The notes below the pieces were generated by a model. It worked only from the letters and a program-made list of their open reading frames with translations. It did no database searches and was not told the DNA's origin. From assembly GCA_052327205.1 (NCBI GenBank), contig CM126207.1, positions 51,770,001 to 51,834,000 of the forward strand: a stretch of 64,000 nt of DNA, written 5' to 3'. Positions within the stretch are counted from its first letter, which is position 1; every line of letters begins with the position of its first letter. Both the position numbers and the translations under genes were made by a program. Positions 1 to 64,000 of the stretch are shown here, in pieces. The DNA comes from Somniosus microcephalus. Its lineage: Eukaryota.

Positions 1-968
1 GGTATGTTGGCCTTCATAGCGAGAGGGTTTCAGTACAGGAACACAGATGTCTTGCTGCAGTTGTACAGGGCCTTGGTGAGACCTCATCTTGAGTATTGTG
101 TGCAGTTTTGGTCGCCTTATCTGAGGAAGGATGTTCTTGCCATGGAAGGAGTTCAGCGAAGATTCACCAGGCTGATACCTGGGATGGCAGGAATGACGTA
201 TGAGGAGAGATTGGGTCGATTGGGCTTGTACTCGCTGGAGTTTAGAAGAATGAGAGGGGATCTCATTGAAATTTATAAAATTCTGACAGGACTGGACAGA
301 CTAGATGCAGGAAGGATGTTCCCGATGGTCGGGGAATCCAGAACCAGGGGTCACAGTCGAAGGGTAAGGGGTACGCCATTTACGACAGAAATGAGGAGGA
401 ATTTCTTCACCCAGAGAGTGGTGAACCTGTGGAATTCTCTACCACAGAAGGCAGTTAAGGCCAATTCATTAAATATATTCAAGAAGGAGTTGGATATATT
501 TCTTAAGGCTAAAGGAATCAAGGGGCATGGGGAGAAAGCAGGGACCGGGTACAGGAAACTTTGTGCTATCTGGCACCGCCGGGACCGAGCTGTTGCCGTT
601 CCCTCAAAACTGCCGGACACACCAGCGCTGATGTTGAAACATACGGAGATTTTCAGCTCCGTGTGAATCAACAAACCCTGTTGCTTAGCAACAGCTTCTA
701 AACAGTCGGCAAGTGTCTCTAGCTGAAGCTGTTGCTTAGCTACAGACCTTGCAGAGCTTGACTGTTGAGAAAAAAGCAACGAAAAGGAAAAAAACCTAAA
801 CGGCTCCTGATTTTTGCCGGTGGCTCGAGCTTGCCGGACATTTAGCCTCCGGATAACACAAAGTTCCCTGTACTGAACTTGGATGATCAGCCATGATCGC
901 ATTGCATGGCGGAGCAGGCTCAAGGGGCCGAATGGCCTACTTCTGTTCCTATCTTCTATGTTTCTATG
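1..968 (+). mobile_element. CR1 LINE 3' end (ORF2 C-terminus plus 3' tail), interrupted by a MITE at 552-870
   Basis: ORF 4..666 has CR1 ORF2 C-terminal motifs (LVRPHLEYCVQFWSP, LGLYSLEFRRMRGDLIE, FFTQRVVNLWNSLP). The tail resumes at 873 (gatcagccatgatc...aatggcctact...ttctatgtttctatg). Confidence 0.92.
552..870. mobile_element. Non-autonomous Tc1/mariner-type MITE (copy 1)
   Basis: About 22-bp TIRs (CAGGAAACTTTGTGCTATCTGG ... CCGGATAACACAAAGTTCCCTG) flanked by TA at 550-551 and 871-872. Removing it restores the CR1 tail gggTActga. Confidence 0.88.
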
Positions 969-3900
969 GCCTAGCAAGCCACTCTGTTGTATCAAACTGC
1001 TACAAAAAACAAGAATAAAATTAGGTGGACTACCCAGCACCGATCTAGGCATTGGATTCCGACAAGACAAAGGCACACCTAGCCCAGTCGACTTTGCAAA
1101 GTCCTCCTCACTAATATCTGGGGACTTGTACCAAAATTTGGAGAGCTGTCCCACAGACTAGTCAAGCAACAACCTGACAGTCATTCTCACAGAATCATAC
1201 CTTTCAGCCAACGTCCCAGACTCTCATCACCATCCCTGAGTATGTCCTGTTCCACCGGCAGGACAGACCCACTAAAGGTGGCAGCACAGTGGTATACAGT
1301 CAGGAGAGAGTGGCCCTGGGGATCCTCAGTGTTGACTCTGGACCCCATGAAGTCTCATGGCATCAGGTCAAACAATGCCAAAGAAACCTGCTAATTACCA
1401 CCTACCGCCCTCCCTCAGTTGATCAATCAGTACTCCTCCATGTTGTACACCACTTGGAAGAAACAATGAGGGCAGGAAGAAACAATGAGGGCAGCAAGGG
1501 CACAGAATGTACTCTGGGTGGGGGAATTCAATGTCCATCACCAAGAGTGGCTCGGTAGCACCACTACTGACTGAGCTGGCCGAGTCCTGAAGGACATAGC
1601 TGCCAGACTGGGCTTGCGGTAGGTGGTGAGAGAACCAACATGAGAGGAAAAACCTACTTGACCTCTTCCTCACCAATCTGCCTGTCACAGATGCAATCTA
1701 CCTGTCGCAGATGCATCTGTCCATGACAGTATTTGTTGTAGTGACCACCGCACAGTCCTTGTGGAGACAAAGTCTCATCTTTACACTGAGGGCACCCTCA
1801 TCGTCTTGTGTGACACTACCACCGTTCTAAATGGAATAGATTCAGAACAGATATAACAGCTCCAAACAGCAGTAGCAGAATTGTATTCCACCACAATCTG
1901 TAACCTCATGGCCCAGCATATCCCTCACTCTATCGTTGCAATAAAGTCAGGGGACCACCCTTAGTTCAATGATGAGTGTAGAAGAGCATGCTAGGAGCAG
2001 CACCAGGCGTACCTAAAAATAAGGTGCCAACCTAGTGAAGCTACAATGCAGGACTGCATTCATACTAAACAGCAGAAGCAGCATGCTGTAGACATGCCTA
2101 AGTGATCCCACAACCAATGGATCAGATCAAAGCTCTGCAGTTGTGAATGGACTAAGGGAGTGCTGTAACCATTCTATGAATGGTGGTGGACAATTAACAA
2201 CAACTACTTGTATTTATATAGCGCCTTTTAATGTTGTAAAACGTGCCACAGCGCTGCACAGGAGTATTAGAAAACACAAAATTTGACACTGAGCCACAAG
2301 GATAAATTAGGGCAGGTGACCAAAAGCTTGGTCAAAGAGGTAGATTTTAAGGAGCGTCTTAAAGGCGGAAAGAGAGGTAGCGAGGCGTAGAGGTTTAGGC
2401 AGGGCATTCCAGAGCTTGGGGCCTAGGCAACACAAGGCACGGCCACCAATGGTTGAGCGATTATAATCGGGGATGCTCGAGGGCAGAATTAGAGGAGCGC
2501 AGATATTGCGGGGGGTGGGGCTGAAGGAGATTACAGAGATGGGGAGGGGTGAGGCCATAGAGGGATTTGAAAACAAGGATGAGAATTTTGAAATTGTGGC
2601 GTTGCTTAACGGTCAGCGAGCACAGGGGTGATGGGCGAATGGGACCTAGCTGCCCGTGTCCTAACTCGCACCAAGTTTTGGATGACCTCAAGTTTACGTA
2701 GGGTAGAATGTGGGAGGCCAGCCAGGAGTGCGTTGGAATAGTCAAGCCTAGAGGTAACAAAGGCATGGATGGGGGTTTCGGCAGCGGATGAGCTGAGGCA
2801 AGGGCGGAGACGGGCAATGTTACGGAGGTGGAAATTAAACAACTGGCAGGAGGAGGCGGCTCCATGAACATCCCCATCCTCAATGACGACAGAGTGCAAA
2901 AGACAAGGCTGAAGCGCTTGCAACCAACTTCAGCCAGAAATGATGAGTGGTTGATCCATTTTGGCCTACTCCTCAGGTCCCCACCATCACAGAAGCCAGT
3001 CTTCACCCAATTCGATTCATGCCATATGATATCAAGAAATGGCTGAGCGCGCTGGATATAGCGAAGGCTATGGGCCCTGACAACATCCCGGCTGCACTGC
3101 TCAAGACTTGTGCTCCAGAACTAGCTGCACCGCAGGCTAAGCTATTTCAGTACAGCCACAACCCTGGCAGCTACCTGCGAAAGCAGAAAATTGCTCAAGT
3201 ATGTTCTGTCCACAAAAAGCAGAACAAATCCAATCCAGCAAATTACCGCCCCATCAGCCTACTCTCTCAGCAAAGTGATGAAAGAGGTTGTTGACGGTGC
3301 TTTCAAGCAGCACTTGCAAATAACCTGCTCAGCGATACTCAGTTTGGATTCTGCCAGCAGCACTCCATTCCAGACCTCATTACAGCCTTGGTCCACGTGG
3401 ACAAAAGAGCTGAATTCCAGAGGTGAGGTGAGAGTGACTGCCCTTGACATCAAGGCAGCATTTAACTGAGTGTGGCATCAAGGAGCCTTAGTAAAAAGTC
3501 ACACCTAGCACGAAGGAAGGTGGTTGTGGTTGTTGGAGGCCAATCATCTCAGCCCCAGGAGTGTGTCTCAGGGCAGTGTCCTGGGCCAAACCATCTTCAG
3601 TTACTTCATCAATGACCTTCACTCCATCACAAGGTCAGAAGTGGGGATATTCGCTGAACTGCTTGGATAATGAAGCAGCCAGTGCCTGCATGCAGCAAGA
3701 CCTGAACAACATTCAGGCTTGGACTGATAAGTGGTAAGTAACATTCGTGCCACATAAGTGCCAGGCAATGACTATCTCCAACAAGAGAGAGTCTAACTGC
3801 CTCCCCTTGACCTTCAACTGGATTACATTAGTCGAATCCCCCACTATCAACATCCTAGAGGTTACCATTGACCAGAAACTTAACTGGGCCAGCCACGTAA

Positions 3901-4490
3901 AAATACTGTGGCTGCAAGAGCAGGAGTATTTGTAAACTGGCGAGCGACTCCCCAAAGCCTATCTACTATCGACAAGGCACAAGTCAGGAGTGTGATGGAA
4001 TTCTCTCCACTTGCCTGGATGAGTGCTGCTCCAACAACACTCAAGAAGCTCAACACCATTCAGGACACAGCAGCCTGCTTGATCGACACCCCATCCACCT
4101 TATACATTCACTCCCTCCACCGGTGCACCGTGGGTGCAGTGTGTACTATCTACAAGATGCACTGCAGCAACTCGCCAAGGCTTCTTTGACTCCCAAACCT
4201 GCGACCTCTACCGCCTAGAAGGACAAGGGCAGCAGGCGCATGGAAGCACCACTACCTCCCAAGTTCTCCTCCAAGTCACACGCCATCCTGACTTGGAAAT
4301 ATATTGCCGTTCCTTCATTATTGCTGAGTCAAAATCCTTGAACTCCCTCCCTAGCAACACTGGGAGTACCTTCGCCACATGGACTGCAGCAGTTCAAGAA
4401 GGCGGCTCATCACCACCACCTTTTTGAGGGCAATGAGGGATGGGCAATAAATGCTGGCCTTGCCAGCGACGCCCACATCCTGTGAATTAA
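969..4490 (+). mobile_element. Degenerate near-full-length CR1-clade LINE (APE endonuclease + RT), family copy 1
   Basis: Fragmented ORFs with APE motifs (ITTYRPPS) and RT motifs (AMGPDNIPAALLKTCAPELA, NPANYRPISLLS, ALDIKAAF). The 3' tail reads gggcaataaatgctggccttgccagcgacgcccacatcc. Confidence 0.88.
2198..2832 (-). mobile_element. L2-clade LINE 3' fragment nested in the CR1-clade element
   Basis: Minus-strand ORFs carry IHAFVTSRLDYSNALLAGLP and GPKLWNALP, typical of the L2 C-terminus. The (CAA)n tail is at 2198, and aattaa flanks both sides (2192-2197, 2833-2838). Confidence 0.85.
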
Positions 4491-4689
4491 TAAGGCGACC
4501 CCCCCCCCCCAAAAGTTATCCAGGCAACTTATCCATAGTGTGATAATTTATTGAATGAGAAGGGAATAAAAATCTATGGTTTAGAAAACCTTGAAAAAAT
4601 GGCTTACCCCTGAGTTGCTTGCACTCTGTACCACTATCAAGTTTGAACCAGCAGCTTTAATTTATTTGGACCTCCTTGTGTTTTCTTCC

Positions 4690-5050
4690 CTTTCCCCTCC
4701 CCTCTTGAAGAGTGCTGACTCATGGGAATCAGCAGCCCTGTGGTAGTGTCCGTATAGTCATTCTTTATCAATGACTGTGACTATCGGCAGGCTTTGCAAA
4801 TGTTTGGGAGAGATATGAGGCTTCGCAGTCAGTCCTGATCCTGACCTCATCAGCTTGGGTCCGTAGCAAGAATTGTCATAGGTTTTTCTGCCGAGCCCAG
4901 GAATTCCTACTCTAACACCACAACTTGTTCCTGCGACAGCCGAGATTAATTAACTCACCAGGGATAACACCTGAGAACTTTCTGGTTTGTATGGTGCAGG
5001 GACTACACCGTATAATACAATTACCCGTGTAACCATCACAGGAGTAGCCA
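4690..5050 (-). mobile_element. Decayed LF-SINE-like element
   Basis: Weak by-eye similarity to the copies at 22030-22320 and 37830-38240; boundaries approximate. Confidence 0.35.
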
Positions 5051-5428
5051 CCTTTGTTTTGTTATAAAATCATGGTCTAAGTACGAAGGTATTTTGCATA
5101 ACATTTCTCTTTAGATTCTGAGCCTCAGACTTGTGTTATGAAATTATCTTGCCTTTTACAAAGTACATTTACATTTTTTTCTCTGTTACAATGATCAATT
5201 TTTGCTCACTTTGCACCTCTGCATTCTTACTTTTCATCCGATTACTACCCTGCCTTCAAGTTCCTTCTAATGGATATAATACGTATGTTTAAAATTATGT
5301 GCAATTTATGCAGTTCTCAACTAGTATTTTGTTGTCCATCCAACATGCCCATGTTCTGTAACCTTTTATTTGTGAAATAGTCAATAATGGGATTTCTTTC
5401 TTCCTTTTTTCTTAAATGCTGATCTTAG

Positions 5429-5440
5429 GCTGCCCTTCAG
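5429..5440 (+). CDS. ACAP2: ACAP2 12-nt microexon (AALQ), phase 0-0, BAR-PH linker
   Basis: Polypyrimidine tract, TGC at 5417-5419, then ttag|GCTGCCCTTCAG|gtaagt. It joins in frame to the DFSS exon at 16585. The paralog ACAP3 has TLLQ before DFS (recalled). Confidence 0.8.
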
Positions 5441-7823
5441 GTAAGTTAACGTACATTTATGTATTATACTAATGTGGTAGATCATCTAAGGACAACTGAA
5501 GTAGGAATACTATTAGTCCTACAAAGATGTTTCAGTATCTTTAGGTGTTTCATACACTCTTTCTAGTCTCTTCCCTTAGCCTGATCTAATCCATCTGGCC
5601 ATTTGTAATCACTACTTTGTCTTCTATTCAGACTTGCTGTCCTGCATTATGAGCCATTGGTCTTGGACTCTAATTTCTCAATAACCAAGTATAAAAATAT
5701 TTTCCTTTTGACAGCAACTATTTATGTTTGCAACTAGCAATCTGCAGAAGTTGGACAGTTTTGAAAGAAACTACCCCAAATTGTTGGTTTAGTTTGAATC
5801 TCATCTGGAGGGGCCACAATGACTGGTGTGAGAAATTGAAAAATGGCACACTGGGCTGAATAGAGAGGGTGCTTTACTCTGCATCTATGCATGATATACC
5901 TAACCTGGGACTATTTGCTGCTAATTTGGGAAAGTATTCCATTCCTCATCACTAAAATTCCTTATCTCGATGAGCACAAAATTACACAAGGAAATGTTTT
6001 AAATACGTATTTATACTAAAGAAAGTCTTTGTTTTTCCATTGACAAGCCAGAATTGTAATGTATTTGATGTCAAGTGGTTAAAATTGGCTAGGCTTGCTT
6101 AGAAGCATTAAGAAAGGAATGGGAAGTAAAATATTGTAAGTACTCAAATGTTTACTTTTTTTTACCTTTTTTGTAAAGTGTTCAATTCAGCATATCTTGG
6201 CAAGAAATAATGGCGAGAAACTGAAAATAGGAATTTATCTGGTTTTGAAAATTTTATTCAAATTAATGTCGAGGCCAGTACAGGATTTAAAAAGGTGCAG
6301 TGTTGCATCATGATGTTGAGTTAAAGTTGGAGTATTAGATCTAAGTAATGTCAGAACATTTTTGCAAGTGATCAGGTTTGCTACTATATATTATTGAAGT
6401 GTTCCTGGCAATACAGACGTAACACGAGAGATTGATGAGACCATTTTAATTAAATTTATCTGAATGCTTTAATATTTCATGTGATTGCATTGCATCTAGC
6501 AGAAGGCAAATTACATAATTTAGTTAACCTAAACATTCTAACTTACACTTGTGCTTTTCTTTTTGCGACATTTTAATAGCAAATGAGAAACCTCTTAATA
6601 TTTTAATAGCAAATGAAAAAGCTTTACAATGCATGGGTTCATTTACAACTCACTGGGTGCACTGTCACATCAGCGGGCTGGCATCAGCTGACTTTCATTG
6701 TGAAAGAGTCGAAGCTGATAGAACACGATCTCGATTCTCCTATATTAGGACAAGCATCATGGACATCTTGTTTGTTTGATAAATAACTAGATATTTGTGC
6801 AGTGTGAATGAAAGGAAAAGTAATGCCTGGATTTCAAAGGAAGTGACTGGTTTTAAAGAATATGGTGCTAGTCAATATGAAGTACTTATTCTGAGCTTCT
6901 AGACTGCCAGTTTGTATTGGCAGTGGTAACTCTGGTGAAAGAAAAATTGCTGTGTTTCACTGGAATATTTGTCATTTGTAAGGGACAATTACAATGAGAT
7001 TCTTCAGATTCCGTTACGTATTATATATGGTAAGTTTTTTTGTGAAATATGTGTTTTTATATAAAGGGTATTTTAAGCTAATGTTTCAAGTGGTCTGAGT
7101 TATGTTCTGTAAATCTACAGATAATTTCAGTTACTGCTTTCAGTAGCTTATTTGGGTTTGCTTTAGTGAATGCAGCTCCTCCATATAATGGTGGTATTTT
7201 GCAGCTATTAAATTTGATTCTCCATCTACTAATAGATGCACTATAACCTTTTTAGCTTATGAATTTTATTCCCCAAAGACTACAATATATTTTTTGGTAT
7301 CTTAAATAGAATATTTATCCAAGGCCTTGGGAACTGCTGTCTAACTAGCTGTTGTGTAGAAGTGTCACCAGGTGCTTAATAGTTTTCTCCGCAGAATGGA
7401 AGAGATGACATGACTGTTCTAAAGTTGCATGTGATATAATCGGGTTCAATTTACATTAATAGACAGTGAGCCCTTCTGCAATGTCAATTGAGTAATGAGC
7501 AACATAATGCTACAATAATGCATAAAATGAATTCACATTAAGTTTAAAAAATGAATTGTGTTCTTCTCAAATGTATTATGCTACAGAAGGTTTGCTACTG
7601 CTTATTAACACCTATTTAGTTTAATTAATTGGTTTATTGTATTTAGGAATGTTATGCTTAAGTTATTTAATATAGTGTTTATTACTCAATTTAGTAAGTA
7701 CCTTCTCTTCAGTCAGTTTTTATCACTGAAAGGGAAATTCACCAATTTTGTGTTTTTTTGCCAAGTGCATTTTCAGCCCTGGGTTATTGTAGGTCATTTT
7801 ACATGGCCATAATACCAAATCTT

Positions 7824-7922
7824 TTAAAATAAAAATAGAAAATGCTAGAAACCCTCAACAGGTCAAGCAGCATCCTTGGAGAGAGAAACGGAGTTAATAT
7901 TTCCTGTCGATAACCTTTCATG
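7824..7922. mobile_element. Penelope-type terminal-repeat fragment
   Basis: Same repeat as 18505-18680, 24097-24199 and 59709-60056. A 12-bp direct repeat ataccaaatctt flanks it (7812-7823, 7923-7934). Confidence 0.6.
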
Positions 7923-8689
7923 ATACCAAATCTTGATCTATCATTTGAGACTACAGAAATTTAACACTCTGTATGCTCTGACACCAGATACAGTCTAATC
8001 TGTAAAGTTCTACCCAGAAATCCGTAAGAGGCTGTAGTTCACCCTGCCTGAATTCTTAATCTCCTGGATCTGACAGAGTTGGAAATAACGCATAGCAGAT
8101 GCAATTGTAAATCTGCTTTTACACTCCAGTTTTTCCCAATTTTTTTTCCAGCAAAAGGAGACCAGTTAGTTCAAGGGATGTAAAATGATTACCCCAACCT
8201 TGCGCGTGAAGTCCATTCTTTCTTGACCTTGCCTGCTTTCTGGAGGAAATACTACATTATTTAGAACAGAGTATGCTAGCACTTTAGGCAGTGGGCGTTG
8301 GGCCAATGGTATGACTAACATCCCTAAAAGTTTTTAATGATTGATGAAATGCATTATGTTTTATGTTTTGAGTACCAAAGGATCTTGTGAAATAGTAAAA
8401 AATTCATGGTTAGGATTAAATGTGACTATAATATGCCTTTTGACTCTCTGATCCATATGCAAATGCCAAAAACTAGTAACAGTTTTAATTTTGGCTATTT
8501 TTTCCCGACAATATGGATTAATTGATGTTCCATGTGAGAGCAGGTTTATTTTACAGTAGTAACTGAATATTACAATATTCCTGGCTGAAAGTATTTTCCC
8601 CCCTCAATATTAAATTCCTATTTGACATTTTTAAGGACTATTTTTATGTGGAGATGAACTGTCAGTCCTTATTATATTTGACTCATTCA

Positions 8690-9850
8690 TGCATCCCACT
8701 ACCCGCACCCTCGATCTTGCGTCCCAGCTCCTAACACACCAACTTCTTCTCAGCCTCACGCTTGCTGGCATCAACAATCTGACTCATTCCTTTGTCAATA
8801 TATACATTGCCCACCTCCTTCAACCCATCCACACAAAAAACAACTGTCTTTCTGTTCTCTATCTCCAACTTGAGTGTTGGATTGCATTTCTGCTTCACAA
8901 CTTATCTCCCACTGCTCCTTGCTCAAGACCCTACAATTGGCTTCTGTGACACTGTGACTGCACTAAGGTTACAAAGGGCATCCTGCATGAATCTGACTGT
9001 AGCTTGTTGCACCTCTTCATCTTTCTCAACCTCCCCGCTGCCATTGAGACTGTTTATCACTCTCTAACCTCTTTCAAAGTGTACTGTAGCTCCCTCCATT
9101 GTCTCCTCTGCAGTTCACCTCCATGGCACTGCTCTCTCCTGAATATGGTCATACCTTTTTGGAATGAAGATATTGAGTCTCCTGCAGCAGTTTCTCCCCT
9201 TTCCTTGTCCTGCCATGGTTCCTGCCACGGTTCCTTCCAGGCCATTGTACATCATTTATATGCTACTCTTTTTGGCAATATGTGAAAGCGTGGGTCTGCT
9301 TCCACGTGTGACAATGACATCTAGCTTTACTTCTCAACCTTCTCCATCAATCCCATGGCTGTTAATACACTGCTCAACTACCTGTCTGAATTAAGATCTG
9401 GAGAAGCCAACGTTTTCTCCCAACTTATTCAGCAAAACTGAAGTCTTCCTCTATTTCCCACGAGCACCTAAACTCCTCAGCTACTCCCTCAGGCTCAGTC
9501 TGAAGATGCACAACACTTGCGTAATGCTTGATCTGAGCTCCGCTTCCCTTTCCTTCTGTACCATTACCAATGCTGCTTTATTCCATCTTTGCATCTTCAA
9601 CCACCTCCACCTTCGCTGCTGAAATGCTAATATTCATCATGTCACATTCGCTAATGCTCTTCTAATTGGGCAGCCACCCTCCATAACCTGCAACTTGTTC
9701 AGACTCCCATAATTTGCATCTTCAGCACAAAGCCCTGCAATGCCAACATCCCCTATCCATGCCAACCTCCTCTTGCTCTCAGTAATACAGCAAATTGACT
9801 GCAAGGTCCACACTTGAAATCTGCCCATGCTATTGTCCCACCCTACTTCC
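8690..9850 (+). mobile_element. Highly decayed L2-like RT fragment
   Basis: C/T-rich composition with remnants resembling ADDTQLY (gacaatgacatctagctttac) and KTE (caaaactgaagtc); boundaries approximate. Confidence 0.5.
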
Positions 9851-10254
9851 ACATTCTCTTCTAGCCACACGTACCCAAAAATACATGAATTGTGGTTTGA
9901 CACGACTGCATTTATATAGGTTATAAATCTCCAAAAACTATGAATTATTTTCATTTAAATTCATGGCAATGTGATGTCCAGCCTATAATCTTTCAAAAAG
10001 TGTTCGATTTAACTGTTGCTCTTACACCAAATGTGGTGAATTCTTGTGCCTGAAAGAACCCAGAAATAAGGATTCCTATGTTATATGTTGCCACACCGTA
10101 ATTCCATTCATGGATTTCATCGTGAGTCTGATTTAGGGTACACACCTAAAACTTCATAGCCCATCTTTTCACTTTACAGATGCTGATTGAACTGCTGTGT
10201 ATTTACAGCATTTATTTTTCAGATTTCCAGCATTTGCAGTTTTCATAGTTTTTT

Positions 10255-13200
10255 TTATGGGATGTGGGCATTACTGGCAAGGCCAGCATTTATTGTCCAT
10301 TCCTAGTTGCCCTTGAGGTGGTGGTGAGCCACTGCCTTGAACTGCTGCAGTCCGTGTGGTGAAGGTACTCCCACAGTGCTGTTAGGTAGGGAGTTCCAGG
10401 ATTTTGACCTAGCGACTACAGAGGAACGGTGATATACTTCTAAATTAGGATGGTATGTGACTTGGAGGGGAACTTCTAGGTGGTGGTGTTCCCATGCGCC
10501 TGCTGCTCTTGTCCTTCTAGGTGGTAGAGGTCGCGGGTTTGGGAGGTGCTGCCGAAGAAGCCTTGGCGAGTTGCTGCAGTGCATCTTGTAGTTGGTACAC
10601 ACTGCAGCCACGGTACGCCGGTGGTGTAGGGAGTGAATGTTTCAGGTGGTGGATGGGGTGCCAATCAAGCGAGCTGCTTTGTCCTGAATGGTGTTGAGCT
10701 TGTGTTGTTGGAGCAGCACTCATCCAGGCAAATGGAGAGTATTACATCACGTAGAAACATAGAAGATAGGAGCAGGAGTAGGTCATTCGGCCCCTCGAGC
10801 CTGCTCCGCCATTCAATCACACACTCCTGACTTGTGCCTTGTAGATGGTGGAAAGGCTTTGGGGAGTCAGGAAGTGAGACACTCGCCGCAGAATATCTAG
10901 CCTCTGACCTGCTCTTGTTGCCACAGTATTTATGTGGCTGGTCCGGTTAAGTTTCTGGTCAATGGTGACCCCCAGGATGTTGATGGTAGGGGATTCGGCA
11001 ATGGTAATGCCGTTGAATGTCAAGGGGCGTTGGTTAGACTTTCGCTTGTTAGAGATAGTCATTGCCTGGCACTTGTCTGGTACGAATGTTACCTACCACT
11101 TATCAGCCCAAGCCTGAACGTCATCCAGGTCTTGTTGCATGCGGGTATGGACTGCTTCATTACCTGAGGAGTTGTGAATGGCCCTGAACACTCTGCAATC
11201 ATCAGCGAACATCCCCATTTCTAACCTTCCCTCCAACATAAGGTCATTGATGAAGCAGCTGAAGATGGTTGGGCCTAGGACACTGCCGTGAGGAACTCCT
11301 GCAGCGATGTCCTGGGGCTGTGATGATTGACCTTCAACCACCACAACCATCTTCCTTTGTGCTAGGTATGACTCCAGCCAGTGGAGAGTGCCCCCCCCCC
11401 CCCCAGTCCCATTGACTTCAGTTTTACTAAGGCTCCTTGATGCCACACTCGGTCAAATGCTGCCTTGATGTCAAGGGCAGTCGCTCTCGCCTCACCTTTG
11501 GAATTCAGCTCCTTTGTCCATGTTTGGACCAAGGCTGTAATGAGGTCGGGGGCCGAGTGGTCTTGGCGGAACCCAAACTGGGTATCCGTGATCAGGTTAT
11601 TGGTGAGTAAGTGCTGCTTGATAGCACTGTCGAGGACACCTTCCATCACTTTACTGATGATTGAGAGTAGACTGATGGGGCGGTAATTGGCCTGATTGGA
11701 TTTGTCCTGCTTTTTGTGGACAGAACATACCTGGGCAGTGTTCCACATCGTCGGCTAGATGCCAGTGTTGTAACTGTACTGGAACAGCTTGGCTAGAGGC
11801 GCGACTAGTTCTGGAGTACAAGTCTTCAGCACGATGGCTGGGATGTTGTCGGGGCCCACAGCCTTTGCTGTATCCAGTACGCTCAGCTGTTTCTTGATAT
11901 CATGTGGAGTGAATCGAATTGGCTAAAGACTGGCTTCTATGATGGTGGGGACCACAGCAGGAGGCCAATATGGATCAACCACTTGGCACTTCTGGCTGAA
12001 GATGGTTGCAAATGCTTTAGCCTTGTCTTTTGCACTCACGTGCTGGGCTCCACCATCATTGAGGATGGGGATATTCATGGAGCCTCCTCCTCCCATTAGT
12101 TGTTTAATGCTCCACCACCATTCACGACTGGATGTGGCAGGACTGCAGAGCTTTGATCTGATCCGTTGATTGTGTGATCGCTTAGTTTTGTCTATAGCAT
12201 GCTGCTTCTGCTTTTTAGCATGCATGTAATCCTGTGTTGCAGCTTCCCCAGGTTGGCACCTCACTTTTAGGTATGCCTGGTGCTGCTGCTGGCATGTTCT
12301 TCTACACTCCTTATTGAACCAGGATTGGTCCCCTGGTTTGATGGTAATGGTAGAGTGAGGGCTATGCCAGGCCATGAGGTTACAGATTGTGGTGGAATAC
12401 AATTCTGCTGATGGCCCACAGCGCCTCATGGATGCCCAGTTTTGAGCTGCTAGATCTGTTTGGAGTCTATCCCATTTAGCATGGTGGTAGTGCCACACAA
12501 CACGATGGAGGGTGTCCTTGGTGTGAAGATGGGACTTCGTCTCCACAATGCCTGTGCGGTGGTCACTGCTACCAATACTGTCATGAACAGATGCATCTGC
12601 GACAGGTAGATTGGTGAGGACGAGGTCAAGTAGGCTTTTCCCTCATGTTGGTTCTTTCACCACCTGTTGCAGGCTCAGACTGGCAGCTATGTCCTTCAGG
12701 ACTCGGTCAGTAGTGGTGCTACCGAACCACTCTTGGTGATGGACATTGAAGTTCCCTACCCAGAGTACATTTTGTGCCCTTGCCACTCTCGGTGCTTCTT
12801 CCAAATGGTGTTCAACATGGAGGAGTACTGATTGATCAGCTGAGGGAGGGCAGTAGGTGGTAATCAGCAGGAGGTTTCCTTGCCCATGCTTGACCTGAAG
12901 CCATGAGACTTCATGGGGTCTGGAGTCAATGTTGAGGACTCCCAGGGTCACTCCTTCCCGACTGTATACCACTGTGCCGCCACCCCTGGTGGGTCTGTCC
13001 TGCTGGTGGGACAGGACCTACCCAGGGATGGTGATGGAGGAGTTTGGGACATTGGCTGAAAGTTATGATTCTGTGAGTATGACTATGTCAGGCTGTTGTT
13101 TAACTAGTCTGTGGGACAGCTCTCCCAATTTTGGCACAAGTCCCCAGATGTTGGTGAGGAGGACTTTGCAGGGTCGACTGGACTGGGTTTGCTGTGTCCA

Positions 13201-13345
13201 TAGCCGGTGCTGAGGTCGATGCTGGGTGGTCCGTCCGGTTTCATTCTTATTATTGTGTTTCGTATCTGTTTGTTGCAACTGAGTGGCTTGCTAGGCCATT
13301 TCAGAGGGCAGTTAAGAATCAACCACATTGCTGTGGGTCTGGAGT
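10255..13345 (-). mobile_element. Near-full-length CR1-clade LINE, family copy 2 (inverted relative to copy 1)
   Basis: Minus-strand ORFs: LLTNIWGLVPKLGELSHRLVKQQPDIVILTES (APE start), NYRPISLLSIISKVME, QFGFRQDHS, GVPHGSVLGPTIFSCFIND, MFADD. It has the same 3' tail as copy 1. Confidence 0.9.
10751..10815 (-). mobile_element. 65-bp 5'-truncated CR1 tail nested in LINE copy 2
   Basis: tagaaacatagaagataggagcaggagtaggtcattcggcccctcgagcctgctccgccattc is the reverse complement of the CR1 tail type at 873-968. It is flanked by atcac repeats. Confidence 0.8.
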
Positions 13346-13493
13346 TACATTTATTGTATGTTATTTTATTGTATGTTTGTGCACATCTCTCTCTCTCACA
13401 TCTTTGTCACACTCTAGCTCTCCACCTTTTTTGGACTCTGTCTTCCCCTGCTCATCTATCGCTTTAGCACAGTGTCTTAGATTTAAATATATT

Positions 13494-14103
13494 GGCCTGA
13501 AATTTGCAGTCCTGAAGCACGCTCTGCACAATGATCTCTCAATCCCTGTGACGGGAACTTACGGTTTTCTGACCTTGAATTGATTTCAATGGAACTTAAT
13601 GGGATCCCCTTGTTCGAACTGCTGTGATGGCAACAGGCTGCCTGAGCAGCCAATCAAAAGGCAGAATTCTCAGACAGCGAACAAAAGGAAGTTCTAACTT
13701 TTTAAAATAGTTAGAGCAAAAGAAAGATTGGAGTTCTCGCATAGGGGAAAAGGCAAGCCTGAAATAAAGATGCACAAACTTTAAAAAAAAAATGTAAACT
13801 TAATTTTTATTAAAATGGACAAATTTCACACTGCTCAAAATTATAATTAATTTTGCAGGCCCTTAACATTTGCTTAACAGTCTCCGCTTTGGGTCTAACT
13901 TTTAGTGGGGAATTTAACAGCATACATACTGCAGAAGTGCTGAAGTTTTCGTCCGTTTCAATGATTTATGAGATTTCGCTGCCGGCTGCGGGGGGTGGCG
14001 GCACAACACAGCCTGTTTCGGAGCTGCCATTGACAATTTGCCAGTTCACCGTCATTCTGACCACACATTCGGGGCCTGTTTCAGCTATAGAAATTTGATT
14101 GCC
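13494..14103. mobile_element. Old Harbinger-type non-autonomous element
   Basis: ATT|GGCCTGAAATTTG ... AAATTTGATTGCC|ATT: degenerate TIRs with ATT on both sides. Confidence 0.45.
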
Positions 14104-14865
14104 ATTTAGTGATTTTCTGCACAACTGCTTCAAAAAGTGATTCTGGTTGCCTTGGTTCCTGGTGCAATGAAGTACACAGCATTTATGTTACAGGACCGGT
14201 TTCAAAATACAGACAGTAATACAAAAACTGGGCTTGCTATCTATAGACTTTCCTTGATACTCAGCGTGAATGCAGAAGAAATAGTAACAATTAACGACAG
14301 CAATGTGGCTTCAGTGGCCATGGGGGGAGAAAATACACATTGAACTCGTACTTGTGTCCTGTAGGGATGCACACTGCCTTTGTTGCTGGCAGCATCCGTG
14401 TAATAAAAATGCAGCACTGTTGTTGATAAAGCTAGTGGGCAGTTTATGATTTAATTTAATCTCCTCCAAATGGCAAGAAAAAGGAAGGATAGTTAAAGTA
14501 ACTAAGGAGAATGTACACCATTAACCAATAAATGTATGACTGGACAAGGTGATTTAATTGAGAAATTTTGCGATATTTCATAGAAGGTGCATAATAGAAA
14601 CATGACTACTGGGTTTATTTCTTAAGTTTAGAAAAAAAAATTTTGCAACTCAAGTCAGAAAGGAGTCTTCAAATAGAATGATATGGTTTTGCATAAAACA
14701 GATCAAAGAAGCAACTATAAAGTTATGATCCTGAAACCAATTTTCTTTTAATCAAAAAATTACTTTTTAGTTTTGAAAGTTAAATACTGCACATTGTCAA
14801 ACTACTTTATGATATCATAAACCTTATGGGGATTCAAAAAGAATAAGTTCCATATCGGATACATT

Positions 14866-15676
14866 GGCCCCGATTTTCCCCCAGCCGTCGGGTGGGATTT
14901 CAGGCAGGCGGGGGCTGAAAATCCTGAATTTTGGGGGTCCCGACACTCCCGCCCAAAACCCCACCCCACAAGTTTCAGGGGTGGGGGGTACCCGCCGAAA
15001 CCAGGCGGGAAGGGATTAGTGCCAATTAACTGCCTGTTAACAGTTAGTTAACAGGCAGTTTTTAGCCTAATCCCTATTTGAGGGGTTTCGTGTGGGTTTC
15101 CCGACTGCTCCAAACCACGCCAGGTTAGAGCAGGCAGGCCGTCGGGTTGGAGGGGTCGCGATGTTGGCGCTCAGGTGAGTGATGGGTGCATGAGTGTAAA
15201 GGTAAGTGTGTTTGGTGTGTCTAAAGTGTGTAAAGAACTTTTACTTACCTGTACTTGCCTTTACAGCCTTTCTTCCTGTAGCCGTCGGGAGCCCATCACT
15301 CAGCCGGAACTGAAAGCTGAACGTCTGCGATCTGTCAAAAGTGGCAGCCTTCAGCTTTGAGTGCTGGTAAGAGTTCTAACTGAGTCTGTGTGGAATGACT
15401 CATGCCAGAACTCAGACTGTCAGTGTTTGACAGCTTCAAACAGCTGTAAAACACTGATATTTCATCTGTCAAAAATTCTTGACAGATGAAATTTCAGTCT
15501 GTGACGTCACCTGTTGCCGGGTGGCCCTTAATTGGCCTGCTGAGCCCGCTGGGCGGGCTCAACAAGGTCAATGAAGGGAAAATCGCACGACTTGGCCGGA
15601 CGTCTAAGTAGGCGGGTCAAAAACCCGAAAGGGGAAGTCCTGCCTTATTCCCGACAGGTTCGGGAAAATCTACCCC
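14866..15676. mobile_element. Harbinger-type non-autonomous element
   Basis: ATT|GGCCCCGATTTTCCC..GTCGGG ... CCCGAC..GGGAAAATCTACCCC|ATT: imperfect TIRs, 3-bp ATT TSD, GC-rich interior. Confidence 0.65.
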
Positions 15677-16584
15677 ATTTTATTTTCAGAGTAGCAAAAA
15701 TGAACTATATTTGGATTGTTTCCTAGTAATACGTGGTCATTGAAAATGCTTTATCTTCTAAGTTTTAATCGTGCATGTAGCAGATCATTTTGTTCTACAT
15801 CCTATGCTCGTTATTCCACTGCTATCTGTGTTGTTCCACCTCTGCTATGCTTAACCTGTCTGCCACAAAGCAGTAAGAAAGGACAAAAAGTGTGATGTTA
15901 TACTTTGTATGCTCTTTAACTTAAAATATTGTTGCTAATAGGGGAAAAAACATGGTGGACTAATACTTAGAGGAATGACCTGAAGAAGATGGCGAGGTCT
16001 TTTACTATGCCATTGGCAGTGTCAGTAGCTAGCCAGGTTAGGATGACTGACTGACTGAAACATTTATGTGAATGGCTGGCAGAGTTTTCCAAGACCAATT
16101 GGGGAAAGTGCTCTCTCTCATCAGCTTGAGGAGCAGTTACACTCTTGCTGCATAGTATGGGAGCTATGATGCCAGATGGAAGGAAACAAGGTAAAAAAAT
16201 AAATTAAATGAAGCTAAACAAAGCAAGTACTTCACATGCAAGGCAGCAGTGCCCCCATTGTGCTTCACTAAAAACTATTATGCTTCAGTGACAACTCTGC
16301 CTAGCAAAAAGTGGAAGTCAGAGTGATTATAATTAGGCTCGTGGTGTTTGCTCTCTCATTAAGATGGTGATCCTTTAAGAACTTGGAAAAGCAAAATTTG
16401 CTGTTACGACAGAGATTATTGTGGTAACTAATATTTCACTCTGTTCCAGCAACACAATTTTACATGTTCATAGGATGGCCATGCTACAAACATTACTAAT
16501 TTAAACTATCTTTCGTACATCATTTCTTTCCTGTCTGTCAAGTAATTGTTGCTTTTATATTTGGTTTAAAATCATATACTTTAG

Positions 16585-16697
16585 GACTTCTCCAGCGATG
16601 ATCCCAAGATAGAATTTAACACCGACGCTGCCAATGGCATAGTCATGGAAGGATATTTATATAAACGAGCCAGCAATGCCTTCAAAACCTGGAACCG
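16585..16697 (+). CDS. ACAP2: ACAP2 exon, PH domain start (DFSSDDPKIEFNTDAANGIVMEGYLYKRASNAFKTWNR)
   Basis: ttag|GAC ... CG|gtaag, 113 nt; near-identical to the ACAP2 PH N-terminus. Confidence 0.96.
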
Positions 16698-17259
16698 GTA
16701 AGATTAGACTTTGGTTTTAGATTGAAATACTCTTCTGCAGTTGCTATGCAATCACAGTACAGTAAAGGGCATGTGGCTAACATAAAATCGTTGATACAGT
16801 GTACACCTATGGTTTTGTGCTGATTATCATTTGTCAGTAGAAATGTGAGAATAATGTCACGAGAGTCCATTACATTAACTGATGAGAACATAAGAATTAT
16901 ATTTCACAACCAAATGAAATAGCTAGTTACCAGATTTTTTTCATCTTGCATGTAATGACGGAATACAATACAAAATTGTCAAACATCAGATTTGGCTGTC
17001 CAAAATGATACTCTAGTTTTCCTTAAACATTTCCAATTAAACCTTGTATGATTTGGAAAATTTAAACTACAAAAGCAGTTTATCGAACAAGCCAAGGCTT
17101 ACAGTAGATCATTAGTGACTGATTTAAAGTTGGGAAATGCTGCAAAGCCACCTAGGCTCAAAGCGGTACACTCCAGTTAACCAAGCTTGATTACAACTGA
17201 AACTGCTTGGAAAATTATGCTAGCCAAAAGCAAGTAGACTCATTCTATTTGGCTTGAAC

Positions 17260-18440
17260 TTGCTTGTATGCAGTTTGACCGTGTCACATTTAAGCGGGGT
17301 AACCTCTTTCTGAACATTCAGACTTCCAGCGTATCAGGAGCTTCTAGTGATGTTCATTAAGTGGCAGGTCTGAGTTTTCTGGGGGCTGGTTGTGTTCTCC
17401 AATTATTGCTGTTTCTCTTCTGAGAGGTGGCGGCAAGATATGTGCACGGCAGGGAGCCAGACTGTCTGTATTGTTTTCAGTACTCCTGTGATGATTCTCA
17501 TAGCAGTGTCAAGTTGCACGTCAATGAGATTTGCATGTGCACTCCCTGCCCACGCTGGTGCGCAATATACTGAAAAAACACGAGCCAAGGTGTCTGTCTG
17601 CAAAGTGTGAGCATCTGTACCCCAACTTGTCCTGGCTAATTTGGAGATTAAGTTGATCCTAGTCTTTATCTTGACGACAGTTTTCGTCAGATGTTGACGT
17701 GAAACTACGATCCAGAGCCACTCCAAGTTAATTTGGGAAGTCATCGTGCCTGAGTTCAGTATGACCGAAGGGAGCATTCAGGCGCTTCTTCGCATGCCAG
17801 TTGCTCAAATGAAATGCAGAGACGAACACTTTCTGAGGATTCGGATGAAGCCGCCACAGTTATAATAGTCAGCAAGTATTTTTAAGTCGTCTGCAAGTGT
17901 GTGTTACGCTTGGGCAAGAGTTGCTTGGACGGCTATCACAAGGTCATCTGCATATCCAGATGTCCTCAACTGAGTTGGTGGGATGTCACTGATGTAAATA
18001 CAAAAAAGTGATGATGCCAAGACTGACCCCTGTGGGAGCTCATTATTCAGTTGTTGAGGTCTGCTAATCGTGAGATACCGCTGAACTTGTGGTTAGTGAG
18101 CATGGCTGTTAGGCCAATGTTTGCTTGCAGCGTCGTATTCTAGATATTTTCAGCAGTAGACCGTCCCTCCCTACCACATCATATGCTCCAGACAAGTCCA
18201 CAAAAGCCACTGCTGTTTTGTGCCCACACTAATAACCAGCTTCAATGTGGGTTGAGAGTACAATTACCTGGTCACAGGAGTTCTGTCCAGGTCTAAACCC
18301 ACATTGCTCCTTTGGGTCGTAATCCCCGAAGAGTGGCATGAGTCTTTGGGTTAACATCCTTTCCAGGAATTTGCACAAAACACCCAGTAATGATATCGGC
18401 CAGTAATTTTTTGGAGCATCGGTTGGTTTGCGACTGCTGT
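17260..18440 (-). mobile_element. Vingi/Ingi-like non-LTR retrotransposon RT fragment
   Basis: ORF 17403..17777 has RINLISKLARTSWG...YCAPAW...DVQLDTAMRIITG. Upstream minus-strand remnants resemble PQGSVLA, YADD and YRPISLL. Confidence 0.65.
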
Positions 18441-18504
18441 TCTGAAAGGATCATTAGAAATATGTAAACAAAATTAATATTGTGAAGAACATTACAAAAT
18501 GTAA

Positions 18505-18680
18505 AATCAAAAAAAAAAAAATGCTAGGAATACTCAGGTCAGGCAGCAGAACTGACGAAAGGTCATTGACCTGAAACGTTAACTCTGTTTCTTTTTCCAC
18601 AGATGCTGCCTGACCGAGTGTTTCCAGCATTTTCTGCTTTTATTTTAAATTTCCAGCATCTGCAGAATTTTGCTTTTGTA
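18505..18680. mobile_element. Penelope-type inverted terminal-repeat remnant
   Basis: A short arm (aaaatgctaggaatactcaggtcaggcagca) is inverted against a long arm (tgctgcctgaccgagtgtttccagcatttt). It contains CTGACGA-hairpin-GAAAC. Confidence 0.6.
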
Positions 18681-18792
18681 ATACACTGTAGTACAGAATG
18701 TGATGGTTACTACGGTTAACTATATAGGTCCAACCAATCTTGCATAAACAAGAACTCTGGGGCAGGGGAAACAGGGTGGTTGGAGAAACATT

Positions 18793-19337
18793 GGCCTGGA
18801 TATTAACAGGGGACGGGTTACGAGGCGTGGGGGCGAAGTTTTGGACGGAAGGTCCAGGTTTCCCCACATGTTGTGGTGTTTTAACTGCCCGGAAGTCAGC
18901 CTGATTTGACTTGCAGGGCACAAGACCAGGTAGGTCCGATCCACGACCCCGGTGGGCAGGGAGATCCGATCTCCAACCTGGTCGGGGGGGGGCCCCGATC
19001 ACTGACCCTGGGGGAAGGACTCCAGCTCCTCCTGGCCCACAAGCAGCGCTGTGATGGCACTTACCTCCTCACCGAAACTGTCCTTGCCTTGCTTCAGCTG
19101 CAAGCTTTCCCGAGGCCTGAGAAACGGCCTCCCACTGTCGAACCTAAATCAGAGGCCTCTAGCCTCTAACATTTAAATTGCCAGCCCGCCTCCTGGGAGC
19201 TGGTTGACTGCCCATCCCTTGTCCTGCCTCCGTAAAACCCGGAAGTAGGCGGGTTGGGGTTGGGGTTCAGAATTTTTAAATTTTCACTCCCCACCCATTT
19301 TGTGTGTCCTAAAATACCCCCCCCCCCCCCCGCCCCC
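18793..19337. mobile_element. Harbinger-type non-autonomous element (right end blurred by poly-C)
   Basis: Starts ATT|GGCCTGGATATT, has a GC-rich interior, and ends taaaata(C)n followed by aat. Confidence 0.45.
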
Positions 19338-19659
19338 AATTAAGTCTGCAATTTAATTTTCTTTTGTAGAGTAATATTTTTGTGCACAAAAGAACACCTA
19401 TGAAGAAGTTTCAATTTTGTACTTACGAGCTTTTTGCCAGGTAATTCAAGTTTCTGAAAATCCGTGACAGACTATTTCCTTCAGCACTTAATTTAAAAAA
19501 AAAAAAAAAAAAATCAAATCCTGTACTTAAAATGTGCATGAACATTTTCCCAAGCCTGACCATTCACTTCCTGCCAAGACTTGCTGTTTGTAAGTCCCGC
19601 CTCTTCGTCCACCCCTGTGTAGTGATGGAAAACTACTGCTGACAAAATCCCCCAGATTG

Positions 19660-20330
19660 ATCTGGAAAGGAGTCGATTGAGAGGTGGTCTGATAGAGGTA
19701 GACAAGATTGTTAAGGGTATAGGAAAATTAATCCGGAATCTTACTTCAAATTAAACTGCAGGAGTAGAACTAGGGGACACTGGTACAAAATAGAGAAGGG
19801 TATCTTTTGGGCAAATATCAGGAAATTTTTAAGTGTGATCAAAGTATCGAATAAACTTCCAGATAGAGTAGTGGAGGCAAAATCTCTTGAAGACTAAATA
19901 AACAACTGAATGCTACAATGAGGATACATTAGGATTCTTATCTTTGTTTTCAGATCCCTCCAGTGCCTCGCCCTTGCCTATCTCTGTTACCTCCTCCAGC
20001 CTTACAAACCTTTGAAATCTCTGTGCTCCTCCAATTCTGGCCTTATGCACATCCTTGATTTTCATAGCTTCAGCTGCCTAGTCCCTAAGCTCTGGAATTC
20101 CCCCTTAAACCTCACCACCTCTTAAGACGCTTCTTAAAACCTAGCCCTTTGATCAAGCCAGTCCTGATATCTCCTTGTGGCTTGGTGTAAAATGTTGTTT
20201 GATAACGCTCCTGTGAAGCGCCTTGGGACATTCTACTACATTAAAGGCGCAACATAAATGCAAGTTGCTGTTGTAGGATCCCTCTGGGTGGATGAATTCT
20301 GATGGGCCAAATGGTCTTCCCCGTCTGTGC
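19660..20330 (+). mobile_element. Decayed CR1 3' fragment with nested L2 3' end (about 19950-20275)
   Basis: CR1-like remnant (RGGLIEV; tail gatgggccaaatggtcttcc) split by an L2 tail ending aaaggcgcaacataaatgcaagttgctgttg. Confidence 0.65.
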
Positions 20331-20894
20331 AACAGGATCACATGATAATTACAATCATACCTGTATCATACATTTCTATAATTAGACAGAGCTTCATAAA
20401 CTCCCCATACCAATACCCACAGCATCACTGAAGCATGCTGAGGAAAATTTGCGTTGTCCAAATTTTTCCCTGGGCAGAACAATGGGAGATTCACTAGTAT
20501 GTAGTAAATTTGTAGTGACTGCATGCTTACTCATGAAATGTACAAACTATTTCAAGTCTTTATGCAGTGGGTTTCTGTCTCCTATGGTATATAACTTTTA
20601 CTCCATGGTTATTGATCAGTGTACAGTACTGAAATCAAATGCATGTTTCTGTAATTTTATAGTCACCTCTTGAAAATGTGAAACTGTTGATTTGTATCAA
20701 ACAGTACAAGACTACTCAATCTCCTCTGTTTTGTTGGGACCTTGCACAAAAAGGCTATGCTAGCTTATACTGCTTTACTTTTAGTATGCATTTAATCTTC
20801 CTGTGTTTTCAGATCATAGTGTTTCATTTTACTATTTTCATTTTTTCTGTTTTCTTTCTATGTCTTGATCCCACCCCATTTTGTCATGTGACAG

Positions 20895-20915
20895 GAAAAA
20901 GACCCCCCACATCAG
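20895..20915 (+). CDS. ACAP2: Candidate ACAP2 21-nt microexon (KKTPHIR), phase 2-2, PH beta1-beta2 loop
   Basis: Long U-rich tract, then acag|GAAAAAGACCCCCCACATCAG|gtacca. The phase fits the 16697/23190 intron exactly, giving TWNR-KKTPHIR-RWFS. Confidence 0.7.
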
Positions 20916-21499
20916 GTACCAACCTGTCAGCTGGACATCTTATCTGCTCCCCATTCCTATCTCTGCATATTAGCTCTCACCTGTCTGCAAGTGTCCAAAG
21001 AACTTCGGGTAAACCTGGTTTAATCCACGGCCTATGAACTGGTCACTGTGCTGTCCTTTTTACAGCATGGGCACTGTGTTAGCTGCAAACCAGAGGCAGC
21101 ATTCTTTGCTTGTTTTGCCTTTCGCAATATTAACAACTAATCATCCTTTCTACTAACCTGCTGCACTTCAAGTTCTGACTGTGTGGTAAACTGATGGTTT
21201 TAATAAAGAAAATGTTCAAGTTTTAAAATTCCATGCTACGGAAGTGTTCAACTAACGAACTTGGTTTATTTAGAAAAAAATCGTTTACTCACATTTGTTT
21301 TTAAAAAAAGACTTTTAATATCAGTTTTGTGAAAACTAGGTTTCTTTTTCAAATCTATTTTTCAAGTGTTTTTGTTCTTAAAGTGAAAATAAACATATGG
21401 TTTAAAATGATCACATTTCATTAGTCACTAGAAAATGTATTTCCATTTTATAATCAATTTATGGTGCAATGGAGTGGCAGGATGAAGATTTGCAGGGAT

Positions 21500-21810
21500 A
21501 TAATAGTATAGTGCGTATGGTATTAGACTAACAACCTAGCTTTTGAGCGTTCAAATCCCACCAAGACAGTTTGGGAAATTGAATTCAATAAATCTGGTGA
21601 TTTGTGGGCTGATGCCAGAAAAAATTAGCTTGAAAGTTGGTGGATTGTTGTAAAATCTCAAGTGGTTTCTAATGTCTTTTCCTGCTCCTGCCTGGTCTGG
21701 CTGATATGATTGCAGACCACTCTATGTGGTTGATCCTTAAAACCAGCAAGCAATTAGAGATGGGCAATAAGTGTGACCTTGCCAGTATCACCTACATCCC
21801 AACAACATTT
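21500..21810 (+). mobile_element. SINE-like derivative sharing both ends with the CR1-clade LINE family
   Basis: B-box-like gttcaaatccc head, a middle part (cagacc..atgtggttga..cttaa) matching the LINE 5' end at 13290-13345, and a tail (gatgggcaataa..ccttgccag) matching the LINE 3' end. Confidence 0.65.
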
Positions 21811-22029
21811 ATAAAAAAAAAAGAAAAAAGTCCCCTTCATGGGATTCTAGTTTCAAAGTGTTGAGGCACTTCTCTAGAGGAAGGGAAAGTGGAGGGGTGA
21901 TCACCCGAAGTAACGTTACGTACTACTTTATCGTCAACACAGGTGGACACATGTCGTTGGCCTTGGCTAGGGAATACTGTGTGTCAGAAAAAGGGGTGGG
22001 GAGCAGAAAGCAGGGCGGGGGAGAGAAAG

Positions 22030-22320
22030 AGGATCTCTCCCAGTAACTCAGTTGTGGAAGTATGTGTGTAGCTGAGAGACATGGACCAACGTTCCTGGTT
22101 TGCGCTGAGCTAGCTGATCAATTGGCATTGGCACCTCAGGCTAGGGAAAAAAGAAAATCAGCTAAGTTTCTGCTCCTGATCACTGTCCAGTGATCATGTT
22201 GAAAACTGCATATGTATGGGCATGGCCTGAGAACAGAATCGGGTTTGGCTGTGGTTCCCCCCTCCATGGTAAAATAGCACGAATAGTACTGTCGGCTCAC
22301 ACATGGCCACTTGAGTTAAG
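22030..22320 (+). mobile_element. LF-SINE-like element
   Basis: ctgagctagctgatc...aaaatcagctaagtttctgctcctgatcactgtccagtgatc; a reverse-oriented homolog lies at about 38055-38100. Confidence 0.5.
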
Positions 22321-22342
22321 TGCTGGTGGAGATGGAGTCATT

Positions 22343-23041
22343 GGCCTAGAAATTCGGTGGCGTCCCGTTTGGGGCGCCAGTCTTGCCAGGGTGCCGGAAG
22401 TACCGCCCCGGAAGGAGTCGCGAGCGCCCGCCGGAAATTCAGTTTGAGCGCCCCAAACGGAAGCGTGGCGCTACTCGAGGCGCCCCGCATCCGTCTTGGG
22501 GCGCTTCAACTGAAAATCGCAGCGCAACGTGCCGCAGCACCACACGCTGCGGCACGGCGCGCTATGGTACTGCAGGCCTTCCTCCCCTTAAAGGGGAGGG
22601 GCCTGCTGCAGCGCGATCTGAGATTGCGAGTGCTGGCAAAAGAGCCCGGCACCGAGGAGAAGTGCTGGGCTCTTGGGAGACAGCTGGCACAACGCGGGGG
22701 GCGGGGGTGCTCAGGAGGCCAGGGACGGCTGCGCGAAGAGGTGCTGGCAGGCAGCCAGCAAAAAAAAATGGCCGCCCCGCACCTCAGCGCCTCTACCGCC
22801 GCAGGTAGGCCCCCCTGAACCGGTTGCAAATTGCGACCGGCATTACAGCGGGGGGCGCTACCAAATTTCACGATCGGGGCGCTGCGCACACCGATGACAT
22901 CATCGGTGGCGCAGCGCTACCGGCTAACGCCGCCCTTAGCGCCCTGCTAAATTTCGCGGGAGGCGTGGCCAGTGGGGCTAAACCCACTAAGTGCCCTCTT
23001 TGGGCGCTAACTGGTGGCACAGCCCACCGAATTTCTAGGCC
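22343..23041. mobile_element. Young GC-rich Harbinger-type MITE
   Basis: Perfect 18-bp TIR GGCCTAGAAATTCGGTGG (22343-22360 and 23024-23041) with ATT TSD (22340-22342, 23042-23044). Confidence 0.88.
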
Positions 23042-23189
23042 ATTGCCTTCAGAAAAGGAGAAAATCGGCCTACAAGAAGCAGTGGAGCAGGACTGTTTTC
23101 AAAGCTGTCCATATATTGCAGTCATTAAATGTATATTTTGTTTTTGTAGTACTCTCCCATCTACAACCTACAAGTTTTTCTCTTTACAG

Positions 23190-23241
23190 GCGATGGTTTT
23201 CAATTCAGAACAACCAGCTTGTTTACCAAAAGAAGTTTAAG
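23190..23241 (+). CDS. ACAP2: ACAP2 exon, PH (RWFSIQNNQLVYQKKFK)
   Basis: acag|G ... AAG|gtaagc, 52 nt, phase 2-0. Confidence 0.96.
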
Positions 23242-23646
23242 GTAAGCAAAAAGTGCATTGTGTATTGAACATAAAATGTTGAGCTATCAGCTGCCAATTA
23301 TTTAGTAATAAATCTTAAGTTAATGATACCAAGGTTCAGAAACACGGTGTCACTAATACCACCCATACAAATCCTCACCAAAAAAAAATCAGTAAAATTG
23401 AAATCATCTTTATAAAGACGACTCTGTACCAGTGTATGACTGTAAAGTCATAGTCTAATACGTTTCATTTGGCTTTTGTAAACCTGTTGAGCGGTTACTG
23501 TTTTTGTTTCATGGCACCTGAACGCCATAATTAGATTTAATCCTTATATTTGCTCTCCAGTAGCAATGGTTCTATGATAACCAGTATTGTTTAAACATTG
23601 AACCATTTTAATATAGCTGAACAATTTTTTTTAAATTTCCTCACAG

Positions 23647-23747
23647 GATTGCCTCACTGTAGTAGTTGATGATTTACGACTTTGTACAGTCAAACCATGT
23701 GAGGATATTGAAAGGCGTTTCTGTTTTGAAGTAGTGTCTCCTACAAA
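23647..23747 (+). CDS. ACAP2: ACAP2 exon, PH (DCLTVVVDDLRLCTVKPCEDIERRFCFEVVSPTK)
   Basis: acag|GAT ... AA|gtaagt, 101 nt. Confidence 0.96.
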
Positions 23748-24096
23748 GTAAGTGCCCACACATTTTGCCTACATTGTAAAGGACTATAATTATGATTCAG
23801 AATGTATTTTGTGTGTACCTCTGCATGCAGATTTATTTTGCAAGTTAAACTTTGATTTTAAGATCTGAAAATAGCCCTCTTGTGGGAACAAAAGGAAATA
23901 ACACACAGACAGCTGGTGTTTTCAGGCTGCATATGATTTTGCTGCATGGTCATAAATTTTTATTGATGTTCAGTACCAGTTTTTGCATAGTGCTAAACAC
24001 TTTTTTAAGTCTGTAGTCACCAGTACTTTGTCATGTTGCCCATTATTTTCAAAGATGCAGTCTTAGTGCCAACATGGCAGAATAGTAAATAAAGTA

Positions 24097-24199
24097 AAAT
24101 AAAAACAGAAAATGCTGGAAATACCCAGCAGGTCAGGCAGCATCTGTGGAGAGAGAAACAGTTAATGTTTCAGTCGATGACCCTTCGTCAGAACTGGTC
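24097..24199. mobile_element. Penelope-type terminal-repeat fragment
   Basis: aaaacagaaaatgctggaaata...gatgacccttcgtcagaactg, flanked by aataaagta direct repeats. Confidence 0.6.
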
Positions 24200-24456
24200 A
24201 ATAAAGTAGTTGGGTTTCATCTTTTTTTGTACTTACTAATGTTTGATATACAAAATTGATGAAATATAAAGTTGTACTCGTGATTCTCATCGTTATCAAT
24301 TGCTTCCAAGTTCAGCATGAAGAATTTTAACTTTTTTCATACATGATATATTTTCAGTAATGGTAGTACTTGGATAATAGCCAAGACATCTAAATCTTGC
24401 TATTTGTTTCCAGTGGCTCCATAAATGTTAAATCTCTGCATGTTTTCATCTTACAG

Positions 24457-24568
24457 GAGCTGTATGCTGCAAGCAGATTCTGAAAAAATCCGACAAGTCT
24501 GGATCAAAGCTGTTCAAGCTAGCATAGCTACAGCATACAAAGAGAAAGGAGAAGAGAGCTATGCAGAT
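24457..24568 (+). CDS. ACAP2: ACAP2 exon, PH end (SCMLQADSEKIRQVWIKAVQASIATAYKEKGEESYAD)
   Basis: acag|G ... GAT|gtgcgt, 112 nt, phase 2-0. Confidence 0.92.
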
Positions 24569-25904
24569 GTGCGTATGCAGTATATTTTCACTTCTTAAAC
24601 CTCCATAGACTGCAGCGAGTTCAAGGAGAAAGCCTGCCACCGTCTTGGGATGGGCAATAAATGCAGCCTTGCCAGCATCTTCCATATCCTAAGAGCAAAT
24701 TTTTTTTAAATTGACAAGTGGCCCTCTTAATACTTTTACCTGGTGGGAGATTTGCAGGCTTGAGCCGAGCCATGCAATCATATATCTAATACTGACGTCT
24801 CAATGTAATGTTAGAGGATGCTGTGCAGTTAGAGGCACCATGTTTGAATAGCACCTTTCTAGATCCATTGAGTAACTAGGAAGCCATTCAGCCCATTGTG
24901 CTTGTGGCAGTGTTAGCTCGTCAACCGAAGCTATACACTAATCCTATTTGCCTGACCTTGGTCTAATTCTTTTTATGTTTTTCCTTTTCAAATACTTACT
25001 AAATCCCCTTTTAACTATTGCTATCTCTGCCTCAATAGCCATTTGTGGTAAAGAATCACATTTTAATAACCTTTGGTGTGAAAGAATATTCTAATTAACT
25101 TCTCCCTTCATTTTTCGGGATAATTCCGAGATTATACCCCATTTTTCGTGCTAATTCCGAGATTATACCCCATTGTTCCGATTGCAAAGAACTGAAGAGA
25201 ATGGAACCATAATTTCATCAGTTTTCCCTCCTACATAACTACCTTATTTTAGAACCAAAATTCAAAAGCAATTCTGTGGTCACATTGGCATGGTTTTACC
25301 ACAAGCTGTGATTGTAGTTTTTGTTGCAATAAAACTATATCTATGTTGTTACTAAATAATGGAGCCTTCAAAGTCCATCACATTTTAAAGTGCATTCTAC
25401 CAAATATTTAAATGTGATAATGGAAGAAGTTTTGCATCTATCAGTGTATCTACTTTTTTCTAGTGTTTCTGACTTTGTAAAATGCTGGTTGCAGTCGATA
25501 TGAAAGAAAAGCGCAATCTTTTGCTGTGCTGTCATAAAATGAGCATTTATTGTTACACTATTTACTAGTCAAGCTCCTGTGAGTTAGGAATTTGAAGATT
25601 ACTAACTTCTGCATGTCAATATTATTTTATTCACAAATGTCTCAAATTTGAATGCAAATTATAGTGGATTAAGCATCATTTGTTATGAAAGAGATAGAGA
25701 GCGTGACTGTTAATGTTTTTAGTTACTGTCATTTTATGAAGACAAATGTTTCTTCATAAGTGAATCATTCCAGGTATAGTCATTTTTAGTTTGTTTTGGC
25801 AGACTTGGTCTTGCAATTACTACTACAATAACTTGCACTTGTGCTTTAACATGGTGAAACATCCAAAATAACCAAGGACACTGAGCAGGAGGGTGAGGAG
25901 AGAT

Positions 25905-26175
25905 GACATAGGAACAAGAGTAGGCTGTTCAGTCCTTGTAGCCTGCTTCACCATTCAATTAAATCATGGCTGATCTGTACCTCCAACGCCATTTACCTGC
26001 CTTTGATCCATACTCCTTGATACCCTTACCTAATAAAAATCTGTCAGTCTCGGTCTTGAAAATTTCAGTCGACCCAGCACCCACGGCCTTTTGGGGGAGA
26101 GAATTCCAGATTTCCACTACCCTTTGTGTGGAAAAAGTGCTTGCTACTTTCACTCGTGAATGGTTCTAATTTTAA
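25905..26175 (-). mobile_element. CR1 3' fragment
   Basis: ORF 25959..26153 has TQRVVEIWNSLPQKAV, followed by the CR1 tail. Confidence 0.85.
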
Positions 26176-26474
26176 GAGGTGGAGACATGACGACTGAAGG
26201 CCCTGCCATTGATTGAGTGGAGGGTTGGGAATGCTCAGAAGGCCAGTTTGGTGAGATGGTAGAAGAGCAACAGAGTGCTGTGGAGGCAGGCATGGCAAGA
26301 AGAGGCAGAGAAGCTACTATGGTTCAAAAATATATATGTTTCTGTGTGATGCCACTTCTACCACATTCAGGTTAGATAAGTGACCGTTTGCCGTTTAAAA
26401 TCCATGCTGTTATGAGATTACATGGAACTTCTTTTGAAAGAAAGAAAAAATAGTAAACTTGTTTGCTTCTCCAG

Positions 26475-26683
26475 AAATTAGATAGAAGATCTTCCCCTTC
26501 TACCAGCAGCCTGGACTCTGGGAGTGAATTGAAGGAGCGACCAGTGAAAGGAGAAAGCGCACTTCAGCGCGTGGAGTGCATTGCTGGCAATACGAATTGC
26601 TGTGACTGCGGCCAGGCAGACCCACGTTGGGCAAGCATTAACCTTGGAATCACACTATGCATTGAATGTTCAGGAATTCACAG
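26475..26683 (+). CDS. ACAP2: ACAP2 exon, ArfGAP zinc finger (KLDRRSSP...[29 protein letters not shown])
   Basis: ccag|AAA ... AG|gtatta, 209 nt; ArfGAP signature CxxC-x16-CxxC-x4-R with the arginine finger. Confidence 0.97.
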
Positions 26684-27116
26684 GTATTAACATGAAAAAG
26701 ATTATAAGTTATGCTAGATTGAAAAATATTTGTGTGTATTCACCTATTTGATACTAATTGGGCTCAGTATTCAGTACTGTTGCTGCTTTTCACTGAAGCT
26801 GGATGAACAGCTTACAGGTAACTTGAAATCTTTGCTATGATTCTAATTTTGGTAGGGTGCTGGGCTCTCAATTGGAGGACAAAATACATTCAAAACTTGA
26901 GACTTGATTCTGCTCAATTGGGGAGGTTTGCAAAAGAAGATGACTAAATATGAAAAAACTACAAGAACAGAAAGATTAGCTGGACTATTACTGATTGACC
27001 ACAAGCATAATTTATTGCTGCATTGTTGAGCTTCAGTACCTTGCAGAAGTTTATCTAGTGATGAATGCCTGCATTATTTGTGTTGTACCCTGTATTAGTT
27101 TATTTTCTGTGTTTAG

Positions 27117-27186
27117 AAGTCTAGGTGTCCATTTTTCTAAGGTGCGTTCTCTTACTCTGGATTCATGGGAACCTGAGCTCTTAAAA
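27117..27186 (+). CDS. ACAP2: ACAP2 exon (SLGVHFSKVRSLTLDSWEPELLK)
   Basis: ttag|A ... AAA|gtgagt, 70 nt. Confidence 0.96.
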
Positions 27187-27679
27187 GTGAGTTTAGCCTC
27201 TTTATATATATTTTTTAAATCGCACTTTGTATGATGGTGTTCTATTACAATTTCATTTAATGGATTAGTTTTGCCAATGAAGAGATATATATCTCATCAC
27301 TAAAACCATATTTGTGTAAATTAATGTAGAGCGAATAGTATTACACATCAAAACAGTCAAATTTTCCATAATTTCTGCCCTTGCAACATCCAAAATATTT
27401 AATTTAGACCCCCCCACTTTAGAACAATTGCAGTTGAGGTGGTGAGGTCTGATTATAATAGTATAATGATGACATTAGTTTTAAGTGGATCTTGCAGTAT
27501 AGAAATTAATTTTAGAAGAGATACAGTTCCCTTGGCATGTTGGAAGATTTGAATCAGCAAATAAGAATTTAATCATGCTGCTAGAACAACAATTTTACTA
27601 TGGGGGGGCTACCAATGTATTTTGTATTCCTTAAAAGTGAAGCTTAAGCTGAAATCTGTATTCTCATTTTGTTTGGCAG

Positions 27680-27774
27680 CTTATGTGTGCATTGGGAAAT
27701 AGCGTTATAAATAGAATATATGAGGCACAGGTGGAAGAAATGCATTTTAAAAAGCCAAATGCAGGAGACTCGAG
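27680..27774 (+). CDS. ACAP2: ACAP2 exon (LMCALGNSVINRIYEAQVEEMHFKKPNAGDSR)
   Basis: gcag|CTT ... AG|gtaaat, 95 nt. Confidence 0.95.
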
Positions 27775-28375
27775 GTAAATAATGAAACTTATTTCTAAGT
27801 CGATTTCTATTGGACAAAACTTTTGGCGAAGGTTCAAAAGTGTCAGCTTGGCTCAATAGATTTTAAACCGTGGTTCAATCTGCCTGTTCTGATGGATGTT
27901 AAAGATCTAACTGGTCATTCATTTCATTTCAGGCAGTTTTGCACACGGCATACTCAGTCATTGTATTCAAAGTCATTCATTTTATGTGAAGCACAGCAAG
28001 ATATTTCTGAGGGATGTGATGAGATGCTCTATATAAATGCAAGACTTTCTTCCAATGTTGATGTAGATTATTGTTCAAAAATATATAATTTAACTGCTAC
28101 TCGGAGTAAACATAATTTACTAGGATAACGGGTAGTTTTAGATGTAGATTAAATTATATGATTTTTATAATTATAATGTAAAATGGATGTTAATTTTCAG
28201 ATGCAAAACTTGTAAAATATCAAATAGAAACTAGCATCTGATAAGGTACTAATAAATTATTAGATTGTGCCTTGCATTTCACACAGCATATAATCACACT
28301 CTAACTTGTTGCTTTTAAAATGTGAGAAATTCCGAGCTTTCTAACTTTCAAATGTATTTCATGCACTACTGTTAG

Positions 28376-28554
28376 GCTCGAGAAGGAAACTTGGATCAAA
28401 GCTAAGTATGTTGAGAAGAAGTTTATAAAACCCCATAGATTTTCTTCATCAAAAGAAAGACCAAAGATGTTATCACTGCCCAATCAACTTGAGGGCGTAC
28501 GTGAAAAATCATCCAAATCTCTTTCTGTACCAGGGAGCACTTCCAAAATTCCAG
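28376..28554 (+). CDS. ACAP2: ACAP2 exon, ArfGAP end plus linker (LEKETWIKAKYVEKKFI...SKIP)
   Basis: ttag|G ... CCAG|gtaata, 179 nt, phase 2-1. Confidence 0.92.
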
Positions 28555-28908
28555 GTAATACCCTATCTGTGATGTAGCATGTGGAAATAGAACAAGAACT
28601 ACCAATGAGTGATTGAAAAAATAAATCATTATTAATTGAATTGTGTATAAAACAAAGATGCAAAACATAGTTCTGCCATCCATTAATTTTTTTAGACCAG
28701 TGGCCAACAACCATGTCTTTTTCACCTGCAGTAAAGAATTCATAAATATATTAAGTCTACCAAAGTCAGTAATTCACTTCAAACTATTACTAACTAACAA
28801 TCTATCTTTCAATGTTCTTGTATTTTTCTTTGAATTTCTCAAAAACAATTTCCTCTGTTTTCCTCTGTTTCAATGGCTGCTTTGCTTTGCTAACATGCAT
28901 GTAACCAG

Positions 28909-29010
28909 CTGCTGTTAGTAACACTGAGCCACGTCGGGAGTCTCTCTTCTGCCCAGATGAGCTAGACTCGCTATTCTCCTACTTTGACACCTCTTCAAAA
29001 TCTAATAGTA
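28909..29010 (+). CDS. ACAP2: ACAP2 symmetric cassette exon (AAVSNTEPRRESLFCPDELDSLFSYFDTSSKSNS)
   Basis: ccag|CT ... A|gtaagt, 102 nt, phase 1-1. The SLFCPDELDSLFSYFD motif is recalled from ACAP3. Confidence 0.85.
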
Positions 29011-29832
29011 GTAAGTACTGCACATATGGAGCTTCTCGGTGCCTGTGCTACTAAATTCATCCACTGCTTGATTCCACTTTATAGGTGCATATGTGTGTTT
29101 CTTTTGTGCTTTTGACCTCCCAAAGCATTTTAAAACATTATTTGTTCAAGTCGCATTTTCCATCATGCATTTGATTTTCCCCTTTGTATTTGTAGTCAGT
29201 GTATTTCATTGTTAACCATATTGGATATTGCAGTAAGAGTAGAAACGTGAACTGATGCATTTTGTAGCAGTATCTGTGAAATGTTGGGATGTTTGATTTT
29301 AAATTCTGGTGTGTTCTCATTTGTGATTTTGTTTTTCATCAGTGTAAACCTTATCAATATGAAGGAGCATTCTATGTTTGTGCATTCATTTTTACATTAG
29401 TAAAATATTGTAGCACCAAAAAGGTAGTGTCAGTTTCTTTTGTGTTTATAGATCCCCAGGGAACGCAGGAACAAAATTAAATAAAGTTAAACTTAGTTTT
29501 ATTTAAAAGCATTCAGAATACAGTACTTGTGTTCTGTTCTATTCTGATTGTATGTTTGTTATGATAACATTGGGCTGTTAGGTAAATGAATAACAATTTG
29601 CATTGAATATGGTTTAAAGCCTACTTTCTGTAGACTGATTAAACGCTCCTTTGTTATATCAAATAAGTCTATTAATCAAGAATATGACTGCTTGATGCTA
29701 AATATTCCACCACCTTTTTGTTCAGAAAGTATTAATCATATTCATAGAAATCTTGTTATATCAACTAAAACTGGAAAAATTATAATAGGTTTGACATGAG
29801 GCAATCTTGTTTAACTTGTCTGTTTCTTTAAG

Positions 29833-29928
29833 GAGTAAAAAATTCAGACAGTGGTGTGCCGAATAGCTCTGAGGGCAGCAAGGATGTGGTAATGTCGGTG
29901 ACCTCCAATAGCAGCTTACCTGAACCAG
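29833..29928 (+). CDS. ACAP2: ACAP2 linker exon (VKNSDSGVPNSSEGSKDVVMSVTSNSSLPEP)
   Basis: taag|GA ... CCAG|gttggt, 96 nt, phase 1-1; resembles human VRSNDSG...SLYEP. Confidence 0.85.
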
Positions 29929-30249
29929 GTTGGTAAGATTGGCCAAGGTGAATAATAGTCGCAAAAATTAATAAGTTTACATATAGATGTATATCCATCT
30001 TGTGTTCTCCTACACTTTACATGCATATTCTACTAACCATAATGCAATTCATTCTAACCTGAACTTTGGTCATCAAATCTACAATCTGTCTCTGATCTGA
30101 GTATTTTGAGTAGAATCAGAAATGTGTGTCGAATGCTATAATATATTTAGAATACTGTGTTACTAGCTCCAAGATTAAGTATCTGTAACTGTATAACCTT
30201 TGATCACAGTCAATGAAAGTTATGCTAAAGTTGTTTTTTGCTTCCTTAG

Positions 30250-30461
30250 AAATTTTGGAAGCATCTATTATAGAGGGAGGCAGTAGGGAGTCATCTGTCT
30301 TCCATGAAGAGAAAATTATTCCTGCAGGATTACAGTTATATAACGCTGCACATGTTCGAAGTCTTCCAGATATGGCAGAAGCATTAGCCCATGGAGCTGA
30401 TTTGAACTGGGTTCATGCGGAAGATAATAAAGCAACTCCTCTTATTCAGGCTGTGCTGGGG
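30250..30461 (+). CDS. ACAP2: ACAP2 exon, ankyrin start (..GLQLYNAAHVRSLPDMAEALAHGADLNWVHAEDNKATPLIQAVLG)
   Basis: ttag|AA ... GGG|gtaggt; an alternative in-frame acceptor gives a start at 30274. Confidence 0.9.
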
Positions 30462-31466
30462 GTAGGTTCGCTGTTAGCTTCCCCCCCCCCCCCCCCCCTT
30501 CCCCATTTAGGGAACAGGAAATACTGTGGTTTAGTTAGAATCTGAGAGCAGAAAATCAAAGTGCAAGAGATAAAGTAACTTCGATTCCAACCAGAAGGTC
30601 ACAGGTCAAGCTCATCCATCCACCTCAGTCTACTTTTCAACTTGGCTTTTTGGTGGAGCAACTCACTTTCAAATGTTCACTTCAGGCAGGGAATACTGAC
30701 ATTTCCCTTTCTCCAATTAAATAATATTTCGGGCCAGTTGACCATGGAAAAATATTGGTGGAAACATCTGCAGCCTTGATTATTTTGCTTTCCTAAATGA
30801 AGGTGATTTGGCAGTAGCAAAAAAATTAGGGAAGAAAAAAATGAATTGACCAAATAGGAGGGACCAAAAAATTATAGGAATGTTAGGACTTGTGTATCAT
30901 TACCCATAATGTAACCAGCAATGTATTACACTGGTTGGGAATGATGTGCTGAACCCCAAAAGTGAAGCTTGGTTATCAACATCCTCTGATCCCTGAGATT
31001 TATTACTGCCTGGTTACACACTCTTGTTACACACATTTAAGTGTACCTCTTCATAAGGTGTACTGTTTAATTTTTTAAAATAATTTCTAAATAACCATGT
31101 TCCAAGTCAATGGCATGCTCTCATGATTGTATCACTTGCTTCACAGTGATAGTTCTATTTCAAGGCATGGCACAGGGAAATAAAATTTGTGTATGTCATA
31201 ATAAAATAAACCACATGGCTATAATTTACTTTTGTCGCAAACCTTTATTTTTCCTTTTTCTTCATCTCACTTTAATGCTTTTTCTCCCCTTTTTTTCTCG
31301 CTGCTTCTGTTTTCCTCCTTCCACTGTCCTGTTCTGGGTATTTTTCCTTCACCTACATGTGTTCTTCATTCTTTCCTTCTCTTCTGTGTACTGTTTATTA
31401 ATTAATGTTTTAGTTCACTTTTACCTGTGCTAAGTTTGGATCTTGAAGTTGTATTTTTTATCACAG

Positions 31467-31576
31467 GGCTCTTTGGTTGCCTGCGAATTTCTGCTGCAGA
31501 ATGGAGCAGATGTAAACCACAGAGACTGTCATGGCAGAGGGCCACTACATCATGCCACCATCTTGGGGCATACTGG
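31467..31576 (+). CDS. ACAP2: ACAP2 ankyrin exon (GSLVACEFLLQNGADVNHRDCHGRGPLHHATILGHTG)
   Basis: acag|GGC ... GG|gtaaga, 110 nt. Confidence 0.96.
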
Positions 31577-32499
31577 GTAAGAAACTGGTTTACCTTCACT
31601 AGTGTATGATATGTTTGTTTCTCTCTCTCTCTAATATACTGCAATAAACTGGTTGGTGCTTTAAGGCCCCTTTTATGTTTTCTTGCAGAAACATGCCTCA
31701 GGATTATTAAATACTTTAAGAGCCTTCAAAAAAATATATAATTCAGGGACAATTCTGGGTAAAACTTAATGGGCAAATCTGTAAGTGTATATATCCTAAC
31801 TTAACTTTTATAATTATTGGAAGTTTAATAGATCAACCTCCCTTTCAGTTTTCAAAGGACATTGTTACTGAACTGGTGGGGAAAATGACACAAGACCTGA
31901 CCACTGCATTAAAAGTAATTTTAGAAAGATCAAGCAAATGAGTGAGTGCCAAAACAGTGAATTCTGGACCCCTACTGTTCACACTGTTGATGAGCAGTAT
32001 GAAGGATGGTACTTGTGCAATATTAAAATCTTATGATACCAGAAAAATGAATATATAAAAACACGAGGCATCAAAATAAATGGGCACAGGCTAAAGAATT
32101 GCTTTACTTGTGGGTAAATGGAAGATTATGCACACAAACAAGAAGGATGATGAAGGGGTTCAATTTTTAAATGGCCCTCATTAATTGCCTCACGTTACAG
32201 GGTGGGGCCATTAATAATTTAGAGAGAGATTCACCAAGCCTAATTGATATCACCAAAGCTGTAGAGTCTGTAAAATTATACCAAAGGTACAATGCATTAC
32301 GCTGAATGGGCCCTCAAGCTGCAATAAGTCAGTGTAGTATGCATGGCCAGAAGAGTATGGAGATTAGCCTCAGTGGGAGTTCAGCTTTGCTGTGCTGTTG
32401 GATAAGAATTTATTTTCTATAATTAATAATTGTCTGAAGTGAGTAAGAAGGTTCTAATTTTTGTGAAATTTTATGAGTTCAGACAAACACATGGTGGGT

Positions 32500-32945
32500 G
32501 ACTTGGCAATGGTGTCACTGTTGAAGATCAGGTGGTGAGGCTTTTCTTGTTGGAGATGCTCATTACCTGAAGCTTTTGTGGCGCGAAGGTTACCTGCTAC
32601 TTGTCAGCCGCATCTGGATGTTGTCCAGGTCCTTGGCTGGCTTGGGCTACTTTATTCGCAGAGGAGTTGTGAATGGAGCTGAACACTGTAAAATCACCTA
32701 ACCTTACGATGGAGGGTAGGTCACTGGTGAAGCAGCTGAAGGTGGTTGGGTCATGGACACTTCCCTGAGAAACTCCTGCAGTGATGTTCTTGGGCTGTGA
32801 TGATTGGCCTTTAACTCAACCACAACCATCTTTGTGTTCAGTATAGCTCCAGCCACTGGAAGATTTTTCTGTTGACCCCTATTGACCTCAGTTTTGCTAG
32901 GGCTCCTTGGTGCTGTTTTCAGTCAAAAGCTGCCTTGATGTCTTA
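32500..32945 (-). mobile_element. Decayed fragment of the CR1-clade LINE family
   Basis: Colinear with about 10990-11475 (gaagcagctgaaggtggttggg, aactcctgcag, gctgccttgatgtc). Confidence 0.75.
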
Positions 32946-33735
32946 TGGTTATGGAGAATGAGCGGCCTTTACAAATTTCCCTGGGCATGCCAATAGCTAC
33001 ACCTGTTAAGCCAAAAATGTCCATTTACTCCTACTCTGCTTTTTATCCTTCAGCCACCTTCTTTCCAGCTGAGTAATTTCCTTAGAATTTGATTAATGAC
33101 CTGCCCTGTGTTGACTAGCCCATATCTAAGTGCTTAATAATGTTATCCCTTATGGCTGCTAGCAGTTTATAGTTACCTGTAACATTCATCACCCTCCAGT
33201 CCTTTGATAATTTTCTAAAAATGCTTTGGAAATAATTTATGGTAATGAAGTAAAATGCTTTGTAGAACATGACAGTACATGAACTGGTAGGACCATGGAA
33301 ATATGTTAAGGAAAGCAACCAGTAAAGGATGAACGAAGTAAAATAATACAGTTGTGTAGATGCTTTGGAACCTTGCTTGATTTATTTGGGGGGTGGGTGG
33401 GTGCAGAAAGAAACTTTGTAGAACATTTTCTCTCTGTTAAAAGGGTTGGTGGAGTTGATAATTTAGAGCCTCTAGATATTCCCTACCCTATGAAAAGGCA
33501 CCTGTCCTCCACTGTGTACCTCTCCAAAATGGCACTGCTGAAATAAGGAGCAGGGAGATAACATCTGCACTTCACCATTATCCTTGTTGTATCCTTGTGC
33601 TGCTTTGATTTGAAAAAATTGAATAATAAAGTAAAATATGTATTGTTCCAGTGTGAAATGCTCTTCAGTTCTGTTTAGAAAATTCAGTGCCTTTAATTTG
33701 TAACAAAACTATTGTACTTTGCTTCTTTACCTTAG

Positions 33736-33846
33736 GCAAGTGTGTTTATTTCTGAAGCGAGGAGCTGATCAAGGTGCATTAGATGAAGCAAGGAAGGACC
33801 CACTCACCATTGCTGTAGAGGCTGCAAATGCAGATATAGTTACATT
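33736..33846 (+). CDS. ACAP2: ACAP2 ankyrin exon (QVCLFLKRGADQGALDEARKDPLTIAVEAANADIVTL)
   Basis: ttag|G ... TT|gtgcgt, 111 nt. Confidence 0.95.
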
Positions 33847-33914
33847 GTGCGTATCACTATATTTATAGTGTTTATTCTTTATACACGGTTTTCATTCTGT
33901 TTGTTTTGGAATGA

Positions 33915-34380
33915 GGAACATGGGAACAAGAGTAAGCCATTCAGTCTCTTGAGCCTGTTCCGCCATTCATTGAGATCATGGCTGATCTGTGCCCTAACTC
34001 CATTTACCCGCCTTGGCTCGATATCCCTTAATATCCTTGGCTGGCAAAAATCTATCAATCTCCGAATTAAACTTATTAATTGAGCTAGCATGTACTGCTT
34101 TTTGTGGGAGAGTGTTCCACACTTCTACCACCCTTTGCATGGCGAAGTGTTTCCTAACTTCTCCCCTGAATGGTCTGGCTCTGATTTTAAGGTTATAATT
34201 CCTTGTCCTAGACTCCCCCACCAGCAGAAAATGTTTCTCTCTATCTACCCTATCAGTTCCTTTCAAAATCCAAAAACCGCAATCAAATCACCCTTTAACC
34301 TTCTATATATTAGGCCTAATTTACATAATCTCGCCTCATAATTTAACCCTTGGAGCCTTGGTAACATTCTGGTGAAATTC
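33915..34380 (-). mobile_element. CR1 3' fragment
   Basis: ORF 33994..34266 has VGESRTR...QRVVEVWNTLPQKAV, followed by the CR1 tail. Confidence 0.85.
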
Positions 34381-37223
34381 TTGCAGATTGTAGAGGCAAA
34401 GTCCAAGGATGTACTTTTTGTTCATGCTACTACTGTTTCATATGTAGAGTAAAATAATAAATTCATCAGAATCTTCTTGGATGTTTTACTAAAATACATC
34501 AATTGTCTTATCAGTATGGAGACTTCAAGTTGGATCTTCCTCCCTGATTGGCCATTCTGGGGATATTGCTGACTTTGCATTATTTAGGAACTATAGGAAA
34601 CCAGGAGCACTATAACTTCATACTGGTCAGAAAACTGCTATGAAGCCACATGTTTTCTCAGCCAATAATGTGGTTTCACAGGGCTCCAGATTGTCCCTTT
34701 GACAGGTTAAAGGCTGTTTGCAATTGAGCCACTTGTAGAGATGGAGATCAAACTCCAGGCTCTGCATGCTGGAAAAAAAATCAAACCGGATTCCTGTGAG
34801 ATTCTGTAGATCAAAAGTGCTCTGCTTAGACTCCCCTTTAACTAGTCTCTGGGGAAAAAAAAAATATTAGCTTGGTAATACTGCAGAACCAGAAAAACTT
34901 GTAAACGATATTTGTGATATATGTCTTGTAACAACTTAATCTTTCAACGCAGCACCTCCCTTTTTAATTCAAGATTTGATCAGACAATTGAAACTTTTAT
35001 TTTGACCATAGAATTCAACATGTAGATTTAAACCAGAGGTGGCCAATTTATGTTGTGAGCCACATGTGGCTCCTTGTGGCTAAAGTGTGCTTCTTTGCTT
35101 AGCCACAGCCACTGATATACTGGCAAAGGAGAAAACCAGAAGGAACACTGCCACTTTTGTCAAAATCACAAACCATCAGTTCAAATCTGCATTAGAAGAC
35201 AAGCCAGATCCACTGCTGGATTACCACTAGATCATTCGCAATAATGGACTTCAGACACTAAATTTTTTCAGTAGAATAGGGAACCATCACCGTACCCAGC
35301 AGATCCTGAGAATTGCATACAAAGCATTTTACTTGATAATCTCCATGATGTGCTTTGGGTTGCTTTTCTAAGTTAAAGCTACTATTTAAATGCAAGTTGT
35401 TGATCTACAAAGTACTGATTGAAGAGTGACCTGAGTGTGAGACTGGAAGACATACAGAATCTCAGGTACTCAATAAACTCAGCTGGAATCTTTCTCTGGT
35501 GGCTCTTGATTCCCTGCACTGAAGAACAGTGATTTCAGAGAACAAGTTACTACATCTTCTAAATTTCAAGTCAATATTGAGCACTGAACAGAAATGACTT
35601 TGAAATGTCCATCATCTTCAAGTTGGATTATTTAACCTACCAGAATAAGTGATGGCTGAGGTTCTGTTGTAGACGTCAGAGCTGGGCTGTAGTCCTCAAT
35701 GGATTATCTGTGCCTTCTCTCTCTTTCCTCTTGTAGGATCATTCACAAGATACAGGTAGAGGAAATTTCACACCTTCAACATGATCTCTGGAAGTTTAAC
35801 TCACAATGCTAGGTTGTGTTGCTAAATTATATTTGCTTTTTTGATTCCTGCCTCATACTGTTTAGACATGATGAGCGCCAAAACAGCATCAAGACAACTA
35901 ACGCCCATGGGTCTCTTCAGATTCCCTCTTCACAGCTTCTGTTCCACACTTGTAGCATGAATGCCTCCAATTTATCTTATCTGTATTGAATTCCCATTTG
36001 CAACTGATCAGCTCAGGTACAAACCCTGTGTCAAGCTCTGTGTGTAAGGCCTTCGCCCACAGTCTAATTTAGCTTGGATTTTGTGAATTTAACTGCCTTG
36101 CATTGAGACTGCATTTTTAAAGGAATTTTTCATACAATATTTTATCATATCTGGTACTTTACAAAAGGCATTTTGAAAGTCTAGGTACACTCCTCATATA
36201 GCGAGCCCACCCCCCCCCGCCGCCTTTCCTGTCAATTTGGGATGCCATTTCAAAAAAAGTCCAAGATTGGTCAGCAAATCTTTATCTTTTCAGGCACCAT
36301 CAGCTGTCACTTTTTATGTGATTTTCATACAGGTATTCTTCCATTTTGTTTCTGATTACTTGTTATTGTCAATTAAGGTTCTGTTGCCCTTTAAATTGGC
36401 AATTACATTTGCCTGTTACTATCCTGTCTAAACCTCCCTTGTGTTTATTGATTTCCTCAAAATGACTCAGTGCCTCATAAATCGGCTCCCTTGCCACTAA
36501 TTGCCTTGGGGCATAGTTCATCCATCGCAGAGATTTATTTGTAAATTGGGTCTTGAAAGTACCAGACTTTCCAAGCAGAGTTTCCTGCTCTCTTTGAAAC
36601 ACTCCTCGCTTCTGAGAAACCTTCAACCCTGATGGTTTGAAATATGAATTGAACAGATTTGCCCTCTGGTGGAGAAAGAGTAGATGTAAACCACTGGGAT
36701 GAAACATTTCAGCTGTTGTAGCTGAAAACTTTTTTCGGTAGTTTCTTATTTTTTGAAAGAAGTTTGACATTCACGTTCAAAGTCTCCCCCACCCTCAATC
36801 TACCCTTCTTTCTCATATCCTACTGTTAGGCCCTGTTAGATGGGGTTTTTATAAGCTAATATTGCTTGTCATTTGAGGTCTCCGTTGCTTTCTCTGGTTA
36901 AAGAAGTGAAGATATAATCCAGAATGAGATCTTCCATATAATAGTGGGGGAGAAATCATCTGACAAATGACGAGTCATAAAAAGATAATGACCATACCTA
37001 CAGTAGATAGTTGAGCAATTGTTCTCATTTATCGTAGTATGTTAAATGTCATCAAAATTGGAGAATTTTTTTGTTGTACAGGTATACGTATTTCCAAAAG
37101 GTACATTTTATTGTCACCAAACAAAATACCAGAAATAATTTTGAGGTGCTATTGATGTTTGGTCCTATCTCATCTCATTTCACTACACTGCTCAGCAAGT
37201 TAATGTACTTTTTGTTTTCACAG

Positions 37224-37282
37224 ATTACGTCTAGCAAAGATGAATGATGAGATGCGAGAATCTGAAGGCCTTGGACAGTCAG
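37224..37282 (+). CDS. ACAP2: ACAP2 penultimate coding exon (LRLAKMNDEMRESEGLGQS)
   Basis: acag|A ... TCAG|gtcaat; the phase-1 donor matches the acceptor at 43819. Confidence 0.92.
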
Positions 37283-37368
37283 GTCAATATTCCAATAACA
37301 GTCATACAGAGATGCAATATAAAAAATGCATGCAGGAATTTATTAGCTTGCAACTAGAAGATTCTTGA
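37283..37368 (+). CDS. ACAP2: ACAP2 read-through alternative C-terminus (GQYSNNSHTEMQYKKCMQEFISLQLEDS*)
   Basis: The frame stays open past the weak donor to TGA at 37366-37368. The peptide resembles the recalled ACAP3 end TELQFRRCIQEFISLHLEES. Confidence 0.8.
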
Positions 37369-37829
37369 GCCTTGTTAAAATTAAAGGGTTATATTAACAT
37401 CTACTGTGAGGGGCCGGGGGAAGGAATGGGAGCCTCATGACCTTGTCATTTGGCAGGTGATGCCGTACTTAAATTGATGTATTTCACCCAATTGTAGGAC
37501 CAATATTTTGACCAGCTAAATCTCAAGAAATGGAGTATCTCTTAATCAGAAAAAAGTAGATACCAAAGTTATTTGGCAAATATAAGCAATGCACCCCAAA
37601 AGTTTAAAACATTCAGTATTTACTTAAGAGCTGGGTTCCTTTAGTTATATTTTCCAGAAGATTTTGATCTTCGACATTGCATAGCTTGAACTTTTAGTAA
37701 AAATTAGGTGATACTTAATAAAGTATTGAAATTGAGAGATAGTGAATGTTATTGCTCTGTTGAGTCAGAAATTGACTTTAAAAGGTAAAAATAGGACATT
37801 AAAGGAAATTATTTATGGAGTGATGAGTT

Positions 37830-38240
37830 CAGTTTTTCCCCCTAGTTTTCTCTCTCCCCAACCCCCACAAAAAAAGGCTCTGACTCTTGCTTAGTGTGGT
37901 TAAATGGGCACCAACAGCCCTCTGATACCTCACCCAAATCACCATACTTTCTGTGCGAGTCCAGACAGAAAAGTAATCAACCATGGAGTGCCTCACAGCC
38001 AATTCCAATCCTGTCCTTATCTGATGTCCGTACACTTGCACTTCCCAGGAGGAGTCACTGGATAACAATCAGGAGCAGGAACTCTGGCTGATTTTTTTTA
38101 TGCCCAGGTACCTGGAAGGCAATATTAGCACTCCCCTAACTCAACATGGAGTGGGGATCAAAGCTGAGACCTTATGATCGGAATGTTTTGGTACCACATC
38201 AGTTGGTGCATTTACCCAGTTGGCCATCGGAGGTGCATCA
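37830..38240 (-). mobile_element. LF-SINE-like element
   Basis: cactggataacaatcaggagcaggaactctggctgatttt is the reverse-complement homolog of about 22155-22195. Confidence 0.5.
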
Positions 38241-41200
38241 GTTTCTAGAGGTTTTTTTTCCTGTTATATGAAAGTTGTTTTCTTCTTGCACTTTACCCCC
38301 AACATGTCATTCTTGATTGAAAAAGTTGTAAAATTTGTGTTCCTGGATCATTACCTATGATGCTGTTGAACTAGTTACTGGGAAACGCTGAACAGCAGCA
38401 TGAGTTCACTTGCCCTAGAATTTTCCTCAGGGAATGGTCTTTTGATTTGATATTCCCTTGGAATGCCATGGCTGAAGTCACTGGGAAGAATTCATGGTCT
38501 ACCATGGTGCCACAATGCACAAACATAACATATTATGGCACTTGGCTGCCTGGTGTGGATATAGTTTAATTATTGGACAACACTAAGAAATTCTTGCCAT
38601 TGAACTTTAAAAAAAAATATATAAACATCAGTGTTTAGTTTTAATTATATTCCTATAAAGAACTGCAGTGTAACTAGAAAATATTGCAATTTCAGTCTGT
38701 TTTTCTGTGGTGTTACTTTCATTTGTCAGGAAAGGACAGTAAGATGTGAACATTTTAAGTATTATAGATGGTGTTTTCAGTTCTTTGGGTTTTTTTTTAT
38801 TAAGTTAATTCAGATGCTTGGCCTGTTCAAAAATAAACCAATATTTTTCTCTGAATTTCAGCAAGTTTTTATGAAGTCATTTCACTTTGTGCAGATAATT
38901 TTGTTTAGTTTTACTTTTTATCAATTTAGCATTTATAAAGGGTTCCCAGCATTGAAATGTGACCCATACAGAATTAGGTACAGTAGTGACATTTTAAATT
39001 CATTTGGAGACATCAACAATAACAGGGAAATCATAAAATGGGGAAATTATTGCAGAAGTATAAAAGGTATTTATAGTAGGTGAGGAGCTATGTTGGGAAG
39101 TTATTAGAAAACATTGTATTGTTATTTGAGATTCTGTAACTAGCAGTAACAATTCTGTAGCTATAGACCATATCTTGTTGATAGTTATAACTTTACTATG
39201 GTAATTACTCAGAGTTCTGTAGTCTACTAGTAAAAGACCACAAGATAAATAATTATGCACTGTTGAAAGCCAAAGCCATATGCAACATTCTGTGCTGCTT
39301 TTATATTTAGGTTTTAGTTATCAATCACAAAAGCCAAATTGGTGCTAGTAAATACATCTGATTGTTTCCTATCATTGCTTTTATTCTTGTCTGTACTGTA
39401 TGTGTCTTTTTGAATGTATATTGTGTGCCTTTTTGTGTTCTTAATCTGGGATGCTAATTGCAGTATTACTGTATTTGTGTATGTACTTTCTGCACTTTAA
39501 ATGCAGCATTACTGTAAAAAGAAATGCAGTTACTGATGTAAGATTTTTAAATCTTAAGTATGAAGACTGCAAGTTCATTGCCACTAAATGTTAAGTATGC
39601 TTTAAAAAATAACAGCTGATAGGATTGACCTGCATTAACATTCCATAGTTTCTGCTACTTTAGCAATCTGTAAAACATGATCCATCTCTTGAGGTAATGA
39701 GTTAATTAAAACTCTTGCAGTTGTAATAGTATTTTCAGAAATTAATTGTTCCCTCAAAACTCATCCCATAACTTCTAATATGACTATATTAGCTTCACAA
39801 AAGGTTTCCAATTATTTATGCTGAGTGTGAGCTCACTAAATGCATTTAAACTGCCCGTAAGTATCATTCCATCTTTTTGGTTTACAGGCTGATTCTCTTA
39901 AAATAAGCCTTAACTTCAGATACTTTTTTGAAATATTTTTTCTAACGTATGTAGGTCATCTTTAGTGGCATGTTAACCTGTTCTTTTACTGAATGGCATA
40001 ACGTTTCAGTACTTGCCTGTAAATTACTTAAACTCTGCAGGTTATTGCTGCATCTTAATATAAAGTTGTCAGATATTTAAAACAACTTTGTCAAATTTGC
40101 AAATGTTAACGTATAGTCAGATCTACATGTGATGGAATACAGTTTTACGCCCTAGGTCCAAATGGACAAAAAATATATTTATTTGTGTTCAAACTTGCAG
40201 GTAATTTTTGATTGTATTTAAATGTAAGCAACAAATTAGAACTTGCAAATGATGAATTGTTACGATTTTGCTTCCACCAGGGTTGTATATGGATCTGATT
40301 GTGCATGAAATTCTTGCCTAACTATATATTCCTGGTTAAAAGCAGAACTCCCAATTTGTTCTTAACTTAGTCGGCGCTAATGCCATCATTCTGGTTATAA
40401 AGCATGTCTTGTTTTCACTAAACCTTAGTATTTCCCTTATCTACTGATTTATATCACTGCTTTTAAGATAAAATAATTTCGGATTGACTGACTGCAAAAG
40501 AGACTTGTTTAGTTCAAAAAAATTAAAATGAACCCAATAATGCTACTGTTTTTCAGTTTTCACTTTCAAATGGAAGAATTAATTGAAATGCTGGCATAAT
40601 TGGCAACAAAATGAAACACGGCACTGTTACATTACTATGTGTAGAGTGCAAGTGCTCCTAAGTCCTTATTTGTGACTATCATTGGTCTCTTTCTAAACTA
40701 AATATCCAACCTACTTCAGTAAACTATGCTTAAGATTTTGAGTTCTGAAGAAATTATTTTTTTAAACTTTTTAAAATCAGTTTCATAGCATTACAGTTAG
40801 ATTAGTATGATAGGAACATGAGATTAATTGAATTACATCAATATATGGCAGTGATTTTAATTATTTTGAAAATGTTAAATTAAGATAAATTTAATTGATT
40901 AATGAACCGTTTATAATAATGTATACCATCAACTAGAATATGCATGTGGTCTGAAAAATGCTGTTACAATTTTGGTTAGGTTTGCAGAAATGGGGTTGGT
41001 CTTTGTTTATTTAAGGTATCTTGTTTATTCACTTTTGCCAATTGGTTCTCCTCTTCCCACTCTTCTTGACTGTTTCCAAACTCAACACACACCATCTACG
41101 ATTGAGGGGACAAGCTGCTCCCAGCCCCCCCTCGGTGCCTTTCAGAAGTTAGCTCCTACAGGATGTGTAGCAATAGCATCAGGGGGTGTCTCCTTTGCAT

Positions 41201-42734
41201 TTTCCTTCTGTTTGTGGGTTTGCACTGGTCTCTATTTGGTGCTTGTCCAAAGCAATGCTGATAAGATTCAGAATTTGGTAGTTTAGGAAATTGTGGTCAC
41301 ACAAATACAAAGTACCATTAAGTGGTGAGATGAAGCTTTGATGCTCTGCTGAGCTTTCAAACCTCTGCTGTATTACTGTGGCGTGTCAGTGAGTAGTGTT
41401 TCCCCACAGGGAGAAAAAATAAAAGGGAGAGTATTTCCTGGGTTGTTGATTCATGTGTAGCTTGAGTGATTCAGAGCAACATTGGTGGAGGCCTGGCAGC
41501 AGGGTAACCATGGACTGCAAAGGCAAAGAGGAGGGAAATGTTTTTGGGGGTGGAGGTAAAATTAGAGGGTAAATAACTTCCCCAAAACGTGCACACATAT
41601 CTTAAGTGTGGAATAAGTGGTGAACTAAAGAATTTGGGAAGATTTGAACCAAGTGTTTAAAGGTTGAAGCTATCATTGCATTCTTTCTTATAAGCTGTCT
41701 CTTGATTCTTGCACTCTTGATTTCAATTTTGCTGCTCTGAGGTTCATGCAGGTACAGTAGTATTACCTTGTGTGGTGTATATATTTCTTTTTCTCCCAGT
41801 ATTGTAAGCTATTTACTGGTCATTGCCAGAAATTCTTGTATATGTCTTTTTTTATATCAGTATTTTAAAATTAGCCTCCTTTTATGCTGTTTCCAAACGT
41901 TTTTATCTAAATCTGTTGACACCCAACATCTTTTTTGAATTCTCCACAAATTAATTATTTTAAGTCAGTGAGAGATGGCAAATTATGCTCAATAAACATT
42001 GTTATAGTGCTAGCTAAGTTATATTGAAAAATCCCATTAGCCTTTGATATTTTGACACTTTCAGCATTGTGTGTATGTTTCTATATTTCCCCTTTGTTGT
42101 TGATAGTGAGATATTCTATGGAGGATGATGAATTACTAGGTAATTTACCATCCCATGAAGTGCCATGTCCTAGCTCTAATTCAAAAATTAAAAACTCTGT
42201 AAATACAAAAAATACTGACTATCTGATGCAGGGTTGTCATACACAAATTTGGACTCGAGATTCAATTCGGGAGCAAATAATTAAGTTTAATTCTTGAGGT
42301 TTGATGTCATCTGAGCTTCTTGATTGGATTCTGTCCTGTAGTCCACTACATTGCCCTCTGTAGAGTGGATCAAAGTATACTGCTGTATTTGAAAAGTTAT
42401 CCTCCTACCTCAGACTATAGCTGTTTGACATGCCTTGCCAATACTTTGCAAAACATTTCACAAAGAAAATATCAGCAGCAGCTTTTATAGCATCTTTAAT
42501 GTTTTACATTGTTGAAGATATGCTGGCAATGTTTGGATAAGTAGGAGGGAAACTACATGAAGTCAGTCCCATCGAGGTGGACTATACAGGAGAGATGATG
42601 TCATAAAATGGAGCGTTTGATCGAGTTGAATATTGCAGAAAGGTCAAGGGTTAATGTATCAGTGTCACAAATGGCAGTGTTGGTTTTCACCAGGGCCGTC
42701 TCCATGCTATGGGCAGCGTGGGAGTCAAACTAAA

Positions 42735-43170
42735 GGGACATGAACAGAGACAGTTATGTGGAAAGACTGGAGAAGCTGGGGTTGTTCTCCTTCAATCAGA
42801 GAAAGTTAAGGAGAGATTTAATAGAGGTGCTCACAATGATGAGTGGTTTTGATAGAGTAAATAAGGAGAAACTGTTTCTAATAGCAGGTGGGTCGGTAAC
42901 CAGAGGACACAGATTTAAGATAATTGGCAAAAGAACCAGAAGGGAGATGAGATTTATTTTATGCAGCAAGTTATGATTTGGAATGCACTATCTGAAAGGA
43001 TGATGCAAGCAGATTCATTCATAACTTTCAAAAGGAAATTGGATACATACTTGAAAAAGAAAAATTTTCAGGACGATGTACAAGGAGTGGCAGAGTGGGA
43101 CTAATTGAATAGCTCTTTCAAAGATCTAGCACAGGCACGATGGCCTCCTCCTGCGCTGTAAGATTCTATG
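42735..43170 (+). mobile_element. CR1 3' fragment
   Basis: ORF 42740..42976 has SYVERLEKLGLFS...DLIEV...TRGHRFK; the tail ends tggcctcctcctgcgctgtaagattctatg. Confidence 0.85.
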
Positions 43171-43180
43171 ATTAGCAATA

Positions 43181-43507
43181 CAGGAAACTTTGGTTTATCC
43201 GGAGGTTGAATGTCCGGAAACCTCGATCCACCGGCAGAAATCAGGAGCCGTTTTGTTAGGTTTTTTTTCTTCTCGTGGCTTTTTTTTTCAACAGTCAGGC
43301 TCTGCAAAGTCTCTCTGAAGCTGTTGCTAAGCTACAGAGACGCTTCCAAGGTTACGGGCCGACTGTTTAGAAGCTGTTGCTAAGCAACAGTGTTTGTTGC
43401 CAGATACGGAGCTGAAAACCTCCGTATGCTTCAACATTAGCGCTGGTTTGTCCGGCAGTTTTGATAGATCGGCAACAGCTCAGTGCCGGATATCACAAAG
43501 TTTCCTG
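43181..43507. mobile_element. Tc1/mariner-type MITE (copy 2, inverted relative to 552-870)
   Basis: TA|CAGGAAACTTTGGTTTATCCGG ... CCGGATATCACAAAGTTTCCTG|TA; the interior is the reverse-complement homolog of copy 1. Confidence 0.88.
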
Positions 43508-43818
43508 TATTTGTGTTCTGGATTAATTACTTCAACCACAAAAGCATTCAGTAGATGTTCAGGATAAATTGACACAATAATTATACAAAGAACGTGCATG
43601 TTTATAATAATAAATAAAGGAAGAAGCAGATTTTATAATTCTATGAATCACAATTTATTTTGTTTTTAATTTTGTGGAGTTTACAAAACCTATTGTATAG
43701 CGTGTACTGTAGATCTTAGTTGGTTGTACAAATTAAAATAATATTTTTGAAATACAAATTTATTGTATCAAATTATTTGCTTCAGTGACTCAACAACTTT
43801 TTAATTTTTTTATTGCAG

Positions 43819-43919
43819 GTGATGCGACCTACCAGGATATTTTCAGAGACTTTTCCAACATGGCCTCTCATAACCCTGAAATATTAAACCGATTCCAGCG
43901 GCGATCAGAGACTGATTAA
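43819..43919 (+). CDS. ACAP2: ACAP2 terminal coding exon (GDATYQDIFRDFSNMASHNPEILNRFQRRSETD*)
   Basis: ttgcag|GT ... TAA at 43917-43919; matches the ACAP2 C-terminus GDETYQDIFRDFSQMASNNPEKLNRF. Confidence 0.95.
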
Positions 43920-46900
43920 TTTTTACTGCATTCCTCACCTTGAGAGCTGCAATCATTCTTTTGGTGCAATCATCTTGAAGCATATTCATCAGTTCATTTC
44001 ATTATATATACCAAAAATAAATTGAAGTTTTGAGTTTTAAAGAAAACAATTATAAATGAAGGAGCTTTTGCTTATATATCTACAAGCAGCTGCAGTGATT
44101 TATTCTACTCTGGAGTACAGTGTCTATGCAAATACCCAACCTTTGCGTTTTCTATTTTGTTTCAATGTTGAGTTGAAGCTAAAATCTTCTGAGGTGTTTT
44201 CACCACTGGGAGATGTGCAAATAGAATGGGTGTTCAAGTTGAACAGAAGTTCTGAAATTTTGTGTGCCCAAATTATCGGAATAATAATTCCACTTCTATA
44301 CTCAGCCCATGATTTTCCATCCATTAAGCTGAATGGTCAGAAAGTCATGAACACCAAGTATTTTTACCCCATTATCTTTAAAAATTGCTCTAAAACTATC
44401 ATAGATACTGTGATGATTCAGCTGCAATGTGTACATCTCTGAAAAGGGACACACTGGTAATATACAAGTGCTGTTGGGAGCAATAAATTCATATTAGGAC
44501 TGTGCCCATTTTAAATTGGTTTCCTTTTACAGAATAGAAAATGCCGTTTGTCTATTGTTTCAGGAAATATTTTATCACATTTTTAAAACTTTGTACATTC
44601 TTTATCTCATTCAAGAAACTTTAATTTGTAGTTTTTTATATATCTTGTTTTTAAATACTTTGCCTTCTACCCACAGTTGGTTACAATAAATAGCTACTGA
44701 TTTGGTGTACCATGTACATAACTTATATCTAATTTTATTTACACCTAAACATAAAATCCAGTGTATTAAGATAAACTGCTCATAGGAATTGGGATTACTG
44801 GATGACTAGCTGCATATTGCACCATTGAATTGAATTAATTTACGTAGTGAACAGTATATCGTCAGCAACAGACCAGTTTTTTTTTTTAGTTCATATCTTC
44901 CGGATGGAAAACAAATCGATTGTCTAAATTTCTGTACAATACCCCTGATGAATATAAACAAATGTTGCCTACTTCATTGCCAACAATCAAACCATCTTGA
45001 GTACATGGAAATGCAAATAAGTTAATATTCTTAATTGATTTTGTTTACCAAAGTTTAAAGAGCTAGATGATGGCAGCTTTTTAAATATATTGCCATCTAT
45101 CAGTGCTACTACAAAAGTAACACCTGGTGTATCCCATGTTTTTATGCTATAAAAAGCTAATGATAAGTAGAACTTTTTGAAATTAAAATAAAACATGCAG
45201 AATAAGGCTTCCTGGAAAATCACATTTTTAATCCTTTTTTTTCCTGCAGAAGTAATATAAATATATCAATAGATGTTCCTGTGAAATTTCAGAATATGTT
45301 CAGAGATGGATAAAACTCAAACTTTTTTGGTGATGCAGTTTTCTATTTTGTTTTAGCTGTTGTTTTGTTTTAGTACATTTGTACAAAAGAATTTAAGTAT
45401 ATCATTAAAACCTCAAGGAAAATGTATTGAAAACATATGAACTACATTATAAGCTTCAAAGCAGTTGAGCATTGTAACATGTACATTACTTGTGTTTCAG
45501 TTTAATGTTTGATGTGACCTTTTGTGATGCCAGTAAGCATTTGAAACTGCTTTTTGGCCAGTAAGCATTAGCGTGTGGAGTTATTGTGGATTTGGCACAT
45601 AATCAGATCCGTTCGATCCAAAGCTGCACAATACTTCCCCGTAGTTTTGAAACTGAAATAAATGTATTCATTCTCATTTGTTAATGGAATTGCATCTCGT
45701 AGTATATTTATTGTATATATCAACTTTTCTGTATTGAGTATTTTTGTTCACATTGTAGAATCGTTATATAAAAAGTTCCCCACAAGCTTGTACTACTTTA
45801 CATTCCATGAACGGAAACTAAATATGCATTTAATATTTAAAACTGCAGTAGGTCTTTTGTATTACAGAGGCTGCATTACATTTTTGAGGTTTAACTTACA
45901 ATTTTCTAGAATTTTTGAAGTAGGTCCAGGCTGATATTGTCCAGAATCCCAACATTTTCTTTTGTCTGGCGAGCATTAATAACGTGGAATGGAAGGAAAA
46001 GTGGGGGAAGTAAGGCATTATAGGAAAGTTAATGTATGCTGTGGGTTGTACTTATTTCTTTTAAGCCAGTTTTTGCATGCACCCTGGGGGGGAAAAAAGG
46101 TTTCTGCAAACCATAATGTCCACAGTAACTAACTACAAGCATGATGGTTCAGCCAATTCTTTGTGGTTGTCATTGCACCTTTCTGACCGTCAGTTTACAT
46201 CTTGGTGGGAATCACCATTTACATCTGCAGATATGGGTATCATAAGTTCTTAGCTGCGATGTGTTCCTGTGTTTCACAAATAGAGGATTCCTCTAACTGT
46301 TGGAAAAAGTGAGTGTGATCTCAAGTGTGAGCACCTACAATTAGTATGTTTTGGATCAATATAAGAACTGCAGTGGAAAATAGTTTTTTAAACTTGTACT
46401 TTCCTGCCATATACAACAGACTAAGGAGCAGTCCACAAAGCTGGCAATGAGTTACAGTAAGCTACAATGCTGGAGTGTCGGCCTGTTCATTGGAGGCCCA
46501 AGTTCAAATCTCAGCCTTGATTTACGATTCCAGTTCAGATTTTGTATAGGTACAAGTTTGACTATTTTGACAAAAGAAAATAGTCAGGGGAGGTGTCCAT
46601 TCCCATGTAACTCAAATGCCTATCAGTCAGCTTGACTGAGGAGCAGCATTGTCTGTTTGCATAAAGATGCTTGCCCTATTTTCTCAACTTTGGAGGATAG
46701 CATGATGTAAAGAGAAATAAGCGATGGGTTAGATTTTCCATTCATTCATAATCCAAATCTATCCATAAATACTCAATAGCAAATCATGTAAATACTATTG
46801 CATTTTGACAAACTGGTAAATAAATGTACCAATAAGGTTTTGTGTAGCCAGCCTTTGCTGCTGTTTAAATAGAGAATGGTTTCCTGTACATAGTATTGGA
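43920..46900 (+). other. ACAP2: Probable ACAP2 3' UTR with multiple poly(A) signals
   Basis: AT-rich and free of recognisable TEs. AATAAA at 44016, 44482, 44685, 45657 and 46819. The end point is uncertain. Confidence 0.6.
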
Positions 46901-47049
46901 AAGAATGTAATGAAAATAGTGTGAATGTATGCGGAACCAAGCTAACCATAAGATAAATCAAAGTACACAACACATTGGTACTCTTGTTTATAAAAAAAAA
47001 AAAAAACAAAGTATGGAAAAAATAATTTCCCCCATATTATTGAATTAAT

Positions 47050-48400
47050 GGCCTGGATTTTGCGGTACGCCATCTTAGTACAGTACCTTTGAAATCCACC
47101 GCAAGTTCAGGATTTAAGCGCATGCTCTAAATCCTGAACTTGCTGTCTGGCAGTGTACAATTTGAAAGGCCATCCGCTCCGCATCTGAACCTAATTTCTG
47201 CCGCAGAGTTGGGCTATTTGCCCACCAACTGCCCAGCAAATGGCCCAGAAATTTGGGTCGGAGGCTTCCCGCGGGTGCAAGCCTCCGACCTGCACTTACC
47301 TTGCGTGCCGGCTGTTGAGCTGTGGGCCCGCATGGGATTCCGATCCTGGGCCTGCTCCAACTGTCGGCGCGCAGTGCTTGCATATCCCAGGAGCACAGTT
47401 AGTTCAATGCGTCCCATGGGATCACGTGGGCCATGGAGAGCCAATGGTAGCAGGGAAATGACCATTCATAAAATTGACAGGAAGAGCTGTCAAAACCATA
47501 AATACTATAAGCCCCAAAAATCACTAAAATTTCAAATTTTTTTTTTTTATATCACTTAAAATAACTAAATTATATAAAATAATTATTTTAATCAATTTAA
47601 ATTTTTGAAAAAATTATATTTTCTAACGGGGCTAAAAATAAACTTACCTTTCTTTAAAGTATTTAAAAATAATAAACCTGTGGAAATTTTTTTTAAATTT
47701 TAATTAATTCACCACTTACCTTGTTAAAAGCAGGCCTTGCACCTGCTTTTTATATGTGTAACTCCTGGCGACTTACCCTCCCGGAATAACCTGGGGAAAA
47801 AAAACGTAAGTTCAATGCGCACGCGCTGCCTCTCCGGCGCACGCATTCCACCTCTGAACCCCTTCTTTCAAGGGAACGGAAGTTCCGGTTTCCCGCGCAT
47901 GCGCAGTGCATGCACGAAACCGGCACTTCCATTGGACCTACGGGTGAGTACCCCGTGCGTACTCGCCCGTGGAGACCCGAATTTCTGGGCCATTATGTTT
48001 GGAAATTTTATGGCTGGTGGAAACGGGCACAGGGTCTGTTTCCACAGCGTAAGGAGATAACTGAGATGAGAAAAATGCATTTTTTAATTAAATGCTTTAG
48101 AAGCTTTAATGAGAAGCAATCCTAGTATATGTTAAAGCTGTAGGTTTTTAAAAAAAAATCATAAATACTGTGCAGAAAGTTGATTAGAAGTGTAAATTAC
48201 GAGTAATAAATTGGATTCCCACAATAAAAGCTAAATCTGATAGTATTTTAAACGCTTTACTAATGAGTATTATAGTAATTTTAATGAATGAATGATTCTG
48301 TTTTATGATTGGAGGAGCAGGCCCACGTGATTCCAGGTACGCCTCTGCACAGGCTGCGTCCCTGGGATCCGTGGACCATTACGCTGCCCTCCGACACGCT
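47050..48400. mobile_element. Outer Harbinger-type element hosting a nested MITE
   Basis: Left end AAT|GGCCTGGATTTTGCGG; the right end is not resolved. Confidence 0.4.
47242..47991. mobile_element. Harbinger-type MITE
   Basis: 18-bp TIRs GGCCCAGAAATTTGGGTC / GACCCGAATTTCTGGGCC (1 mismatch), flanked by AAT and ATT. Confidence 0.8.
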
Positions 48401-48471
48401 TATGTGGGAGGAAAAAGGCATGATATCAGTAAGCAATGATGATCAAATTTTACAAGTGGAATAAAAAAGAA

Positions 48472-48860
48472 AGACTTGCATTTATACAGCGCTTTTCACA
48501 ACCCCCGGACATCTCAAAGCGCTTTGCAGCTAATGAAGTACTTTTTGAAGTGTAGTCACTGTTGTAATGGAAATGTGGCAGCCAATTTGTGCACAGCAAG
48601 GTCCCACAAACCACAATTGAGATAATAAATTGATCTGTTTTATTTATGTTGGTTGAGGGACAAATGTTTCCAGGACACCAGCGAGAACTTCCCTGCTCTT
48701 TGAAATAGTGCCATGGGATCTTTTATGTCCACCTGAAGGGGCAGACGGAGTCTCAGCTATCATCTCATCCGAAGGATGGCACCTCCAACAGTGCAGCGCT
48801 CCCTCAGTACTGCACTGGAGTGTCAGCCTAGATTTTGTGTTCGTCCCTAGAGTGGGAACT
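48472..48860 (-). mobile_element. Deu-domain SINE (SacSINE1/AmnSINE-like) with L2-type tail
   Basis: ccctcagtactgcactggagtgtcagccta, aaatagtgccatgggatctttta, and tail gacttgcatttatacagcgc. Confidence 0.8.
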
Positions 48861-50239
48861 AATAGAAAATTAATAAGCTGATTATGATGTGCACAAATAA
48901 TGCAAGTTGGGAAACAACAAGCTGTGATTGTGCTAAGGGTGGCTGTGGTGTGTCCCTTTGTAACTCAAGAGGATAAGTGCTGTGGCCAAAGGATTATCTT
49001 CATTTTCCTCCATGAGTGCAATCTGGTTATATTGTAAATGCAATTACTGCCTCAATCCCAACATATGTGAGAACTGTGACAGATCAGACTTTCAAGGAGC
49101 TATCTTGGGGTATTCTAGAAGGTATGCAGGATACATGTGCTGTTGCTAATACATCCCAAAGGAGGAAGTTGCAGCATGTAAATGGGGAAGAAACATTATC
49201 AGAAAAGATGTATACAGCTCCTTGCTGGGAGCAGTGTATTGAATGAGTCTACTTGTGTGGAGAGAGACAACAGCACCCTGACTTCAAAATATAAGCATAC
49301 TAAGCAACATAACTACCATAAGGCAACTGTACTCCCATAATCTGATTAGCTGCAGAGAGATATCTGTAGAAACTGGCAAACAAAGTCCATAAATCAAAAG
49401 ATACAAGTCAATGTTGCATGTTGAGTTTCTTTTGTACCAATTATGTGCATTTCCTATTGTTTGTAACACTTTGGTGTCACACTAACTGCAAATTTCTGTA
49501 TCATACCAAATATTCCCCACCTCAATTGAAATTTCTTCCACTTGATTGACTGATATGCAAATTAATTAATTATGATTGAAACATTAATTGTAAGTCAGTT
49601 ATAAGTTTAAAAAGATGAGCCCATCAAATCGCAAAACACTTAATTTCTTTTGCCTTTTCCACTAAAATTTATCCACTATGTTGAAGGCCTCCACCTCTTC
49701 CAAAAAGCTTGTGTGGACTTGAGGATTTTTGCTTTGAGCTGTGCAGTTATTAGCTGAATTTAGATTGTGCAGTCTAAGCATCTTGATACCATGTTTAGGC
49801 AGGCCAGTAAATGAGCAGCCTGCCCACCTGAAACGGGTGTAGTGCTTAAGTATGCAAATCAAGGTCCTATGCCAGTTGTGACTAATTGGTTAGCTCTTTC
49901 AAAGAGCCAGTACATGTACAATAGGTTGAATGGCCTCTGCTGTGTGATGTAAAATTCAGGTACAAATGGCTGGAGCATGCACTATATACACTTACCTAGT
50001 TGTACTAGAAATTGAGCAGCTGAACAAATGGACCTTAAAGGGACTGCTGGAGAATGCTAACAAAATGAGGCCCAAGAAATTTGAGTTATTTTCTTGGGCC
50101 CACAAAAAAACTCTCGCCCATTCAAGGCCCTTTCAGTTATCACCTCCCAATTTCTTGCCCTCCTTGACAGGTTCAGGCTTCAGGCAGGCCTGGAGCTGGA
50201 GCTGTGTTGACTTTTGGGGGCAAGTAAAATTTCTCCCCC

Positions 50240-51525
50240 ATTGCCAAGAACTAGCCAAGCTGTCCAGTACAGCTATAACACTGGCATCTACCCTACAATG
50301 TGGAAAATTGTCCAGGTATGTCCTGTCCATAAACTGCAGGATAAATCCAATCTGGTCAATTACCACCCCATCAGCCTACTTTCAATCATGATGGACAGTG
50401 TTGTTGACAGTGCTATGAAGTGGCAATTGCTCACCAATAACCTGCTCACCAATGCTCAATTTGGGTTCTGACGACTACTCAGCTACAGACCTCTATAGCC
50501 TTGGTCCAAACAAGGACAAAAGAGCTGAATTCCTGAGGTGAGATGTGAGAGACTGCCCTTGACATCAAGGCAGCATTTGACTGAATGTGGCATCAAGGAG
50601 CCCTAGTAAAATTGAAGTCAATGGGAATTGTCTTCAGTGGCTGGAGTCATAACTAACACAAAGGAAGATAGTTGTGGTTGTTGTTGGCTAACCACCTCAG
50701 GCCCAGAACATTGCTGCAGGAGTTCCTCAGAGCGGTGCCTAGGTCCCACCATCTTCAGCTACTTCATCAATGACCCTGCTTCCATCACAACGTCAGAAGT
50801 GGGGATGTTTGCTGATTATTGCACAGTGTTCAGTTTCATTTGCAATTCCTCCAATAATGAAGCATGCAGGAAAACCTGGACAACATTCAGGTTTGAGCTG
50901 ATACGTGGCAAGTAAGTTTCATGCCACACAAGTGCCAGTCAATGACCATATCCAACAAGAGTGTGTGTAATTACCTCCCCTTGACCGTCAATGGGATTCC
51001 CCCACAATCAACAGTGACCAGAAACTTAACTGGACCAGCCACATAAATACTGTGGTTACAAAAGCAAGTCAGAGGCTAGGTATTCTGCAGTGAGTGTCTC
51101 CCCTCCTAATTCCCCAAAGCCTTTCCACCATCTACAAGGCACAAGTCAGGAGTGTGATTGGAATACTCTCCACTTGCCTGGATGAGTGCAGCTCTAACAA
51201 CACTCAAGAAGCTCAACAACATCCAGCACAAAGCAGCCTGCATGATTGGCACCCCATCCATCACCTTAAACATTCACTCCTTCCACCACTGGTGCACCAC
51301 GGCTGCAGCCTGTACCATCTACAAGATGCACTGCAGCAATTTGCCAAGGCTTCTTTGACAGCATCTCCCAAATCTCTACCACCTAGAAGGACAAAGGTAG
51401 CAGGTACATGGGAACATCACGGACTGCAGCGGTTCAAGAAGGTGGCTCACCACCACCTTCTCGAGCAATTCGGGATGGGCAATAAATGCTGGTCTTGCCA
51501 GCCACGTCCCGTGAATGAATTTTTT
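50240..51525 (+). mobile_element. CR1-clade LINE family copy 3 (3' half, decayed)
   Basis: NYHPISLLS, QFGF, GPTIFSYFIND, MFADY, MEYSPLAWMSA; same 3' tail as copies 1 and 2. Confidence 0.85.
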
Positions 51526-52334
51526 AAAAAGACAAATAGTATCTTAATTTAAGCTCTCTTCAAAATTAGGAACAAATTGGTTGAATTTTGAAAACTCTAA
51601 TCATGAGTTTTTGCTGACAGCAATGTTCATATTTTCTTATAGCTGTGAAAGAGAGGCACATCTAGGAACTGAACAGAAAATATCAGATTCAGTGTTTGCA
51701 TAAATCATTCAGAATGTTATAAACAAGTGCTGCCAGCTATGGGATCTCTCCCATCCCCCCCCCCCCCCCCCCCAAACAACAGACAGCCCCACATCCTATC
51801 TCTTCCTTCATTGCTGACAGACACTAGGAATCCACCAGATAACCAAGACTCACTTTTATGCCCAAGTTACATACACCACACCTCTGGTTTGCTTTCCACA
51901 GTTCTACCAAAACCAGATTCCCAATTCAGTGCCGCCAGATCGAAGGATAATACCTCCACGATACACCCCCCCCCCCCCCCAAACCCCCCACACACACACA
52001 ATAATGCATGGCATTATGGAATTTAATCCCCAAAACATCAGTAAAAAAAAATAGTATTTCAAATATATATTTATATATATATATTGACTGTCAGTCACTG
52101 TAAATGAGTGGTCCTGATGTTATCCTATCAAGACCTACAGTATATTGTTGTAAAGCAGCAATTCCTCTGATTCAATGCAAGACCATGGAGATCTATTGTA
52201 TCATTAAAAATCTTACAGCTGTGTCCACTTTCTGTCTGCAAAACGTTACTTTTGTCTTTGTCACATTTGTGCCAACTTTAAAATAGTAAACCTCAATGTC
52301 AACTTGCTCCTGTCATTAAATTAATTATCGGTTC

Positions 52335-52353
52335 TGACCACTAGATGGTGTTG
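52335..52353 (+). promoter_or_regulatory. Candidate CTCF site
   Basis: TGACCACTAGATGGTGTTG resembles the CTCF core consensus; it lies in apparently non-repetitive intergenic DNA. Confidence 0.55.
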
Positions 52354-52899
52354 TACTATTGGCCAAAATGCTTTTTGATTTTTATTGTTTTGCATCAGTA
52401 ACTGAAATTCTAATGCCCAAAATAAGGGTTTAAATAAAAAAATTTAAATACTTATATTGCCATAACATGATTAAATTTATCCATTGGATTGTCTTATGTG
52501 CCTGCATTAAAGTTTTTACTTGAGGGCCTCAGCCTATTCTCAAAAGCTTGGGCTTGGTCTTGATATTTTTGCACAGAGCTGTGACACCAGTAGCTGAATG
52601 TAGGTCTTGCATATGCAGTATGCATGGTTTCCCTGGATGCATCAATAGCATTTAAGTTAGTCAAATTATAGAACGCTTCTCAGTTTCTAACAAAATTAAT
52701 TTGGTTGTTTTTCAAAATTATTTGAAGAAAATCATTTCAAAAATTATGTGCAGGTAAAGTTTATATAAGGGTTTATTTTAAACAGGCGTGTGTGGGAGAA
52801 AAAAAATAAATGTAATGATTACACATCTGTTGTAGCCTTTTGTTTCGTATTTCCCAACTTATTGTGACCTTGACATGTTTGTCAAACCCAGGGTTCCCA

Positions 52900-54330
52900 A
52901 CCCCAGTGCAGTGAAACCCAAAGACCACATCCTCAATATTGCTAAATTCAGGACCTCCCCCACTGAGTTCTGCCAAACCTCAGTTGTGCTTCTGGCTCCT
53001 TTTGAAGTAGCTTTATGGATTTCTGCCACATTTCTCAGTCGGTTGTCCACCAAATGCATGGGACAGGTTACATTTTCTTGCACAGTTGAGTTGATCACCC
53101 TCTCTCGGGATCAAAGGTCTCAATTTGAGAGAGGCTTCCAATTGGTAGAATTCCCCGAAGTTCAAGCAGTCAATGATAGAACCCACACAGGCTCCCACCT
53201 CTCTTGAGTGTCCTACATCAAAAGAAAAAGGTTCCATTCCATTAATGTACAGTTAGTATGTGTGATCATGGTCATTGAATCATGCATGCAAGTGCCATTT
53301 TCTGGGGAGCTGCCATGATTCCTTCATATTAAAACAATCCACAGCACCTGCACTCCTGAAAAAGCAAAGGCAAGTGGCCTGATGGATCCATGGAGCTAAA
53401 GGCTACCTTCTTCAGTCTTGACTAATGATAACATTGATGATCCCCAGGACTCCAGTAGTGCACAGGTTCAGTCAGGTCCATTCTGCCACAAGGGTGAAAA
53501 ATTTAACATGATTGGAATGTTTCAGTTGTCTCAGTAGGTCTGGTCAGTACTTCAGTTCAGTCCTGTAAGAGTGGTTAGGATAGTGATCTTTTGGTGCATG
53601 CTGTTGCTACATGACGTGGGTGAAAAGGGTTCTAATATGGAATGCCAATTCCAGTAAAATGAAACAGCACACAAATGTAGACAGAAGATTCAATTCTCTA
53701 TCTCAATCATTCTGGAGAGGCAGATTTCACCTGAATTCTCTGAATCTGGAAAACATCCATGCATGGTACTGCCTGTTACAAACTTGTTAAAACTTTATTA
53801 AACAATAGGGGACCGCAGGAAATGAAAAATGAATAGAAACTTGCTTACTTTCGTACGTAGGAGAGTAGATATTGAGATGATTGAAGGTTGACAAGCTTCA
53901 CCCATATCAATAGGACCATTGTATCAGGCACACTGTAGCTCAGAAATGTAAAGTTGCATGTGAACCAGGCATGATTAGGTTATGCTGAGCATGCCATAAA
54001 AGGATATTTTGATAAGAAACTTGTAAGCAACTAAGGTATATAAATCAGCAGATCATATGGAGTATTTAAATTCGACCCGGGGAGATTGAACTCAAGAATT
54101 GTAATTCGAAAGATATTGTTTCGCCAGCTAAGTTTGCTAGGTTGGAAGTACTTAACTTTGTTTAAGGAATTATACTTTCAATAAATGAACTTTGTGAGTG
54201 TATTGTCTTACCATAATTGATCAATCTTGCTTAATTAAGTTAAGTAGTTTACCCTATTTCATTTTGTGCTTCACAATTTTGCACTGCAAAAGTGTTGCCC
54301 CTGCCTGATGCAGAAGAGGAAGAAAATGGA
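52900..54330 (+). pseudogene. Fossil PIF/Harbinger (HARBI1-like) DDE transposase, split by an insertion
   Basis: Ordered remnants: FPEVQAVNDRTH (about FP.V.GAIDCTH), RKG-FHSINVQLVC (53220-53265), GSCHDSFI (about 53305-53330), GY..W.LM-like, and CM|LHNFALQ across 53595/54266. Confidence 0.75.
53602..54261 (+). mobile_element. Candidate solo LTR inserted in the Harbinger fossil
   Basis: Begins TG and ends CA, with TATATAAA at about 54038 and AATAAA at about 54180. It interrupts the CMLHN motif with atgc/gtgc flanks. Confidence 0.45.
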
Positions 54331-55102
54331 AGGCAAGAGGAAGAAAATGGAAGGCAACAGGAAGAAGGTGAACAACAGAAGCGAAAGTAGGATACCGAGA
54401 ACTGAAGCATTATCTAGAAATATTCACAGTACTCTCACAGTCAATAACTTCTCCTAAGAACCAATGGTCCTTCCTGCAGAAACGTTCCATGCAACCTTGT
54501 TTCTCTGCAGGTCCCTGACCATCCACCATGCTCGCTATCATCTGGGTAAACATCCAAACAAACATTCGCATTCCTCATATCGCAATATACCCGCCTCTAC
54601 TGTATGAAAAACTGAGGAAACATCAGCTTGGGCATAAAATATTTTTACTTTTAGTAGTTCGTCTAACTTTATCTAACTGGATGGTCCTCCTATGAGATAT
54701 CTGAGAGGTTGGAGCCTGCAAGATGATTGGCTAATGACTTCTACATAAGGCGGTTGGGACTGTGGTGGTCTTCCTCTCCTGCTGCGTATGTTCTGAGAAG
54801 GACCAGTTGCAAGCTACATCTCTACTGTTGTTGCTTGGGCAGCCTGGCCCTACTATCTTACTGATACATGCAGACAACTTTGAGGCCTGACTGAAGGGTT
54901 TTCTTGACCTGCTATCATGAGAGACAGCAGGATCATGTGAGCACATTCCTGCAGGCCGTTGTTACTGGATACTCGCTCTGCAAAGCCATTGATCAGTGAA
55001 TGGCACAGACTGAATGATACCAATGAGTGGAGCGCCTGACATTGCCAAGACTCCACAGAAGTAATGCGATGGAAAAGGCAGCACGCTGTGTAAGTTTCTG
55101 GT

Positions 55103-55826
55103 CTTCTCTTCCTAGGCAGTCCCTCGGAACCGAGGATGACTTGCTTCCACACTAAAAATGAGTTATCAGGTGACTGATGAGTCCAATGCGGGACCTACAG
55201 TCTCTGTCACAGGTGGGGCAGATGGTGGTTGAAGGGGCGGGTGGGTGGGGTGCTTGGGTTGACGTGTGCTCTTTCTGCTGTTTGCGCTTGGCTTCCGTTT
55301 GCTCCCGGCGAAGAGACTCGAGGTGTTTGGCGCCTTCCCGGATGCTTCTTCTCCGCTTTGTGCAGTCTTGGGCCAGGGATTCCCAGATGTCGGTGCAGAT
55401 GTTGCATTTTTTTAAGGAGGCTTTGAGGGTGTCCTTGAAGCATTTCCTCTGCCTACCTGGGGCTCTCTTGCCGTGTTGGAGCTCCGAGTAGAGCGCTTGT
55501 TTTGGGAGTCTCGTATCGGGCATGCAGACGATGTGGCCCGTCCATCGGAGCTGATCGAGCATGGTCAGAGCTTCGATGCTGGAGATGTTGGCCTGAGCGA
55601 GAACACTGATGCTGGTGCACCTATCCCGCCAATGGATTTGCAGGATCTTGCGGAGGCAGCGTTGGTGGTACCTCTCCAGTGCTTTGAGGTATCTGCTGTA
55701 CATGGTCCATTTCCCTGAAGCATACAGGAGGGCGGGTATCACTACTGCTCTGTAGACCATGAGCTTAGTGCTGGGTTTGAGGTCCTGGTCTTCAAACACT
55801 CTCTTCCTCAGGCGACCGAAGGCTGC
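55103..55826 (-). mobile_element. 5'-truncated RTE-clade LINE
   Basis: AFGRLRKRVF...TKLMVYRAVVIPALLYAS...RLPKQALYSEL...CPTCDRDCRSRIGLISH. 11-bp TSD AAGTTTCTGGT at 55092-55102 and 55827-55837. Confidence 0.92.
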
Positions 55827-55984
55827 AAGTTTCTGGTGAGCAGGTGCTGTCAACCAGAGGATTGCAGAGTGCCAGAAGAGGATATTTTGTTCCTGAAGCT
55901 GGAATGGGGTGTGGCCAAATACAGAGAGGTCAGGGTGTGAATGGGAGGGGAAGTTAAAGTGACGAGGCACAGGGGAGGAAAAAA

Positions 55985-56400
55985 AGACTTGCATTTATAT
56001 AGCACCTTTCATGACCTCAGGTGTCCCAAAGCGCTTTACAGCCAATTAAGTACCTTTGAGTGTAGTCACTGTTGCAATGTAGGAAATGCGGCAGCCAATT
56101 TGCACACAGCAAAGTCCCACAAACAGCAATGTGATAATGACCAGATAATCTTTTTTTGTTATGTTGATTTGAAGGATAAATATTGGCCAGGACACTTCTT
56201 CAAAATAGTGCCATGGGATCTTTTACATCCACCTCAGTTTAACGTCTCATCTGAAAGACGGCACCTCTGACAGTGCAGCACTCCCTCAAGCACTGCACTG
56301 GAGTGTCAGCCTAGATTTTTGTGCTGAGTCTCTGGAATGGGACTATGAACCCAGGAACATCTGACTGAGAGGCTTGGGTGCGACCAACTGAGCCACGGCT
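55985..56400 (-). mobile_element. Full-length Deu-domain SINE with tRNA-derived head
   Basis: The minus strand begins agccgtggctcagttggt (A box) ... gggttcatagtccc (B box); Deu body and L2-type tail match 48472-48860. Confidence 0.82.
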
Positions 56401-56429
56401 GTGTATTTGAAAATAAATCTTGTGTAATT

Positions 56430-56771
56430 GTCCTTTCGGACGGTTTTTGAATTGTGGCCTTTTCTGAAGCTTCAGGTTGGCATGTATGAGATCTGTCAAT
56501 TTCCCTTCGCATCTCTGCCGTTTCCTCGTCGCATAATTAAGCTCCTTGTCAATTTCCTGAAATATGTCGTTTCTTTGCATTGGTTGCTGCAATTCTCAAT
56601 GAAGTCGCATCACGTCCGGTACGAGGCTGGATTGGTCGTTAACCCTGAAGCCGATTGGCCTGTTCCTTCACCTATCGGCTTCGCCATGGCGCTTTGCTGC
56701 GATAGAAAGTGGAAATCGACACAAAGTTGCCCCCAGGCCGCGACAATTGGTATCGGCACGGTCTGAAAACA
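56430..56771 (+). promoter_or_regulatory. XXYLT1: XXYLT1 CpG-enriched promoter / 5' UTR
   Basis: CpG-dense, with inverted CCAAT (ATTGG) at 56579, 56631, 56654 and 56746, and a YY1-like palindrome CGCCATGGCG at 56682-56691. Confidence 0.7.
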
Positions 56772-57278
56772 ATGGGACTGTGGAGAATGATTGTACAGAC
56801 TAAGGCGAAGTTCACCCCATTCCGCTCCTATCAGTTTGTCCTGTTATTTGCAGCTGCATTGGCAGTTTTTGCCTTTTACTACTTTGGATCCAACCACGAA
56901 AATTTTTCCAGCACCACCAGGAGAATGAAAGAAAACCAGGCAGGGAAGAGCGGACCGGGCGATGCTCCACTGGCAGTGAATCGCAGTGGGAAAAAACCGG
57001 CAGAATCTCAAGAAAGTGCTGCAGCCGTCAACGGCGAATCCGAGAATTCGCCGGGGAAAGAGACGATGCAATTGCATGCTCTTATGATGTTTACCAAAGT
57101 AGACAGAAACTACGGTCTCCAAGAAAAATTTACGGTTGCCATCAAGTCGATGGTAAAACACGCAATGTTTAAAGATGACGAGGTGCTCCATCTGCATTTT
57201 GTTGCTGATGTAGCCAGCAAAAAAATAGGAGAACCGCTCCTGCAGCAGCTGCTGCAAGCTGCTACCTTCAATTACCAG
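56772..57278 (+). CDS. XXYLT1: Xyloside xylosyltransferase 1, coding exon 1 (type II membrane anchor, stem, start of the GT8 domain)
   Basis: acaATGg Kozak; MGLWR...LLFAAALAVFAFYYFGS..ENFSSTTRRMKE...HALMMFTK...EVLHLHFV; CAG|gtacct donor after 169 codons; syntenic with ACAP2. Confidence 0.93.
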
Positions 57279-57607
57279 GTACCTTTCCAAGTTGTCTGCA
57301 TTTTATGGGACCGGTTCTCTTGCTCTATCTAATGATGTCATCGACAATAACAATACTTTACGCTCTGAGTATTTTGTTTTGAATCGAGTTTGGTTAGATT
57401 CAACAGCCGATAAACCCCTGCGAGACGGTGCTTGGGTTTGAACATTTGATTAGGCTTCCTTAGTGACAGTGATATGTAAAATTGTGTTTAATGAGGTTTA
57501 TAATGCAAGACTGAAGTTGAATCCACTTACGTTACACCCTTTCGTCGTTGCAAAGGGGCCTGTCCACATATACCCCATACAAAGCTGTGCTTGCTTGAAT
57601 ATGTGCT

Positions 57608-58195
57608 GGCAGGACCAGATGGTTTTCATCCCAGGGTTTTAAAGGAAGTCCTGGTTAGACCACACCTGGAGTACTGTGTTCAGTTCTGGGCACCACACCT
57701 AAGGAAGGATATATTGGCCTTGGAGGGAGTAATGATACCTGGACTCCAAGGGTTAAATTATGAGGAGAAATTACACAAACTAGGGTTGTATTCCCTGGAA
57801 TTTAGAAGATTCAGGGGTGATTTAATCAAAGTTTTCAAGATACCAATGGGAACTGATAGGGGAGATAGAGAGAAACTATTTCCGCTGGTTGGGGAATCTA
57901 GGACTAGGAAACATAGCCTAAAAATTAGAGCCAGGCCTTTCGGGAGTGAAGTTAGGAAACACTTCTATATGCAAAGGTGGGAGAGGTTTGGAACTCTCTT
58001 CCACAAACAACAGTTGATGCTGGGTCAATTGTTAATTTAAAATCTGAGATTGCTAGATTTTTCTTAACCAGAGGTATTGAGGGATATGTGGCAAAGGCGG
58101 GTATATGGAGTTAGGTCACAAATCAGCCATGATCTCATTGAATGGCGGAACATGCGCGAGGGGCTCAATGGCCTCCTCCTGTTCCTATGTTCCTA
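57608..58195 (+). mobile_element. Internally deleted CR1 3' fragment
   Basis: GPDGFHPRVLKE is fused directly to LVRPHLEYCVQFWAP, followed by the CR1 tail. Confidence 0.85.
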
Positions 58196-58596
58196 TATCC
58201 ATAGGATATCCCTATATGTTCATCTGCATGGAATATTTCAAGCTTTATATTGCACATCTCCCCCATTCTTTTTGTATTTAATGGTAAGGGATGCAACGGT
58301 GAACAAGTTATGTCTCTGACTCTACAGTAATGAATGCATCAATGTTGGTTCATTTTTAAAATTTGCATGTAACTCTAAGATTTTCAAATCTTCATTTTCT
58401 AAAGTGAAATACAAGTTATCTTGCTAACTTTTCTTCACCTTGTTACCATGAGTGCTCCTGAAATGCTCATACGAGATCATCCGGGTTTGTCTGCTCCTGT
58501 TAGGTTTAAAGAAAAAATAGAAATATATATGCATATAATAATATAGTGTATTCAGAGGTTCTAATACCGGGACTTTCAAATTCTGTGCCTTATTAC

Positions 58597-58897
58597 AACA
58601 ACAAAAACAACAACTTGCATTTGTGTAGTGCCTTTACCATAGCAAAACATCCCAAGGTGCTTCACAGGAGCATTATCAAACAAAATTTGACACTGAGCCG
58701 CATAAGGAGATATTGGGACGGGTGACCAAAAGCTTGGTGAGAGAGGCAGGTTTTAAGGAGCATCTGAAAGGAGGAGAGATACGGCAGAGCAGCATAGGGA
58801 GGGAATTTCAGAGCCTAGGGCCCAGGCAGCCGAAGGCACGGCCGCCAATGGTGGAGCGATTTAAAATCGTGGATGTGCAAGTGGCCAGAATTGGATG
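58597..58897 (-). mobile_element. L2 3' fragment
   Basis: Homologous to 2198-2490 (caacaacttgcattt..., aaatttgacactgagcc, ggtgaccaaaagcttggt). Confidence 0.8.
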
Positions 58898-59708
58898 AGT
58901 CTCCCATTTATGTGGAATATGACATAATATGTGTACGATAAGATAGCCTACCAGCTTAAATCCCTCTATCACTAGTTTTCATCTGCCTGAGCATTTCATA
59001 CCCATGTTTCAGGTCCTTTATATTCTAATATTACAGCACCTGAACAGACTTCAAGTTTAAAGGTGTAATGTTGTCCTGATGAGAGGGTGGAAAGATGACC
59101 GTAGTTTAGAGGGAACCAAGCAGTGCAAATACAGTGGCATCAATGTAGTAAAACCAAAAATGATGAGCAGGAATGAAGTCTGTCATCATTTTTACAGTGA
59201 AGTTGTCTTTCACGTTTCCATGTGGAAGTTTCCCACTTTGTATTCAGATGGTAACTACATTCCTTTTGAATAATTACAAGTGAATGAACACCAAGAATTT
59301 TTTGTGGTGTATTTATTTTTTGGTGAGAAACTGAGGTGATAGGCCAAGGCCCTCAGTGCTGCATACCACCAAGATTAGAGAGAGAAAAAGATGAGGTAAA
59401 TCAGGAAGGAGTGGCAAAGTGACGTGAAGTTTGTGTTTAACATCCTAAAGACTAGCATGAAAGAAGGAGTGAGCAAGGTAGGAGTCCCACAGTTTTGAGG
59501 CTTGGGAAAGAATGAATTAGAATAGTGGGATTGCTGGATGGAGGAAGAGCTTGTGGGACAGTATATTTGACACAATGAGAAGGCTCGGAGAAATTGCTAC
59601 CGTATTGGGTTCTTATGGGATCGTTTCACAGCATTTGGTGTAAGTGGACCTTGCTCCCCACAATCCAGAGAATGTACCTTTTTACACTTAGAGTTCCATA
59701 GCCTAGAG

Positions 59709-60056
59709 TAAAATCAGAAAATGCTGGAAATACTCAGGTCAGGCAGCATCTGTGGAGAGAGAAACAGAGTTAACGGTTCAGGTCGATGACCCTTCGTCAG
59801 AACTGAGAGATATAACTGGTTTTAAGCAAGTGCAGGGGCAGGGAAAGGGGGGAGGGGAGGAAAGAACAAAAAGGGAAGGCCTGTGATCGGGTGCTTATCA
59901 CAGTTATATCTCTTTTTCCAGTTCTGACGAAAGGTCATCAATCTGAAACGTGAACTCTGTTTCTCTCTCCACAGATGCTGCCTGACCTGCTGAGTATTTC
60001 CAGCATTTTCTGTTTTTATTTCTGATTTCCAGCATTCGCAGCATTTTGCTTTTGTA
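59709..60056. mobile_element. Penelope-type element remnant with inverted pseudo-LTR arms
   Basis: Arms 59709-59805 and 59919-60018 are reverse complements. Flanking direct repeat tccata(g/a)cctagag at 59695-59708 and 60057-60070. Confidence 0.7.
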
Positions 60057-60299
60057 TCCATAACCTAGAGGCTTAGCAATTAACCTATTGTCTATATTTC
60101 AGGTTTAAAATTGTCAAGTGTTTTTTATTTGGTACATGTACAGATTTGAGGAAATCAAGTTAAAGATGTGTTGATGAGAAAATAGATTTGAAAATACAAT
60201 GCTAAAATGTTGCATAAAAACCTTTCTAAGGCAAGAGTCTTAAAATATTTACAAAGTTCATGTCTTAATATGAACCGACATGCAGTACATAAAAATGTG

Positions 60300-60730
60300 G
60301 ATCCAGAGAATGTTTCCACTTGTGGGGAAGAGCATAACTAGCTCCAGAGTTTTATGTACTGTATGTTGTTTCATATTAAGACATGAACTTTGTAAATATT
60401 TTAAGACTCTTTCCTTAGAAAGGTTTTTATGCAACATTTTAGCTTTGTATTTTCAATATAAGATAGTCACCAAGAAATCCAATAGGCAATTCAGAAGAAA
60501 CTTCTTTACCCAGAGAGTGGTGAGAATGTGGAACTCGCTACCACAGGGAGTGGTTGAGGCAAATAGTATAGATGCATTTAAGGGGCGGTTAGATAAGCAT
60601 ATGAGGGAGAAGGGAGTAGAGGGTTATACTGATAGATTTAGATGAGGAAAGACGGGGGGGGGGGGGGGGGGGGAGGTTCGAATGGAGCATAAACCCCTGC
60701 ATGGCCTGATTCTGTGCCATATATCCTATG
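60300..60730 (+). mobile_element. CR1 3' fragment with an AT-rich interruption (about 60342-60452)
   Basis: RMFPLVGKS ... RRNFFTQRVVRMWNSLPQGVVEA. Confidence 0.8.
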
Positions 60731-62407
60731 TAAATTTGCACCCTTATGCATGGGTGAATGCAGTAGTGTGCACAGGACTAATAATTACCCTTTGACTATG
60801 TGAGAAGTCCACCACACCCTCCTGTCTATTCTGAGAGGTGGTAAATACCATGGTGCTACATCATTAGTCAATTTAAAATTGATGATTAGATTTATTTACA
60901 AGTAAGATCTTTTGGAAGGTACACCAAGAACTGACAGTAGTACAAATGTTTAAAATAGTAAAGAATTAACCAGTCCACAAGGGGTTAAAATATTTTTAGA
61001 TCATTTTTCTATGCCGTTTGATAATCTGAAAGACTTTTGTAGGAAATAGTTTCGGTAGATGTCCCGATGTACATGGTGTCCAGCTGTCAATTTAAACTCC
61101 ACTGAAACTGAACTAAATTTGAACAGCTGAAGCTTAACCTTTATGTCCAAAGAATCCATTCATACCACAGGTGGTAATGTTCAGATTTTAACAAAGTTTC
61201 TCTCGAGGATATCCCTGGTACGAGAGAGAATGATTTCATCTACTTTCCCCAATCTACAAATATTAACATTTCAAAGAATTGCCCAATCACGAAACAAAAA
61301 TGACCTAATTGTTTACTGATTGCAGACATGGCACTAAAAAGGAAGCCATCCTACTCTTATTGAAATTGTGTATGAATCAGCATGGTTTTGTGTATTGTCT
61401 CACATTTTTTCTCTTCATCATCTTTCAGGAGGGACTTGGGTGCCCACTTTTTTTGACCTTCTAGTGACCTCAATGACCTCTGGGGTATAGTACATATTTA
61501 TGTGCAATAGGACAGTATGTATTCAGAATCGGATGCTATTTGTAAGAATAAAAAATTATATACATTTTCATAGCACCTTATCATGGCCTGAAGATGTTCT
61601 AAAGTACTTTGCAGCCAGTGAATTACTCTTGAAGTGCAATTACTGTTGTTATGTGGGTAAATGCAGCAGTTAATTTGCACACACTGAGGTACCACAAAAA
61701 GCACCTGAGCCAAGCTGGCACATATATACACACACATATATCTATCTCTCTCTATCTATATCTGCATATGTACTTGAAATTCCATGTACAGACCAACTAT
61801 TTTTCTTTTATAGGTGGGATGAATAAGCCCTTATTGCTCTTTTGATTTTAGATTGCTGTGTCCAATGCTGAAGATTTAATTCCCTTTTTTATCCCCATCA
61901 GTTTGGTCCTATTCTTTTCATGGACATAGCAAATGAGCTGTACTGTCAGCAGGGCCAAGTGGGTAGGAGCAGGACAGTGAGCTAGAACTGAACAGAAAGC
62001 AATGCAACAGGGGCTATAATTGAATGGATGGAGCTTTCCCACCCAGGAATAGTGAGACCTGTTGTAGGACGCTTAAAAGCTAATTTGCAGTAAAGCAAAA
62101 CTTACATTCTTAATTGTAGAGTTGGGAATGGATTTTGTTGCATTCTTTGATTCTTTTTTCTACAAAAAGTTTGTGGAATTATTTCTGGAAGTGGCACTAA
62201 AGTATCATTTTAATGCATCTATAGGAATAGTTTTCAGAGAGAGTGAAAAACACTGTGTTCAGTCAGAAGGCAAGCGGGGGTAAATGATATCTGCTTACTG
62301 AGTGATTTTCCACATTTTGTTTGTGTGAATATCTTTTTTTTTTACTATTGGTTTCTAACAGTTTCGCAAAACACATCCGAGAGCATGGGAAGGGCGTGTG
62401 CTTATAA

Positions 62408-62734
62408 TGTATTATGCATTGCATGCTACAATGGTCCAGTCATTACCATAGCCTCTGACTCACCATGAGAAACACTACAGAAGATCCGCAGTTCCATAAA
62501 ATATATTGAAATAAAGAATAGATTTGCCTTCCAAAGCTAGGCTTTATTAACTTTAAAATCTGCAGCACATCTTCCCACATCCAGTCCCAACCAAAGCTGG
62601 AAAAGAACTGAATTTAAGGTGGCCACAACACATCATGTGATCATCAACTACCAATGAGATTACAACATATATCCCAAGGCAGTTAACAAACAACCAATCA
62701 CAATACTTTTACTAAACAAGGAATAATCACCACA
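62408..62734 (-). mobile_element. 3' LTR of the Gypsy-type element (distal boundary approximate)
   Basis: On the minus strand, PPT aaaaggaggggtgaa is directly followed by TGTGGTGATT at 62734; AATAAA lies at about 62543-62548. Confidence 0.6.
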
Positions 62735-62951
62735 TTCACCCCTCCTTTTAAAATATACTCCAACCTAAATAACCTTTACAATTTATAATTAATTATTTAC
62801 AACTAAAACTATGCACAAGAATAAAACTGTTCACATGACACAATACTAAGTGAACAACAACAAATAGTAACATTGCACATAAGTATTAAGTATCTCTCAA
62901 CTAAAACAATATACTATAATATTTCAACAATTTAAAAACATTACTATCAAT

Positions 62952-64000
62952 TTAAAAGTCCATTTTCAATCGGTCGACCGGATATCTTGTTCGTGTCGAC
63001 CTTCTTAACCTTGGTGAAATTCCTTGCCCTCCCACACCAGAAGGCACAGAAGTATCTTCAGCAGGAAGGCTATCCATATCCCGATTTTCAACGGTTTCCA
63101 GATTAGAAATCCCATCAGAAGGTAAACTGGGACGGTCATAAACATCTATCAAGGGCTGATTAATAGAAGTATAATTATCTGCAATCGGATTGGAAATATT
63201 CGTAGTATCTGTAACAGCATCCACATTACCTGAATCATGACTATTGTTAATATCCTCAGAAGAGGGCTGGCCCCCACAAGGAGCCAAGTCTTTAATTGAA
63301 ACAGTACTTTCTTTCCCATCTTGGAATCAAATATGAGCATATTGGGAATTTGCCTCCAACAGCTCCACCTCCTCCACCAAAGGATCATATTTTGACAATC
63401 TAACATGGCGTCGAAGCAGCACAGGTCCCTGCATAGTAAGCCATGAAGGTACCGAATATCCCGTAGTAGATCTCCGCGGATAGTTAAAGAGCCTTTCATG
63501 GGGGGTCACATTAGTAGCCGTTGAAAGCAATGATCTAATGGAATGCAGGGCATCAGGCAGTACCATTTCCCACTGTGTATTCTTAAGGTTCCGGGATGTC
63601 AAAGCCAACATAACTGCCTTCCAGATCACCCCATTGTATCGTTCGCACTGTCCATTACCCTGGGGATTATACGGGGTAGTTCTACTAGTAGAAATTCCCC
63701 GACTCTGAAGGTATTCCTTCAACTGGGAAGACATAAAAGAACTTCCCTGATCCGAATGGATATACGCAGGCATCCCAAAGATGACAAAAAGTTGAGTCAG
63801 ACATTTAATAACTGTAGCAGCTGATACATCTGCACAAGGAAAAGCAAAAGGGAACCTTGAAAACTCATCCACAACAGTAAATATATATCGGTTTTGAGTA
63901 GTTGAAGGAAGAGGCCCCTTAAAATCGACGCTCAAACGTTCAAAAGGAGAAGTAGCCTTTATAAGATGAGCTCGTTGAGGCTTAAAGAAATTCGGTTTAC
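62952..64000 (-). mobile_element. Ty3/Gypsy-type LTR retrotransposon integrase (pol 3' end), truncated by the window
   Basis: rve motifs SVDFKGPLP, VVDEFSRF, HSDQGSSF, PYNPQGNGQCERYN and C-terminal LRRSTRTRYPVDRL. One in-frame stop at 63327-63329. Confidence 0.92.

Follow-up and report, generated by a model that had tools for sequence, protein, structure and literature searches.

Can 12 nucleotides in the middle of a shark intron be an exon and, if so, what decides when they are spliced in? The site lies in the window (the whole stretch of 64,000 nucleotides of Somniosus microcephalus DNA analysed here), in the membrane-trafficking gene ACAP2 (centaurin-beta2) of a cartilaginous fish with a genome of 6.4 Gb. 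An earlier note on this DNA had read it as a microexon with an SRRM3/4-type neural signature, already present before ACAP2 and ACAP3 separated. How much of this reading can the splice signals carry? Is the exon known from other animals? What would four extra residues do to the protein? The reading that we prefer, with a probability of about 80%, is that of a conserved in-frame ACAP2 cassette that lengthens the end of the BAR domain by AALQ. Most tissues would likely skip it, and SRRM3/4, by way of a UGC, would likely bring about its inclusion in neurons and certain endocrine cells.

The ACAP2 gene and its intron

An ArfGAP exon in the window finds its best matches in ACAP2-like proteins of rays and sharks (96-100% identity), and the BAR, PH, ArfGAP and ankyrin exons are of the ACAP2 type rather than that of ACAP1 or ACAP3. 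By tblastn, ACAP2 exons were traced from stretches of the contig upstream of the window through position 43916. A search with 38 residues found three ACAP loci in the genome in total, and two separate paralogs lie elsewhere, one of the ACAP3 type on contig C25 and an ACAP1-like one on C38. The exon upstream of the site (ending in ...HSTIQQK) lies outside the window, with its end 4,760 bases ahead of it at 51765240 of the contig; the next large exon begins at 16585, so the intron that holds the microexon measures 21,344 nt and the microexon stands at position 10,189 of it.

What do the splice signals look like? The layout that had been claimed, a pyrimidine tract followed by TGC at -12 to -10, AG, 12 nt and GTAAGT, holds base by base (Table 1). 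The tract and the TGC are separated directly by AAA, and a sequence scan found no second AG between 5381 and the acceptor of the microexon. With 12 nt and a preserved frame the exon falls within the 3-27 nt class of neural microexons, and it shares with that class the set-back tract and a 5' splice site that appears strong when judged by eye. A UGC between tract and AG is present too, although TGC is common at other acceptors of the gene.

Table 1. Coordinates of the features discussed; positions are those of the window unless a contig is named.
Feature	Position	Strand	Basis or remark
12-nt phase-0 cassette microexon of ACAP2, GCT GCC CTT CAG (AALQ)	5429..5440	+	sequence; ortholog isoform pairs
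Polypyrimidine tract, pyrimidines only, 21 nt, 15 nt ahead of the exon	5393..5413	+	sequence
TGC (UGC) at -12 to -10 relative to the exon, predicted SRRM3/4-response element	5417..5419	+	sequence; role predicted from the architecture in 10.1101/2024.09.17.613571
3' splice site TAG	5426..5428	+	sequence
Consensus 5' splice site GTAAGT after exonic CAG	5441..5446	+	sequence
Next ACAP2 exon downstream, with the BAR-PH linker and the first PH strand (DFSSDD...TWN)	16585..16697	+	phase 0 start; seen spliced in a relative's RNA contigs
Second, independent ACAP2 microexon, 21 nt (KKTPHI)	20895..20915	+	insert directly follows the first PH strand (...AFKTWN)
Third cassette exon, 35 residues (...RRESLFCPDELDSLFSYFD...), 105 nt	~28909-29009		an optional part of ACAP2 in catshark and rodents
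Intronic stretch of 3.3 kb with few repeats, surrounding the microexon	4494..7800	.	self-BLAST; the window has 10 gaps of this kind
ACAP3 12-nt phase-0 TLLQ exon	contig C25, L017:2634-2645		GTAGGT donor; 46-kb intron, same position as the ACAP2 exon

How far do the motifs alone carry?

A strict microexon signature, defined after this site had been seen, has a single match on the + strand in 164 kb (this microexon) and none on the - strand; over 60 kb at the ACAP3 locus it has none on the + strand and one on the - strand. A loose scan of the window returns 11 microexon-like candidates, and block-wise dinucleotide shuffles of the intron yield a match of some length in 25 of 300 cases and a 12-nt match in 1 of 300. 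TGC falls within -22 to -4 at 6 of the 16 other acceptors of the ACAP2 gene. The exon had also been placed in about 2.5 kb free of recognisable transposable elements. That island is real and slightly longer than thought; it is weak evidence nonetheless, because the window has 10 gaps of at least 1.5 kb that are poor in repeats, as judged by self-BLAST against fetched DNA rather than with a TE library, and as strong support for the microexon it was rejected. The segment 5250-5600 is single-copy in the genome, and repeats cover about half of bases 1-16584. Dense repeats occupy 1-4493 and 10246-13353, with a reverse-transcriptase-like (LINE-type) character as read from the sequence, without a library search.

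Since shuffled introns yield matches, TGC is common and the repeat-poor gap is one of 10, the motifs are suggestive, not decisive. Is the site then no true exon at all, but a sequence that happens to resemble one, as a long intron may contain? The shuffles and the loose-scan candidates lend this idea what support it has, but the 12-mer codes for exactly the insert of the orthologs, in the right intron and phase, and it is the sole AG/GT-flanked 12-mer coding for AALQ in the 164 kb. Isoforms of the orthologs have in effect already refuted it, and we leave it next to no probability.

An exon already annotated in orthologs

The identity of the exon is settled mainly by these orthologs, because they carry the same peptide as an optional insert at the same junction. 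Among the fetched proteins of the ACAP2 type that could be anchored on HSTIQQK, AALQ follows in 36 of 179. Pairs of isoforms that differ by AALQ alone, at residue 248, occur in a catshark (XP_038673148.1 and XP_038673149.1), in the chimaera Callorhinchus (XP_007900600.2 and XP_007900601.2), in a skate (XP_032887221.1 and XP_032887222.1) and in the rat; they bear out the claim of a real microexon. In the ACAP2 series of Mus caroli and Mastomys the insert stands at the same place, after residue 248, and AALQ is also found in paddlefish ACAP2 and in two Logan-assembled proteins (P0081, P0101). Several annotation series of sharks and rays are without the AALQ isoform (0 of 8 in one cluster, none in three more). 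Three ACAP2 models of sturgeon and paddlefish (P0058, P0060, P0130) have an extra segment of 20 residues at the AALQ junction, which stands after AALQ when both occur.

The likeness to the cassette of RefSeq and UniRef (mouse XP_017172651.1, catshark XP_038673148.1, Callorhinchus XP_007900600.2) extends to the peptide, the junction after residue 248, the phase and the optional status; with the peptide identical, the species alone is new, and here the exon is known from DNA. Because the isoform series of catshark, Callorhinchus, skate and rodents carry it, the 12-nt AALQ exon is, going by annotated proteins, already known as an optional exon from chimaeras to mice. As a sequence feature it adds little to what is annotated in cartilaginous fishes and mammals, and it belongs to a well-studied class.

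Other cassettes of the gene

The isoform series of catshark, Callorhinchus, skate, rat, Mus caroli and Mastomys show three independent ACAP2 cassettes of 4, 7 and 35 residues, and all three are found in the window (Table 1). The 21-nt exon has no TGC near its acceptor. A similar insert of seven residues (KTPTHVR) stands at the same place in a lamprey protein (P0531), so this exon may predate the jawed vertebrates. The third cassette resembles a segment of ACAP3 and has a TGC near its acceptor. If the donor at 37284 is ignored, translation farther downstream (37224-37369) ends in an alternative C-terminus (GQYSNNSHTEMQYKKCMQEF...stop), which a minority of the fetched ACAP2 and ACAP3 isoforms match. 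The last intron holds two tiny candidates bounded by AG...GTAAG with pyrimidine-rich acceptors, 38730-38738 (9 nt) and 41800-41803 (4 nt); neither has protein support among the fetched proteins.

RNA of a close relative

Is the exon spliced in at all in such a shark? RNA contigs of a close relative (runs X1 and X2, tissue not recorded) join the upstream exon straight to 16585, that is, they contain the skip junction only, and they skip the 21-nt exon as well. Junctions were read here from loose ends at the downstream exon, the three-exon stretch spanning 21.5 kb. A search for runs with the sequence listed none that is recorded as RNA. Raw reads under the same species label (X6 and X7) have almost no depth on the ACAP2 exons and none on 16420-16800. 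Both splice forms are annotated in orthologs, and the skip form alone appears in the relative's RNA (X1, X2).

One could take this to mean that in this species the microexon has fallen silent, still whole in the DNA but hardly ever spliced in, and the shark and ray annotation series without an AALQ isoform point the same way. Against it, neither the splice signals nor any of the four codons is damaged; isoforms with the insert are annotated for catshark, skate and chimaera; rare forms are lost from contigs, and the tissues of the relative's runs are not recorded. A silent remnant is therefore very improbable, and an exon that is real, optional and mostly skipped remains the reading that we follow.

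SRRM3/4 and probable neural inclusion

How would such an exon be controlled? A short exon with a set-back pyrimidine tract should be poorly recognised by default. Where SRRM3/4 is expressed, it would rescue the microexon through the UGC before the acceptor, so that most tissues would skip AALQ, and the BAR domain would carry it at its end in neurons and certain endocrine cells. In the published accounts of the SRRM3/4 programme (10.1101/2024.09.17.613571; PMC12871342), a UGC between branch point and AG is reported for about three quarters of the dependent microexons, where it helps without being strictly required. The shark exon shares with that neural programme the length of 3-27 nt, the preserved frame, the strong donor, the set-back tract and the UGC before the AG, and it is by this layout of the sequence that it is assigned to it.

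The human gene offers a second line of evidence. The supplements of PMC7935315 list an ACAP2 event (HsaEX0001804) with a PSI of 56-88 in brain and retina (whole brain 60, cortex 56, cerebellum 86, retina 87), 12-30 in adrenal and 7 in one sample; for every other listed sample the value is 0. According to the same supplements, its PSI goes from 0 to 51-81 between mutant and wild-type SRRM4 at 24 h in six of six cell lines, and from 4.7 in progenitors to 63 in neurons. A brain- and retina-enriched, SRRM4-induced event of the same gene is the behaviour that the shark splice site would predict, and the proposed rescue follows the model of this human exon. But is it the same exon? The 21-nt human event is HsaEX0001799 in that source, with a PSI of about 10 in normal breast and lung, lower values in neurons than in progenitors and a weak response to SRRM4 (1 to 10). 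By elimination, HsaEX0001804 is very probably the ortholog of the 12-nt exon, the 105-nt cassette being the remaining alternative; we infer this rather than read it off, because the length and coordinates of the event are absent from the rows examined. ACAP2 is also named as host of a microexon of at most 27 nt in an SRRM3-regulated islet programme (10.1101/2022.04.02.486809). A full-text literature search returned no paper for HsaEX0001804. Neither ACAP2 nor ACAP3 was found in the supplements of PMC12626424, PMC7821500 and PMC12868881, in 12 of the 18 supplement files of PMC9303857 or in five of the six of PMC4387716. A pattern scan of metagenomes gave 24 matches; none shows flank similarity to the shark microexon, and as homologous exons they were rejected as chance.

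SRRM3/4-type neural regulation is thus supported indirectly: the splice-site layout, two loci with an SRRM_C domain in the genome and the human event with its inferred identity speak for it, and on the other side the four runs examined, two of them without coverage there, contain no inclusion junction. Could the exon be real and optional in this fish, with no SRRM3/4 control or neural enrichment and with an incidental UGC? The frequency of TGC at the other acceptors would allow this, as would the possibility that the 105-nt cassette is the human event, and fish annotations mostly include the corresponding ACAP3 exon, which is without a nearby TGC in this genome. The set-back tract, the position of the UGC and the consensus donor do, however, fit the published architecture, and ACAP2 hosts an islet microexon in a pattern that the 21-nt exon does not fit. 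Such an exon outside SRRM3/4 control is in our view distinctly unlikely, and by analogy SRRM3/4-driven neural inclusion of the shark exon is likely.

ACAP3, ACAP1 and the origin of the exon

The TLLQ insert of ACAP3, which the earlier note had named, exists in this genome as a separate exon of the same length, position and phase (Table 1), and it sits in a repeat-poor gap of its own (2.2 kb). Like the ACAP2 exon it is 12 nt long, in phase 0 and at the same intron position, and its peptide (TLLQ or TLMQ) ends in LQ or MQ. Unlike the ACAP2 exon, it has no TGC nearer than -60 and is included in most fish members: of the 74 listed in six clusters, which came from a search seeded with the inclusion form and are therefore biased towards it, 62 carry the insert, two skip it, one has another form and nine cannot be scored.

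Is the exon then older than the two paralogs? The shared position, length and phase favour this and suggest that a 12-nt exon arose before ACAP2 and ACAP3 split. That part of the claim is supported, but only 6 of 12 bases are identical, the final CAG of both exons is expected from the donor consensus, and the flanks give no significant alignment. The 9.2-kb intron of the ACAP1-like paralog on C38 holds no convincing 12-nt exon. The cyclostome entries are not decisive on the origin, with a linker of skip length in hagfish and one that is two residues longer in lamprey. A fourth vertebrate paralog (coelacanth and butterflyfish; P0423, P0387) is without the insert and forms its own clade in a tree of 23 proteins and 702 columns, in which ACAP1 and ACAP3 are sisters with weak support (FastTree 0.80, ultrafast bootstrap 68).

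Possible consequences for the protein

Where in the protein does AALQ land? The insertion site aligns directly after the residues that match Q247 and K248 of ACAP1 in its BAR-PH structure, whose chain has five extra residues and is read here with the numbering minus 5, as checked against R236, E239, Q240 and R241. In the account of PMC6663034, these two residues of helix 4 make an antiparallel contact between dimers in the membrane lattice, as predicted by simulation. Going by the alignment, AALQ would add about one helical turn and thereby shift the linker and the PH domain. AlphaFold2 folds of the catshark isoforms, from alignments of 29 rows, are of low confidence (mean pLDDT 44.5 with the insert and 46.2 without). 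The last BAR helix reaches residue 252 in the inclusion form versus 245 in the skip form, which is a hint only, because pLDDT there is below 50.

ACAP2 is listed in a table of PMC6724607 as a Rab35-linked GAP for Arf6 in neurite outgrowth. A possible consequence, put forward tentatively, is that AALQ adds roughly one turn to the last BAR helix, just past the lattice-contact residues, and so tunes the placement of the PH domain or the packing of the lattice in Arf6/Rab35 endosomal recycling. A large effect is argued against by zebrafish larvae, in which most single-microexon deletions gave little or no phenotype according to PMC12626420. The literature search found no paper testing the effect of the 12-nt exon on ACAP2.

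A more far-reaching proposal, which we hold to be rather doubtful, is that one ancestral 12-nt exon was rewired, becoming gated by SRRM3/4 in ACAP2, nearly hard-wired without a proximal UGC in ACAP3 and lost in ACAP1, such that four residues, by lengthening the last BAR helix beyond the positions of ACAP1 Q247/K248, would give the ACAP2 of neurons and islets an ACAP3-like BAR-PH coat. A functional comparison of both ACAP2 isoforms is worthwhile, since the insert lies beside a lattice contact that is known and ACAP3 offers a contrast. If the proposal were true, AALQ would be a four-residue switch of coat geometry, altering membrane tubulation and kept unchanged from sharks to mammals.

What the first reader, a model, noticed from the sequence alone, without database searches (positions are those of the whole stretch)
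20895..20915. Candidate 21-nt microexon inserting basic residues (KKTPHIR) into the ACAP2 PH lipid-binding loop
Seen: AG|21 nt|GT after a long U-rich tract, phase 2-2, fitting between KTWNR and RWFS. Three ACTAAY motifs lie downstream (21136, 21152, 21251) and TGCATG upstream (20520, 20640). Known: the PH beta1-beta2 loop (K-x(n)-(K/R)xR) binds phosphoinositides, ACUAAY is the QKI motif and UGCAUG the RBFOX motif. I recall similar KKPDHIR-type inserts in predicted tetrapod ACAP2 isoforms but have not verified this. Inference: a tissue-regulated switch of membrane specificity, invisible to ORF calling.
Basis: partly seen in the sequence, partly recalled or inferred. Interest (0 to 1): 0.8.

Follow-up and report, generated by a model that had tools for sequence, protein, structure and literature searches.

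The report
Known ancient ACAP2 PH-domain microexon
A 21-base optional exon in a shark membrane-trafficking gene (ACAP2) is real, is kept from sharks to humans and is already in public gene annotations; it adds seven residues beside the loop that likely contacts membranes, but its effect on lipid binding is untested.

Summary
The 21-nt exon at 20895-20915 (CAG|…|GTACCA, phase 2-2) is real. It inserts KKTPHIR into the ACAP2 PH domain of a cartilaginous fish. RefSeq isoform pairs differing by seven residues and carrying this insert exist in sharks, rays and chimaera; teleost, amphibian, reptile, bird and mammal forms read KKxxH(I/N)R, including human XP_006713620.1. A 21-nt human ACAP2 event, HsaEX0001799, is catalogued with PSI 61 in neural progenitors, 47 in neurons, about 10 in breast and lung and 2-3 in tumours. 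I infer it is the same exon. So the exon is known, not hidden.

Its function was not found in print. It falls 3 residues after ACAP1 Loop1 (membrane and lattice contact) and lengthens a segment that is 11 residues in 65 of 79 family members to 18. It likely retunes membrane binding, as the cytohesin microexon does. QKI/RBFOX control rests on motifs only (uncorrected P 0.007 and 0.013). No junction reads came from this species, and both structure models failed. The scan's index held no earlier ACAP2 finding.

The parts
20895..20915 (+). 21-nt cassette microexon of ACAP2, phase 2-2, adds KKTPHIR
   Evidence: same peptide in RefSeq isoforms
20820..20894 (+). Long pyrimidine tract and AG-free zone ending in the CAG acceptor; nearest TGC is at -108, so no SRRM3/4-type UGC
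20916..20921 (+). Weak splice donor GTACCA (score 4.5 vs 8.9 and 11.1 for the flanking exons, simple matrix)
21131..21157 (+). Candidate bipartite QKI element: TAAC half-site, ACTAAT (21136), TACTAAC (21151)
   Evidence: binding not tested
21251..21256 (+). Third ACTAAC motif; with the two above, the only three-motif cluster within about 120 nt among 32 ACTAAY in the window
20520..20525 (+). TGCATG (RBFOX-type motif), upstream
20640..20645 (+). TGCATG (RBFOX-type motif), upstream
16585..16697 (+). Upstream ACAP2 exon (113 nt): BAR-PH linker, PH beta1 and Loop1, ends KTWN-R
23190..23241 (+). Downstream ACAP2 exon (52 nt): PH beta2 onward, RWFSIQNNQLVYQKKFK

Best explanation
This is an alternatively spliced 21-nt exon of ACAP2, conserved from cartilaginous fish to humans, that adds seven residues (KKxxHIR) to the PH domain directly after the beta1-beta2 loop, and it likely retunes how this Arf6 GAP binds and bends membranes. 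Shown: the exon, its frame, its conservation and the two annotated isoform classes. Inferred: inclusion depends on cell type. The probable human orthologue is high in neural progenitors and neurons and low in epithelial tissue and tumours. Inclusion is likely promoted by QKI at the downstream ACUAAY cluster and may be opposed by RBFOX upstream. Predicted: the invariant H-(I)-R end would take the place of W-N-R ahead of the beta2 arginine, so the loop grows by seven residues and gains two invariant lysines next to the F280/K281-equivalent membrane and lattice contact. That would change anionic-lipid affinity or BAR-PH lattice packing, and so where Arf6 is switched off.
For: Isoform pairs 7 aa apart, the longer carrying the insert: XP_067898387.1/388.1 (794/787), XP_067851365.1/366.1 (795/788), XP_078063783.1/790.1 (795/788), XP_048460153.1/154.1 (789/782). 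187 of 333 fetched proteins carry a 7-residue insert, in 8 variants; K1, K2, H5 and R7 are invariant in 8 of 8; the set is biased because searched with the insert. Human XP_006713620.1 has KKPDHIR. Two proteins known only from sequencing-run contigs of 6.4 and 3.1 kb (P0105, P0214) carry it, which implies spliced RNA (inference). HsaEX0001799, 21 nt: PSI 60.83 in NPC, 46.57 in neurons, 10.6 and 9.9 in normal breast and lung, 2.8 and 1.9 in tumours (PMC7935315 supplements). ACAP1 Loop1 276-282 forms a lattice interface, F280/K281 lie in the membrane-contact cluster, and deleting them impairs membrane recruitment (PMC6663034 passages). K-to-R spacing is 11 in 65 of 79 matched family representatives, 18 in none. 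Precedent: cytohesin-1 3-nt microexon shifts IP4 affinity about 100-fold (PMC6314551 passages). QKI position rule (PMC10202634 passages); Qki5 is high in neural stem cells and falls in neurogenesis (PMC5693031 passages).
Against: No junction reads from this species: the flanking exons had almost no coverage in two RNA runs. No lipid-binding or structural data; both AlphaFold models failed in the PH region (pLDDT about 20-37). The insert does not create the (K/R)xR motif. Amniotes carry an Asp in it (net +2 vs +3 in sharks). Acap2 was absent from the supplements of a qkI-deficient oligodendrocyte study and appeared only as gene-level rows in a QKI/EMT study (12 of 19 files searched). SRRM4 raised HsaEX0001799 from 1.1 to 10.1 in HeLa, so QKI is not the only candidate. 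Motif P values do not survive strict correction, and motif conservation in other species was not tested. The match of HsaEX0001799 to this exon rests on gene and length only.
Confidence: 0.55

Rival explanations
1. Off-switch: the insert disrupts the start of beta2 and the canonical pocket, so the long isoform binds lipid poorly and depends on Rab35, through its ankyrin repeats, for recruitment.
For: The insert splits W-N-R from R-W-F, a segment that is 11 residues in 65 of 79 relatives. Rab35-GTP recruits ACAP2 through the ANK region (PMC6358971 passages).
Against: The invariant added residues are basic (K, K, R) plus H, which fits gain or retuning better than plain disruption; a disruptive spacer need not keep its sequence for the whole gnathostome span.
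Confidence: 0.15
2. Protein-binding surface: KKxxHIR makes or blocks a contact with a partner (Arf6, cargo, or a neighbouring BAR domain) without changing lipid preference.
For: Loop1 of ACAP1 inserts into a pocket of the next dimer's BAR domain. Invariant His and near-invariant Ile suggest a shaped contact rather than charge alone.
Against: No partner data. In ACAP1 the same region is also the membrane contact, so the two effects are hard to separate.
Confidence: 0.2
3. The exon is a neural SRRM3/4 microexon like most catalogued ones, and the QKI/RBFOX motifs are incidental. This rival concerns regulation only.
For: ACAP2 is named as an IsletMIC host gene (bioRxiv 2022.04.02.486809 passage). 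PSI is 47-61 in neural cells, and SRRM4 adds about 9 PSI in HeLa.
Against: No UGC nearer than -108. PSI falls from progenitors to neurons. ACAP2 is absent from the SRRM4-induced list (file 7, 315 rows). A second ACAP2 event, HsaEX0001804, is the neural-restricted one, and the window holds a 12-nt exon with a UGC at -12 (5429-5440) that fits it better.
Confidence: 0.25
4. Chance AG..GT segment or annotation artefact with no function.
For: Weak donor; no junction reads here; 280 open AG..GT segments of 3-51 nt exist in this intron.
Against: Same position, length and four invariant residues from chimaera to human; measured, variable PSI for a 21-nt human ACAP2 exon.
Confidence: 0.02

Closest known systems
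RefSeq ACAP2 isoforms with the insert (e.g. XP_067898387.1, XP_048460153.1, XP_007900598.2, human XP_006713620.1)
   Same: Same position and length; KKTPHIR identical in most sharks and rays; KKPDHIR in amniotes.
   Different: Nothing of substance. This is the orthologous exon in one more cartilaginous fish.
Human event HsaEX0001799 (ACAP2, chr3:195312947-195312967, 21 nt; PMC7935315 supplements)
   Same: Same gene and length; variable inclusion.
   Different: Its place in the PH-coding intron was not checked directly. In the parts I saw it is a table row only, with no functional study.
Cytohesin-1/-2 3-nt PH-domain microexon (diglycine/triglycine; PMC6314551)
   Same: In-frame microexon in the PH domain of an Arf6 regulator.
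   Different: One Gly in a GEF, with measured affinity shifts, versus seven residues in a GAP whose PH domain also builds a membrane lattice (shown for ACAP1). The exons are not homologous, and no shift has been measured for ACAP2.
ACAP1 BAR-PH Loop1 (PDB 4CKG/4NSW/5H3D; PMC6663034)
   Same: KRASNAFKTW is identical, so Loop1 and F280/K281 map directly.
   Different: The solved ACAP1 chain has no insert; the two paralogous loci of this genome have no such exon in the same intron (0 of 43 and 0 of 31 candidates pass).

Membership tests
ACAP2 orthologue | PH, ArfGAP and ANK coding exons, closer to ACAP2 than to ACAP1/ACAP3 | tested here: met
   ArfGap and Ank Pfam hits; exon 26475-26684 is 96-99% identical to elasmobranch ACAP2-like proteins, 83-84% to mammalian ACAP2, 72% to an eel ACAP3; 346/465 identities to human ACAP2 vs 337/519 to eel ACAP3. 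BAR exons lie upstream of the window and were not read.
ACAP2 orthologue | XXYLT1 as neighbour (human synteny recalled) | tested here: met
   56706-57329 matches xyloside xylosyltransferase 1, 4WLG, E 1.4e-13
Conserved vertebrate microexon | 3-27 nt, frame-preserving, canonical splice sites | tested here: met
   21 nt, CAG/GT, phase 2-2
Conserved vertebrate microexon | Orthologous peptide in distant vertebrates, with included and skipped isoforms | tested here: met
Conserved vertebrate microexon | Junction reads in this species | tested here: inconclusive
   Flanking exons nearly uncovered in runs X4 and X5; no X5 reads over the exon
SRRM3/4-type neural microexon | UGC close upstream of the acceptor | tested here: not met
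   Nearest TGC at -108
SRRM3/4-type neural microexon | Strong induction by SRRM4; rises with neuronal maturation | tested here: inconclusive
   Human event: +8.9 PSI in HeLa, -14 PSI from NPC to neurons, absent from the 315-row target file; identity of the event inferred
QKI-activated exon | ACUAAY motifs in the downstream intron | tested here: met
   Three motifs at +221 to +336, one bipartite; P=0.0068 uncorrected. They lie just beyond the 200-nt zone analysed in PMC10202634.
QKI-activated exon | Skipping on QKI loss, or QKI CLIP peak | tested here: inconclusive
   No splicing row for ACAP2 in two readable supplement sets; two others could not be read
QKI-activated exon | Motifs conserved in orthologous introns | not testable with these tools
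PH-domain phosphoinositide switch (cytohesin type) | Insert in or beside the beta1-beta2 loop | tested here: met
   Between ACAP1 R285 and R286 equivalents, three residues after Loop1
PH-domain phosphoinositide switch (cytohesin type) | Measured change in headgroup affinity or localisation | not testable with these tools
   Needs binding assays; structure models failed

The most novel reading that the evidence does not exclude
An ACAP2-specific microexon, as old as jawed vertebrates and driven by QKI in neural progenitors and glia, switches the lipid specificity or lattice-forming ability of an Arf6 GAP. It would be the GAP-side counterpart of the cytohesin GEF microexon, so that splicing sets both where Arf6 is turned on and where it is turned off, for example in the Rab35-ACAP2 versus cytohesin-2 control of myelination (PMC4004601, abstract start only).
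Probability: 0.25. Interest if true: 0.6.

Novelty: already known. Interest (0 to 1): 0.3.

Why it matters
The exon itself is no discovery: it is in RefSeq across jawed vertebrates, and a 21-nt human ACAP2 event is already quantified. What remains is a cheap, well-posed experiment. A review of the field states that little is known about how splice isoforms of ARF GEFs and GAPs are regulated or differ (PMC6724607 passage). This exon changes a segment whose length is nearly fixed across the family, next to the residues through which ACAP1 contacts membranes. The shark sequence adds its age and shows which residues matter (K1, K2, H5, R7).

Tried and rejected
RNA evidence: no RNA holder was listed for 16550-23300. 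Two RNA runs added by species label, read to about 24% and 31%, laid almost only on repeats; depth was 0.08 or less over the upstream exon bin and 0.34 or less over the downstream one, and none of the 15 joints shown (47 not shown) joined these exons. This says nothing either way.

Structure: AlphaFold on 40-sequence alignments of full-length isoforms with and without the insert gave mean pLDDT 45 and no PH fold; both were discarded and no fold search was run.

Literature: the terms HsaEX0001799, KKPDHIR, KKTPHIR and 'Acap2 exon' found 0 papers. ACAP2 with microexon, splicing, PH domain, PSI, SRRM4 or QKI gave no title or abstract about this exon. Supplement searches for ACAP2 were empty in PMC12626424, PMC7821500, PMC12868881 (1 file) and PMC5548867, and gene-level only in PMC6028027 (12 of 19 files). 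Supplements of PMC9122611 and PMC10202634 were too large to read, two PMC7935315 tables were too large and one PDF had no text, and the islet preprint's supplements are closed. These may hold QKI or SRRM3 data on the exon. Subscription journals are mostly not searched.

Rejected: a kinase-site role for Thr-Pro (sharks only; amniotes read PD); a homologous exon in the paralogues (also none in 8 eel ACAP3 proteins). Five full-length salmonid ACAP2-like proteins of one cluster also lack the insert.

Full report
Observation. The segment 20895-20915 is 21 nt, follows CAG and precedes GTACCA. The flanking exons are 16585-16697 and 23190-23241. With it the frame reads KTWNR-KKTPHIR-RWFS; without it KTWNR-RWFS. 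The acceptor has a 73-nt AG-free, pyrimidine-rich zone, and the donor is weak (4.5 vs 8.9 and 11.1 on a simple matrix). It is the only one of 119 open YAG..GT candidates of 3-39 nt in the intron to pass my filters, which were set with it in view. The stretch is single-copy in the 6.45-Gb genome and matches DNA contigs of three public runs, which may include the source sample.

The gene. tblastn with a shark protein finds 14 matching pieces from 16585 to 43916; the BAR-coding exons lie before the window. ArfGap and ankyrin Pfam models hit. One exon is 96-99% identical to shark and ray ACAP2-like proteins, 83-84% to mammalian ACAP2 and 72% to an eel ACAP3. An XXYLT1 exon follows at about 56.7-57.3 kb, as in the human locus (recalled). 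The organism is therefore a cartilaginous fish and the gene is ACAP2.

Conservation. Of the 120 proteins listed, 118 matched my loop pattern: 90 lacked an insert, 5 had KKTPHIR, 1 KKTAHIR and 22 KKPDHIR. Cluster members gave RefSeq pairs seven residues apart in several sharks and rays, the longer carrying the insert; for chimaera, one skate-like species and mouse a direct comparison showed a clean 7-residue deletion. A search with the insert-bearing region returned 113 new proteins, all with a 7-residue insert: 108 KKPDHIR (mammals, birds, turtles), 3 KKSDHIR (platypus), 1 KKLDHIR and 1 KKAAHIR (the teleost Scleropages); that search favours inserts and gives no frequency. A caecilian has KKPDHNR and human isoform X9 (XP_006713620.1) has KKPDHIR. 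In all, 187 of 333 proteins carry one of 8 variants; K1, K2, H5 and R7 never vary. Some species names were cut off in the listings and completed by me. RefSeq XP models are predictions, but two proteins known only from short sequencing-run contigs (P0105, P0214) also carry the insert, which implies spliced RNA (inference). The two paralogous loci of this genome share the intron position but hold no such exon (0 of 43, 0 of 31). The simplest reading is a gain in ACAP2 before sharks and bony fish split; loss in the paralogues is not excluded.

Expression. No usable RNA came from this species. Supplement tables of PMC7935315 list a 21-nt human ACAP2 exon, HsaEX0001799: PSI 10.6 and 9.9 in normal breast and lung, 2.8 and 1.9 in tumours; 60.83 in neural progenitors and 46.57 in day-50 neurons; 1.13 vs 10.05 in HeLa with mutant vs wild-type SRRM4. 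I take it to be this exon from gene and length; I did not map it. A second event, HsaEX0001804, is brain- and retina-restricted. The window holds a second ACAP2 microexon, 12 nt, AALQ, at 5429-5440, with UGC at -12 and a strong donor. It is the better candidate for that event and for the IsletMIC mention of ACAP2, though neither link was checked.

Regulation. The 21-nt exon has no UGC nearer than -108. It has three ACTAAY downstream (3 vs 0.39 in 5000 shuffles, P=0.0068), one in bipartite form, and two TGCATG upstream (2 vs 0.20, P=0.013); ten motif tests were run without correction. QKI's activator or repressor role depends on motif position, and RBFOX motifs are co-enriched at QKI targets (PMC10202634 passages). 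Qki5 is high in neural stem cells and falls in neurogenesis (PMC5693031 passages), which fits the progenitor-over-neuron pattern. Against: no ACAP2 splicing row in two readable QKI data sets, a modest SRRM4 response, and motif conservation untested. I put QKI involvement at about even odds.

Mechanism. KRASNAFKTW is identical in ACAP1. The chain numbering is offset by 5 from the paper's, so the insert falls between R285 and R286 equivalents, three residues after Loop1 (276-282). In ACAP1 that loop inserts into a neighbouring dimer's BAR domain, F280/K281 are in the membrane-contact cluster, and deleting S277-N278-F280-K281 impairs membrane recruitment (PMC6663034 passages). Among 150 family representatives, 79 matched my pattern: K-to-R spacing was 11 in 65, 12 in 8, 13 in 4, 10 in 1 and 17 in 1; the insert makes it 18. 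The insert ends H-I-R, which could replace W-N-R ahead of R-W-F and push two lysines into a longer loop (prediction; both AlphaFold runs failed). It does not complete the (K/R)xR motif in either isoform (motif recalled). The precedent is the cytohesin-1 microexon, where one Gly shifts IP4 affinity from 0.033 to 3.03 uM and changes localisation (PMC6314551 passages). My estimates: real exon 0.97; membrane retuning 0.55; protein or lattice contact alone 0.2; loss of lipid binding 0.15.

Novelty. The exon is already annotated and, if my identification holds, already quantified in human tissue. I found no paper on its function (mostly open-access text only; several supplements unreadable). The scan's own index had no ACAP2 finding. 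Papers seen: passages of bioRxiv 2022.04.02.486809, PMC6314551, PMC6663034, PMC6358971, PMC6724607, PMC10202634 and PMC5693031; supplement searches of PMC7935315, PMC12626424, PMC7821500, PMC6028027, PMC12868881 and PMC5548867; search listing and abstract start only for PMC4004601. Verdict: real, ancient, already known, with an untested and testable function. Interest 0.3.

Noticed in passing
window 5429-5440 (+): Second ACAP2 microexon, 12 nt, AALQ, phase 0, in the BAR-PH linker. U-rich tract with TGC at -12, TAG acceptor, CAG|GTAAGT donor, and a TAAC...ACTAAT pair just downstream. Present in RefSeq isoforms of chimaera, sharks, skates, mouse and rat. Likely the neural event HsaEX0001804.
   Followed up: partly
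window about 28908-29011 (+): ACAP2 cassette exon of about 105 nt (AAVSNTEPRRESLFCPDELDSLFSYFDTSSK...), present in some shark and rat isoforms; a similar segment lies in the ACAP3-like paralogue.
   Followed up: partly
window 29832-29927 (+): 96-nt ACAP2 exon skipped in some shark RefSeq isoforms.
   Followed up: no
window about 56706-57329 (+): First coding exon of XXYLT1, same strand, downstream of ACAP2.
   Followed up: partly
window 1-663, 2947-4424, 50211-51549, 57504-58037, 60274-60642 and the minus-strand stretch 10500-13200: Fragments that look like LINE reverse-transcriptase and tail sequences (recognised from recall in the frames); much of the intron before 16585 is of this kind.
   Followed up: no
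window 18500-18740, 19200-19440, 19900-20380, 21540-22020, 22250-23185: High-copy repeats that draw thousands of RNA reads or contigs from other loci.
   Followed up: no
G000:C38:50654858 (L005/L006) and G000:C25:32371590 (L007/L008): Two ACAP paralogues with the same phase-2 intron in the PH domain; the C25 copy is ACAP3-like.
   Followed up: partly

What the first reader, a model, noticed from the sequence alone, without database searches (positions are those of the whole stretch)
37224..43919. One gene, two paralog-type C-termini: ACAP3-like by read-through, ACAP2-like by splicing
Seen: a weak donor (CAG|GTCAAT at 37282). Reading through it gives GQYSNNSHTEMQYKKCMQEFISLQLEDS*, and splicing to 43819 gives GDATYQDIFRDFSNMASHNPEILNRF. 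From memory, the first resembles the ACAP3 terminus and the second the canonical ACAP2/ACAP1 terminus. Inference: the ancestral ACAP gene had both alternative ends, later emphasised differently among paralogs, and this locus keeps both.
Basis: partly seen in the sequence, partly recalled or inferred. Interest (0 to 1): 0.75.

Follow-up and report, generated by a model that had tools for sequence, protein, structure and literature searches.

The report
Two ancient alternative ends of ACAP2
A shark ACAP2 gene can end in either of two short protein tails, both seen in spliced transcript assemblies of related animals and kept from sharks to mammals; its sister gene ACAP3 has the same two ends, so the switch likely predates the split of these genes, and it may change how the protein binds its partners.

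Summary
The window holds ACAP2 (tree; XXYLT1 neighbour). Reading through the donor at 37282/83 gives a 28-residue tail A; splicing to 43819 gives tail B. Transcript contigs of related animals show both forms: one splices 33846→37224 and runs on past the donor. A distal donor at 41751 is also used. Tail A is 25/28 identical between shark and mammals and ends 69 of 88 database hits, so it is already annotated as predicted RefSeq isoforms. ACAP3 in this genome has the same donor (CAG|GTCAAT) and both tails (tail A pN 0.19, pS 0.98), as do annotated ACAP3 isoforms. Tail A was seen only in jawed-vertebrate ACAP2/ACAP3. ACAP1 and a fourth paralog here encode only B. Both tails are predicted helices. 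Tail B lies inside the crystallised Rab35-binding fragment, so the swap may tune binding; this is untested. Ten literature searches (one on NMD) found no description of the two ends. Verdict: real, annotated but apparently unstudied; a new example of splice forms being partitioned among paralogs.

The parts
33707..33846 (+). Upstream coding exon (last ankyrin repeat); start approximate, donor at 33846 exact
   Evidence: tblastn; junction 33846->37224 GT..AG in contigs of X3, X7, X11
37224..37282 (+). Shared exon part (end of the helix after the last ankyrin repeat), ending at the proximal donor CAG|GTCAAT
   Evidence: Sequence; junctions
37283..37368 (+). Tail A coding segment, reached when the proximal donor is not used; stop TGA 37366-37368
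   Evidence: Translation; 69 of 88 homologs end in this tail type; spliced contig runs across it (X7 record 25); pN 0.19 vs pS 0.98 against ACAP3
37369..41751 (+). 4,383-nt stretch that is 3' UTR in the tail-A form and intron in the tail-B form; holds AATAAA at 37717, 38832, 41418
   Evidence: Contigs of X2 cover 37255-37665 and 37861-41746; hexamers; their use as poly(A) sites is untested
41749..41757 (+). Distal donor CAG|GTACAG (cut after 41751) that joins the extended exon to the last exon
   Evidence: Junction in one contig of X2 and one of X7 (record 30): two organisms, two studies
43819..43919 (+). Last exon coding part, tail B; stop TAA 43917-43919
   Evidence: Translation; junction 37282->43819 in X2, X3, X11; matches PDB 6IF3 and the ACAP1 structures by sequence
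43920..45784 (+). 3' UTR of the last exon; end approximate
   Evidence: Contigs of X2, X3 and X11 stop at 45779-45784; AATAAA at 45657

Best explanation
ACAP2 has an alternative 5' splice choice at its second-last exon that swaps the last ~30 residues for one of two conserved tails, each predicted to be a helix, and this likely tunes partner binding next to the Rab35-binding ankyrin repeats. Shown: use of the donor at 37282 gives tail B; passing it gives tail A, followed by up to 4.4 kb of extra 3' UTR that can be spliced at 41751 to the same last exon. Shown: ACAP3 has the same donor and both tails; the ACAP1 and fourth-paralog loci of this genome encode only B. Inferred: tail B is the ancestral animal end; tail A arose in early vertebrates from the first 86 bases of the last intron, before ACAP2 and ACAP3 split; it was kept as an option in ACAP2, became the usual end of ACAP3 (probably the only one in mammals), and is absent or lost in ACAP1. 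Inferred, about 0.4: the tail modulates Rab35 or another partner rather than switching binding off, because the three Rab35 contact residues I could read about lie upstream of the switch. Inferred, about 0.4: tail A is neural-enriched, by analogy with ACAP3.
For: Transcripts: X7 record 25 splices 33846->37224 and continues to 37595; X2, X3 and X11 join 37282->43819; X2 and X7 join 41751->43819 (RNA status is the tool's guess, but GT..AG joins imply spliced RNA). Conservation: 69 of 88 hits end in tail A, from chimaera to mammals. One squirrel ACAP2 cluster has 2 of 11 isoforms with A and 9 of 11 with B. Paralog: the C25 locus is ACAP3 (98% to shark ACAP3; clade 100/99) and has donor CAG|GTCAATATCC, tail A, and a B exon 21,667 nt on. 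ACAP3 with B is annotated in sharks, rays, chimaera, frogs and Varanus (49 hits). Selection: pN 0.19, pS 0.98 over 28 codons; 17 of 27 differences at third positions; 23 of 84 identity after the stop against 57 of 84 before it. Polarity: of 67 representatives with a visible tail, 4 have A (3 by pattern plus P0260 by eye; three named vertebrates, one unnamed), 44 are B-like and 19 neither; named B carriers include coral, sea cucumber, molluscs, annelid, arthropods and hagfish. Structure: tail A helix at model residues 150-168, pLDDT 60-77; tail B helix 146-158, pLDDT about 50. The 6IF3 construct is residues 597-770, 159 of its 174 residues are in the library chain and alignment reaches 759, so at least part of tail B (747 onward) is ordered in the Rab35 complex.
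Against: No transcript support from the window's own species label: raw-read runs X23 and X24 gave no depth on either exon. No protein-level evidence for tail A. No function tested. The read contact residues N610, N691 (PMC6358971, passages) and D721 (PMC7322127, passages) are shared by both forms, so the tail may not matter for Rab35. The tail-B control model was poor (pTM 0.63) and 6IF3 was not among its 50 listed matches, so the models say nothing on tail packing. The representative library shows one protein per 50% cluster, so an invertebrate or cyclostome tail A could be hidden; only one hagfish gene and no lamprey were seen. Loss of B in mammalian ACAP3 rests on one named protein lacking the donor-encoded GQY (P0260) and on absence. 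Tissue of the runs is unknown.
Confidence: 0.8

Rival explanations
1. The tail-A transcript is mainly a regulatory dead end: its stop lies upstream of an exon junction (41751->43819), so nonsense-mediated decay removes it and the switch lowers ACAP2 output.
For: The stop is 4,383 nt upstream of a junction seen in two organisms, which meets the classical rule for decay.
Against: Tail A is under protein-level selection (25 of 28 shark-mammal), which a degraded product would not need. Stops more than about 400 nt upstream of a donor trigger decay less efficiently, though not never (PMC13043745, passages). AATAAA sites before 41751 offer junction-free ends.
Confidence: 0.1
2. Tail A is made mainly by intronic polyadenylation (a composite last exon), and the 41751 splice is a minor by-product. 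The protein outcome is the same as in the best explanation; only the RNA route differs.
For: AATAAA at 37717, 38832, 41418; listed X7 and X1 contigs cover 37224-39165 in pieces. No counterpart of the distal donor was found in the ACAP3 intron.
Against: X2 has a 3,911-nt contig from 37861 up to the distal donor that joins the last exon; X7 has the same join. Contigs cannot show RNA ends.
Confidence: 0.35
3. Tail A arose before all four vertebrate ACAP paralogs split (before the genome duplications) and was lost twice, in ACAP1 and in the fourth paralog.
For: ACAP2+ACAP1 in 678 of 1000 bootstrap trees, ACAP2+ACAP3 in 41. The ACAP1 locus (C38) starts its intron with GTCAGTATCC against GTCAATATCC in ACAP3, and still reads GQYP; anchored DNA similarity was reached by 43 and 21 of 1000 shuffles after skipping 6 nt.
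Against: The AU test does not reject ACAP2+ACAP3 as sisters (p 0.151). The C38 similarity is not significant after skipping 10 nt (232 and 79 of 1000) or at protein level (594 and 3319 of 5000). C37 shows no trace. The one hagfish gene seen ends in B.
Confidence: 0.5
4. Tail A is a diverged tandem copy of the tail-B helix, so the two ends are homologous alternatives for one binding site.
For: The best ungapped profile register aligns EMQYKKCMQEFISL with DATYQDIFRDFSNM, pairing Y, an acidic residue and F; 153 of 5000 column shuffles scored as high. Both are predicted helices.
Against: p about 0.03 on short helices can reflect shared helical periodicity; no structural superposition of the tails was obtained.
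Confidence: 0.25
5. ACAP2 and ACAP3 share tail A through recent gene conversion or convergence.
For: None found.
Against: Synonymous sites are saturated between the two tail-A segments (pS 0.98), as for tail B (1.03); each tail A follows its own paralog from chimaera to amniotes.
Confidence: 0.03

Closest known systems
Predicted RefSeq/UniRef ACAP2 isoforms ending in tail A (e.g. whale shark XP_048460154.1, squirrel XP_047419483.1)
   Same: Same read-through tail at the same position; other isoforms end in tail B.
   Different: These are automatic gene models. I found no paper on them, and they carry no statement of kinship with ACAP3. No record labelled human appeared among the 88 hits.
ACAP3 (centaurin beta 5)
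   Same: Its usual C-terminus is homologous to tail A (14-17 of 28 identical). In sharks and frogs the gene has both ends.
   Different: The window gene is ACAP2, not ACAP3. A mammalian ACAP3 (P0260) has lost the donor-encoded GQY.
ACAP2 778-aa form in complex with Rab35 (PDB 6IF3)
   Same: The construct ends in tail B.
   Different: No solved structure matches tail A beyond the shared 21 residues.
Partitioning of ancestral splice forms among duplicated genes (splice-form subfunctionalization; concept recalled, no paper read)
   Same: An ancestral gene with two alternative ends; paralogs differ in which they keep.
   Different: Partition is incomplete: two paralogs have kept both ends since the shark-bony fish split.

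Membership tests
ACAP subfamily of ArfGAPs | BAR-PH-ArfGAP-ankyrin architecture | tested here: met
   Exons in the window and upstream match proteins with these Pfam domains; ArfGap PF01412 on window 26457-26687.
ACAP2 ortholog | Groups with tetrapod ACAP2 in a tree built without the tails | tested here: met
   97/95 support under LG+C20; 95.6/97 under LG+G4.
ACAP2 ortholog | XXYLT1 as downstream neighbour (human gene order recalled, not from a call) | tested here: met
   Window 56772-57257 matches xyloside xylosyltransferase 1, E 1.7e-10.
ACAP3 ortholog | Groups with ACAP3 | tested here: not met
   The C25 locus, not the window, falls in the ACAP3 clade, 100/99.
Functional alternative C-terminal isoform | Both forms present in spliced RNA | tested here: met
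   Contigs of related organisms; not shown for the window's own species label.
Functional alternative C-terminal isoform | Purifying selection on the alternative coding segment | tested here: met
   pN 0.19 vs pS 0.98 between paralogs; 25 of 28 residues shark-mammal. Ortholog dN/dS not computed.
Functional alternative C-terminal isoform | Protein detected; tissue-regulated; distinct function | not testable with these tools
   No proteomics, tissue labels or assays.
Splice-form partition among paralogs | Ancestor had both forms | tested here: met
   For the ACAP2/ACAP3 ancestor: same donor, phase and homologous tails.
Splice-form partition among paralogs | Reciprocal loss in the paralogs | tested here: inconclusive
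   ACAP1 and the fourth paralog lack A here, but loss versus never-had depends on an unresolved tree; loss of B in mammalian ACAP3 was not checked on DNA.
AS-NMD switch | Stop more than 50 nt upstream of an exon junction | tested here: met
   4,383 nt; junction.
AS-NMD switch | Transcript stabilised when NMD is blocked | not testable with these tools
   No such data.

The most novel reading that the evidence does not exclude
A helix born from intron sequence (or copied from the old last exon) before the vertebrate genome duplications gives ACAP2 a hidden, neural, ACAP3-like form whose tail replaces an ordered helix of the Rab35-binding fragment, so that a splice choice rewires Rab35-Arf6 crosstalk, while mammalian ACAP3 is the same form made permanent.
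Probability: 0.25. Interest if true: 0.6.

Novelty: new member of a known kind. Interest (0 to 1): 0.33.

Why it matters
The ACAP2 structure with Rab35 uses the tail-B form, and the reference human protein listed in the nomenclature paper is the 778-aa form (PMC2542466, passages). A second end that is almost unchanged from sharks to mammals, and that is the ACAP3 end, would mean the two genes overlap more than their reference sequences suggest. It gives a direct test of whether a splice choice changes Rab35 recruitment of an Arf6 GAP. It also dates the birth of a protein tail in vertebrates. The mechanism class is familiar and the isoforms are already in databases, so the surprise is moderate.

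Tried and rejected
Expression in the window's own species label: no RNA holder listed; raw-read runs X23 and X24 gave zero depth on the exons at 37224 and 43819, uninformative. X14 showed no exon junction. Contig depths were not used to rank isoforms. Pfam has no family for either tail. Structure models: the tail-A model aligned to 6IF3 only up to model residue 151, rmsd 3.5; the tail-B control was poor and 6IF3 was not among its 50 listed matches; tail packing could not be judged. Relic of tail A in ACAP1 (C38): marginal only. Counterpart of the distal donor or of UTR elements in the ACAP3 intron: none beyond the two coding segments and repeat-like matches. Paralog order: unresolved. 'Weak donor': not shown by a consensus count. 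Primary papers on the Rab35/ACAP2 interface (Lin 2019, Etoh and Fukuda 2015) are not held; a search for two recalled interface residues returned 0 papers. Earlier scan findings near this place or by sequence: none. An early notebook count of 71 of 88 tail-A hits was corrected to 69 of 88.
Full report
Observation. The exon begins at 37224 and the donor CAG|GTCAAT cuts after 37282. Reading on gives a 28-residue tail (tail A) and a stop at 37366-37368. Splicing to 43819 gives tail B and a stop at 43917-43919. The donor lacks the +3 purine and +5 G but matches 7 of 9 consensus positions, against 6-8 for seven other donors of the gene, so 'weak' is unproven.

The gene. Exons from 16585 to 43919 match BAR-PH-ArfGAP-ankyrin proteins of cartilaginous fishes. 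The genome holds four such genes, on contigs C6 (window), C25, C37 and C38. In trees on 404 columns without the tails, the window groups with ACAP2 (97/95), C25 with ACAP3 (100/99), C38 with ACAP1 (98/97) and C37 with a further fish paralog (100/99) (20 of the 31 rows; gappy, unnamed and redundant rows were dropped; one search gave the same four groups). The downstream gene matches XXYLT1, the neighbour of human ACAP2 as I recall it.

Both ends are transcribed. Eight runs were laid, of 24 listed. In contig runs of related organisms, whose RNA status is the tool's guess, X2, X3 and X11 join 37282 to 43819. One 887-nt contig of X7 splices 33846 to 37224 at GT..AG and continues to 37595, so a spliced molecule crosses the donor. 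X1 and X2 have contigs from 37255 into the intron. The tail-A message can therefore carry 4,383 nt of extra 3' UTR and a junction behind its stop. X14 showed no exon junction, and the two raw-read runs under the window's species label had no depth on these exons, so they are uninformative. Contig depths were not used as expression levels, and tissues are unknown.

Tail A is conserved and selected. A search with the read-through peptide returned 88 proteins; 69 end in tail A and 19 in tail B. About nine of the 69 are teleost ACAP3-type; the rest are ACAP2-type from chimaera, sturgeon, gar, teleosts, frogs, crocodile and mammals. The window's tail matches gibbon and crocodile at 25 of 28 residues. 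A squirrel cluster has 2 of 11 isoforms with A and 9 with B. The isoform is thus already annotated by prediction. No record labelled human was among the hits.

ACAP3 has the same design. C25 has the donor CAG|GTCAATATCC, a read-through tail 16 of 28 identical to the window's, and a B exon 21,667 nt downstream. Between the two tail-A segments pN is 0.19 and pS 0.98; identity falls from 57 of 84 to 23 of 84 after the stop. The C25 tail A is 98% identical to annotated shark ACAP3, and 49 hits to its B exon are ACAP3 isoforms of sharks, rays, chimaera, frogs and Varanus. One shark has both on a contig of the same length (P0095; P0217, P0218). Teleost ACAP3-like proteins with B appear. A mammalian ACAP3 (P0260) keeps tail A but not the donor-encoded GQY, which fits loss of the splice option; this was not checked on DNA. 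C37 reads four residues to a stop; C38 reads GQYP and then unrelated sequence.

Which end is old. Among 148 new representatives from the profile search, 67 show the region after the last ankyrin repeat: 4 have tail A, 44 are B-like, 19 neither. Thirty proteins were looked up by name. B-type carriers include Acropora, Holothuria, Pinctada, Plakobranchus, Paralvinella, a scorpion, ticks, a millipede, Ciona (divergent) and Eptatretus. The A carriers are Tamandua, Tetraodon, Silurus and one unnamed protein. So B is ancestral in animals and A looks like a vertebrate novelty. The limit is that one protein stands for each 50% cluster, so rare isoforms are hidden. Whether A predates the ACAP1 split is open: ACAP2+ACAP1 has 678 of 1000 bootstraps and ACAP2+ACAP3 41, but the AU test does not reject the latter (p 0.151), and a relic in C38 is marginal.

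How it most likely works. Shown: donor choice swaps the tail and the 3' UTR. Predicted: each tail forms one helix after a short linker. The two helices align weakly, pairing Y, an acidic residue and F (153 of 5000 shuffles). The Rab35/ACAP2 crystal construct spans 597-770 and includes tail B, at least part of it ordered. ACAP2 binds Rab35 through three parallel helices (PMC9308819, passages); N610, N691 (PMC6358971, passages) and D721 (PMC7322127, passages) are contacts, all upstream of the switch. I recall D756 being named as an interface residue in Lin et al. 2019; it would lie in tail B, opposite the E of QEF in tail A, but I could not see that paper and the search found nothing. The likeliest reading is modulation, not loss, of partner binding (about 0.4). 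ACAP3 is strongly expressed in brain (PMC6358971, passages), which suggests but does not show a neural bias for tail A. The junction behind the tail-A stop could invite decay, but stops far upstream in long exons escape partly (PMC13043745, passages) and the peptide is selected.

Literature. Ten searches of the held library (on ACAP topics; 99 on NMD) gave no title or abstract on alternative ACAP2 or ACAP3 C-termini. I read keyword passages only, in PMC6539230, PMC9308819, PMC7322127, PMC6358971, PMC7793921, PMC7730309, PMC11691468, PMC2542466, PMC13388229, PMC13043745 and preprints 10.1101/2023.10.19.563178 and 10.1101/2022.04.02.486809. The last names ACAP2 as hosting an islet microexon; the one before names an ACAP2 'neojunction' in glioma without coordinates in the passage seen, so I cannot say whether it is this event. 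No supplements were read (bioRxiv supplements are closed); splicing tables there, and subscription journals, may list the event.

Verdict. Real and old, already annotated, apparently unstudied. The new parts are the shared dual architecture of ACAP2 and ACAP3, the polarity (B old, A vertebrate), the distal donor, and the overlap of tail B with the Rab35-binding fragment. New member of a known kind; interest 0.33.

Noticed in passing
G000:C37:21967458-22067543 (- strand; L006, L008-L011, L028-L034): A fourth ACAP paralog that groups with pike and butterflyfish proteins (one named 'ACAP2' by NCBI), apart from ACAP1, 2 and 3; humans have three ACAP genes (PMC2542466, passages).
   Followed up: partly
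window about 28909-29011: A cassette-like exon (RRESLFCPDELDSLFSYFD) present in 154 of 158 ACAP3-like but only 47 of 88 ACAP2-like fetched proteins: a second ACAP3-like feature that seems optional in ACAP2. A TGCATG lies just upstream of its acceptor.
   Followed up: partly
P0252, P0257, P0258: Three frog ACAP3 models carry tail A and tail B in tandem: either a third splice form or a gene-model artefact.
   Followed up: no
P0052-P0054: Frog ACAP2 tail A runs 12 residues past the usual stop.
   Followed up: no
window 37327-37332: A TGCATG (Rbfox-type element, motif recalled) sits inside the tail-A coding segment, 45 nt after the donor; it needs the Met that mammals replace by Ile, so it is not conserved there.
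   Followed up: no
window 56772-57257: First coding exon of XXYLT1, same strand, about 13 kb after the ACAP2 stop.
   Followed up: yes
window 351-13600, 17400-18450, 42340-43590, 50200-51550, 55150-56000: Many LINE/SINE-like fragments (reverse-transcriptase-like frames; very high repeat depth). The stretch 37369-41751 is nearly free of them, while the intron after 41751 is not.
   Followed up: no
G000:C38:50708903-50708912 (L003): The ACAP1 intron begins GTCAGTATCC, one base from the ACAP3 donor region, and reads GQYP; possibly a relic of tail A, statistically marginal.
   Followed up: yes
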